In this document: positions 1-64,000 of the stretch, piece by piece
Numbering within the stretch: position 1 is the first letter of the stretch
How the letters are laid out: each line of letters opens with the position of its first letter
NCBI GenBank assembly: GCA_030704615.1
Contig: CM060734.1
Span: 62,930,001 to 62,994,000 of the forward strand
Length of the DNA stretch: 64,000 nt
Source: Takakia lepidozioides
Taxonomy: Eukaryota; Plantae; Bryophyta
Direction: 5' to 3'
The notes under the pieces: generated by a model
Databases searched by the model: none
What the model was told of the DNA's origin: nothing
The model's input: only the letters and a program-made list of their open reading frames with translations
Program-made: the position numbers and the translations under genes

Positions 1-552
1 ACTGTGAGGGAGTCAAGTGGGCATCAATCAATAACAACATACCCACAATTATGTGAAACTTTCAAGCAGCCACCATGGGATTGGATCTTGGTGGGTTAAG
101 GATAGCTTTTGACAATATTCATGCAAGTTCGTCAAGGCCTCCATCCAAAGCCACACCACAAGAAACAAACAAACATACTGCAAATTTAAGATGCTGAACA
201 AACTTGTGCACAGGGCTGCCCCTCTAATCAAGCTCATCAAAATCCGTATTCACTTCCATCTTCAAGCTTTGGAGAAGCTCCACCACCCAAACCCAGAATT
301 AGGACAGCACTCTGATTTCCATCTACTGTCACCAAAGTCAGTCCAATATCACCCCTTCAGAAAGTGCAATTATGGGCTGACTTCCCACCTATGCCGGGTA
401 GACCCCACTATCATTTTCCATGGATATGCCACAGGAAATGCACTCAACAGTTCATCATGGTCAATACCCTCAGGAAATGTTGGAGGATCTGAGTAGCTAC
501 ACAGATCACTGAATGAAGCAAGACACTCGCATCTTTCCAAGAAAACATCCTT

Positions 553-3500
553 TCACCAGTAATCCCCACAAGAACAAATCCCATCTTCAAAGTGGTGAAA
601 GCGGTTAGCGTCCCGTACAACAATTGCTCGGCCAACAATCTTTGAGATGAATTTGGTGGAGGTGTGGCAGTCACCACACACTCGAAGATTCTTGATGAGA
701 CGGAGAGGCGTCCTGGGGTCGTGCTGATCAGCCCAAAACCAATGGCCAGCTTCTCACTGTGGTGGCAAAGAGAAAATTCCTTTTCCTCCTCCCCCACATC
801 ATGCAATACAAAGCGCGTGTCAGGCACATACCCCGCCTTTTTCATCTGCCCAGACAATCTTCTCAGCTCAGCATGGATTTCCTTAATTGGGATGCAACTT
901 GTCAGCTACAACGAAGGTGTGCACCCTGTTGCCAACCTCAATGCAGCAGCGACCTGGCTCCTTTCTAACCCCTTTGACCTTCATCATTCTTCTCACCTTT
1001 GCAGTATCATCCCACCTGCCAGCTGCAGCATAGATGTTTGAGAGCAACACATAAGTCGCGGCATCCTGTTCATCCCACATGAGGATAGATGTTGCTGCAC
1101 GTTCAGCCATCTCACATTGCCATGGATTCTGCAGGCACCAAGCAAGGCCTTCCACACCACAGCATCTGGATTGATGGGCATTTTATTAATCAGGTCCACT
1201 GCCTCATCCAGTTGTCCCGCACGTCCAAGAAGGTCCACCATGCAGCCAAAGTGCTTTACTGTCGGAGTGACACCATGATCTTGACTCAGGGAATCAAAGT
1301 AGCGTCTTCCTTCATTCAGTAGGCCAGCGTGGCTGCATGCAGAGAGAACACATATAAAGGTGATACTGTCCGGCTTCAAGCCGTTCTTTTGCATTCCTTC
1401 AAATAGTTGCACGACCTCCCTATGACAACCATGCTGTGCATATCCTGCGATCATCGCGTTCCACGACACCACATTATGTTCAGCAATATTGTCGAACACT
1501 CCCTTTGCATCCTCGATGCTCCACATTTGGCATACATGTCCACCAGGGCAGTGTTCAGGATCACATCTGGTACAATTCCAGCTCTGACGATGTCGCCATG
1601 CACCTCTTTGCCCTTTTCCAGGGCTGCCAGGCTTGCACACGCACTGCAAACGCACACAAACGTGATGTGGTCGGGCTTCACCCCTTCGCACATCATTTGC
1701 TCATACGTCTCCAAAGCCTCCATCCCGCGCCCCTGCTGTGCATACCCTGCGAGCATCGCACTCCACGACACCACATCTCGTTCAGCCATATTGTCGAACA
1801 CTCCCTTTGCATGCTCGATGCTCCCACATTTGGCATACATGTCCAACAGGGCAGTGTTCAGGATGACATTTGGTTTCCAGCTCTGACGATGTCGCCATGC
1901 ACCTCTTTGCCCTTTTCCAGGGCTGCCAGGCTTGCACACGCATTGCAAACGCACACAAACGTGATGTGGTCGGGCTTCACCCCTTCGCACATCATTTGCT
2001 CATACGTCTCCAAAGCCTCCATCCCGCGCCCCTGCTGTGCATACCTGCAAGCATCGCGTTCCACGACACCACATTTCGTTCAGCAATATTGTCGAACACT
2101 CCCTTTGCATGCTCAATGCTCCCACATTTGGCATACATGTCCACCAGGGTATTGTTCAGGATCACATCTGGTACGATTCCAGCTCTGACGATGTCGCCAT
2201 GCACCTCTTTGCCCTTTTCCAGGGCTGCCAGGCTTGCACATGCACTGCAAACGCACACAAACGTGATGTGGTCGGGCTTCACCCCTTCGCACATCATTTG
2301 CTCATACGTCTCCAAAGCCTCCATCCCGCGCCCCTGCTGTGCATACCCTGCAAGCATCGCGTTCCACGACACCACATCTCGTTCAGCATATTCGAACACT
2401 CCTTTGCATCCTCGATGCTCCCACATTTGGCATACATGTCCACCAGGGTATTGTTCAGGATCACATCTGGTACGATTCCAGCTCTGACGATGTCGCCATG
2501 CACCTCTTTGCCCTTTTCCAGGGCTGCCAGGCTTGCACACGCACTGCAAACGCACACAAACGTGATGTGGTTGGGCTTCACCCCTTCGCACATCATTTGC
2601 TCATACGTCTCCAAAGCCTCCATCCCGCGCCCCTGCTGTGCATACCCTGCGAGCATCGCACTCCACGACACCACATTTCGTTCAGCCATATTGTCGAACA
2701 CTCCCTTGGCATGCTCGATGCTCCCACATTTGGCATACATGTCCACCAGGGCAGTGTTCAGGATAACATTTGGTACAATTCCAGCTCTGACGATGTCGCC
2801 ATGCACCTCTTTGCCCTTTTCCAGGGCTGCCGCTTGCACACGCACTGCAAACGCACACAAACGTGATGTGGTTGGCTTCACCCCTTGCACATCATTTGCT
2901 CATACGTCTCCAAAGCCTCCATCCCGCGCCCCTGCTGTGCATACCTGCAAGCATCGCGTTCCACGACACCACATCTCGTTCAGCCATATTGTCAAACGCT
3001 CCCTTTGCATCCTCGATGCTCCCACATTTGGCATACATGTCCACCAGGGTATTGTTCAGGACCACATCTGGTACGATTCCAGCTCTGACGATGTCGCCAT
3101 GCACCTCTTTGCCCTTTTCCAGGGCTGCCAGGCTTGCACATGCATTGCAAACGCACACAAACGTGATGTGGTCGGGCTTCACCCCTTCCCCCCTCATTTG
3201 ATCATACGTCTCCAAAGCCTCCTCCCGCGCCCCTGTGCATACCCTGCGAGCATCGCACTCCACGACACCACATCTCGTTCAGCCATATTGTCGAACACTC
3301 CCTTTGCATGCTCGATGCTCCCACATTTGGCATACATGTCCACCAGGGCAGTGTTCAGGATGACATTTGGTACAATTCCAGCTCTGACGATGTCGCCATG
3401 CACCTCTTTGCCCTTTTCGAGGGCTGCCAGGCTTGCACACGCACTGCAAACGCGCACAAATGTGATGTGGTTGGGCTTCACCCTTCCCCCATCATTTGCT

Positions 3501-3850
3501 CATAGGTCTCCAAAGCATTCCTACCACACCCATGCTTGGTAAATCCTGCCAACATTATATTCCACGTGATCAAAGATCGTTGAGGCATTCTGTTGAACAC
3601 TTGGTGAGCATCCATGATGCTCCCGCACTTAACATACATGTTGACAAGGGTGTTGAGGAGAAAGACATTTGGCGTGAATCCACTTTGGATAATGTGAGTG
3701 TGCACCTGCTTTCAGCTTCCAGGCCTTCACCTTGATGCACTTATGCAAGAGACAGACATACGTTTCTGAATCTGCTGAAATGCCTCCTTGGTTTAAAGTC
3801 TGTAGAGCCTCTTTCAGTCTGCCTGCCTCACAAAGCATCTTCACATGCCC
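553..3850 (-). CDS. PLS-class pentatricopeptide repeat protein with E1-E2-DYW cytidine deaminase domain (organellar C-to-U RNA editing factor type); frameshifted in this sequence
   Basis: Repeated P ([15 protein letters not shown]..), L ([17 protein letters not shown]..) and S ([16 protein letters not shown]..) motifs. These are followed by P2-L2-S2 ([29 protein letters not shown]), E1 ([16 protein letters not shown]), E2 ([16 protein letters not shown]), a PG box ([10 protein letters not shown]), HSEKLA, CGDCH and the terminus [18 protein letters not shown] (stop 553-555). Many small indels split the ORF. Confidence 0.95.
1440..3500 (-). repeat. About 7 near-identical tandem ~303-bp units, each one P-L-S PPR triplet (101 aa)
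   Basis: The same block (..ccacgacaccacat..gtcgaacactccctttgcat..catttggcatacatgtccaccaggg..) recurs every ~300 bp, at about 1460, 1762, 2061, 2363, 2662, 2961 and 3260. Confidence 0.95.
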
Positions 3851-3959
3851 AGAAGTGCCAGAAGAGGCATTGTGGACTCCCTCTCTTGATCCTCTTCCAA
3901 GCTGTGGTCATGGTTGAGGTGCCTGATTTTATCAACTGTGCCACTGCAGCTGCTGCCTT

Positions 3960-5985
3960 TAGTTGACCATCTACCCATGCAGGTTTCTTGTAGCTATTGA
4001 TCCACAGAAAATCATAGGTAATCTTGTTCTTGAAATCTGGCCCTCTTGGATGAATCTGTACCACTCGACCCTGCTCCTTCAGCTATCCATGCCTCTGCAC
4101 AACTCATGCATTCATCTGCTAACAGCTGACAATGACAGCCTAGGTTTGTTCTAGGAAACACCCAACTCAGCTTATCACACTAGTTCCTATGCTCATTGCG
4201 TCTGCTACTCTCTGTAATCCAACAGGCATCAACCTTTTTGCCTCGATTGTCCCACCATGACTGGGGTCAGAAAAGTATTCTTTCCACAGCTTCTCCTCGT
4301 CTCTGTTACCTGTTTCTGGATACTTTCCTGTTGTCACATTGGCAGTATCATGTCAAAGTCACTCCAAACTATCAAAGGGTCACTCAACCAGCTAACTTGC
4401 AGAATTCAACATGAAAATTTAGGGCCGGCTCTGATAAGAGGGAAAAACAGGGTGAAATGTGTTGAAGAAGGTGCCTTCATTAGCAGTGCCTGATTTTCAA
4501 TTGTGCCTGCTGCTGCAGCTTCCAGTTGACCATCTACCCATGCAGGTTTCTTGTAGCTATTGATCCACAGGGAATCATAGGTAATCTTGTGCTTGAAATC
4601 TGGCCCTCTTGGATGAATCTGGACCCACACTCCACTCCTGCTCTTCAGCTATCCATGCCTCTGCACAAATCATGCATACATCCTTGCCTTGCTGCTAGCA
4701 GCTGACAATGACAGCCTAGGTTTGTTCTAGGAAACACCCCAACTCAGCTTATCACACTAGTTCCTATGCTCATTGCGTCTGCTACTCTCTGTAATCCAAC
4801 AGGCATCAACCTTTCTCCATCGATTGTCCCACCATTGACTGGGGTCAGAAAAGTATTCTTTCCACAGCTTCTCCTCGTCTCTGTTACCTGTTTCTGGATA
4901 CTTTCCTGTTGTCACATTGCCAGTATCATGTCAAAGTCACTCCAAACTATCAAAGGGTCACTCAACCAGCTAACTTGCAGAATTCAACATGAAAATTTAG
5001 GGCCGGTTCTGATAAGAGGAAAAAAGGGTGAAATGTGTTGAAGAAGGTTCCTTCATTAGCAGTGCCTGATGTTATCAATTGTGCCGCTGCTGCGGCGACG
5101 GCTTCCAGTTGACCATCTACCCATGCAGGTTTCTTGTAGCTATTGATCCACAGGGAATCATAGGTAATCTTGTGCTTGAAATCTAGCCCTCTTGGATGAA
5201 TCTGGACCCACACTCCATCCCTGCTACTTCAGCTATCCATGCCTCTGACAAATCGTGCATACATCCTTGCCTTGCTGCTAGCAACAGACAATGACAGCCT
5301 AGAATTCTTCCAGCAAACACCCAAACCATTATCACACTAGTTCCTATGCTGACTTGCACCTGCTTCCAACAGGCATTCACCTTTTGGTCTCCATTGTCCC
5401 ACCATTGACTGTCGTCGGAGAAGTGTTCATTCCAAAGCTTCTCCTCGTCTCCGTTAGCTGTTTTTGGATACTTTCCTGGTGCCACGTCGGCACTAACTTG
5501 TCAAATTCATTCCAAACCACCACAGATCCACTGCAACATATGGCAAATGAAAGGCTACAACTTGGATGCAGACACCATATTCAATATCGAAATTCAGAGC
5601 CGAATCTGATGAGAGCGAAAAACAGGCTGAAATAGGTCGAAGAAGAAGGTGCCCTCACCACATTGTCCTTGACCTTGTGTCATGACCCATGGAGGATTTG
5701 ACCGACCATCGACCCAAAAGGACCTCTTGTGTGTGCTGCTTGTGTCTGTAGTCAGGTAATCTCGGATTGGTCTGTGAGAACCACCACGGTGCAGATGAGC
5801 AGGCAGAGACCTGCTAAGACCAAGCTGACTCTCCCAAGAACCTTGTAAACAGCCAAGAGCCCACATTTGCAGGAGGGACAAACTTCTTCACATCGTACAT
5901 TGAGAAAAAGCCACACCTTGCGATTTCGGTTCTCCCACCATCGTGAAGGATCTTTAAAAAACTCATGCCAGCTCTGCTCCGTGCT
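3960..5985 (-). other. Four intron-split OSB-type PDF motifs (one PDY variant plus three in ~570-bp tandem duplications) upstream of and contiguous with the PPR ORF
   Basis: After removing GT..AG introns the motifs read EQSWHEFFKDPSRWWENRNRK|TNPRLPDYRHK..FWVDGRSNPPWV and EEKLW(N/K)E(H/Y)FSDxSQWWDNxxxK|IHPRG(P/L)DFK(H/N)KITYDxLWINSYKKPAWVDGQL. These match the W..F..P..WWDNR..K....PDFKHK...LW pattern of plant organellar ssDNA-binding (OSB) PDF motifs. Confidence 0.8.
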
Positions 5986-6239
5986 CCAAGGTAGAGGTTT
6001 GTGCTCGAAAATCCGACAGCATCAACATGTTGACAAGGTCCTTTACCGAGGGGTGCTAGTGAGCTTTCAACGACATTCATGCAAGTTGTTTTGGGCTCCA
6101 TTGGGCTCTACACGATGAGGAACAACGAACTACAAACTCTGCTCAAGAAACGTGTGCTTTTACGTGTTCGACCTTGGTCTATTTCGTCACTCTTGAGGAT
6201 ACTTATGAAGCTCCCAACTAAAACACTACTTTTGATCTA

Positions 6240-9200
6240 ACCAGGGCGGCTTCGGGGCTTTTTGAGTCTGACGAGCGTGGACACGATAAGTACGATGAGC
6301 GGCGTCGCCGCCAGACCTCGGCGAGGCCTGCACCGCCGCCAACTTAGTGGAGGTGTTGGCAGTAGCGACAGCGGTAGCAGCGCTAAGCGAGCAAGCGGCC
6401 GCTGTGCACCAGTGGCCCCACGCCGGTCAGGCGCCTTGATCGGCTCGCCCCCAGCTCGTTCAGCCCCGACGCCGTACAAGCAGCCAACTCCAGCCCTCAC
6501 CACAACCCCTTTAGTGCCTACTCTACCATCCTTGGCAGTTCGCTTCCCAGAGCAACGAGAGGTGTTGAACATAGCCGCAACTGCTGGAAGACCTGCTCCT
6601 CTTGGAAGACCCCAACGCCAACGTACCCCTACCCCTAGCTCACATGTTCATGATGCGTACCAGAGTCCAAGCTCCAGACACCAAGTTCAAGAAGAGTCGT
6701 CATCTTCACAACGGTCTTTTCCACCGCTAATTCCAGGTTCTTCTATTGGCGCCCCACCGACCGAAGAACTCCCACAGTGTCTGTTGAGCCCTCCCCCACT
6801 CCGCCTCTCAGGTAGGGTTCGAGGTCCCACGCCAGTCACTTCTCCTCCAGGTTCTCCATCCCATTCTCGGCAGCGGCTTCAAGGCAGCCCAACTCCTCTT
6901 GGTCATGAGCCTCTCCACATGTCTTCTTCTCCAGTTGTGCAGCCTGCATTGCCAACCCCGTCACTCTTACCCCAACAGCAGGCGCCTCTCCCATCAGACC
7001 GTACCCCATGCCCAGCTTGCGGTCGTCTGTTTGCGCACATCAGAGGGCTTGCGCGATACCAGCGCACGTGTGCGGCTCTTCATCAGTCCCACACAAATGA
7101 TACTTCTCCATTTCAGCCCAGTGTCTTGCACGCGCCACCTCCTGCCTCTGCTTGGCATTAGCTTTCAGCGCTAGATGTTCTGGGCGCATTTCAGCTAGGA
7201 CTGACAAAGCCTCGTCTTTATACAAGAATTCCGGTGGCACTACGTCATGAGGTCCAACTGGCACTCCGTCTACCCTTAGACAGGCTGGCTCGTGATCCTG
7301 ATGATATACCAGCATGGTATCTTTTTTTGTTATTTCCTTAGTGGTGTTTGGTTTTGCCCCCTCGTGGCGGTCAATCAGGGCACAGAGAGACGCGCATCCG
7401 TCTTTGCCGTTTTTTATCTGGAGATTGGGAGAGTCTGCAAAATGAGCATCAATTACGGGCACTAGCCCTTGCGGCACGCACCCCTCCCGCTTCCTCCACG
7501 CAGCCACCCTCATCGGCCCACAGGCGACTTCGTCATAGTCTCATGTTAGGCCGCGTTGGCGAGTACTCATACGCGGCCAAGGCTTTAGCACCTTCCTCAC
7601 TAGCGCCTCCATCACCGGATACTGTCACTGCCCTCGAAGCCCTTCACCCATCAGCTCAGGATATTCTGCCGCTTTTTGTTGAGAACTTCGAGCCAGACCA
7701 GGATCTCAAGCTAGATCGGGAGGTCTTCACTCAGGCCTTCACGCGCAGTCCCCATCTTGCAGTGGCGGGTCCTTCCGGTCTCCTGTATGAGCACTTACGC
7801 GACTATTTCTCTCCACAGGACTCTGCTAGTGGCTTCTCTCAGCTATTTCAGATTTACTCCTTTATTGCTGTTGGCCGTATCCCTGCCCCAGTGGCCCGTC
7901 TCTTTGGGGCCTCCAGATTGTTGGCTATGAGCAAATCCTTAGGTACTGGCATCCGCCCTATCGCAGTTGGAGAGGTTCTTTACCACCTTGTCAGCCGCTC
8001 ACTTTGTCTTTAGTTTCAAGATGCCTTCTCCGGACACCTCTTTCCGCACCAGTTCGGGGTCGCCACTCTAGGCGGTTGCAAGGCGGTGGTTCAGGGGATT
8101 CGTGCAACACTTGATCTTCATCCGGATTGGGTGGTTCTCCAGGTCGACGTCACCAACGCTTTCAACATTGTGTCACGAGCGGCTATTTTTCAGGAGCTTC
8201 GTTCAACCGGAGGAGATTTCCACCAGCTCATTATCATTCAATCCGAGGTTGGGACCCGCCAAGGCGACCCTTTATGAGGACTTTTGTTTGCCATGGCTCA
8301 TGTCCGCGCCCTCACGGCTTCTGCACAAGTTCAGTCATCTTGTCTTTTTCCATCGGTGGCAGACGACACACACATTGTAGGCCATGCCTCACAGGTACTT
8401 TCAGCTTACTATCATTTTGTCACCCAACTCTCTGCCGTGGGCCTTTCAGTGCAACCTCGCAAATGTGCGGTGTGGTCTCCGTCCGGTCTCCCTGCAGATT
8501 TTGTCCTCCCTTCTCACTTCATTGCTCCGCCCAACGGCATCAGAATCCTGGGAGTCCTTTTTGGCACCACCCAGTTCACAACGTCCTTCTTGGAAGATGC
8601 ACTCCACCAGGATGCCACCCACGCCAATCTCCTTTCTAGGCTCGGAGATGTACAGGTAGCATATGGAATCTTGACCAAATATTTCCTTCAGCGTCCCTCA
8701 TATCTCTTGCGCACTGTTCCACCCAGCCCAGATTTCCTACACCTCTTATCTGGGTTTGATACTACCATGATGACTATCTTCGGGAGATTGTTAGGACCAG
8801 GAGCTCTGGAGGGTGCTCAGGGACTTTTGCCATGACAGCAAGCCACATTGCCCGTCTCTTCCGGTGGTGTGGGTCTTTTGTTCACTGTCACTACCGCCCC
8901 GTCAGCTTTCCTCGGCAGTTGGGCATTGGTGGCGCCAGCTCTCGTTTCACAATTTCTCTGTGACCATCGTCCCATCCTTATGGACATCGTTGCACATGTC
9001 GACAGTGGCATTTTACCCTTCCAGCAGCATCTCCGCTCTGCACGAGATCTTCTTCCGGCACCGGCGCGAGCATGTCTACCACCATTTGAGCAGTTGGTTG
9101 CTTAAGGCCTCGACCATCTTCAGGAGTCCATTTCCGAGCGCGTGCACCGTCATTTCTTTTCTGGCATGCTCTCAAGTGATTCTTCTGAGTTGCATCGAGT

Positions 9201-10140
9201 CCGACTTCTATCATGCGCAGGACCCGGAGTAGGGGCATGGTTGACAACACGACCCACTATCGCACATTTTCGCCTCTCATCCCCTATTTTCACTACTGCG
9301 CTCCGCCTTCGACTCAGTTTGCCTCATCCTTCGGCATTGGGCCTTCAGCGCTGCGTCTGTCTTCAGCCCATCGATGACCTTGTCATCCATCTCCTCCGCT
9401 GTCCATGTGGTGGTGAGCGCACTGCGTCTCATGATATGGTTCGCGATGCGGTGACATCTATTGTTCGGAAGGCAGGGTATCATGTACTGTGTGAGCAACC
9501 ACATCTACGACCCACGCTCACGTCCCACTCTACACGCCGCCGTGTTGACATCGTCCTATCTAGAGATGGTTTGCGTACCTTAGCAGATGTCATTCTCGCC
9601 GATCCCACTCAAGCGGATCTGCTATCACGCGCAGCTACCACACCAGGCACGGCAGCCACTATAGCAGCCCAGGCCAAGGAGCACGACTACAGCGATCGTC
9701 ACCCCACCGACACATTTCTTCCACTGGTGGTCAAAATATTTGGCTCATTGCACTGGCACTTCGATGATTTCCTGCGGACATGTGCACATCATGCAGCCAA
9801 GAGCGGGTCCACTGGCATCCCACAGGCCTCCGTCCTTGTCGCCTACTATCGACAACGTGTTTCAGTTGCTTTGCAGAGAGCACAAGCCATCTTTATTTTG
9901 CATCGGGCTAATGTGGCTAGCTCCGTGTCATCTCGTCTTCCGCCTCTGCCTGACACTTTGCCTATCTCCTTGCCTGATCTCCTCCAGGATGTTGGCTGGG
10001 AGGGTCGCTCTGCTTGAGTAGTTTACTATAGCTTTTGTTTTCGTCGCTGATTGAGTAGCTTACTATAGCTTTTGTTTTTTTCTCTAGTTGAGTAGCTTAC
10101 TATAGCTTTTTGTTTTCTTCTCTTGTTTCTTGTTCCTCCC
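6240..10140 (+). mobile_element. Decayed non-LTR retrotransposon with RT and C-terminal restriction-like endonuclease (CRE-like clade)
   Basis: Single frame 6262-10017 broken by nonsense codons. It contains a zinc finger CPACGRLFAHIRGLARYQRTC; RT motifs IRPIAVGE, QFGV, QVDVTNAFN, GTRQGDPL and SVADD; a CCHC knuckle CVC..HLLRC; and an RLE RRVDIV..LADV..AAQAKEHDY..FLPLVV. Boundaries are approximate. Confidence 0.9.
10014..10115 (+). repeat. Three tandem copies of TTGAGTAG(C/T)TTACTATAGCTTTT plus a T-rich spacer at the LINE 3' end
   Basis: Copies at about 10014, 10051 and 10088, beginning at the ORF stop codon. Confidence 0.85.
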
Positions 10141-10144
10141 CCCC

Positions 10145-13100
10145 CTTTTTGGGAACTTCACATCATATGCACGTTCACCCATTGTACATGTTGTAAATAA
10201 AGTGATTGGGTGGACAAGGCCACTTGGTGGTGGCAGGTACTCTGTTCATCTCACGTGTATATGTAGTTCGAGAAGTCGGCACAGACTTGCAGTGGCTTTG
10301 CATGTAAATGTCAGTAATCTGATTGTCTGGTGGATATTTTAGGGCCATGTTGATAGTACTTGTTTGTTGCAGCAAATGCAAGCGGCGGAGAGGGAACTGG
10401 CCTCTCTAATCAAGGCGAAGATTTTGGCGGTGCGTCAGACGGAGGACATGAAGGGATTGCTCAGGTGGATTGAGCATTTTATGGTGGAGTACTGGAACGA
10501 GCTTTTCCACTGCGAGATGGTGGAGGGCCCATGCAGGAGCTGGGGTGTCCTAGAGCAGCCAGGGGGGATGCAGCCTACACATCGACTTGTGTACAGGTAT
10601 GACAATGTAAACCCTGTGTTGTATTTCAAGATGTGGTAGTTGGGAAGTCTGCACAGATTTCCCGACAACATGCTGACAATGGCAATAGTCTGTGCCGATT
10701 TCTGAATCTGAAATGCCTCACTTTTTCAGGTACATCAACTTCTACCCTCTGCCCAACAAACACATTCAGGGTATTCCGGCGATGGTTTCTCAGTGGGTAG
10801 GTACACGGTCTGAGTGCACCATGTACAATCGCAAGCAGATTACAGAGTACGTGCGGTCCTCCCATTTGTAGTGTTATTGGTGGTTGGACTGCCCACCGAA
10901 CTTCAACCCTGTGGAGGAGGCAGAAGCATATAAGACGCTTGCTTCAGGTGAAGAAATACCACCTCCACCCGGACAACCTGCCAGCGAGACCGCTGCGGCA
11001 GAAGCCCACAATGTCGATGTTGCTCAGCTTGAGCACACCACAGAGGCCCTTGCGGCGGAGGCAGCATCAAAAAAGGGCCGCACTAGGAAGCAGAAGCCGA
11101 AGAAGGCTCAGAGAGTCGCGAGCAACAAGCAGAGCCCAGACGGGAGAAAACAGGAAGGATGATGACAGAGACGTGCAGGTGGGGAAGGCGAATAGGTTCA
11201 ATAGCATGGCAGAACGGGGATCACGAGCATCTGGTGGAATGGACTACGGCACGTCGTGGCCCCAGCCGAGTCTGATTTTTCCGGGGGCTACTACCAGAGT
11301 ACCTAAGTCAACGGCATTGCCCATAGCCATAAAGCAATCCTTGTTTGAGGCGTTTGCAGAAATGTGTGGAATGATGCATCCATGTGTTTGAGCAGCGGCT
11401 GGCAACGAAAACTCCACCACGAAGAGGTGGCCACCGGGAAATGGTAGATGCCTTCATTGAGCACCACAAGAAGAGGAGGGAGCCTGTGTGTGGGGGGGTA
11501 TCCGAACCCTCCATGAAGGAAGGCACTGACCTCGTCATTGTGGATATCCCAGATGAGCAGATGGTTCATATTGTGGAGCAGAGGGTGTTGTGCCAGATTG
11601 AAATGTTCGGAAGCTTTCTCACATCAGCTCTGCCATATTGTTGGCAAATGCAATCACGGATGATGTGGGGCGACTCCTCATTTTCTGCAAGGGTGACGGC
11701 AAGATGGAGATGGACCTTTGACGAATAGCGAGCAATGCGCCGTTTTGTTTTGTGAAGAGGAAGTGGACCTACATGAATGCCCTCCCGCTCCTGATAGGCG
11801 ACGAGCAGCAGCCACAGGTAGCCCAAAACACCACCTCCTTGTGTCGTTCATCATGTTCCATTCCCTATCAATGTGGGAAGTCTGCACATACTTCCCAAAT
11901 TCCTAGCCCTATTCCCATTGAAGACATAAGTGCCTCCTATATGTTCCCACGTCCACTAGTGGTTTTTTCATTTAACAGTGAGTTATGCTGAGCAGTTTGA
12001 ACAACACTGCAGTCCACGTTCTGTTTTGGAAGTCGGCACAGGCTTCCCAGAACAGTATGGGAAGTCTGCACAGACTTCCAACTTAGCCCTCTGTTTTCCT
12101 GCTTAACAATATCGGACAAAGGCTGGTGCCTGGGAAGTACGAAATTGTTACCAACGCTTTCCAACATGTCACCCGTGTCCTTGTCCACCTTTCATGAATC
12201 GGCCCAGACTTACAGTTCATGTGCTGAGGCAATTGGGTTTCCTGTGCAGACTTGGGTGTTTTATGCTTTTTTGCTATTGAAGAGCCTGACATACGCCTGC
12301 GACCTTGGCCGGGATGCCAAGAAACTGGATTCCAACTTCAATCCAGTTGACACCGACATTGTGCGCAATTGTGTCACCAAAGACAGGCTGTACAGAAGAA
12401 CTGATGGGACCTGGTTCAGAGGCGCCAGAGAAAAAGCCCAATGTTCCTACAGACTTTTATGGAGATGTTGACTGACATTGGGAAAAGATTGTGGACCTCA
12501 CTGCAAACTGTGGCGCATCCATGGTGGCTGCATGGGTTTGTGGTTGCCACTTGCTGGCCTTGGAAGGCGATGGAGAGCTTGTAAGAGAGAAAATGCAGGG
12601 CCTGCAAAGTGAGATGCCTGCTACACCTAACCCCATGGCCCCAATGGACTTGACACCTGATGAGTGGTTCCGGGATTCTGGTGACCAACCTGTGCATGTC
12701 CATGTACTGGAGTGAGTAAGTTTGTTGTTCTTCTTGTTTTCTTTCTTCAAAACATGATAGTCAGCACAAATTTCTCAATTCTGATGCGCTGTCTTGCTTG
12801 CCATGGCCCGGCCAACACGTTCCCTTTGCAAGGCTCATGACCATGGTATTTTTTTCCTTCTGCAGTGATGTTCCCTCAATTTGCACAAGGAGGCTAGCTC
12901 CAACAATGCCAGTTCATCGCCGTACAGCCTCCTTAATGGCTGCACGTCAGGAGAGGGAAAATGGGAAGACACAGATTGCCGAGAAGAGGGCAGATCTTCA
13001 TCGAAAAGTAGCTGTTGTTCTCTTCACCCCACCCAAACCTATGTGTCTTCCTAACTATCCAGCAAAGATGGCAAAAAGGCTAGCTCAGCAGGAATCCCCC

Positions 13101-13748
13101 AAATTGTTGAAGAGGCCAATGTGGCCAGGTGAGGCACGAGCGGTTAAAAGGTTTAGGAAGGTTCAACATCTGATAGAATATAGTGTTGTGCTAGGTAGTG
13201 AGAGCTCTGATCCATCGACAGAAAATAAAAAAAAGGACAATGATGATGTTGATGAGATCATCGAGAAAGTGGTGGACGATGTGGAGATGGAATATGGGGA
13301 CGCTACCAGTGAGGGCACTCCTTAACCTTGTTACCCTTAAACGTTTATGTAAATTCAAAAATTTGTTTTGTGTTTATTTTCTGTGCAACTCCATGCAATG
13401 GATGGAGAAAAAAAGTAGTATGACTGATTGTCTTCAAGCATGGAAAATGTTGGAGTACATCTGCATTCTAAGCAATATTCACAGTCCATGCTTTTTTCCG
13501 AATTAATGTCATTTCATTGTGGGCCAGAAGTCAGCACAGACTTCCCGGTCCCTACTTGTATTTTCTTATTTACTGAAGCACATGATCTATTTTTGGGAGA
13601 AATCGGCACAGACTTCCGCCTGCCCTTTTTAAGTTACATTTCCCGTACCTTCTGTTCCAAAAATCGGCACAGACTTTACTGATCACCGGGCACGAGAAGT
13701 CGTTGCCGACCTCCCGTTTTCCTCCGCCCTCGGTTAACTCTGGCAGTG
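10145..13748 (+). mobile_element. Probable CACTA-type (CACTG-ended) DNA transposon remnant with fragmentary exons and dispersed palindromic repeats
   Basis: Ends in ..ctctggCAGTG at 13748 (reverse complement CACTGCCAGAG). Carries about 10 copies of GAAGTC(G/T/A)GCACAGACTTCC, clustering toward that end. No recognisable transposase. Confidence 0.4.
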
Positions 13749-15744
13749 TATGTGACACGCGGAATTGGGTGGTACACCTTCCAATACCGTGCATTTATAC
13801 ATCCTAGACATTAAGTATGTGGCCATATCAGCTTCGCACACATCCCGAACCGGATCCGAGCCTCCAACATCCATTTGGATTTTGGTATGGAGGAGGTTCG
13901 GGAACTCTGCACATGGCTCATGACTCATCTGCTCATGGCTCATGAAAAAACAACCCCCCTGCTCAGTAATTCCCCCCCCCAACCTTTTTTCTTTTTGTTT
14001 TGTTTCGTCATCTCTTCCTCTCTCTTCCTGTCTCTCTCTCACTTTTGATGTGATATACAAGTTATGGACAACTCTCGACATCTTTCCCTTGATCCCACAT
14101 GACAAGACAGACCATAGACCATCTCCCCACCCTGACCTACCTCTGTTGTTGCGGCTCCTGCTGCTGCTGGTGCTTCAAGCGAGCTGTTGCGGTGCTGTCG
14201 CGGCTGCCAACGGCGCGGGTCCCCGCCGCTGCAAGGCGTCTCTCCCCCGTTCACCACGGCTCTCTCTCTCTTCAGCTCGTTTAGATCGCGCCTCTGCGCG
14301 GCATTTCTACCACACTAGGGAGAGAGAGATCAGCCCGTGCCTAGGGCAAGAAAGCAAGAGAGAAAGTGAGGGAGGAGGCAGTGCTTACCTTGGGCGTTGG
14401 AGAGGCATAGGGGCAAACTCCTTGGGGCCTTGTGACCACCTCGGGCTCAGCAGCAGGTGTGTTTCTCCTCCACCCTAAACCCCACTATCTTAACTACCTC
14501 TCTCCCAAAGAACAAATGAAAACGGGAGGGGAAGGAGGTGCTTCAAGCACTTAGGGGGAAAAAAAAAACGCGGCGCCTACGTGCGACACCCAACCGTCGC
14601 ACGCCTGCACCCCGCTTTTAAAAAAAAATGTATAAATGGTATTCTCGACGGCGGGCCGTCGCTGCTTGCGACCCCCGGCCCTATAAATAAATAAATAACG
14701 TCGACTCCCGCGACGGCTTTCCGTCGCGGGGTGCGACTCCTGGCTAAAAATTTGAGAAAAAATGCGTTGCCAAATGATACGTGAGGGTGTCGCAGGAGGC
14801 GACGGCCGGCCTTTCTGGGTGTAGGGTTAGGGCTTTTTGGGGTTCTTAGTTTTTATTTTTATTTTGTTTTTTTCATATGGTACTGGGTTAGGGTGTTTGC
14901 TTTTCTTTATGGTGCTGGGTTTTGGATTGGCGGTTTTGGTTGTGGGTCTTGGGGTTGAAAAGATAAACGGTGTAATTAGGATTCACATACCCAAAATGTG
15001 GTTCAATCTGATAAGCGCAAAACGCTGGGTCTCAATAAATTTTTCCATGGTGTGGGCATCCTGAAGATAGAACGTGAGGAAGGATTTATTGTCTTGGGCT
15101 CTCTAGCACCATAGGGATGATCCGCCTTTGGTTACCAATTTTGAAAGCCCCGAGGCTGAGGCATAGGGTTTTTTTGCCAACGGTTTTTGAGAAATGAAAG
15201 TGCTGGTGGTGTGTGTTAATTAAGATGCGATGGTGAAGAAACATCGACCCGTCTCCCTCGAGGATGGGGAGGTAGTACCACATATTGATTATGGCCCTAT
15301 AGCAACCGTTTTTCGTGGCGAGGAGCCACCCATTGCACCTGATCCAATACAGACTGCCGGGCAAATCGTAGAAGGGACCGGGGCCAAATCTCAGGTGATG
15401 CGGAGGATGTTGACACTCCGGGATCGAGTCGAGCGCGCCACGGGTTGCCCCCTCGCGGGCCACCACGTCCAACCACGTCCACCTTTGACCCGCCCGACAG
15501 GATTGAGTGTTGGTGCACTAAGTGTTGGGAACGGATACCGCCGGGCGGCACCAGACCACCAAGGCGGCGAGCGCGTGTTGTCGAAAAACATTACAAGAAG
15601 AACAGGATTGCGGATGTGGCAAAGGTGAGTGTTTTTCCCACCCCTCTCATTAACATTCATTTAAGATACATTTTCCCACCCCTTTCGTCTCAGGAAGCGG
15701 CGGAACGGGGTTTATCTAATAATATAGTATGATTGGTAAGCATA

Positions 15745-16274
15745 TGTCGTGCGCATACATATCGCTACACAACTACATCGCTGTCCAAACCACACCACAC
15801 ATATATGCACAATAAAGTAGTCTGCCACAATGATAAACAAGCTAAAAAAGGACACACACTCCCAACACAAGAAATATAAAATCCATCGCTATCACTCATT
15901 GAAACTGAAGTCGAGCCAGGGGCACCCCAAGCTATGGGGACTCCACCCCACAACAACCTGTACCCCTACATAAGCACACTCAAACCTAAACACATGCAGG
16001 AGCTCGGTCGCGCAGGCTCAACTCGATAAAGATGAGCCGCGCGACTGCCGCTCTCGTGAAGATAAGACGGACCAGGTGTCAAACTAAACTTGACACCTGA
16101 TTTAACACTTGACCTAAATCCAAGTGTTAAATACAAATAACTAGTTCTATTCTAGCTGTTTTCACACTGTGCTTATTTAACTTGACAGCTGTCGTGCGCA
16201 TACATATTGCTACACAACTACATCGCTGTCCAAACCACACCACACATATATGCACAATAAAGTAGTCTGCCACA
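15745..16274 (-). repeat. 3' terminal structure: full LTR (16274-15831, TG..CA, directly after the PPT) plus an extra copy of its first 85 bp (15829-15745)
   Basis: Segment A (85 bp) lies at 15745-15829 and 16190-16274 (1 mismatch). Segment B (357 bp) lies at 15831-16187. The B/A junction is GACA-GC-TGTC at 16184-16193. The minus-strand polypurine tract AGGGGGGCGA is at 16276-16285. Confidence 0.9.
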
Positions 16275-16534
16275 ATCGCCCCCCTAGCTGGTGGATAGGT
16301 CCCTCTACCTCCAGATAGCTACAAGATGTAATAGCCACAGCCGTACTAAGTCCTCTATCACTGTCCCTATTGTACTCAAACTCTATAGACCAAGAGGCCG
16401 GGTACAAGAGTAGCCCCATCGTTAGTCGCCATCTTGCAATCTGTGAACTTGAGCCAGGACCTCGTGTGTTCAAGGTCTCCTAGTAGCTGGGCCTTGCGTT
16501 TCTTGTTAGTCTTCCATGGTTGTATCCACTCCCA

Positions 16535-16690
16535 CTATCCAATGCAATGTGGACATAACCAATCCCCATCCGGAACCATCTCAAGAGGTGGAGTCAAGCA
16601 TCCCATATGCCAACCTCTAGAGCATCGATCGCACACCAGCATGGTGGCTGCCCCTTTAGCAGACCCACACAACATGCACCTCAAACCTGC
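16535..16690 (-). CDS. PHD finger at the C-terminus of the retrotransposon integrase
   Basis: CMLCGSAKGAATMLVCDRCSRGWHMGCLTPPLEMVPDGDWLCPHC is a C4-H-C3 PHD pattern with the typical P..W.CP end. Confidence 0.92.
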   Translation of the reverse strand, partial: AGLRCMLCGSAKGAATMLVCDRCSRGWHMGCLTPPLEMVPDGDWLCPHCIG

Positions 16691-16824
16691 AGATACCACT
16701 ACCAGGTTTGGGTCAATCCTGCCATCACATTCGGAAGGTGACATGGCGCACAATTACGCACATGGTCCTTCCAAGTTATGCCATCCCGACCCTCCAAGAC
16801 CAAGACGCCTGAGGGCAAGACCTC

Positions 16825-17900
16825 TCAAACCCTCAAAATAACACGTCCTGCAGTCACATCCAGGGTCGTAGGAGCAGTCTGCTGCAGATAGACATAGTCA
16901 CCAGGGTTGAATCTCCGAACCCCAGGACGATAGCCCCCACCACGTATGGTAGCATACCTCAACGTATCACGGTGTTGTGCAATGGCAAGGTTCTCGAAAG
17001 CCATGGGCATGACTCTCTTGAACAACTCTGCACGCTGCTCACATGCACGTGCCCACACGTCCGGATCGTCAAGGTTAAGAACTGTAGCAGCTTCTCTGCG
17101 AATGGATGTAGGCAAATCCGGCTCTCGGCCAAAGAGAAGAAAGTATGGTGAGAAGGAGGCAAGTGATGCTTGCTTGCTGAACCTGTAGCCCATGGCTAAC
17201 CAGGGTAACTGAAGGTCCCAATCTCCTAGGTGTCCCTTCTGCAAGCCATACTTGCGCAAACCCCTCTTTACCGTCTGAACAACTCTCTTTGCCAAGCCAT
17301 CGGCTTCAGGATGATCCCGAGAAGTGGTGCGGTGGTCTATCAAGGCCTTGTCACACAAAGCCTGAAACTCCCCCAAGAACTCTCTCCCTTGGTCCGTGAG
17401 TACCTCAGCTGGAGCACCGAATCGGCTAAGCACACAATCCAGGAATGCATACGCAGCTCCCTCACTAGCCTTATCAGGCAATGGAACCAATTCAATCCAC
17501 TTGGAGAAGTGCTCCACCATCACCAACACGTACTTGTTGTGGCGCATGGTCAGTGGCAACGGCCCTGCGAAGTCAAGACTCCACCTGTAGCCCAATCCCA
17601 TGATCGGAAGAGGGTGCAATTGTGGAGTAGGGGCGTTGAATGAAGCACGCACCCTGTCACACACCATGCACCTAGCCACAAATTGTTGCACCTCTGTGTG
17701 CATACCACGCCACCAATACTGCCCCTGCAGTAGACTATGAGTGCGTCGCACCCCAAAATGCCCCAACTCCTCATGGGCATGCCGCACTAACCGTGCCCGC
17801 TGTGTTGGGTGAGGCACAATCCTCACTCGACCATCCTCCCACACTCGGAGCAGGTGTGTCCCCTCCCACCTGAACCTCTTGGCTCGTTGTAGGATCCGAT
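16825..17900 (-). CDS. Retroviral-type integrase (HHCC + DDE core)
   Basis: HEELGHFG..CMVC zinc-binding motif, WSLDFAGP, VLTDQGREF and HPEADGLAKR (the third catalytic E reads K in this copy, codon 17288-17290), then RRFNPGDYVYL. Confidence 0.93.
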
Positions 17901-18152
17901 CCCTCTCCTTGGCAGTCATAGTGGCTGTCCGTGTCTCCACTGCGGAGGTAGTCCAACACAACTGAATCCTCATGTATATCTTTGGCGCCACCCTGCTCAT
18001 TGCTGGCCTCAGGGTCCTCAGACACTTGATCTACAGTCATCCCTGTTGTAGGTCCAACCTGGCCTTCCGCTGCCAAGATACACAAAAATGCAGATGCATG
18101 CCATCCGGGCACCATCTCCTCGTCCGTCTCACCATGCCACCGAGCTCCAGTG

Positions 18153-19511
18153 TCATCCTGCTGGCTCGTGCATGGATTGCGACTCAACCCATCTGCATCT
18201 GCATTGACCAAACCCGGTCGATGCACACACCTGAAAGTCATACTCTTGAAGGATGAGTGCCCACCGTGCAAGCTTCCCCGTAAGCTTGTCTGACTCCATC
18301 AACCACTTGAGTGGTTGGTGATCCGTGACAAGGGTGAAGAGATTGCCGTATAGATAGCACCTGAAGTGTGCCACGGCCCACACTGCAGCTAAGCATTCTC
18401 CCTCATATGAGCTATACTTAGACTCTGCAGCATTGTTCGAGCGGCTAGCATAAGCCACTACGAACTCTCTTCCCTCATCATCCACCTGTGTGAGCACCGC
18501 TCCAAGCCCCAGCATGCTCCAATCTGTATGCAGCTGAAAAGGACGCCCCCTGATAGGTCGTCTCAAGATGGGCGCCGAGGTCAACCTCGCCTTGAGCTCT
18601 TGAAAAGCTTGTTCTTGCTCATCTTCCCACTGCCACTCCTGGTCCACCTTGGTCAGCTTGGTTAGAGCCTTTGCAATGGCACTAAATCCCTTAACAAACC
18701 GTCTGTAATAGTTTGCTAACTCCATGAAGGCTCGAACTCGGCTCACATCCGTGGGGCGTGGAACCTGTGCAATGGACTCTACCTTAGTCTGCTGTACCCC
18801 CAATCCTCCAGGATATATCATGTGACCCAGATACTCAATCTGGTTGTGGAAAAACTTGCACTTGCCCGGATGTAACTTCAATCCGTGCGTCCTCAAGCGC
18901 TCAAATACCCCTTGAAGGTGTCTCTCATGCTCCTCCACCGTAGCACTAAAGATGATGATGTCATCTATGTAGCACCGAGCAAACTCCACCCCTGCTAGAA
19001 TCCTGTCCATGACTCTTTGAAACTCAGCGGGAGCGTTTTTAAGCCCAAATGGTAAGAACCGCCACTGGTATAGGCAATCCTTCCCGTGCTCATTGATCCC
19101 CCAGAATGCCGTCTTTTGCTTATCCGCCTCCTTGATCGGCAACTGGTGATATCCGGATCGTAAATCCAACGTGCTAAAGACCTTGGAATGCCCAATGGCA
19201 TCAAAGATCTCCTCTGGTGTTGGCATGGCATACCTATCGGACTTGGTCTGACGATTTACAGGCCGGTAATCACCGCACATACGTCTCTCCGTCCAATTGC
19301 CATAGACATCCTTCTTAGCTGGCATCACTGTGGCTGAAGCATACTCTCCACCAGAGAGCTCCACCAAACCTACCTCCCAGAGATCTTGAGTCCTTATCTG
19401 AATCAAAGACCTCTCCATGTCACTGTATCTATAGGGTCTCCGAAAGATTGGCGTGTCAGTGGCCAACTCAATACGGATCTCTTGACCCTTCAGTGCTCCC
19501 AAGTCCTTCAA
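18153..19511 (-). CDS. Reverse transcriptase and RNase H (gypsy pol)
   Basis: RMCGDYRPVN, FSTLDLRSGYHQL, LPFGLKNAP, CYIDDIII, LHTDWSMLGLGAVL, YEGECLAAVWAV, TDHQPLKWL. Confidence 0.97.
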   Translation of the reverse strand: MKDLGALKGQEIRIELATDTPIFRRPYRYSDMERSLIQIRTQDLWEVGLVELSGGEYASATVMPAKKDVYGNWTERRMCGDYRPVNRQTKSDRYAMPTPEEIFDAIGHSKVFSTLDLRSGYHQLPIKEADKQKTAFWGINEHGKDCLYQWRFLPFGLKNAPAEFQRVMDRILAGVEFARCYIDDIIIFSATVEEHERHLQGVFERLRTHGLKLHPGKCKFFHNQIEYLGHMIYPGGLGVQQTKVESIAQVPRPTDVSRVRAFMELANYYRRFVKGFSAIAKALTKLTKVDQEWQWEDEQEQAFQELKARLTSAPILRRPIRGRPFQLHTDWSMLGLGAVLTQVDDEGREFVVAYASRSNNAAESKYSSYEGECLAAVWAVAHFRCYLYGNLFTLVTDHQPLKWLMESDKLTGKLARWALILQEYDFQVCASTGFGQCRCRWVESQSMHEPAG

Positions 19512-19959
19512 ACTGAAGGCAAAGCAATTCCTGTAAGCCCTCAGGAACCGCCGTATACGTCGTCTCTCTCTCCTCCGGTGACAGTGGGTCCAATGTCAGG
19601 CTCCCAATTGTCCTCCGTAACTGCAACCTTAAGTCCAGTGGGCTTAGAGGTAGAGGACGCGTCCCGTGGTTGTTACGCTGCAACCTCTTGAGCAGTACCC
19701 CCTTCCTGCTCAGTCAATGACAAGGCCTCATCCTGCCCCATCATCTCATCATTGAGAACCTCCTCATCCCGAGAAGAATCCCCAACCTCATCCATCACAG
19801 CTGCCTTCGCTGCCAACTCCCTCTGAACCTCGAGCACCTCCCACGTGTGCCATGGATGTCTACACCTCGTGGTCCTCACCGGCTCGCCTCCACTCGCTGC
19901 CTGTACCGTCTCAGTAGGCAGAGAGACCGTCAAGGGAAGTGCACTCCGCACTCTACGTT

Positions 19960-20925
19960 GCTCAGCCATAGCCAAGCTGACAATCCAGGTCAAGCAATTG
20001 AGATCCATTGCTTGCCCCAACACCTGACGACGTGATGCCTCAGAAAGAGAAGGCACCGCCGTGGTCCCAGTGGAAAACCCCATAGCCCGCTCTCGCTCGT
20101 CGGCATTAGGCTCCACTAACTGCTGCAACTGAGCATCCCACAGGAGGCCAGGTCCACCATCCCGAAAAGCATGGGATCCTGGGAAGCTGAGCAGTGTAGG
20201 TAATGCTGCTCGTGGTTGACCCACCCTGTTGACCACTGCCAAAGGCGAACGGTCATCGTGTCTCACACGTTGAGACTGCCTTCCTGTGTCCAAAATGCCA
20301 TCCACGGTGAGGTGTGCTGGCCGCTGCACCCCATCAAATGCACGCTTGAGCAGTGCGGGTGGGATCAAGTTAGTCCACCATAGTCGTGGACGATGAGCCC
20401 GTGACCCCACTGCAGCTGCATCCAGCAATACTGCTGACCCAAGCCACAACCGGACTTGATGCACACTGGCCATCACCTTGGCCCGAGAATCACCCATCAG
20501 TGGTACATTCTCCAAGATGTATGCTGGAGATACAGCTTGATGAAGCTGCAAGCAGCGCAAAATCCGCACCATCTCCCAAAACAGACCCGTCCTCGAGTCT
20601 CGCAATCCATTGCCATGCCCAGCTGATGAATGCCCTTGGCAGGGCCAACCTGCCACTATCAGATCAATGGAGCCAACCTGCTCCAAATCTTGCGCCCCCA
20701 ACAAGGAAATGTCTGCTGGCAAGGCTTGTTGGTATCCACGAACTGCAGACACAGGCAACAAGTCAGGGTACTGCTGTACCAACTGAGCCACATGGCGCAG
20801 TGAGACGCGTCGTGGCAGTCTCATCCCTCTCCACATACAGGTAACGCCTTACCCCACACCTGCCTGTAGCACAGCAGCCAATCCGGTGCTGATCCCGCCA
20901 AACAAGTCCAGAAGGCAAATGCCTT
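19960..20925 (-). CDS. C5 cytosine DNA methyltransferase domain (DNMT3-like) embedded in pol between protease and RT
   Basis: Motif I LLDLFGGISTG, II YLYVERD (across frameshifts near 20850 and 20810), IV DLIVAGWPCQGHS, V GLRDSRTGLF, VI YILENV, VIII RAHRPRLWWTNL, IX ERERAMGF and X RRQVLGQAMD, in the canonical order. Confidence 0.92.
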
Positions 20926-21339
20926 CATCCGGCCGCTGCCACACAAGAGGTGTGGTGTCCAATGGTGACAACTGGGGTGGCCCTGGTGCAATCACCGCAC
21001 TCTCCTCCTCTTCTGACGATACAAAAGCTTCTACCCAAGCTTGTTGCACCCGTCCATCAGCAGCTTGCTGCAAATCCTTGCTCGTACCCCACAACGGAGT
21101 GTGAGCAACCATGGCAGGCAACTCCGCCGTACCATGCATGTCATCCTGCTCTGCTGGAGGTGGCACATCCTCTGCATGGGCATTGCCTTCCAGCAACTCT
21201 CCAGGCCAACTAACTGCAACTGTGAAGGCGGCCCCCCCGCTGGGCAGCTGCAATGAATATCACAGGGAGCTGTGCACGGCGACCATCCCCGACTGCCATC
21301 CAGGCCTGTAGGATGCTGACTCCTCCCAGAAATCCAGGG

Positions 21340-21700
21340 TGAAGCCCATGGGGTATAACACTGCCCACCAACGAGGACATCGTAAGAGACCGCGTCTGTA
21401 ACAATGGCCTTGGCTCGCATCAATGAGCCATCTACAGGATGATCCGGCTGCAGTCTAATAGCCAACTGATGCCGTGTCATGCCGCGAGCCTGCTCTGATC
21501 CTCCCAGAGATGTCTGTATCTGGAAAGGACAAGGCTCCATATCCGCCTCCATGAGGCCCAAACCTGCAATAGCAGCTCTGCCCAACATCAGTGGCTGAGC
21601 TCCCGAGTCCAACAAGACCCGCAGTGGCCGGTACTTCTTGCCTGCCGGTCCACTCAAAGTGAAAATGCCTCCCTGGTTGTCTAACAAGACAACTCTAGGT
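21340..21700 (-). CDS. Retropepsin-like aspartic protease
   Basis: RVLLDSGAQPLMLG active-site motif and downstream YDVLVG. Confidence 0.85.
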
Positions 21701-21923
21701 GTCACCATGGCGCGCTCAAAGGCTGGCCTAGCTGGCAGCTCCGTCAACCTGGCAGCTGCAGCTTGCCAGGGCGCAGCCGTGGCAGTCTTGTCCCTCAAAT
21801 CCGAGGATCCCTCTGCCACTACACCTTCCACTAACTCCGCAGAAGATGAAATGACCTCCCCACTCTCACAGAGTGTTGCTGCTAGTCTGAACACTGCAGC
21901 TGGCCTTACCCCCGGCGTCGCAA

Positions 21924-23987
21924 TCATTGTTGCCGAGAACAGTGGGCCTGACACACAGAGGTGGCTGCCCCCAATAACACATCGGCCGCACTAGCCTTGG
22001 CAGCAGGAGTCAATGCTGCACGTGTAGCTCTCCCCAATGGCATAGTAACCTCCGCCTCGGTAACAGTCGGGCGAGAACTAGGTGCCATGGATGGCGTCGA
22101 TACAGTCTCCGCCAATGTGAATGACTGAGGAAGCCTCGCCTGACGGCTTGCCTCCCCACGCTGTGGATCCAATTCCACCTCTGCACCTCGTGGCTCAGGA
22201 ACTCGTGCTGCTCCTCGAGTCACGGCTGCAGCAGACTCCACCTGCTCTAGTGGTAGTGCTGCTCCGCACATAAATCCCATGCCTCCCATATCTCCTCCCT
22301 CAGGAGCAAGAGGTGGACCATCCCGCCTGGGAGCCGGTACCGCCTGAGCTATAGCCATGGCAGCGAGCCTCTGCTCTAGCTGCTGAAGCCGGTTGGCCAT
22401 GCCTTGATCAACATCCTGACCTCCGCGTCCTTGGCCATGTTGAGCTTGCCCTTGGCCTGCATCTCGTGCCCGACCACCTCGTCCTCTCTGGGCTGGTCCA
22501 CCTCGCCCCCGGCCACCATTGTTCCCTTGGAACTGGCCTGGGCGCAACTCAGGATGCAAGTCATAACACTGGGCATCTACATGCCCATACTTGCCACAAT
22601 GCCCACACTGCAACTGTGCAGGCTGTGCTTGTGCCGGCCTTCTGCCATTCTCTGGGCAATCTCTTTTGACATGGGGTCCTCCACATGTCCAACATATCAC
22701 CCCTGGTTGCTGTTGGCCTGCAAAAGATGCCACGGGCCTCTGCACCTGAGGTCCCCTGTGAGCTCCATGGAACTTGGGCTGGGCAACCTTGCCCCCCTGA
22801 CCACGCTGTTGGGCAGTCCCTTGTGCTTGTGGGCTGACAGCTGTGCCCCGTACAGGCATGTCCTTGCCAAATCCAATTGTAACAACTCGCTCCTCCACCA
22901 TGTTGAGCTCAATCCGCTCAGCCAGCAGAAACACATCTGCTAATGTGGGTTGGGCTGCTTGTAACAGGGTTGCATCTCGCACCCTTCTCTTGAGCTCCTT
23001 GTCCAGAATTCCATACCAAAACTGGATTGCCTGAGCTTCAGTAACCCCTTGGGTCACACTTATCAAGCGCCTCATACGAGTGTACGCCTCTCGCAGGCTC
23101 TCACTGGGTTTGCACTGGAAGTCTTGCAAACTTCGCAGCTTCTCTGTCCGTACACCTTGGTAGTTCCTCCGCAACTCCTGCAACTCCTGGAAGAACTCCA
23201 CCACCGGGTTGAATCTAGGCACATGTGTTGTAGTTGTGGCAGGAGGAGTAGGAGCACCTTTTGAATTGGTACCACCTGCAGAAGTACCAGCACTACCTGC
23301 TCCACATATCCCAGCCCAAAACCCCGGACTGACTGGCCTCCACCAAGAGAGGCTTTGGCAACTACAAGTACAAGGTAATGAAAATAGTACAGAGATGGAG
23401 GGGAAGAATAGAAGCCCGCCCAAGCAAGATCTAATCCTGATCTATGCTATCAACTTCCAGACTTCTCTCAAAGTGCCTCGCTCTGCTTGATGGTAAGGTG
23501 TAGGAGGTATATCTATGTCCAGAAACCTGCCACTAACCTTGTCCCAAGCTACAGTAGCTCGCTCTAACCAACCCTCCTCCTCTTTCTGCCAGGTAGAGAC
23601 AAAGCAATACTCTGCTATCTCCCGCTCACTGAACAGTAAAGAAAACAAAGGTAGGGTCTGATAGTCTCTCAACTCGAAAGCTTTGAGACGGTTGCGGGTG
23701 TCCTCATTGCGAATGACTGCATCTCCTTCACGCACAACAAACATGTCATTGCTGATGAACCCCCGCTCGTGGTTGCCCTGTGCAGAGCGTATCCGGCTGC
23801 AACCATGTCTGATTGCACAAACTTGTGTAGCTCCTGCTCCTCTGCTCCAGTACGCCACGGCCTTGTGGCTGAACACCTTGGTCCCCGGGGCTGTCTTTGG
23901 CTGTGTTCCAAGCCTAGCTTTCACCCACTTTGGTATTTCACCTACAGCTGCAGAACTGTTGGCTCCAACAGAATTCTGACTGTCCAA
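21924..23987 (-). CDS. Gag (capsid-like region plus two CCHC zinc knuckles), probably including the upstream 181-aa ORF
   Basis: FQCKPSESLREAYTRMRRL is retrotrans_gag-like. Knuckles are CWTCGGPHVKRDC and CGHCGKYGHVDAQC, followed by an RGG-rich tail. ORF 23442-23987 is collinear just upstream. Confidence 0.8.
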
Positions 23988-26298
23988 GGCGATATTGAGG
24001 CCCTCAATGCCAACTACAGCAGTCTGTTATCTACTGCTAATGCCTGACTCCCAGTATGCAATCAACTCGTCCAACTGTTCTCCACTCAAATCAGTCTGAG
24101 TTCCTTGGGAAACATAAATCTTGTCCCCTTTGGTGCACAGGCTAAGAGAAGAGACCTGCCCTTCAACGACGTCCTCATTTCCCCCAGCCATACAAGGAGT
24201 ACATCCACAGATTTGTCTCTAATATAGACCAGCACAGGTTCTAGAAACAGGATTGTGGATCTTTCATGGCACACTCACACTCTAAAAATTCCATAGATTT
24301 TTAGCAGAGTCCCAAAAACAGAAACCAGGTCTAGATAGGTAGATTTCCCTTTTCTGTAGCTATCCCCTCAAAAACTGAGTCAAACGGAGCTCATTTGACA
24401 AAGATATGACCAACCAGGCTCTTTATCATTTAAATTAGATCAAAGTTTTTTTTTTTTTTTAACACCAAAACGTTCCCGCCATTAAGAACCGTTCCCAGGT
24501 TTCATTTGTGGTTACGGGTGCACCACAGGCTCGCTCTCTTAGTGAGCTGCTTTGCTCCAGCGACGACTCTCGAGCTCGGGTGTATGGTTGTGGCGATGGC
24601 GATGGCCTGTGTGCAGCGTCAGGCATATGTTTCCCGTGATGCAAGCACTCGAGCCATCCCTAATGCAGGGACAAGCCCTGATGATACTCTGTCAGAACCT
24701 GGTGGGCAGCTGCCATCTGCACTTGCTCTCTCTTCAGACAATCTTCGGACCTAGTGTCAAATGTGGAAGTGGTGAAGGATCTTATTGACAAAGGCAACTG
24801 TGTTGGACTATCCGCAGAGTAGAGAGTAACCAGATCAGCTTCGTCATTTAGTTGAAGCTTGGAGCATAGGTCTGCATACTCCGATAGGGCAAAGGCACTA
24901 TCTCAATTCAGGTAGCGATCATGTTCAATGTAGAAGCATACCCGCTAGCGGTATACTGATCCACCGCAACATCCCCGTTGGACTTGTCTGCAATGTTCCC
25001 TGCAGCTTTGCAAGCTCGTGTACCGAGTGTCTGGCCAAGTTGGGCAGCAACAGCATTCAGACTGGCCACAAACTTCAAGGTTGGATAACCACTCACTCCA
25101 TATCTCGGTCACAGGTCTCCTCTGTCTTTGAGCTATGTTGGGTGGACTTGCTGGAGGGAAAGGTTGCTGGTCATTCCAACTGACACCAAGCATTTCAGTT
25201 CAGCCTTCTACCCGGCCGGCGCTACCACTGCCGTTGCTGTCCTACCAGCCAATGTCCCCGACCCCGTGCTTGCGACCCTACGCCACCACGCTACCTCCCT
25301 GCAGCTCCAACACATGGTTAGAATCCCAGTTCTTCACATACGCCGCCATCCTCCGAATTCAGATGAATACCAGCATACTGGCTCGCCCATTGCACATATT
25401 GCGTCTTCCACCGAAGATAGAATAATTATTGATGAATGTGAGTATCAATCGTTTTCCCTGTCTCTTGGCTTCAGCTACCACAAAGCCGAGTGCATCCCTT
25501 CTATTTCACCATGTCTGCTATAGCGTGGAGCAAGAGCTTGAGCGTGGAGCTTGTAGAGCGGGAAAGCTTGAGCTGAGCAGATGAGGCATTTCCTCACTTC
25601 CTTGGTCATAACTGTCATATAATGAACACTGCATTGGCTGTGTTGAAGAAGCTTAATCCATGCAGCTTCAAAAGCACTCAGATAGATAATCCGCTGATTG
25701 TGTTGAATAGTTTCAACACTGTAAGCGGGCTTTTCGCATCGTTACTCTTCATCGATTCTTTCGAGATAACCCGTGGTGCGGAGCACGATGCTATGCCATG
25801 GCTGCCAGGGCTCCCTTTCCCGTACACTCTTCACTGCTCCTCACCTTCTTTCTATAAATCGCTTCTCTGTCTATGTTGCTTTAACAAGGTCTGGATTTGT
25901 CACCATTGGACTGACCAAGTACAGCAAAGGCTGTAGAGCAATCTGCCTCTCGCGGTGCTCCTGTACAGTTGCAGTTATAGCGACGCACCGAGTGCCCAAC
26001 TTGTAACAACTATTCAACCGCAAGCGTTTGTTCCCTTGTCACAACCACACTCTTGCATGCATGCTGCATACAGTCTTCCACCTCCGGAGAAGAAGTCCAG
26101 GGACAGAGTTACGGTTGTCAGCAGCTACCAACAAACATAGTCTTCCTTACATTTGCGCATCATCCTGCTGCTCCACCAGCCTTGTCACAAACATAATCTA
26201 CCGTAATTTTCTTCTCTCGCTTCTAAAACAAAAACCACAAGTGCTTAAAACTAAACTCACCTCTGGCACTCACAGATGCAAGCCTCATCTTTCTCGAG

Positions 26299-26655
26299 TG
26301 ATAAACAAGCTAAAAAAGGACACACACTCCCAACACAAGAAATATAAAATCCATCGCTATCACTCATTGAAACTGAAGTCGAGCCAGGGGCACCCCAAGC
26401 TATGGGGACTCCACCCCACAACAACCTGTACCCCTACATAAGCACACTCAAACCTAAACACATGCAGGAGCTCGGTCGCGCAGGCTCAACTCGAGAAAGA
26501 TGAGCCGCGCGACTGCCGCTCTCGTGAAGATAAGACGGACCAGGTGTCAAACTAAACTTGACACCTGATTTAACACTTGACCTAAATCCAAGTGTTAAAT
26601 ACAAATAACTAGTTCTATTCTAGCTGTTTTCACACTGTGCTTATTTAACTTGACA
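26299..26655 (-). repeat. 5' LTR (segment B only, lacking the 85-bp A segment)
   Basis: Matches 15831-16187 except for one base. On the minus strand it begins TGTCAAG and ends TTTATCA. Confidence 0.92.
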
Positions 26656-27146
26656 CATACATGAATCCAAATTACGACATAAGTATTGATGCGTCGTTCA
26701 CTACGCATATTGCAGCCACGACTTGATGCCCAAGCTCGCAATCACATTGCACAGGAGGCATTTCGCGTCGGTCTACTTGCAGAATTTGTGCCAGAGCATG
26801 TGCCCGATGTGACTAGTTGGTTCCTTAGCAACACCTAGATGAGATGCATAGGATCGAGGGGTATCGTAGTGTCATAGGCACTATGGCCGGTGACGAGCAG
26901 GCCCACCCCCCCCCCCCCCCCTCCAGTTTCCTCAGGCGGTCCCCCTGATCCAGTGTCCTCATCTGATGATTCTCCGCACCGTACATGTAGTAGTAGTTTG
27001 CAGACCGATTGTGCCCCCCCCCCCCCCTCGGTCTGTTTCTTTGCATGTTCCACCTCCGGTAGTACCTGATCCGGATGTTGTACCCCCGGCTGCACCTCCG
27101 GCATTACATCCTCAACCACCTCCACTTTCATCTCCTCCGCCAGCAG

Positions 27147-27215
27147 TACCACCTCCACCTCCACCACCACCACCACCACCTCCACCTCCACCTCCACCTC
27201 CACCTCCACCTCCAC
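27147..27215 (+). repeat. (CCACCT)n/(CCA)n microsatellite
   Basis: Directly visible tandem ccacct/ccacca units. Confidence 0.9.
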
Positions 27216-30200
27216 GTGCATGTGCCCCCCGAACCCCTAGGAGGGGTCGGCTTCGCCCTAGATTTCCTCCCCTTCGGCTTGGGCGGCCTGAGCCAGATCC
27301 TCGCCCCTGATGGGAAGCGCATAGGACTATGTTATTGAGGACCGTCCAGCCTCGTTGTTGGGGGAATCATCTCGACCCTCTCACCTCCATCCGAGAGAAT
27401 GTGGAGTTCGAGTATTGGGAGAGACGGTATGTTGTGAGAGCCGCTACAGACCCTGCTATGGGTCGGGGTTTATTCACGGTCAATGATATTGTTGTTCCTC
27501 CTCGGTGAAACAGCATGGTGGACTTGTTTCCCTACTATGGTCCATACTACACCTCCGCGGAGTTCCGTACATTATGCCTCGAAGCCCCATACATCCTACC
27601 CTACATTTTGTGTGTCAACGGATAGGATGTACGTAGACGGGGGTTGTCTCCCATTGAGATCAGATTTTGTGATGGTGACCCCGACATCTTCGGAAATGTT
27701 GCTGGGCTGGTCAACAATTCTTTTGGTCATCCTAGGAGAACCAATGTAGTATGGGACGAGCGAAGCGATGGGCATGAGAGCTTTTGTGGTCATACGTCGG
27801 TATACTGTGATGGGATGCACATGTTTGTGATGACATGTGCTAGTAGGACTAATAGGGTTCCTTTGAGACATGGATCGCGTAGAGGGGCATTGTAGATATT
27901 CTCATGATATACTTTGTATACTTTGTATCCGATTAATCGATTGATGTAAATATTTTTCTTGTTGCTCGTGTGGGTTGCAACTTTGCATATGTGATCTAAA
28001 CATACTTATGCATATGTGGACCAAATATGAGCTGAGCGGTTCCCCAACGCTCCCGGCATAAAGGGCGTTCCCCTGGTACCTTGAGGGTAATTTAGTTAGC
28101 TCCAGCATCCTACGATGATTCTCTATTTCTACGAATTTCATGCATTTGTAGGAATATTTTAATGATTTGTTCTTTATTATTTAGCAGGATAATTCGCCTT
28201 TATTAAGGGATTTTATCCGGACCCCCTTGACTTAAAAACACAAGTTTTAAGGGCGGTATCGCCCCCTTTCGCCGAGGATATTTGAAGTCAAGTACCCGGC
28301 CGCTGGGCGGGGGGGCCTTGGGCCAAGGAACGACCATTGTTTTATTAGACCTCGGGAATTACCTAGAGGTTTGAATTGTTATCATTCACCCGATGGACTG
28401 ACCATTGAGGTTGAATTTTGGGATCGCTCTAAGCATGAGAGACTGACTTGGGAAAGCGGATCCGGTCCCTTCCTAGGAGGTATGACACTAATCCACCTCG
28501 GGATTTAGGGGGGGGTATTGGGCGGGAGATAGATGATCCCCGTCTCCCTGGGCTCGGGATTCATTTTGTGAAGGATTTGAAGGTTTGTCCCGGCTATAAG
28601 CGTGTTGGGAGTCCAGGCAAGAATGAAGTAGTAATAAACAAAGACTTGGAAGGCAATTACGATTAAAGACGTAGAAAACCCATAAACAAAACGTAGGACT
28701 AGGAAATGCAAATCGCAATGTGTAGTGGAGTTGTTAAGCTTTGCTTTGCCGGTAGGAAGTTAGACTATTTAGATCCGTCCATAGCTGCCATAGACCCCTG
28801 CACTTACCGCAGCCGGGTAGGCGGTTCGTTGAGCCCAATCTACACCGCAACTTGCCATGACCCCCTAGGCTAGTATGTCATCACCTGGCCGCACGCGACC
28901 AGGGCTCATCATATTTTGGTGCGTATGCTATCATTTTCTTGTATTCCTCCTTTGTCCATTGCCAAGGTGTGCGCCTATACTTCCATCGTACAACACCTTT
29001 TGGGTCCACACCATCTTATTCGGCCCATAGATGGCGCATGCGACCCTGCTCCTCAAGCTCCTTTCTAACACCGAGAGAATCTTATTTTGCAGCCACTCCC
29101 TTCTTTGTCGGCGTACCATGAAGAACCCGAAAAAATGACGAGCAGACATTCTTCTCAATATGCATGAGATCTAGAAGATGGCAAATCTTCAGGTCCTACA
29201 TATATCCCCACCCACAAATACTTACACAAATTTTTTTACGTGAAAGTAACAATGCAACGCATACCAAATGTGCAATATCACATGCATGCATAGGGATATT
29301 GACGGTGTTTTTGTGGAATATGTACCGCCCAATATGGCAACTCGTAGAAGATTGAAAGTCATTTCGTGCCAGGCACGTCCACTTCACCATCCGTGCCCCC
29401 ATGGGCCTCCTTCCATCGGTCCTCCCAAAACTGCCCGGACGGTGTCATAAGGGGGGGGGGGACGTACTTCCTCTTTGCCATCAAACAAGTGTTTCTCTCT
29501 TCTTCTCCATCGATGGCTCATAGGAAGAAATTTGCGGTAGTTGGGATACACCATCTTGTGAAGATGGCGGGAGCTATGTGTATCAAGATCATCGCCACAA
29601 TGCAAGCATGCATGGTATCCTTCGGTGCTTAGCCCCGAGCAAACAGTTAGTCCTATACTACACATCCCGCCACATTAGCAAGGACAAAAAGTTGTCATAT
29701 GTATGGCCCATAATGTCATCTACCCCACTACAGTGCACAAGACTGTCGCCGCTACTTCAATCAATCCCAATGATAACGGCTAAGCTACGAGGGTCAGACA
29801 GCAAGGGTCACGACGGGACATACCGGGTGGTGATTAGTGTACACTACCTGGTCACGGGCAGAAAAAGCTAAGTACGTGGTACTTAGCAAATGGCGGAACA
29901 ATGATACATTACCACGGGAGCAGTAGTGGGTAGTAAACGTGGGCCGTGAACCACGATATCACACGGCCACGTTAGCAGCGGCTTTAATCAATAGAGGGAG
30001 TAGTAGACTGTTTATCACTATGGCTCACGACCACTACAACGAGCCAATTTTAGCAAACCTTTTAGGTTGCGTAGGCAGTTAGGCAATCGGTCATTAACGA
30101 CTGCAGGCTGTAACGGCTCTTTCGAGCATAGTATAAAAAGGCTGCACGCAACTTAGAAGGTATCAGTGATCAGTATGTATTCAGTGGACTCAGAGTGATT

Positions 30201-33200
30201 CAATGTATACTTCCGTGATGATGTGATGAACTCTGAAGTAAGCCATGCTATTCGAAGTATATCTGTGTAGAGTGAACGTGAGATGAAGAGAATGTGCATT
30301 ATGAGATAACGTGAGATGGTGAGAATGTGTATCATCTCAGAATAGTTCTTGTTTCGTCTTGACTACCATCTGATTGTATGAACAAAGAGGCTTCAGTCTT
30401 TTCGACTAAGATCTTTTATGCCAAAGAGATTGTAGGTTGGGCTTAATCAATAGGATTAAGCAACTTGTAGGGATATTGATTCATACGACGTTCATGGTTT
30501 AGCTATCCTTAAAACGATTACTTTGTAATCGTTTCTGAAAGCATACCGTCGGACAACCTCTGTTGCATGTCTTGGGAAATGGGCAGTAGTGCTGATAACC
30601 TGTTTTGTCTAAGTCATAAACCAGCGGTTAATACCCAATCATCATCGATATTATCCGGCATTGACAAGTGATTGTACGCGGGTTGTTCATGGGGAACATA
30701 ATATACCTGGATAAGCATGCACTGTCCAAAGCAAGATGTGTCGGGACCCCCCTCCACAGCTCTTTAAGTTCATCAACAAGAGGTCGCAAGTACGTGTCCA
30801 TGTTTGTCACTTGTTTTTTCCCTATGAGACATTCACATTATTGTTTCAATGCTCCACCAATATGCAAATTATACTACAAAATGAATTACACGTCTTACTC
30901 CATGATTATGTCACTCATCAATCTTGCATCCGAATTGCGTCAGAGATCAGAAGTTTAATGTAAAGTCCAAGGCAATAATAAACATGAAATGAGTACACTC
31001 ACCTGGCACAATGGTAGCCAACATGATATGGCCTTTTTTAATTGAAAGATACGGATGGATGTTGTAATTCACCATGGTCACCGGCCCAGTGGAATGATTA
31101 CATGACTGGACAGAGAATGGGTTGACCCCATCCAAGGAGAAGCCGAGGTGGACATGTCGTGGGTCCTCCAAGAGAAAAGGCCACATCTCTTCAGTATGCC
31201 TCCATGCTTGTGAATCTTGTGGCCCGCACACCTTTCCCGGAGGGCTCCAATGCGAGGCGTGCCATCTCATGAGTCTGGCCAATTCGGGGCTTCGGTACTG
31301 TGCCCTCAATCGCGGGATGATCGGAAAGTAATGCATTCTCTAGGATGAAATGTCCCACGTCCCCCACATGTAATCATCCCATTAGCACACATAATACAAC
31401 ACCCTTATGTCTTTCCCTTTATGCAGCCTCTCCCTCATTTGGGCGTGAATGGTCAAAACCGAACGTCGCTCCTTCCACTCCTCACTCACTCCTTCCAAAA
31501 CCACAATCAGATCTTGCATGAGTACTATTCTAACTCTAAACTTTGTGGAATACACTTTACATGCATTGAGAGGATTAAATAAAGTAATTTCCATGCGAGG
31601 AGGAATGACGCTTATACCTTGCTCGGTACTTTTTTCCCTTGGACATCATCCCGATATCGGTCTTTCTTGCACTTTGGGCACTTGGTGAGACGCACATCCT
31701 CTCCATAGTATAGGGTTTTATCACATGGACATGCATGAAAAATCTTATAGCCCATCCCCACAGAGTCCAAGACTTCGCGCGCCTCTTTCCGCGACCGTGA
31801 CATCTTGGGTTTCAAGTGTGGAGCAAGGATATAGTCTGTAATAGTTCGCATTATGGTAGACATCCCAACATTACTTATGCCAAATCAAATTTGAAGATTG
31901 AGCAAAAGTAAGATTGTTGAAAGTCGACTCACTTTTGCCCCTTCGTACAAGGGAGTTCTCGCCTCCCTCTCCATGTCATTTGAGGGGGCCATTTCAGGAT
32001 CATCGATTGGCCGGGTTCCTTCTTCATGGGATGATCAGCATCCACATAATGCATTAAGAGATCCTTCATGGCTTGCACATCCTCCTGGTTAATTCCATGT
32101 TCAATGTTGTTGTCACTCTCACTGTCACTATCATCGTCATCATCGTCTGGTACCATGGGGGCGGCGTCTCGCCCACGGCTCCCGCCTGATGTACTTGGGT
32201 TGTTTTCGGATGGGGTGCCAAGAGAAAGGACCGGGAAGGGATGGACAAAATCTTGATACGAACAAATGAACATAGGGACATATATTATAATGTATCCTTG
32301 CAACCATACAACTCATTATAAGCGAAATGCAAACAACAACCTGTGTGCGTGCATCAAATATGTCATTCAATAATTACATGTATGTGCGCAACGTACATGC
32401 ATGCAAGATTTCAAACCCAAACAAAATCATTTGCCCCCCCCAATGACGCATTCATCATATCAACCAATTTTTGTTTATTAATGTGAAAGAAAATCCTTTC
32501 ATGCCATTGCACCCATCAAACAGATGTGGCTCAAGCTTCACTTTTTTCTACATGTGCTTAAATATGTGTGCAACACATGTACAAAGATCCAGCTATAATA
32601 AAATAAAATAAAATAAAATAAAATAAAAAACATTTGCCTCGCCAATGACGCACTCACCCTTGCACCAATTTTGAATTAAATCGAATTTAAATGAATTTAA
32701 AATAAATATTTGAATTAAAAAAAATTGCGGTTTTGAGGGGTGTAATGATTTTATTTTTAGCTCTATTTTGTTCTGTAACATCGGGCTTTGCACCACTACA
32801 TCCATGCAAAACATTGGACAAAAAAAAAAAAAAAAATGGAAAAAAAAAAAGTGTGTTTCTAGGGTCACTTTTACATAACTCTCTATGAAAAGTGCATAAA
32901 ATTGAAGATAACTTAATTTTGGAGTGCAATTGAGAGAACAAAATCTGGTTATGGGTCCAAATGACTTTTGTTTACTCCCAAATTTTGCACGCACATTGCA
33001 TATGCTATCATTAAGCATATGGCTTGAAAGTGGAATTAAAAAAAAATCATGTGCATGCGAAACACAATTTTCCGTCTCTACGACACGTAGCTGCGTTCAA
33101 CACTAGAACGACCCATTGAATCAACTTGGTTAACCCATCACTGGGCCGGAATGAATGAAATTTGCCGCCTATAAGTTTCTCATCTGCTCGCCACCCTGGT

Positions 33201-36200
33201 GTGTAAACAATGATTAAACATTTAGTGGGTCCCAGGATCCATTTTCTTCGCCTCTTCCACCTACTTCCAATATAATCTGATTAATTTATGTAGGCAACCA
33301 GCCTAGAATGAAGTTGAAACATGTCATCTTCTAACTTGTGAAACCCCACCAGGGATTCTTTCTTCCCTGTCTCTGGGCTCTCTCTCTCTGTCTGTGGCAT
33401 CTACCCGTGAGCCATGCTTTCACAAGCCTCGGAATACATATCAAACTGATGGCCTCACTGGGGCCTATTCAATGGTTCCAACCATTTCTTATCCTTTGCT
33501 AAAACACGCCCTCATTCCCACGCAAGAAAAACACCATGAATAGTGCACAAGAAATCAAATGCATAGGGAGAAAACTCCCCTTAAAATACCCGTCCCAGGG
33601 ACCAGCAGTCCTTGGCGGGGTCCGTCGTAATATCCAGCGGTTAAAACCAATACCCTGCGGCCAGCGATTAGTGGCGCGGCGTAGATGGCCCGCCACCGGC
33701 GCGGGGTCCAGCGGGTAATAGGCAGCCTCCATCGTCTCTGCCGCTCGTGTCGTACCTGCGCGGGCCCAGCTATGGCGCCTGGTGCTGCCACGCAGTGTAC
33801 TAGCGACCCGTACTTTGCTCCAGGGGTCAACTCCTCCACGGGGGAATGCCGCATCACCCGTGTTAGATGCGCATCTCCATGGCGATTCTAGGCAACCTCT
33901 TTGGTTGACCTCCAACCCAAAGGCGCCTAAGATGCCGACGCTTAAGTGCTGGGCTCTGCTTTTCTGGCAGCCCTCTACAAAATAGCTTAACCACTTATAA
34001 AGCTAGTTAGCAACGCCTCCTATGGTCCTCTATAGCCAGGGGGCTTATGAATCATAGATATGAACTTAATAATATGGAAATTTTGGCGATAGCTTCGCCA
34101 TCTCATGCAATATGACCGTCGCCACTAACCTAGAAAGGGAAATTTGACAAGAGCTTCGCCACTTCATGCAAAGCTCGCCCTCTCCTTAAACATAATAATG
34201 GACATCTACCCTCACTTCCATGGCGTAATTAGGTTAGATTCCTAAGGCCCTGTCTCCTGGGGCTTCACACTTGTGCTCTTCACACATGTACATAGAGATG
34301 CACACACATCCTCTTTGAAAGAGGGATTTTTAGCAAACAATGCTTATAAGGTCCCTTCTTGGACAAAGCTTGAACAACAAATAAAATGAATGAATTCAAA
34401 GGTCAAGAATGTATGGTAAGTCATCCTCTGAAACAAATGGTGCTTGGGATGCACTAAATCGCTCGGTAGAATGGTACTCAAGCCTGGTCCTCCTCCGGCA
34501 CTTCTACTCGTCCTCAAGTCTCCCACTTCATGGAGCGTTTCCTCTACTTCTTGCCTCAAATGGCCACAAGGCCTTGAACTAGGACTATCTTGCTCTCATT
34601 ATGCTTGCTTCTAATACTAGAGAGCCACAAGCTCAACTCTCTAGGAATTAGCTCCCTCAAGCTCAAAACTAACTACACAAGCAAGAGGCCAAAACAAAAA
34701 AATGAGACTAGATTGAAGAACAAGATGAGTCTGCTCTTCTTTTATTGTGTTTTTGGGGCCTCTTAAACTAGTGAAAGATAGTCTTAAACTATTATTTCCT
34801 ACATGAATCTATAATTTAAAAACGATAGAACATCACAAAATAATAATCATGGATGGAAAACCTTGGTGTTAATGATAAATCTGGTTTTTCATCTATCCAA
34901 TGGATGACCAGTTGGCGCTAGGTTGTCTTCTCATCCTCCAGCTTGCAGGTCGAATTTCCAGATTTCATCCATTGGATGAACTATAATTCCATTTAATCGC
35001 CTTTCGCAACTGCCTCCGGCGTGATAATTTGATGTCGTCTCTCATCACCTCCAAAAATCCTCAAATTTGGTGACAAACTATAATTAGATGGTCCGTAGCT
35101 GCCCACAAAATCTCAAGGAAATCAAGGAAGAAAAGCCAAACCTTTGGTTGGTTTCCATGGTTTCGCCATACAGGCAGTCTGCCGCTTCCTGGCAGTAAAA
35201 ATACTGGTGGTGCCCCCAGGGGGTCTTTGGCCCCGCCACTAAGTCACAGATCATCTGGAGTCTTCTCCTACACCCTTTGCATCGCTGAGGAGTTCAAAAC
35301 TTCGCTGGGAAGTTCCTTCACCCGTCGTTTGCTCCGATGTAGCACTTGCTTTGTCGCGATATTTCATCGCTGTACAGATTGTTTCCTCCAACTGCCAAGA
35401 CTCTTTGCCACGTGCTCCTACTAGACTTGAAAGGCGAAAGAATAGAGAAATCGCAATCCGGAACTGAAACAGTCGTCATGTATGGTTTCGAACAGGTGCA
35501 TGTTGTCATTACTGGTACCGAATTGGCAGCCTAACTCGCTGTCGATGCAGCTCCTTACGGTCATTTTGATGCCAGAGCTCCTCCATGGTCGTCTCCGACA
35601 TAATCTAGATTCATACATGCTTTACCAGTGATTCCCAGATAACTCGCAGACTGCCCTGCTTTGGCAGTACAATGCCTGAACTGTCTGCCTTAAGATCAAA
35701 AACGATCTGAAAAGAAATATGTACTAATATATGCATCTACAAATAAGGCTGCACGAACGAATGACATCATTTTGCCCAAAAAATCGAAGAATGTAAAATT
35801 GCCGACCTTGGTGATACCGGGAAAGACACGTGGTATGACAGGGTGACTTTCGCAGATTAACCCCAGGACAACACGTGGATTAAACTAGACATGACACGAG
35901 GCATGACAATATGGAGCGGGAAGGTTTTTCGTGACTGGCATATATGACTTCGGACGTTTAATCCCAAGTCCACACGTGGAGTCAAATTAAGCAGGATGGG
36001 GGTGAGGTGGTCGTTATGACTAGAACATATGACTTCCATGACGCACTCTGGATACTGCACATGGCACAAAGATGGACGAACACAAGGGGTGAAAGTGACA
36101 CGTGGCGGAGGCTCTATGGATGGGAGGTAGTCGTATACATGACTGTAGTCATGGGTCTGACTCTAACAGCATTGAAACATGAAAGCACATTTGAAATTGG

Positions 36201-36589
36201 AACATCGATTCAAATACAACGTGACTTAATGTTCAGAGGTCCGTTCCATAATCTAATTTGGTGCTGCTACAAAAATGCACAAAGCTGCAAAGTCTAAGTA
36301 GACTTCAAAATGCCTGAGTAGAAGATGCATACACTGGCTTGGCCGGATTTGTCAACCACCTTCAAGTGCCATCCAGCCCGAAAACGGCAGAAGATACATA
36401 AACAAGCTTTCAGGCAATATCATAGCAACAACAACATTGATATATGTGAAACAAACTAACATCGCTAAGAATATGTCTAAGCACCATTACACAAACTCGA
36501 TGTGTGCAAAATGGAAAATTGTAGGTAGGGAACCCATACCCCATTCTGGCAGTCAAGGATTGGAGTTTGGGAGTTGTCTTGCTGGCAGG

Positions 36590-38260
36590 TAGCGCGGTGG
36601 CTGCAAGCATCACACTCCACGACACCACATCTCATTTAGCCATAGTGTTGAACACTCCCTTTTCATCCTCGATGCACCCACATTTGGCATACATGTCCAC
36701 CAGGGCAGTGTTCAGAATGACATCTGGTAATTGACAGGCATACATTTTTTTGCCTCGATTGTCCCACCATTAACTGGGGTCAGAAAAGTATTCATTCCAC
36801 AGCTTCTCCTCATCTTTGATACCTGTTTTTGGATACTTTCATGTTGTCACATTGGCAGTATCATGTCAAAGTCACTCCAAACTAGATTCACTCAACCAGA
36901 TAACTTGCAGAATTCAACATGGAATTTAGGGCCGATTCTGATAAGAGGGAAAAACAGGGTCTCATGTGTTGAAGAAGGTGCCTTCATTAGCAGTGCCTGA
37001 TTTTATCAATTGTGCCGCTGCTGCTGCAGCTTCCAGTTGACCATCTACCCATGCAGGTTTCTTGTAGCTATCATTCCATAGGGAATCATAGGTAATCTGG
37101 AGCTTGAAATCCGGGCCTCTTGGATGAATCTGCACCCACACTCTATCCCTGCTCCTTCAGTCATGCCCACGAGAGTATTGTTCAAAATCACATCTGGTAC
37201 AATTCCAGCTTTGGTGATGCAACCATGCACCTCTTTGCATGTGCTAATGTTTCCAGCTTCCAGACCTTTCATCTTGATGCACTTAAGCAAGAGACAGACA
37301 TACGTATCTGAATCTGCTGAAATGCCTCGTTGGTTTAAAGTCTGTAGAGCCTCTGTCAGTCTGCCTGCCTCACAAAGCATCTTCACACTCTATCCCTGCT
37401 CCTTCAGCTATACAGGCCTCTGCACAAATCATGCACACATCCTTGCCTTGCTGCTAGCAGCTGACAATGACAGCCTCGAATTGTTCTAGCAAACACCCCA
37501 ACCCTACCGACTTAGAGGCTATAGTGTCCAAAGCCATGTCTGTTTCCAGAAAATTGTCTGATGAAATTGAAGTTAGGCAGAAAACTTCCTTGGACTTGTT
37601 TCCAGTCTGTGACATGGGAGAGGACATCATGGATGACCTCAAGGGTCTACCCACTCTTGACACCAAACTGAAATTTAAACTCAGGGCAGGAATCCTACCT
37701 TTGAATAGCAAACAGAAGCAGAGAGGAAAGGGAGAATGCAATTGCACCCAACTCAACTAATCACACTAGTTCCTATGGTCAATTGCATCTGCTACTCTCT
37801 GTAATCTGACATGCATTCACCTTTTTGCCTCGGTTGTCCCACCATTTACTGGGGTCAGAAGAGTATTCATCCCACAACTTCTCCTCATATCTGTTACCTG
37901 TTTTTGGATACTTTCATGTTGTCACATTGGCAGTATCATGTCAAAGTCACTCCAAACAAGATTCACTCAACCAGCTAACTTGCACAATTCAACATGGAAA
38001 TTTAGGGCTAATTCTGATAAGAAGGAAAAACAGGGTGAAATATGTTGAAGAAGGTGCCTTCGTTAGCAGTGCCTGATTTTATCCATTGTGCCGCTGCGGC
38101 GGCGGCTTCCAGTTGACCATCTATTTCTTGTAGCTATCCTCCACAGGGAATCATAGGTAATCTGGAGCTTGAAATCCGGGCCTCTTGGATAAATCTGGAC
38201 CCACAATCTATCCCTGCACTCCTTCAGCTATCCATGCCTGTGTACAAATCGTGAATACAT
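36590..38260 (-). pseudogene. Rearranged paralog of the PDF-PPR gene (PPR fragments and two PDF units)
   Basis: PPR S/P fragment at 36590-36730. PDF units at 36740-37135 and 37760-38230 closely resemble 4200-5200. [32 protein letters not shown] (37270-37386) is nearly identical to the PPR start at 3740-3844. Confidence 0.85.
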
Positions 38261-40914
38261 CCTCAGCCTTGTTGCAGCTAGCAGCTGAAGCAGCTGACAC
38301 TGACGCCCTAACCCTACCTACAGTAACATGTCAAAATCACTCCAAAACCACCATAGATCCACCAACGAGCTTCTCCTCATCTATGTTATCTGTTTTTGGA
38401 TACTTTCTTGCTGCCACTTGTCAAAGTCACTCCTAACCACCACAGATCCACCCAACGGCTTATATCTGTTTGAATTAAACCCTTGAATCATCGTGAAAAG
38501 AAACTTACAAATCTCTCACCTTCCTCTATTCCATCTCTCTCATACAAACAGCCAGATTGTCATCCCTTGCTGTCACACTTGTGTTGGTAACCAGCTAGAC
38601 TCCTGCAAAATCAGCTGTGAGTAACTATGGCCACTTCACAAAGAGACTGCAGAGGAAAAGGCATTGGAGATGGAGAGATAGACATGGAGAAGACTAAGTG
38701 GCAGACTTGTCCATGGAGGAAAATACTCAACAAACCTCTTGGTTACTGAGAGACCTTCTCCACTTGTCAAACAGGGATGAGTCTGAAACAGCATTGACCG
38801 AGACCAGTGAGCTCTCACGAAACATAGCAGATGTAGATGACACAATCTGCAGTCTTCCTGCTACCAGCAGCCCTGTGAGTAGAGCCCCTCCTAAAACACT
38901 GGCCAGTGCTGCTACCCACAAAGACTTAGCAAACTGCAACAGGTCACATGAGAACAGAAGGACAAAGACAGTCATCATTTCAGTTTGATTGAATGTTTGC
39001 CTTCATGCTCCACCAGAAAGTGCCACATAAACATGCCATTCGCGTGTAAGTATCTCCATACTAGTACTATTGAGCCCAAGCCTGATTTGATGTTGCTTGG
39101 ATGGCCATGGAAGATTAGTATAACAATCACCAAGGAGCCTAACAGGCATTACCACAGCCTCAAAAGCCCTGGCAAAAGCACTTCCAATTGATGTAGTCTT
39201 CATTGCCCCTATGGTCTTTGCCCTCTCAACAACTATGTGTGTGAGGGCAAGCTAGATGGACATTGGCAACAACAATATTTCAATCTCCTTGCACATTCAG
39301 TCCCAAAAATGCCTTCCTTACTGCTGACCTAAGCAATAAGTTGTATAGAATATGTTGATACTTAACTTACCCAAATGTCGAAGTTTCCATTAATACCTGG
39401 AAGTACTAATCACCACATCCCTCATCTTCTGCAATCCAAAAGTGAGTGAAACCTAATCCCAGATTCCATTAAACCCTAAACCCTGTACTGTGCAACCCAA
39501 GGTAGAATTTTCCCAAGGTAACATTTTCCCAAAGTAGCCAGTAGCTCCGAATATCTTGTAAAAGAGAGCATGAGTTGGGAATTACTGGTCTCATAGAGAG
39601 CCAGCGGTTTTGAGTAGCTTCAGAAAGAGAAATAGAAAGTGGTGAGTGATTTGTATTTGGGAGATAGCATGTGAAGGAATACTGCAGGTTAGTACAAGTA
39701 GACCACTGTACAGAACTGATATTGGAATTGGAGTCAGAGTATGGTGGAGTGCCGCAAAGAGCATAGTGAATTTGTACAAGAATTATAGGATGCATCGTAA
39801 TCAGGTAGCTAGAAATGGAAGCCAGCGGATGTAATGTCCTGTAGCAGGGAAGTGTGGTGACACGGTGACTATATGAGCATAAGTAAGTACTCCTTTGAGA
39901 GCTAACTGAAGAAGCAATGACAAGTATTTCGGAGGTGGCTGGCTGTAGGTAGGTGGGGAGAACAGATTTAGTCTTGGGGGTGTTGGATAATTGAAACAAG
40001 TAGACCGTATATTGCAGATAGTAGTACACAGCTACAGAGTGTAGGAAACCTTCCCTGAGGCCAAGCATTGTGCGAGTTAGCTGGAGTAGCCGCAAGTCTA
40101 ATTGATTGATTGGGAGCTATGTGTGCAGCAGTTGACAGGTATCAATGTGTTGGGGAGTCCAGTCTTTGTCCAGTGCATGTCCATGGGGTTTGAGTAGCTG
40201 AGCCTGCACGGGGTGGATACGCCAGAGGTAAGAATTTGGTACGCTCACTGCAATCATCCATAGATCATTGAAAGGCAACATAGTAGCAAGCCAGTATTAC
40301 TAGAGAGAGCCAGACACAAATGAGGGGAAGGATAGGAGGGTTCCCTGTAGATCATAAATCTTAGGAATGACAAGGGGTAAAGATCCAGCGACGCCGGTTG
40401 GCAGTGTGTGCGTGTCATGGAGCTCGAGGTGGCAACTGCAGGGCTGGGCCTTAGGTCGTGTCTGCACTTGGGGGATCGGGCGTACACAGACGTACGTTGC
40501 CTGCTGTTCTGTCTCCGTGTTTGCAGCTGATACAGCACTGCACTCCGACCCTGAGCAGTGCTGGTGAGCTCCATCTTGCCACCCCCAAGTTGTTCTATCA
40601 AGGGGGACTGATGCCTCCAAAGATCTTGACTCACCGCAAAGGAAGCTTCTTGATGTTCACAATCTTTGCAACACCTTCTTTCATAAGTGTTGTGTGCCCT
40701 AGACCAGCTTGCCCATGGATGCCAACAAGACACACACCCTTCTTCTTGATGAAGTCCATATTCGAGTGTGGAGCTCATTAATATGCCAAAAGATCTGCTG
40801 AAGCATCCTGAAACATTTGAGCGGCTTCTCCATCATGAGGAAGTTGCAATGAGCTGGAGCAGGTATGCAGCAAAAGACATTTGCTGACCTGGAGTGCTTG
40901 GACTCACTCGTCAC

Positions 40915-41135
40915 ATTTGGGGAGCGGGGAAGGAGGCCAGCCATCCGTTCGTTGCCACCATAAATCTGACCAGCAGCAACATAAATCCTAGTGCGCTCTG
41001 GGTAGTCCGAAGCTCCCAAAGATATCCCAACCTCAGCTGGGTGAGGGGACAGAAGCCCCTAATTCTCTGATCAGTAGAATTGATCTTCTTGACCTTCCAA
41101 TGAGCTGTATTCATCCTGAACTCGGTGCGCTGCCC
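40915..41135 (-). pseudogene. Fragment of a plant O-fucosyltransferase-family (GT106-like) gene
   Basis: HWKVKKINSTDQRIRGFCPLT..LG..YPERTRIYVAAGQIYGGNERMAGL...PN matches the family G.CPLTP...T.IY.A.G.IYGG motif; frameshifted. Confidence 0.75.
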
Positions 41136-41534
41136 ATAAGCTAGGGGAAGGGTAGCACAACACCAACCCCCAGTAACAACACCATTCAGCCGGCATATGG
41201 ACATGTAAGACCGTGGGAGCCTGCAGCCCTCGTTGCAATGCCACCAGGAAGTGGTGGAGTGGGTAGACCTAATAAGCACATCTGGTAACTTTGGTGATGC
41301 AAAAACCTGAGTCGCCATGGCCTCTTGGCACTGTAAGAGGAGGTAAGTCCGAAGCAAGAGGGCCTGATCCAGCACCACTTGAAGAGAGGATTGTTAAGGG
41401 GGGTCGCCGAATTGTAATTATTTTTCCCCCGCCAACAGGAGGGATTGTGCTCAGTATGCTTGTAGAGGTTGGGGGAGACTTTGATATTCACTTCATCATT
41501 TACTCTCTCTTCCAGTCTCCATGAATCCTCATCT

Positions 41535-41625
41535 TGTCTAGCCATGTTGTCGGACACTAGACGTGCATCCTTTACATTCCCACATTCAGCATACATATCG
41601 ACAAGGGCAGCTTCCAGATTAATAG
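41535..41625 (-). pseudogene. Isolated PPR S-motif fragment
   Basis: LEAALVDMYAECGNVKDARLVSDNMARQD. Confidence 0.7.
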
Positions 41626-41929
41626 GTGACCAACAAGTAACCATCCTGGATACATAATACAACAGCAGGTGCAGGCATGTTGATTGGACAGGTTGGTGAA
41701 GCACTACATACGAGTTTGAGCTTGGACCTGATGTAGCGCATTGGACAGCAGCAGTATGTGGGGGAGTGAATGGCTCATCATCTGTTGCAACTTTCAGAAT
41801 GTCCCCCACATTGTTTACACGCAGCAACTCTTCATGAGCATCACTACCACTGCTTGAACCAACAACATAATCGTCCCTGGACTCCAATATAATCTGGTTC
41901 CCTGCATCATGTGAAGCGAATTCAGTCCC

Positions 41930-42600
41930 AGTAATTTGGTATCCCACATCCACTGCCCGCGGTCTTTGAGGATAATCTGATGCCCTAGGTCAGCAGCACC
42001 CCAATCATTCCAAGTGATTTGGTGTCGCACAACAACTGCCCCACAGTCTTTCAATGAAATCTGATGTTCCACATCAGAGGCTCCACAATCCCTCAAAGTG
42101 GTTTGTTGCCCAGCATCTACGGCCCCACAGTCCTTCAAGGTACTCTTCTCCTTATCTGGAGGTTTCAGGTTACCACAAGAGTATCCACTACAAGGGCTAC
42201 CACACTCACGGCTACACTCGGTCCAGCTTCCATATTTCCCACTTCTGCCTCATGCTTGATTCGCAACCGGCATTCATGTTTCCAGTGTCCCTCTTTCTTG
42301 CAGTAGTGGCATCTCGTGATTTCTTTGTTTCTGGGTTGATGTTCTCTATCCCATGGTGGATAGTCATCTCGTGGCCTCTGATAACGATTACCCATATTGT
42401 ATCGTCTTGGTCCATCCGATCCTCCCCCTCGGATTTGGACTTGGTGTACCCCCACCTCTCGTGTGTACCCACTCTTCTTGGCCCGTTGATTGTAAATACA
42501 ATGGCTGGTATTATGATTGTTCATATGACAAATATCACAGCAAGGCCCCATTTCATACCACATATTCCAATGCCCCAATTTCCAGTACCCAAAATGACGC
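41930..42600 (-). mobile_element. LTR-retrotransposon gag remnant with zinc knuckles followed by 45-bp (15-aa) tandem repeats
   Basis: CDICHMNNHNTSHC and CHYCKKEGHWKHECR knuckles, then about 5 LKDCGAxDxxHQIx-type repeats at 41930-42140. Confidence 0.6.
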
Positions 42601-42959
42601 GCCCTCTTCAAGGATGGGAAGTCGGAGCTTGCATCATCGATCTGAGACAACGACACAAGCAGAAATGCGAGGATGAAACTCACAAGCTGCGTTGATATAC
42701 TGCTATGGTGAGCCGGGCGGCCTGGAATAAGAGTCTCGACTATGGTCATGAGTGCTTGGTCCTTAGCAAGCTCTTCGGAGGCAGTATGGCCACCATCTGC
42801 AGCCATAGCTACAATCGCCTGCCATGGAAGAGCATCCCCATTCACCTCTAGCATGCATAAATAATTCATGTATGCCCTGATCATTGGATATGCCTTTGAT
42901 CTCTCCAGTAATTCTCCCTTCTCTCTTTCAGGGTGTAGTTCCTCCTGTTCCCGACATTG

Positions 42960-43490
42960 TTCCAAATCATGGTACTAACAGGAGCCAATAGCCCACATTT
43001 GCACTATGGACAAACTTCTTCACCTCGTACATTAAGAAAAAGCCACGCCTTTCGATTGCAGTTGTCGCACCATCGTGAAGGTTCTTTAAAAAACTCATGC
43101 CAGCTCTGCTCCATCCTGCGAATTCAGGGCCGAGTCTGATGAGAGGGCAAAACAGGCTGAAATAGGTAGAAGAAGAAGGTGCCCTCACCACATTGTCCTC
43201 GACCCTGTGTCATGACCCATGGAGGATTTGACTGACCATGAACCCAAACGGACCTCTTGTGTGTGCTGCTTGTGTCTGTAGTCCGGTAATATCGGATTGG
43301 TCCATGAGAACCACCACAGTGTAGCTGAGCGAGCAGAGATTGAAACACGACCTGCTAAGACCAAGTTGAATCTCCGAAGAACCTTGTAAACAACAGGAAG
43401 AATACCAAATCATGGTACTAACAGTCGCCAAGAGCCCACATTTGCAGGATGGACAAACTTCTTCACATCGTACATTGAGAGCCACACCTT
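42960..43490 (-). pseudogene. PDY-motif exons/introns paralogous to 5590-5985 (5' part of the decayed PDF-PPR paralog)
   Basis: 43125-43490 and 42985-43110 align by eye with 5595-5920 and 5855-5980 (QSWHEFFKEPSRW.., ..DYRHK..VWVHGQSNPPWV). Confidence 0.8.
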
Positions 43491-43580
43491 GTCCGTCGTG
43501 AAGGTGGCCAGCCGCTTCCCATAGTAGTCGATGGCCACATCGTGCACCACATCTTCATGCCCCGATTCTAGGGTTTGAGT
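43488..43580 (-). pseudogene. N-terminal fragment of a SEC13-like WD40 protein
   Basis: [23 protein letters not shown] matches the SEC13 N-terminal H.[14 protein letters not shown] motif. Confidence 0.8.
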
Positions 43581-43611
43581 CCCTGTCTGCCCCCTATCCC
43601 ACCAGCTCCGC

Positions 43612-43775
43612 TCGTCGTCTCTCATGATCAGAATCGACACTAAAACAAAACAAACATAGCTTTGCCCTGTTCGACGTCTCTCATGATCAGACTCGACACT
43701 ATAAGAAAGCAAACACAGCTCCGTCTTGTTTGTCGTCTCTCACGATCAAACTCGACACAAAGAAAACAAACAGAT
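43612..43775 (+). repeat. Three imperfect ~59-bp tandem repeats
   Basis: cgtctctca(t/c)gatca..tcgacac..aaacaaac at about 43616, 43675 and 43734. Confidence 0.8.
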
Positions 43776-44629
43776 GGTAGGGGAGACAAAAAAACGCTAA
43801 GCCCCTCTACTCATGACCGGATGGATGAACATAGCGATAGATGGATGGATTTTGGCAATACATCCATCTATTCATTTGTTTTTCCATTTTTCGGCCATTT
43901 GAATTTCATCCATTCATCCAAAATGAATCTTTAAATGAGTTTCACTGTCAGTTTATCCAATAGCTGCCAGCTCAACGTTTGTATTATCATTTATTCCTAC
44001 GTTCATCCAGTAGTTGCCAGCAAGGCGTTTGTGTATCATTCGTTGAGATAATACAGTTGTTTTGTTTCACTAACCTTAACCAGCAGTCGATTAGTTACTG
44101 TTAATCTGCTGGGTCAGTGAAACAATAGTTAAATATTTTTACTACTTATTATCCTCATACTTAACACTGCGACCTAGCAACCCTAAATTCAAGCACATCA
44201 TCCTAGTTCATTCATCCTAATCATTCATTCATTCATTCACAGGGTGTGGCTTAGTGCCCGCGAGCAATTATATGTTGACACGTCGTCATTTGCAATCACA
44301 TCCTGCATCTGTTTCATCCATTTATGTTTGCATCATCCACGTAGACACTCCTTGGGCAACCGACAATCGCCACGTGTAGTCGTGAATACTGGCAGTCATA
44401 CATTCCCATGCCCACGTCATCATATTGCAGTTTTGGCCATGACTCCTACTCTTATCTACCATCTTTCCCGATCTGGTCAAACGTGTTTGACCGCAGATCC
44501 TGACGTGGCGGAGATGCAAGGTAACATGTACGACTTCTGGTGGTCACAATTGACAACCAAGACTGCCCCCTTGCATTTTGTAGACATATATGCTACGACT
44601 AGGCAAATGTAGATCTGTTGTAGTATTAC

Positions 44630-46407
44630 TAGACACCCACGACGAGGAGCGAGCGGCCGGAATGTTCATTCACAAAATTTGCCCATGGAATTGTAGCCTC
44701 TAAGTTCATTCCAACAGTGGCTTCGGACTTCAGTTTATGACGTTGTTGCTCAAGGAAAGGTGGTTTCAGATTTGGTGCAAGACATTGCAAGGGGCCCCTC
44801 TCAATTCGCGACCTCATACACAGCGGTTTGGGTTCACGGTAATCATTTTCGCATTCGTGCTCTTGACATGAAGCACAAAACAACCTTTGATTCTGGCTTG
44901 TGTGCCACATATTGGCAAGACTTCATGTGGGGCAAGGGAGATACACGATCTGCTATGAACAAACTTGAGTACATTGGAGAGCTTGAGAGCATACTCCAAC
45001 TTCAGTATACAAGGTACCGGCCTCTTCTCTTCAGGGGAAGGTGGTTCTAGCCACATCTTGTGGGGTCCTCCGCAACACTAGTGCAAGATGATTGTGGTTT
45101 CATGCGCGTCAATGCAGATAGGCTCAACCCTACTCATCGTCCATCCAATGAGCCTTTTTCACGGCCTTCAGACATGGAGCAAGTTTTCTTCTCCGATGAC
45201 AAAACAAGAGGGGGGAATTGGAAGGTGATTGTGCATGCTCAGCCAAGAAGAAGACATATCTATCATGGTCTCGGATCTCCATGGGGTGAGGCAATTGCGG
45301 TGGACGGAGAGACTGGTCATAATGATGCTGATGATGGAGGTTGGATAGAGGGGGTAGAAGAGGATGATGACGCCTCGGAAAATGCATTCCGGACCATATA
45401 TGATGAAGCTCCAGAAGATACGAATGTTGGAGAAGGAGACGAACACACGGCCATTGACAACGAGGTGGAGGATAATTCAGATGTGTCTTTTGAGGGTCGG
45501 GCCATTTATGACGATGACTCCGATGACCAAGAAGACTTGTAGCTTGATGAGGATGAAGAAGCTCCAGATGATTATGTTTAAGTTGATTAGACACAAAATC
45601 AAAGCTACTTAACAATTCTCGCACCGAACTGTACCCATCCCTTCGATTGACTGTACATGTACAAGCATATTGTAGCTTATTTCTATGATTGATCAAATGT
45701 GGCTGTGGCTGGTAGTCTTTCAAGAAAGAAGGCAGAGGCAATGAATATGTAACACATACAGATGTGGTATCAAGAAAATTATCAAAATGAAGGTCACAAT
45801 CTACAAGAAGGTCCACAACAACAAGCTAAACCATAAAGAAAAACAAACACCCTACCCCAGTACCATATGGGAAAAAATAATAAAATTAAAAACCCCCAAA
45901 GCCCCTAAACCTAAACCTAGAAAGCCCTGCCGTCGCAGCTTGCGACCCCCACGCGTCGCAAATTGCGACGCATTTTTTTTGGATTTATGAGGCCGGGGGA
46001 CGCAAACGGCGACAGCAAGCCGTCGCAAATTGCGACCTGTTTTTTTTATTTTGAAAGAATTGGGCAGCCCTGGTTTGCGACGTCCGGCCGTAGCCAAGGC
46101 CTTTTGCCATTCATGCTACCATGCGACGGCCTGGCGTCGCAAATAAGGGTTGCGATGAAAGAAAGGGCAAGAAAGGGCTGTTTTTTTCCGCTGACGACGG
46201 CCGAAAGGGCTGCCTTCTGCCCTTCATCCGTCCGTGCAACGGCCGGGCGTCGCCACCTAGCCCTGGCGCCAGGTGGCGACCCGCGGAGTTTGTTTGCGAC
46301 GGCCCGGCGTCGCAAAAATGCTCTGCGGGGTTGGCGTCGCACGCTCGGCGCCGCGCGGGGCCTGGGGGCACGGCTGGCGTCGCAAACCTCCCCCATTTGC
46401 TGAAGTG
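44630..46407 (+). mobile_element. 3' part of a second CACTA element (DUF4216-like region, subterminal repeats, terminus)
   Basis: TTFDSGLCA..YIGELESILQLQY..LLFRGRWF..DDCGFMRVN..NEPFSRPSDMEQVFFSDD..WKVIV is the typical CACTA DUF4216 pattern. Many GTCGCAA/TTGCGAC repeats at 45930-46390. Ends ..tttgctgAAGTG at 46407, one mismatch from CACTA. Confidence 0.8.
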
Positions 46408-46716
46408 TCCCCAGGACAACCCCACTCTCACTGAGGTTGACGATGGAAACACCAATTCACTTGTGAGATGGAATGATTTTCTGGAGGTGCGCGGTAGAAA
46501 GCGTCATCTGCCACCTGTGCCTGAACGAACGAATGCAAAGAGGCAATTGTACACATCCTGATGAACAAGGGGCAGACGGAAATTCAGATGTCTTCTTTTG
46601 ATGATTCCCTTTTTTCTTGCTTGGCCACAATGACATCGCAGTATGCTGAGTGTAAAAATGCGTCTATTTTCATGACGTTTCAGGGTTCATCTATATGGTT
46701 CGTTTAGGGTGCTACA

Positions 46717-47300
46717 TTCTACATTGCAGGCATGCAGCAGACTGCATATCCATATTCCCTTCGAGCCAAGCCTGCATTGACCCCACGGTTAAGGTGATCT
46801 TGTATGGCAGACGAGGTTGTTATGTTGCATGGAAACGGTATTACAATATACATAGCATTTCCATGGTGAAAGGAAACGTCAATTGGATCGGACGTGGCGT
46901 CCCTTGCATTCTGTTTCATCTTCTTCTGTAAAGACATTTGTTGCGTTGCACATGCAAATGGAATGAGCTCACTTAGTGACTGAAAATATTGATGCATGCT
47001 GGATCGTCGCGAACTGTGAAGGGCCAGGCCAATTGAACCCCCAGGCCAAATAAACCGCATAGGCTGGAAGTTGAAGAAACAACAAAATTCTCTTGTTTTC
47101 TACTGAATGTATGGAGGGGTTCGTTCTTAAAGCTACATTGTACATTTTATGATTGCAGCAGAGTGCATATCCATATTCCCTTCGTTCCATGCCTGCATTT
47201 CACCCTTGATTAACGTGATCTTGTATGCCAGGCGAAGGTGTTATGTTGCATGGAAATGGTATTATAGTATTCATAGCATTTCCATGGTGAAAGGAAACGC
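46717..47300 (+). repeat. Pair of diverged ~150-bp direct repeats
   Basis: 46732-46878 vs 47153-47299 (gcagcaga.tgcatatccatattcccttcg...gcatttccatggtgaaaggaaacg). Confidence 0.8.
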
Positions 47301-47484
47301 CATTTGTGAACATTCATGACAATCCATTTCTGAAGCACCATGCCATGACTTTCTATGACTTGCCAGTTTGGGTTCATAAGTTCGTGCATACTTATATAAA
47401 AAAAAGATGAGGCATGACTTGCCATGACTTCCCATTACATGCCAATAGTTTCCCCCCTATTGAACTTAAGTTTAGGGTTGTTTT

Positions 47485-47860
47485 CAGCCCTTTTTCATTG
47501 TTTCTTTCTTTGAGTCCTCTTGCTTTGCTCTCTTGCTTTCTTGGAGCCCTCTTTCACTGTTTCTTTCTGTGAGTCCTTTTGCTTTGCTCTCTTGCTTTCT
47601 TGGAGCCCTCTTTCATTGTTTCTTTCTTTGAGTCCTCTTGCTTTAGTCTCTTGCTTTCTTGGAGCCCTCTTTCATTGTTTCTTTCTTTGAGTCCTCTTGA
47701 TTTGGTCTCTTGCTTTCTTGGAGGCCTCTTTCATTCTAGCTTTCTTGCACCCCTCCTGCTTTCCTCTCTTGCATATAAGAAGCCCTCTTGCATACTTGCC
47801 GTGTGGGAGGCCTCTTGTTTCCTCTCTTGCTTTCTTTCAGTCCTCTTTCATTCTTGGATC
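47485..47860 (+). repeat. Pyrimidine-rich ~59-bp minisatellite (about 4 good copies plus decayed copies)
   Basis: Repeated unit ctctttcattgtttctttctttgagtcctcttgctttgctctcttgctttcttggagcc. Confidence 0.85.
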
Positions 47861-49772
47861 AGCCTGAGCCTTCGCCTGAGCTCTCTTCCTTTTTAGCACC
47901 TCTATTTCATTCTAGTTTAGGGTTCAGCCTTCTTGCTGGTTTTGAGCACTCTTGCTTTCCTGTCTTCATTTCTTGATGCCCTCTTGGTTTCAACCTACTT
48001 TGATTCCTTCATCTCTGCAGCACACCAGCGTCCATTGTGATGCAAACTTCAACCAACACCAATGCCCACAAGTGTGAGCTCATCCAATGGCCGTGGCCCC
48101 CGTTCCATTGAGCAGCCTGATGCAGGTATGCTTGGCAACCTCACTCCCTTTGTCGCACGACGCATTTGGATGATGGACCACTGCATCGACTATTCCAAAC
48201 CAATGCGAGGAGATATTCTTGTGAGAGCTTTTGAGTTTGTTGGCAGGTTGGCATGGTGCGGATTTTATGACCCAAACAATGTAGGGGATGCCATGATGTC
48301 CAACACTCTGGTTTTGCGTTCTAGGTTCCTTGAGGCCCCAAATGAGGAGTGGGGTCCTTGGACTCTAGGCATGGACCCAGACAAAGAACAAGAAAATATT
48401 CCATCTTCTGACAGTTTTCCAATGGGTGGAGGGTTCATGGGATGTCAAGAAATCGGTAGACCCTGTCCCCAACCCAATTTATCGGTTATTGAGAAGGAAT
48501 ATCTCCTATACCTGCCCTATGAGTGGTCCAGGTGACCTTTGAATCACGGTAAATGGGAACACCATGTCTGTTCACTTCGCATCAGAGGTGGGGGGGGAAC
48601 TGAACAGCTCCAGCATACTCCTGCGGGTCTTCTTGGAGAACTGGGAGACGGATCACTTCCACCATGTCGTCCGTACGTTCCAGTGGAATGTGCAACTTTC
48701 ATCATGGAAAATGAAATCCAAAGTGCATGAAGATGATGTGCCAGAGTATGACTAGGACTTCAAATGCATTGACTGGTTTGCAGAGTAACGTGCTGGATCT
48801 TACGGTTGTCGTCAGCAATGTATCTTGCTATGCAGTATTTTGTTTATGTTTTCTTTGTTCAGAACTTCCTGTCATGAAGTAAAGCTTCATTTTCTAGACA
48901 TAGCATTGCCATATGAAGGCGATGCATGTCCTTCTTGTGTGGGCGGGATGAACTAAAATTGTGTTCCTTATTTTGACTGTTCCATTTGTTACTATTGGAT
49001 ATCTTTACATCTTCGATGTCTTCTTTGCATAGACTGATGCACCCACATGAAAAAACCGCTCCAGTTTGTATGACAACCTTTCTACCACGCCCATCCCTTC
49101 ACATCCTCGCTCTCTTTTTCACCTCGTATGACTGCAAGTATGAGAGGCACTTGACTTTGGGCAAGTTGCACATGACATAAAATTTTAGTGCTATGATTCA
49201 TATGCCTCATCCATTCTGTTCAGGGGGTTTTGCTTGGTGGCCTCATACAATACAGTTGGACAACACACCTTAACACACCTGAACACCCGTGAACATCATC
49301 CACATGCACAAGGTTGCTATGAATTTGAGTTCCCACGTCCTCATGTTTAGGATGCGAGCACAATTCAGTTATGACCTATCATTTATGCGTCTCATGTAAA
49401 TTTCCGAGAAGACAAGGTCGATGGAGTTTCACATACGAACTGCTGTCATTACAGCACCACCAATTCCATACACTCTTGTCAAGTGTGGCCATGGCTTCGT
49501 GACATCCACGATTGGTGGCAGTACATATGCAATATATCTTTGTGGGTTTCGTGTCCTCTGATGCTAGCATGACAGAAGAACTGGTGCGCATGCATTCGGA
49601 AATGGATGTGATGCGGATAGTTTTAAGAAATCCATTATGCCCAATCATAATTTCATAATGTGTCACAAAGCTCCCGAATGGATATTTCCTTGCAGAGTTT
49701 GCCACATGCAATCACATTGAAAACAGAAGGGATACGATCTCACCACATAGATTAAACTGTTCCTTCTGCATC

Positions 49773-50462
49773 CTACATACTGGCTGAATTGCCACCACGA
49801 AGGCTGGCAGACAGGCTGCTACTAATACGCATTTCTGCCATAGAAAAGGCCAAGTCATCCACGGCAATGCTTTCTATGGTGTTGGTGTGATCAATAACGT
49901 AAACACGCACTGCCGTCATGCCCGGAGACCAAGGGCATTCCATAGCATCGCGTGTATCCGCAAACTGTTTTTTCAAGCGCATCTTGAAAGCTCCCTTAAC
50001 CAGCAAGCTACTCCCAGCCATTTCCATGTAGTTCTTCAGATCCGTGATGCGGTGTTTGCTAAAGTGACCATGTGCATCTTCCTCGACGATCCAGAATGGG
50101 GATACTTCACAAGTCTTCAAGCTCACTTCCAACCATGCGTGCTCACCAGCGAGCCGAGCCTTTCTTGTCTTGTCCAATCTGAACCCATTGTTCTCTGCCA
50201 ATTTTAAAACAACATCCCATATGGCACGGTCGATGTCAATTGTGACATACTCCACTCCGTAAATCGAGGGTGCCACAGTCTTCTGGAGAATGATAACATC
50301 ATGCAGATTCACAACCTCTGCCTCAACTTCTCCTACAACAATGGGAGCCACCAGAGTCCTCTTGCCTGCCCTATGAGTGACGAGAGAGGATGTGATGTCC
50401 TGCACATCATGGATCTTCAGGATGAGGTTTGCTGCATTCTCTCCGCGAAAGAAAGCCATCAT
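49773..50462 (-). CDS. Orphan intronless ORF, 229 aa, function unknown
   Basis: ATG-to-stop open frame with globular-protein-like composition; no motif recognised. Confidence 0.4.
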   Translation of the reverse strand: MMAFFRGENAANLILKIHDVQDITSSLVTHRAGKRTLVAPIVVGEVEAEVVNLHDVIILQKTVAPSIYGVEYVTIDIDRAIWDVVLKLAENNGFRLDKTRKARLAGEHAWLEVSLKTCEVSPFWIVEEDAHGHFSKHRITDLKNYMEMAGSSLLVKGAFKMRLKKQFADTRDAMECPWSPGMTAVRVYVIDHTNTIESIAVDDLAFSMAEMRISSSLSASLRGGNSASM

Positions 50463-52762
50463 AGAAGTAACGGGGATATGGAGTGATACTACTATGTATG
50501 AAGAGGATGTGAGAAAAGTTGGGAAAACAATGATATGCAGACACTACAACGTGCATGAGAACATTGCACGTAAATCCGATCATCCCTATGAACCCTATGA
50601 ATGTTATCATCCCTATTTGCGTCTGCACCATTTATCCCAACATCTTTCATCCAGTCCCTCGTGCCAACTACATTGTTCATGGCCCCAAGAGTCACGTCCT
50701 TCTCAGATGGCAGTTGTGCCCACATCCCTTCTCCCCTCCTCCATACCACGCCGATGCAATAGGCATAGAGATTGGGGCCCTGCCCTGCTACTAACCCCTC
50801 GACACAGGTACGGTGACATGCTTCTTGGAGAATGGTTATGTCTATGTCTGCTACAAGAGTATATGCTCTTAGGACGTCAACGACAATTACCGTTTGGTGC
50901 ACAATTTACAGAATTCCATGACGTTTTTCTGAGCTATGCTGGGGTGAGAGTCTGGATTGTCCTTTCGCATGTAAGATGCCCAATTTGCATGCTGCATTAT
51001 GGAAATCCGAATGGATCGGACCGGACTTCCATCGGTGGACATGTAGAACGTCGTCGTGGAAGTTGGTTTTATGAACATGGGTCATATGGATGCAATGGCA
51101 TGCATAGGGAATGTGAAGGCATGCATATAGGATGGAGGACGATGGCATGCCCATGATGGGAGGCGGGATGGGGATGGGGATGCGGGTGAGGACACGTCTC
51201 ATGTCCCCGCAGCGGGCACATGAGGCGCGGGGAGGCGTGCCGCGCGGTGTGCGGGCGACGGAGGCGGGGGTGGGCGTGGGGTGGTGGGGGGTCCACGCTG
51301 GCTGAACCGGCTCCCTTCGCATTCAACTCCAGGGCCCATCTAATGCTTGGCTTGGGAAAGTGGCAATTGCATGTGGGGCCCATTTGGCGCCTGCATGCAA
51401 GCGCTAGGCTATGGCCCCTGACCCCTGCCACCTTGAAGAGCACTGTAATATCCTTGTTGAAAGTTCGGTAAAATGTGATGAAACCCTGTAAGTTGGGGGC
51501 AGCCCCTCCACTCAAAGTGGGCAGTTACATGCTTTGTGTGGCATGGAAGGCACCTGGGCTAGGGTTTGCCCTTGTGTCTAAATGTTTAAACATCTAGCCT
51601 GCCCAAAATGAAAATTCATGGGACAATGCTTTGACGGAGCAATGAGCCTTTGCGATGAAAATGTGTGGATAGGAATGGTTGGAAATTATGACCAATTAAT
51701 TGTGAAAATATGTGCTTCACACACAATGTTTTGGTAGACGTGTTCTCTTGAATGTTGGTGAGCATTGAAGAACACAATTGGAAAGTGGACCCAACGGGGC
51801 TATGGCCGGGTGATAAGCCACTAGTTTATTGGCATGTCTGCGGTTTAAATCCCTCTCATTTCTCTCTCTACCTTTGGGCTTGGGCTTTGCCCGTGCAAAA
51901 CCAGACCAAGGGTTTATTTTCCACCTCAAGGCACAGTTGTTGGGGTTTGTATTTCCTTGCGGAAAAAAATAAAAAACAAAAAATAAAAAATGCTCTAACA
52001 TGGTAAGAAATAAATGCTTCAAAACTTATATAGTTTCTTCTTCCAACACCTTGTGTTTTGTTTTTAAAAAAAGAACTTATATAGAATAGAAATTGTAATT
52101 GGAAACAATTGTTGAAAGACCTTACTTCAAAACACAACCTTTGGCGGTACATGATGCGACCTACTTGCATTTCTTATGGTGATGCGATTCTCTCTAGAAA
52201 CAATTGGATTCCTAACACGGCGATATGGCTAATGTTGTCTTCGGTGTTATGTTGTGTTTCAATTATGTTTTAATGTTAAGAAGTTGTTTGAATGTCAGTT
52301 TGTTTCAATTGTGATTCGGAGTTGATTCATTTTAAGTTATGATTTGTATGATTTAAGCCTGTTACAATCATAAGACTGAATATCATAGATGTATTTCAAT
52401 TGTGATGCAGTGGAAGTTTAGGCCATGATGATTTTGATGTGACTATGACCAGAGTACAATTCAGTGTGACTAAAGTGGAGAGTAGAAAACCAACCCATCC
52501 AATAGAACGGGTAGAGTGATATGTAATTGGAGTGTTGTTGTTTTTTTTTATTCAATGTTTGTTTTACAATTGAGAAGGAAATCTGAATGTATGTGTGGTC
52601 TATTATTACTCATAGATTTGTATGATTCAGTCATTTGAATATACTTATCCTAGTGACAATAGCAATATAGATACCCTTCTTCTTTGTTGTTATCCCCGTG
52701 TTCGATCCCGATCCACTATGATAGTCTGTATTATCAATGAATTAATGATACAGATAAATAAG

Positions 52763-53671
52763 CTATTCAACATAACCATCCACTAGCTCAATTTGAGATG
52801 CACGGAAGTTTTTTTCATCCAATATTTTTGCAATGATAGCCGAGTACCTCAAACCACTAGGCACATGAATTGGGTTATCAATATCACTCGATGAAGCTTT
52901 GGAAGCTGCTGAGTAGTCTGCATTGGGCAATATGTTCAATGAAAATTTGCTCAAGATCTGAGCAAGATTTTCACCTCCCGTGCCTCCACTCTTAGATTCG
53001 TCGTAGCCATCAGTTGCATCGCCAGCACCTCCACCCGCACCACCCCGTCCAACCGGGCTCCACCAAGATAATCATCTGAAGTGTATCTCAACCCTGACTA
53101 GTAGCTGTGATGAAGCTCTCGGAGCTTCACGATCGATCTCTGCAAGAGGGAGAAAAACACCTCCAAGGGTTTCTATGTCAAAAGGTACCTCAACAAAGTA
53201 AGACTGAGCCGGTTCAGATCTAGATGTGGCATCCCCCGCTTGAACCACCATAACTTTGATAGCATGGGTACAATTCATGTAGCCAGGTTTCTGGGCAAAG
53301 ACATCACGAGGAGCAGGGACAAACACCTTTGTGATCTGCTTAGAAAAACTTACACTTCCACAGAAATGTACATACATATGAGGCTGCTGTGGATTGTTGG
53401 TGCCGATCAACACCACGACGATCTTCGTAGTTGGCTCCCAAGAAAGTACTATGTCAAACCGTCGACGAATCGATCTGATGTTAGAGAGATTACTCCTTTG
53501 GGAATCGGACATGCGCCAAGCTACATCCAATGGAGGGATCAAAATCGGCGATCCATCGTTCAGGACCGAAGTAAACTCCAACAACTTCAAACTTATTAAA
53601 AATGTGTCACTATTATGTATGATATCCATTTCAAGTGCATTGAAGTGTATATGTGTCATAATGTATTCCAA
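52763..53671 (-). pseudogene. Orphan ORF (~300 aa, one internal stop at 53072-53074), function unknown
   Basis: ORFs 53072-53671 and 52763-52954 are in the same frame and joined through a Gly-rich linker (GAGGGAGDATDG), in a locally GC-richer patch within AT-rich DNA. Confidence 0.35.
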
Positions 53672-54795
53672 ATAACAACACTCGATTAGGAATAGATCCT
53701 TGAAAAGAAAAAAACAAGAATTTTAGTCTCTTTTGAGAGCCGGCGTGAATTGTTGGTTTATCCATTATCATGTATCCATGTCCCCATGACATATACAGGG
53801 TCGTACAAATCCGATCCTATGTTTGAATCATTTTCATTTGGAAAATCATAGCATGGGCATGATTGAACAAACCCTAATACAACAAATACACAAGTTGTTC
53901 TATGCAACATATTACACAATCCTGAAAAGGTTGGAAGCAAAAGGCAATTACAATGTAACCTCAATGTAAGAATAAATGGATTTCAAAGTTGGTCACCCGA
54001 TTTTGCTCATTTGCTTTGGAATCTACTCAAAGTTCGTTAATGCCTCCTTTTTCAAGCCACAACCACTCCAACATGTCTTGGTATGTTTGAATACACCGTC
54101 TAAGATCCATCTCCATCAAAGTTGTAAAAGGTTTGCATACATATGCTTCAAATGGAAAATTAATCGTGAGCATCTAATGAGAGCAGTTGAAAGTGTATAC
54201 TTTGTTCTGAGCATCTATGGCTCGAGTATGAATGTTATGATATAGATTTCAATTTACATGACTAAATCTTACAAAATTTTCAGAGTCTATGTGAAGACCA
54301 GATCTCTCAAAACCACAAAACGTGAGGATGTCACCTCTTTGCCACAAAACCACAATATCAAAAGCCAAAACATCGCTTCACCACCCCATAATTGAATATT
54401 ATCTGAGCCTCTTGATTGCAAGTCTTCTTCAACAATGGATAACGCCACATGAGATCCATAGAAGAATATAATAAGCATAAAAAAATATGAATTCATATGA
54501 CATTTGGAGCCTTTTTGATGGAAACAAAGGCATGCAACCTCATTGGCTATTGTTGACATCCCATAGGTAGCATCATAAACCATTTTTTCATTTCACGGCC
54601 TTGGCATTTGAATTATTTTAAAAATTTACTAATATCCAATGTTCATTGTCTTTGAATAAAAAAGTCATGAGATGGGTTTCTTTTACTTCAACTATTGTCG
54701 TAATAATATTGATGTATGGTGCATCTAACTATGTCAACTGCTCAAGTTTTGTTAGCGTGTACATGAAAATATACCAGTGATGTTGATCGCAAAAG

Positions 54796-55384
54796 ATGTT
54801 GACGAAGCAGTGGATGGCGAAAAACCAAGGGATGATAGAGTTTAATTCACGGGACAACACCATTTCCCTGAAGGTGGCAACCTTGCAGGACTATATACTC
54901 TACGCTAGGACAGTGTTGAAACACCTTCGTGTATTCATGAACAACTTTTACGTGGTGAGTAAGAGAATGAGGAAGCTTTGGTGGGCGACATGCATAAAGA
55001 CAGAGCGTGTCTATGCCACAATAGTCAAGGAGGTGATTGCCTGTGACCCTACGACGGTCGTCGCCTTTGGCGATGCCTCTTTTGCACACAACAGCCCAGG
55101 GACGGAGTCAACCCCAACTTTTAAGTTGCAAAAGAAGATCCGAGATAAAGCTGGGCAGTTTGTGATGGTGGACGAGTTCAAGACGAGCCAATTGTGTTGC
55201 GCTTGCGAGGAAAGGATGAAAAGCATGCTTATGTGTCGATTTCCAAGGAAACACGGGGCGTCGCAGTTCGTACTCAGTCCGACTTTGTCCCAACATAATA
55301 TGTTCTCGGACGATTTGGAACCGGGACGTGAATGGCGCAATCAATATGACCTTGATGCATGTGTGGACAAACTTACTGCAATAG
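54796..55384 (+). pseudogene. 5'-truncated Fanzor1/TnpB-like RNA-guided nuclease remnant (RuvC-II, zinc finger, RuvC-III)
   Basis: RMRKLWWATCIKTER, VVAFGDASF and MVDEFKTSQLCCAC in one frame; after a +1 frameshift, SYSVRLCPNIICSRTIWNRDVNGAINM (WNRD at 55316-55327), stop 55382-55384. No RuvC-I (DPG-type) motif found upstream. Confidence 0.85.
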
Positions 55385-57514
55385 TGACTAATATTTTTGT
55401 TTAACATAAAAATGTGAAATTTAAAGAATTGTGTGCAGACTACTAACAAATATTTGGTTGAGGTTAGATCTATAAAATGTTTGTACCTTCCATAAAACTT
55501 GACCCTCCGATCCAATAGAAATTTGAAATGATTTCTATCAATTGCATCTCAAACAGTACTCAAACAACTATAATTTGAAGAAGTTTGAACTCTCTTCTTA
55601 AATCCATGTACTAGACAAAGGCGACTCTCCTCTTTTAGAGACTCTTTTAGAGATGATGAGACGTTTGATAAAGGCTACTGTTTGTTAAAGAGATATTAGG
55701 TGGCAATTCTGAATTTCCTTACAAATGTTTGAAGCGTTGGATTTTGGTTGGCAGCTTAGGGTTCAATTATACAAGAGTTCTTAGTTGGTCATACTCTAAG
55801 ACCATTATAGAGGGCCAACACACAGTCGACGACCATTTTAATGAGTTTGAGATCATATGTACAATTCATATCTAATTATGGATGAAATGTAGATATTATA
55901 TCTGGCTCTGGTCTTAAGGAAAAATATCACTGGAAACCCTTTGTGTAGTCCCTGTTTCCAAAAATTCAAAAGAAAAAGAAAACGCTTTGCATGGTCTTGC
56001 CTGGGGCATGTAAATCCAACAAATGCATGGTATACATATGAGCCCTACGCTATCTAGTTATAGGTTGTCTTTGAAATAGCAAGGAGTGAGTAGTGAAGGG
56101 CCTCAAATACACCAAAATGATGGTTGTGGATCGTCCAAAGAATTAGTCTCTTCCACCACGCTATGCCAACGATAGGGGCCGACACTGCAAATGACTTGCT
56201 TTTGTCTCTCCCCCAAAACTACTCCATAGGGAATGTCCAAGATTGAAGGCACAAATTGTCAAGAGAATGGTGTCATATTTTGTGCATGTGTTCCACCACT
56301 TGACAACACACCCTGTCAATTCATCCTTTTTTAATCTATTTCATTAAGTATCAAATGTATTTCATCCAAAAAAAATTGGTCCCATGAAAAGCTGGTCCCC
56401 TGACAACCTCGAAAAACCCTTGAAGTAACTTGCTTGAGGACAGGGCCAATAAACAAGTTATGGCTTTTGTTTGGGAAAAACAGCACATTATAATTTAAAA
56501 AAGAGAAAATAAATGTAAGATTCTTTCCCCTACAATAACTCAGATAAAGCTATATTGGGATAACCCCTGCCTCTAGAGCTAGATCCTGAACCTGATCTTT
56601 TCTTTCGGGAGGGGGCACCACGGGACGCCATTGGCAGTAGATAGAGGTGTGGTCGCAGATGAGGAGGGCGGGGTACAAGAAGGAACGGCGATAGAGAGGG
56701 CGAGGAATCACCTTCGTATAAAAGAGAGGAGCTAAGTGCAGAAGCGAGCCAAAGGGCGGGGCGTCAGACGGTAGAATGATGTGGGAGGAGCGCCAGGCCG
56801 CCGGAGGTAAAGAACCTGTGGCCTCTGACGGGGGCGAATTCGGCGGGCAATGAAGGGAAGTCCAGAACTTCTGCGAGGTGGGAGGGAGGGGAGCGGCAGA
56901 TTAATGACTACAGAGCGCTGCAGGCCATCAGGAGTCGCTGGGGTGGCAAGCTCTGGGAGCGGGATCTTCTTTGAATAGAGGGGAGCTGCCAGTAGTGAAT
57001 ACAGGCGGGGAGTAACGCAGCAGGGGCGAAGACGGGGGCTTCCTCCCATTTCACCTAAAAAAAGAAGAAAAGAAAAGAAATGTAAGAGCAGTGTGGCAAT
57101 TTGGAGCAGTGAAAGTTGCAGTGACCGGACAAGTACACAATCTTGTGGGCGTAGAATTGGCATAAAAGTAGCAGTCCGTAGTGGGAGGGGATGAATGTGG
57201 GACGGATGAAGAGGTAGGGGGGCATGCAGTTGCCCTAGCTGTGGATGGTGCGCAGGAGAGCCGTAGATGGGAGACTCCCGCGCTTTGTCGCTGCCGTCGT
57301 TAGGGTCTGGCGGGCTGCCTCGCTGCATCGTCTGCTCGCTCCTGGTCCTCTCAGTTACCCCAACACTGGGCCTGCTTCCAATTTTCTGGGGCCTGTCGTT
57401 TGTCTCGTCTGGAATTGCATGGGAAACAGCAAAAGCAGAGACTTGAGATTGCGCTTCTGAGCTGTCGGTTCCTGGCCGGTGCAGTGTGCAGGTTTTGGGG
57501 TACCGGTAGGCACC

Positions 57515-60500
57515 ATGATGGACAAGGGTAAGAGAGCAAAGGTGGAGGAAGAGGAAGGCTCCGAACTGGATGCCGAACTGGTGATGGCCATAGAAAAGTT
57601 GCAAGAAGTGCAAGATGAACTGGAACGGGTAAGTTCTGGGAGACTCTTGTGTTGCATACGGGCACAAGCTTTCAATGTCGAAAGACCTCATTTTTATCCT
57701 CTACTTCCAAGGGCTGGTCTTCTCCTCAACTTATGTTCCCCTTCTCGAAAACCCAATCTCCCTTTTGCAGGGTTTAGTTCATATTAGAGCATTGGGGCGT
57801 TTAGGCCAGCAAACATGGGTATTTTTTAACTGTTGCTGATCGGGGACCTAGAGAAAGGGCAAAAGTCTGCAAGCTTTTGCTGAAGAAACAGGGATGCTAA
57901 TGCTGTGTAGCATTGGCGCTCTATCATGGAAGGTTGGCGGTATCGACGACGTTTAACAATTCACATGATGGAGTTCTGAGAAGTGTGGCGTACCTCTTTA
58001 TCGTCTCGGGGTAGATTTTGTTTTGGGATGTCAGCATTATAACGTCATTTTCTGGAGTTTGAAGGTATTATTTTTGGAATGATACCTCTTTGACCGCAAG
58101 CTATTAAATTGGTGTTTCCTTAACAGCTTGTTAGCCTGGGCCTGATAAAGTTTTAGGTCGAGGCTCCTCAATCCCTTCTGGATTATGTTATGCAATAATA
58201 ACAAGCAACTTCGTGATGAGCTTTTGATTTCCAAAGAACAGAAACCACCATGGTGAAAAGTCCTTGGAAGATATATTATGATGTATGATGGGAATCTGGT
58301 GGAAGAATAAAAGCTGAAGTGGTCTTAAATATATCCAAAGAAACCTATGTTTGGTGTCTGAAGTGGAGCAGTCAACTGAAATGCAGGTGTCACATTGACT
58401 TATGTTTGTTTCATAGGTTATCCCTGTTTAAGGCCTGAATCAGCGGATCTCTCTTAGCTTTTTTTTAGCTTGAAGATTAAGGTATTGAGCTAGCATTGTG
58501 GACATGGTTTAGGCTATGTCTTTCTTTTCTGTTGGGTAGACCAAGCTGCCATTAACTTGTGCTCAGAAGCTTGGGATGTTGGAATAGAGCCTTATGATGG
58601 GTTGGCCGAGCAGGTGAATGAGGAGGCCAGCGATAAGGTGCTGGAGGTGGAGCAGAAATACAATGAAATTCGACGGCCGGTCTACAATAAGCGAAACGAA
58701 ATCATCCATAATATTCCGGATTTTTGGCTAACTGCTGTATGTGTGTTATGTTTCCCTTGAGAAGCTCAGGAGGCTCAATGTCATGAGAAGACTATGTGTA
58801 CTATGTAATTATTTTGAAAAAAATGATTTTACAGTTGCCCTGCATGGACATTCGCCAACATTGAGTTTGGCTCTTAGATTATTCTTGGTGTATTGCCGAG
58901 TTATGTCTTTATTATCTTGTGTGTGGATTGCAGTTTCTCAGTCATCCAGTGCTGAGTGATCTGCTGACTGAAGAAGACCAAAAGGCAAGCTCTATCTCAT
59001 CTTCTCCTATCCATCCCCCTATAAGTGCTGTACTCTGGTGTATGTCTGTTGAAAACCTCTGTTTGGTCCATATATGGAGCTTGAGATGGTAAGGTGAAGC
59101 TTAGCTGCCTCATCAGGCTGGATCACGCGATTGTGCCTTCGAATATGTACCTCTAAGCAGCCTTCTTGATGGGTGATGGGGGCAGGTGTTTAAGTTTTTG
59201 GAGTCGTTGGATGTAGAGGACTTCAAGGATGTGAAGTCTGGCTACAGCATCAGCTTTGTCAGTGTCTTCCTGCCTTAATCTGTTTTGTCAATTTCTGTAG
59301 TGTGTTGAAAGAGACATGTTAAGGGGAAGTGCATGTACTTTCTGGCAGTTTTGATTCAGTGCTATATGGGAGGGTAGGACCGTTGGAAAGTGATTGAAAG
59401 TAGATGCGGGTGTGCAGACCTTTCGGCCCAATCCATACTTTGAAGACCCAAAATTGACGAAAATATTCCGGTTTTCTGATGAGGGTACTACGTCTGTGTC
59501 GGGTACTCAGCCACATTGGAAGGATGGAATGGTAAGATGCTCCTGGCTGCCCGATCTGGTTGCATTCATTGCATTGTACCTCTTCATCATCTTCAGTACA
59601 TCCCTTGAATTATATTTGGTTGATTGTCAGCCTGCTGTGTGCCTGGACCTTCTTGTGTTGCACATAGTATATATCCTGCAAGTGTGTGACCTGAGCTTTA
59701 GATAATTAGCTCCATGGGACTTGGATCAGTGGCCATACTGCACGATGCTTTCTTTCACTGTATTGGAACTGTCTGATTCAGTCTCTTTATAGCATTGGAA
59801 GTTCGTAAAAGTTGTAGGCAATTGGCAAACAGCCTGATGATGTGGCATCTGGCAGGATCTGACTAATGGCGTGTTGCCAGTGAAAGAAGGCCACAAGAGG
59901 GCCCATGCTGAGGACAGGTTGGCATCTTTGCTGCAAGAAATGTTACTCTTTAGTTTTTCATCATACTGGCATAAACTCTTTCTGTCACTCTTGATTATTA
60001 TAGACTAAACTTTTAATCCTTATGTTCTAAGGTGGTTTGTGTGCATGTGAGATTGTGTATACTTTTTCCAACTAAGTATAGGTACTGTATAGGCTATGTT
60101 AGTGTTAAAAGCATGCAAATAAATGCACGTTCTAATTCCTTCCAACTTTGGGATGACATGCACATCTGTCTTGTGGTACTTGAAATGACTGTACTGCAGC
60201 TTTTTCAAGTGGTTCTCAGACACCCAGCAGAAGGAGTCTTTGGATGGCATCCAAGATGAGGTTGTGGGCCTTCTTTTTCCTCATAAGATATTACCGTAGT
60301 ATGATAAACGTGTATTTCACTTTTTGCCGATTCAGTGGTAGTCATACCTGTAACTTACTGCATCTTGGTCTTATTAGGAGGAAGTGTTTGGCCTATGCTG
60401 CTTAGCCGCTGTAAAGAGGCAGATCCGTGCACCTGGATGTGGGTATGGCGGTGGCTCAAAGGGCAAAGGATGCTGCTGTTTGAATTCCAGGTGGCAGAGG

Positions 60501-61407
60501 TGATCAAGGATGACCTATGGCCCAACCCTCTCAAGTATTTCAACAATGTAAGTGCCCTGCCACATATGCAGTTTGGTAGTCTTCAGCCTTTGCACACTGG
60601 AAAAGACTTTGCAAGTTATGGATTAGTGTCAGTCTGAAGTGAGGGAGTTGTTAATGCAGGAGCAAGATGAGGATGAATATGAAGATGAGGATGCAGACGA
60701 TGACGACGATGACACGGTAACCCCTGGGCTCCCCCTTCGTGACTGGATAAGAAAAAGCTGTAGAAGAGCCAGGTTATTGTGAGGTTCTTGGGGTTCCAGC
60801 TTTTTGTCAAGGGAAGCAATTTTCAATTTTCATGGTCTGGGGTTTATGTTGGCATGGTCTTCATTTTGAGTTGTTTTGGATCTGCGTTTGACTCTCTGCT
60901 GTATGAAGCCTTTGTAAACCCTTAGCACTAAAGAGTATGACCGACAGCATGGAGCGGTGTTCTGCTCACAACAACAGCATGTGCAATCTTGAATTCAAAC
61001 TCCTCATTTCTAAACTTGCGAATTCTGTTGGGTTCTTGGCTGCCGGCTTTGGCTGTCCTAGTCCATCCCAATATCATAGACTCGAGGTAACCTGAAAAGC
61101 CCTTTCCGTCGTGCTAGGGGATCGAGTGGTTGGCTTCCACTTCTCCCTTTGCTTACATCCTCTTTGTGCTTGCAAACCCAGCTACATGTATCCTATGTCG
61201 TATTGTGTAGCAGAGTTGCAAGTGGATGTTATTGAAATGTGCAAGTAGTTTCCGTGGCTTCCATGCATTGTAAATTGTTCAGTCTCTGAGGTGGTATAGG
61301 AGTTTTGAGTGGGAGTGGGGAGTGATTTGTGTTAGGGCAAGGGTGCGGATGGCTTCGATGATGAGGATGACGAGCCTGATGAGGATGACGAAGATGATGA
61401 CAGTTGA
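57515..61407 (+). CDS. NRP1: NAP1-related protein (SET/NRP histone chaperone), 10 exons, 260 aa
   Basis: Exons 57515-57628, 58614-58736, 58934-58984, 59186-59257, 59418-59531, 59856-59917, 60200-60260, 60491-60547, 60660-60716 and 61336-61407 splice in frame (783 nt). Motifs: [77 protein letters not shown] and an acidic tail. NRP1 vs NRP2 cannot be resolved by eye. Confidence 0.95.
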
Positions 61408-63099
61408 ATGCAGCATGGAGCTGTATGGCTGCAATACTTAGTTGCTACAGTGAGTTTTTTGCTAGAAGACAGCCACCAGTGTATGATGTCCTTGGGGGAG
61501 GGCTTGTGTTTGTAGAAGCACAGACTCTGCCACCCTGCAGTTTAGCCAGCTACCCGGCGCCCAGGGATCAATTTTTCTGCCTTCTCATTCAACTGTACCT
61601 CAGGCTGTATTCAGGCGTCATTCTCCAGGAAGGCAGGGCATGTTGAGGGTGTGGTGAAAGGCTTCGTAATTGGAAAGATGGGTACACCACCACCAGAGAT
61701 AGAATGGGTGCTGGTTCTCCGATTTAGTTATCAGGTGGACAAGCTCAACAGTTCGGAAACCTATGTCTCTGTATTGGGGTGTTCCTGTGACAGTAAGTGT
61801 ATCTGTTGAAGATTAATTCCACTGTTCAGTTGTGTCCTTCTGGATGGTGTGTCATAATAGCAGGCACGGGTGAATCTTAGAACTCGTTTTAGCAGGATGT
61901 GGGTGGTTTTACTCCGGCTGTTAAATTTGGATGTGCAAGCAGTCATTCAGCTTTGCACAGCCCTTTCAACTGTACATCTTGCTGTATGTATGTGAATCTG
62001 CAGGCTGGCATCTTTTATTCATTGTCCATATCAAGTCTTCACACAAGTGACTGATGCGCATTTTACTTGGAGTCCAGTGTCTTTTTCACTTCCCTTACCA
62101 CCCTGGTAATTTGCAGAGCCTACCACACTCTGCATGGCCCACAAGGGGCCAAGTGGCAGTTATTCGAATTGTTCTGCTTTGGAAATTTGAGAACTTGGTC
62201 CTATTCTATGAAAATGGGTCAGTGCAGTTGGGTGAGTCTAGGTCCATGGTTTTATCCATGAGCCCAAGGCACTGAGATATGGTAGCTTTGCTTCTTTCAC
62301 TCTTGTGGATAATTGGTAATGTTGTGCACAGTGCCCTCTTCTGTACAAACATGAATGGCATAGCTATGTTCTTGCAGGGGGGGATCATTACAGCATGCCA
62401 TAACTTGTCAATGACACCCGTCTGATTGGCATTTGAAAGACACTGTTGATTAGTTTCACAGAAATGTGATTTGATCATGGAAGTAATCTTAGCAGTCAGC
62501 TACAATATACAACACTTAATATGTGAACTAGATTCAGTGTATTAGATAGATGTCCGTGATTCTGGTGAGAGAAAGAAATGAGAATGACCCATACTGTAAT
62601 CCCTGATCACCCCTGTCTCTCTTTCCTCTCCTTTCTCTAAGACACACCTCATCAGCTGTTAGTATTTCCAAACAGAGAGTCAACCAAGAAGGCCCTATAC
62701 TAGTGAGCGCAAAGACTGTCACTCAGGAATACAATGTCCAGATAATGACATTAAGAACTTGCTCTCTGGAGTACAAAGGTAGTTCTCTTTTCCTCTTTTT
62801 GTTCCTTGTTTCTGGTGGAAGTGGACAGGCAAGCCTCTAGAAACACTCAAACCAACACCATTCTTTGTAGATAAGGATTTAGTACCTTAAGGTGAGCAGA
62901 AGCTTCTTCTCTCAGTGAACACCCTAGTAGTTTCAACTACAAATCAGCACCATGTTTCCCCCATGGAATTTCAGCAGGTCCCTGCATCACCACCAAAGTC
63001 AACGTCATAACAAGCAGCTCCGCCCACAAGAGGCTCTGTCCTGTGATTTTGTTGATTTTGTGGTTGTTGTTTTATACTTTTTCTAGGGCTTCATGAATC

Positions 63100-63355
63100 A
63101 TTCCCATCAACCCTCCATAGACTAGGCTTAATGGATAAGCCTAGTTCTCTCCCTAAAGATGTCTCCACAATGCCTTTATCCCTTGCGGGTCCCATCAACC
63201 CTCTAAAGACTAGGCTCTCTCTCCCTCGGTCCCATATCCCATCAACCTTCTAAAGACTAGGCTCTCTCTCTCTCTCTAGGCTTAATGGATAAGCCTAGTT
63301 CTCCATTCTCCGCCTAGGCAAGAAGTCTCCACAATGCCTCTATCCCTTGCGGGAC
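63100..63355 (+). repeat. Local duplications containing the hairpin CTAGGCTTA-atgga-TAAGCCTAG
   Basis: cccatcaacc..agactaggct at about 63104, 63191 and 63238; hairpin at 63121-63145 and about 63276-63299. Confidence 0.7.
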
Positions 63356-63515
63356 AGAGCCAATAATGAAAAGAAGGGCCACCGAAGACGAAAGACGAGC
63401 CCCACACCAACCTACATTATCCACCAATATAGTATGAGCCTCAAATGTGGAAAATACAGTTGCACGTGATTATGTTGTGATGTAAGTAAAGCGACCGCAA
63501 AATTGGCGATCGCTT

Positions 63516-63745
63516 TTATTTTATTTATTTTTCTTTCAAAGGGAACACCTGGGAGCAATAGCCCACAAATCAGGCCCCTTCATAGTGAGAGGAGAAAATA
63601 ACATCTCTTTCACATTAACCTGCCATGAGGCGTAGGAATGGGGCACCACCCAGGACCCATACCACACCCGTCAGTAGCAGGATTTGACCCCAGAATCATC
63701 TGGGTGGCACTCAGTGCACTTAACCAAATGAGCTACTGACTGTTG
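63516..63745 (-). mobile_element. tRNA-derived SINE
   Basis: The minus strand begins with a tRNA-like head gtcagTAGCTCATTTGGttaag..ggGGTCAAATCCtgctactgac (A-box and B-box). A ~130-bp unrelated body and an A-rich tail follow, and both flanks are A-rich. Confidence 0.7.
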
Positions 63746-64000
63746 GTTTATTTTTTATTTCAAAAAAACTAGGGCTTCGCGTTGCTCCGCACTACTAGTG
63801 ACAAATTCTGAGAACTACATTCAATTTGCACAAAAAAAGGTGGGTCTCCGTATTTTATTGTTTGAGGGGGAGTTGACATTGATAAATGTTTTCTTCAAAC
63901 TCAAGAATTGGTTTCTTCAAACTCAATTCAACTTTCAATTAGAACACAGTTTGTTCAAAGATTTACCAAACTAGGGTTTTAATGTAATCTGTATTTGCGC

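Follow-up and report, generated by a model that had tools for sequence, protein, structure and literature searches.

A Ty3/Gypsy retrotransposon of Takakia lepidozioides with a DNMT3-like methyltransferase at the end of its first reading frame

The stretch of Takakia lepidozioides DNA that we analyzed (64,000 nucleotides, hereafter the window; assembly GCA_030704615.1, contig CM060734.1, positions 62,930,001 to 62,994,000) contains on its minus strand a complete Ty3/Gypsy element of 10.9 kb (15745-26655), which is bounded by a 4-bp target duplication, ends its coding region with a PHD finger and carries a DNMT3-like cytosine-5 methyltransferase (MTase). It is a recent, broken copy of a green-plant family, the intact members of which, on balance, likely package this MTase and methylate their own new DNA. 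Enzyme-carrying elements are a known kind; the new parts are the spread in land plants, the placement of the enzyme in ORF1 behind a likely leaky stop, the probable self-priming, and the permuted ends with a candidate inner attachment site.

Layout of the element and class of its methyltransferase

All features of the element are given on the minus strand, except the leader segment and the inner joint of the repeats, which are given without strand. The element opens with the repeat A1 (26299-26655, 357 nt, TG...CA), in which the promoter, R and U5 would lie, followed by a leader that includes an extra segment of about 1.7 kb (24480-26220, borders approximate). Then comes gag (21945-23441) with two zinc knuckles (22656-22694 and 22566-22607), which matches Pfam weakly (Retrotrans_gag, E 0.037) and is 48-60% identical to liverwort-type ORF1 proteins, and an aspartic protease (21345-21660), whose Pfam match is also weak (Asp_protease_2, E 0.052) and which shares 54-57% identity with the protease regions of homologs. 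The MTase (19960-20925) is followed, past an in-frame stop, by reverse transcriptase (RT) and RNase H (18228-19523; RVT_1 E 8.5e-33, RT_RNaseH E 2.2e-36), a DDE integrase with an H2C2 zinc domain (16726-17919; Integrase_H2C2 E 1.1e-16, rve E 1.4e-14) and, at the integrase C-terminus, the PHD finger (16544-16678; PHD E 4.2e-12). This order of protease, RT, RNase H and DDE integrase is that of Ty3/Gypsy according to Pfam, and no Pfam match to a tyrosine recombinase was obtained in any of the nine ORF pieces of the element, an rve integrase being present instead. The element is Gypsy by its enzymes and atypical by its ends.

Pfam recognized the MTase as DNA_methylase (PF00145) with an E-value of 2.7e-13 (50.5 bits for a cut-off of 22). 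Its motifs, in the numbering used for C5-MTases, run in linear order: I, LDLFGGISTG (20882-20911); II, RYLYVE (20829-20846); IV, DLIVAGWPCQG (20633-20665); VI, ILENV (20504-20518); VIII, HRPRLW (20378-20395); IX, ERERAMGF (20075-20098); and X, RQVLGQAM (20006-20029), with no DRM-type permutation. The original prediction, made from the letters of the DNA, had placed C5-MTase motifs between the protease and RT and had called the domain DNMT3-like rather than MET1/CMT and not DRM-permuted; its position between the protease LDSG (21601-21612) and the RT YIDD (18960-18971), its order and its class were all borne out. The class of the domain (the METHYLTRANSFERASE question) was judged by a PDB sequence search, a family profile and a Foldseek search with the structure model of a homolog. 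With the window domain as query, the first 25 of 34 PDB matches were DNMT3A/B/C and the remaining 9 were HhaI-type. The family profile (43 sequences) gave 87 bits for DNMT3A, 37-44 for DRM and 30-34 for HaeIII/HhaI, and none of its 46 PDB matches was a DNMT1 or CMT chain. The model, built on the intact homolog P0002 (73% identical) and not on the broken window domain, reached a pLDDT of 90.6, and 32 of 32 among the Foldseek matches listed were DNMT3 (best E 6.6e-20). Judged by its closest solved relatives and its linear order, the domain is best described as DNMT3-like.

Among the 70 homologs with full coverage (out of 188), the catalytic Cys is kept in 67 and the Glu and Asn each in 69, while the Arg of motif VIII is kept in 67-69, down to about 35-40% identity. 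It could be argued that the MTase is kept for a non-catalytic role, for example that it binds or protects the nucleic acid inside the particle. This would agree with the Glu that replaces the Pro ahead of the catalytic Cys in 12 of the 70 homologs, and with KnitGypsy-Dnmt3 of the alga Klebsormidium nitens, which did not methylate DNA in yeast, a result called inconclusive by its authors in the main text (PMC5890265). It would agree as well with the composition of the element, where CpG observed/expected is 0.52 against 0.54-0.58 in the flanks and where no CpG or CHG depletion beyond that of the flanks, as a footprint of self-methylation, was found. Nevertheless, the retention of the catalytic residues and the reported activity on CG of the Symbiodinium DIRS-Dnmt3 domains (main text of PMC5890265) argue for a working enzyme and make a non-catalytic role improbable.

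Outside the element, the window holds degenerate PPR-repeat arrays (1400-5990, 36500-38250 and 42960-43480; periods of about 300 nt and 580 nt), with a PPR_2 E-value of 4.7e-18 for 1451-1999. It also holds a gag-like ORF of a different retroelement, which encodes a zinc knuckle (42165-42974, minus strand), and an ORF fragment (54787-55404, plus strand) with a Cas12f1-like TNB zinc-ribbon match below the cut-off (E 3e-4), possibly a TnpB/Fanzor remnant. A weak DUF4216 match (45051-45542, plus strand) and a pair of 80-nt inverted repeats (14834-14913 and 45830-45909, 30.9 kb apart) may be what is left of a CACTA-type DNA transposon on either side of the Gypsy insertion.

Spread and selection of the family, and state of the window copy

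Searches for homologs gave 163, 68 and 49 proteins, with Marchantia, Calypogeia, Riccia, Sphagnum, Closterium, Chromochloris, Hariotina and Haematococcus as named hosts. Among the named relatives, those of liverworts and mosses are the nearest; ferns, lycophytes and seed plants do not occur among the named homologs, for which the masking of transposable elements in annotations may account. The family profile matched 618 clusters at E 1e-30 or better, the best 150 of which were examined. One family member, P0038, comes from a 2.4-kb contig and is deposited as a DNA methyltransferase in a MAG of cyanobacterial type; it is probably plant or algal DNA in the bin.

Two architectures are found, with the MTase either ahead of RT, as in the window element, or between RNase H and integrase. 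The latter was seen in 85 of 135 new representatives, and the chlorophyte matches belong here. Proteins P0158-P0218 and P0283-P0415, which include those of Haematococcus, Hariotina and Chromochloris, have this second architecture (RT-RH-MTase-IN-PHD). Trees of RT-RH and of the MTase (34 rows) both split the two architectures, with a patristic rank correlation of 0.63 that was obtained without an outgroup and on non-independent pairs. In a quick MTase tree search, limited to element domains, with long-branch warnings and 8 rows removed by the length filter, the window MTase fell into a 14-row clade with liverwort and moss proteins (SH-aLRT 99).

Selection was estimated as dN/dS between the window and related loci from metagenome contigs (80 loci, L001-L080, several of which are the same insertion in different assemblies); 60 of them were used and 20 divergent or rearranged ones were excluded. 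By domain, the ratios were 0.12 in gag (24 loci), 0.12 in the MTase (58), 0.08 in RT (43), 0.05 in RNase H (36) and 0.07 in integrase (23), at a dS of about 2-3, which is at or close to saturation. These sequence comparisons indicate that the MTase domain is under purifying selection across the family. Within the related loci, dN/dS was 0.59 for the MTase and 0.35-0.64 for the other domains; these values are not counted as support because the decay of dead copies shapes them. The two motif VIII Arg codons in L001-L080 are CGN and often altered by C-to-T transitions, as expected for heavily methylated dead copies.

In the host's runs, the summed contig depth was 0.71-1.18 million for the MTase and 1.09 million for RT, figures that describe co-occurrence and not copy number. 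That the window copy alone picked up a fragment of a host DNMT3, a reading for which the other host-like fragments that this copy seems to hold in its leader might have spoken, is refuted by the same position of the MTase in relatives from several plant lineages, by the purifying selection and by the equal depth of MTase and RT. The original prediction had itself named absence of the domain from other copies, neutral dN/dS and loss of the catalytic Cys or ENV as findings against it; what we found was a domain present in relatives and at RT-like depth, a low dN/dS and catalytic residues that are kept nearly throughout.

The same prediction had called the element young, which holds for the insertion and not for its coding region: the two A copies differ at 1 in 357 nt and the two B copies at 1 in 87 (2 in 444 repeat bases in total), whereas the coding region has about nine breaks. 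Taken with the extra leader segment, this disparity means that the copy was probably defective before inserting. It would quite likely have been derived from an already defective template and moved in trans. Within the MTase there is a stop at 20849-20851, and the frame is left briefly over motif II, until about 20814. At these breaks, other copies in the same organism differ from the window in most of their contig depth, so that the lesions belong to the lineage of the window copy. The leader segment (24480-26220) has a summed depth of 1,000-2,400, against 0.2-1.35 million elsewhere in the element, and is not shared by most of the family. None of its nine pieces has a Pfam match, peptides near 24950-25108 resemble a protein disulfide isomerase and a family 1 glycosidase, and contigs of run X7 match short pieces of it and then diverge, as host-gene fragments would. 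It is possible that this segment is a capture of gene fragments by a non-autonomous subfamily.

Published cases of retrotransposon-borne DNMTs concern dinoflagellates and algae, and a tractable host for them has been lacking. KnitGypsy-Dnmt3 is described in the main text of that paper as a Gypsy element with a Dnmt3-related domain, a repeat structure as in a DIRS retrotransposon and purifying selection (de Mendoza et al., 2018). It shares with the window element the Gypsy domain set, the unpermuted Dnmt3-like domain, the purifying selection and the split direct repeats. It differs in that its DNMT is stated to lie in the same ORF as RT/RNase H, where the window lineage has a conserved stop in between; in that the PHD finger, self-priming, length of the target duplication and inner palindrome of the window element are not mentioned in the main text; and in its few copies in K. 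nitens (PMC5890265), whereas the window family is abundant and has a land-plant host. No named K. nitens protein occurred among the homologs returned by our protein searches. The window element, compared with KnitGypsy-Dnmt3 by description, is best taken as a probable relative of it and is not classed as a member of that group. SymbioDIRS-Dnmt3 and SymbioLINE-Dnmt are also retroelements with a cytosine MTase, and SymbioDIRS has A-coding-B-A-B repeats, but they use a tyrosine recombinase or LINE machinery according to the main text (PMC5890265); the sole Symbiodinium match in our homolog searches was 29% identical. The EpiLTRs likewise carry cytosine MTases, but their DNMTs are described as close to DNMT4 and are accompanied by a Dam methylase and a chromodomain (bioRxiv 10.64898/2026.05.21.726589). 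Later papers speak only of "streptophytes". The original prediction had supposed that no land-plant clade was recognized, and our searches, which covered open-access text, yielded neither such a Gypsy-DNMT3 clade of land plants nor an account of the likely leaky stop or of the end mechanism; supplementary figures (13-14 of PMC5890265 and 2D of the 2026 preprint) may include land-plant members or the PHD finger.

The conserved stop codon behind the methyltransferase

On one point the original prediction has to be corrected. The MTase had been placed inside pol, but it lies outside the RT frame and ends the Gag-protease frame, which closes at a stop at 19673-19675. The homologous codon is a stop in 54 of the 55 loci aligned across the site (39 TAG, 15 TAA), and over the surrounding 140 nt no other codon shows more than one stop in these 55 loci. 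In runs X1, X5, X8 and X9, from a second organism, the third base differs and the codon is still a stop among the matches listed. Seven Marchantia proteins end 74 aa past the MTase match, two proteins of the Calypogeia cluster end 76 aa past it, and those of an unnamed sister clade close about 70-130 aa past it. The stop is followed by CAA CCC in 50 of the 55 loci, one base off the plant-virus readthrough consensus CAR-YYA (as given in PMC2194720), which the window element matches in full with CAA CCA.

Taken together, these features suggest that the MTase is likely made at the level of Gag, and Pol by readthrough. An in-frame stop that sets the ratio of products is described for MuLV, SIRE1 and Tca2 (PMC2194720). 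In contrast to these, the stop of the window element comes after protease and MTase, which puts the enzyme on the abundant side, and no pseudoknot-like signal was found: RNA structures 3' of the stop had z-scores from +0.4 to -2.6, with only 1 of 7 folds below -2. As to Tca2, the same source indicates that its in-frame gag-pol stop need not depend on local signals for readthrough. This precedent can also be turned around, in favor of a Pol that is made by splicing, from an internal promoter or by re-initiation. Related loci have an in-frame ATG two codons past the stop, which would allow re-initiation, and in four Marchantia gene models, as in several distant proteins, the MTase is continuous with RT. 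Nevertheless, the frame is open on both sides of the stop, the window copy has no in-frame Met between the stop and the RT core, its host lineage being without a Met past the stop, and the CAA codon right after the stop is kept in both lineages. The fused Marchantia models have shortened linkers, which would fit predicted introns. A route to Pol other than readthrough thus seems unlikely to us. Whichever way Pol is made, distant relatives have MTase and RT fused in one ORF, or the MTase after RNase H, so that a dosage of MTase at the level of Gag is not needed across the clade.

Ends of the element, probable self-priming and proposed life cycle

The single terminal LTR pair that is usual for Gypsy, with a polypurine tract before the 3' LTR, is absent. 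Past the coding region, the polypurine tract (16276-16285) abuts not A2 but the repeat B1 (16190-16276, 87 nt, CA end), which is followed by GC, by A2 (15831-16187; 356/357 nt the same as A1) and by B2 (15745-15831; 86/87 nt the same as B1), the 3' end of the element. The flanking 4-mers (26656-26659 at the 5' side, 15741-15744 at the 3' side) are the same, and a 5-mer fails to match. Related loci share this A-coding-B-A-B order despite different sequences and lengths of A and B, and have the same purine run ahead of B1. In 7 loci (6 sites), B1 leads on to A, and two nucleotides separate them each time. All 7 elements with both ends, window included (6 distinct sites), have a 4-bp target duplication; the first TG/TGTC has one changed base in two of these seven. 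The inner B1/A2 joint forms a 10-bp palindrome, CA-GC-TG at its core (16184-16193), which reads GACA-GC-TGTC in the window, L002 and L006 and has transition-type variants in most others. At the A2/B2 boundary, a putative end-to-end cDNA joint, the two repeats meet cleanly in 6 of 7 cases, including the window, and are separated by an insertion in L054. PAT, Ngaro and VIPER have the same order of repeats (A1-B1-A2-B2), but are described as encoding a tyrosine recombinase (PMC4157794, PMC9210276), whereas the window element encodes an integrase of the DDE type, has TG...CA at its ends and is flanked by a duplication of 4 bp. We had also considered A-coding-B forms as integrations of 1-LTR circles; this was dropped, as L043 (B only) and L049 (B-A-B) share a 93-nt 3' flank at 95%, and recombination of B with B or a collapse of the assembly explains these forms.

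Directly after A1, a non-tRNA PBS (26284-26299) pairs with a stretch inside A1 (26489-26504), the predicted 5' end of the transcript, as a 16-nt perfect complement, the best of 2000 shuffles being 10 nt; the fold has a z-score of -7.1. In related loci, at least 10 of 12 positions pair in 9 of 13 anchored cases (15 tried), and 5 of the 12 pairs are altered on both sides between the loci and the window, in compensation. This stretch starts 31 nt after TATAAA in undeleted related copies. No TGG follows A1, and a tRNA primer is unlikely. Very probably, the RNA would start inside A and prime itself on the PBS in the manner of Tf1. Self-priming of this kind, with no tRNA primer, is described for the Tf1/Sushi and Tcn1 chromoviruses, which also have a chromatin reader at the integrase C-terminus; the window element differs from them by a PHD finger in place of the chromodomain, by its split repeats and by its MTase (PMC6317226).

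The ends would be consistent with a permuted LTR that is cut internally by integrase, the inner palindrome being the candidate attachment site, and the integrase of foamy viruses is reported to cleave palindromic LTR-LTR joints (PMC1180852). In the course of events that we slightly favor, the cDNA would have its left end set by the polypurine tract and its right end by the PBS, and would carry B-gc-A at both; these ends would be joined, and integrase would cut the inner palindrome, so that an insert with the permuted order A-coding-B-gc-A-B and a CA at each of its two ends results. A symmetric cut of such a circle also predicts the mirror form A-B-A-coding-B, of which none was seen in 18 cases, no A1 start having B upstream. 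Some asymmetry is therefore needed, with one favored cut site, unless the ends are rebuilt by template jumps. Extra jumps of RT onto the inner B/A joint, as proposed for DIRS-type elements, would rebuild the split repeats into a linear cDNA with A and B ends, with no cut of a circle; they account for the sole order A-coding-B-A-B, and the inner joint would serve as the template for the two ends and for a GC dinucleotide that allows normal 3' processing. On the other hand, the purine tract before B1 leads one to expect plus-strand DNA that begins at B, not A, and the clean A2/B2 boundary in 6 of 7 cases fits a join of ends defined by the PBS and the polypurine tract. Such jumps are possible, with a probability that we place somewhat behind that of the circle. 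The ends also raise the older question whether an integrase-cut joint of the LTR-LTR type can be a normal route of integration.

As to the proteins, ORF1 would give Gag-PR-MTase and leaky termination a longer RT-RH-IN-PHD protein, so that the MTase would probably be as abundant as the capsid protein. There is about an even chance that this MTase would methylate CG sites of the cDNA by the time it inserts, either beforehand or during the event, and that the new copy would thus arrive resembling host chromatin. The PHD finger has CHD4, PHF12, KDM5A/B (PHD1) and ATXR5 as best PDB matches, and also PHF21A, UHRF1 and AIRE. The PHD-type readers of CHD4, KDM5 (PHD1), ATXR5, PHF21A, UHRF1 and AIRE bind the unmodified H3 tail. 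As the finger of the window element occupies the place at the integrase C-terminus where chromoviruses have the chromodomain, it may, with a little less than even probability, steer the integrase to chromatin with unmodified H3K4. A PHD finger is also described in the Gypsy polyprotein of a green alga, Gypsy-7a_cRei of Chlamydomonas, where the MTase is not among the listed domains and the LTR pair is near normal (PMC9940879).

The contact with chromatin that a PHD finger suggests may also be read as a sign that the MTase acts in the nucleus, on the integration site, older copies or host DNA and not on packaged cDNA, with self-silencing that keeps the damage to the host in check. Enzymes of the DNMT3 type methylate chromatin de novo (PpDNMT3b, as described in PMC6453930), and de Mendoza et al. 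raise host benefit and effects on insertion sites in their main text (PMC5890265). The link of the MTase to Gag and protease speaks for the particle, and in relatives the MTase lies between RNase H and integrase; either position puts it with the cDNA. A nuclear target seems rather unlikely to us in comparison with the packaged cDNA.

The most complete picture would be that of a green-plant-wide Gypsy lineage, abundant in early land plants, which provides its own primer, uses a leaky stop to produce an active DNMT3 at the stoichiometry of the capsid, methylates its cDNA inside the particle, closes the ends into a circle, cuts a palindrome in its LTR and is steered by a PHD finger; that all of this holds at once is doubtful. 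LTR finders that need a terminal LTR pair (as in the methods of PMC6317226) likely miss or clip such elements, whose ORF1 appears in annotations under the name of host methyltransferase genes. Full-length Gag-PR-MTase frames are present in Marchantia polymorpha, a genetic model with methylation mutants, so that self-methylation of the cDNA is directly testable. If the complete picture is true, this family would be an LTR retrotransposon with a pre-methylated, end-joined circle as a productive intermediate, and bryophyte genomes would have in it a large, hidden supply of genes for de novo methyltransferases.
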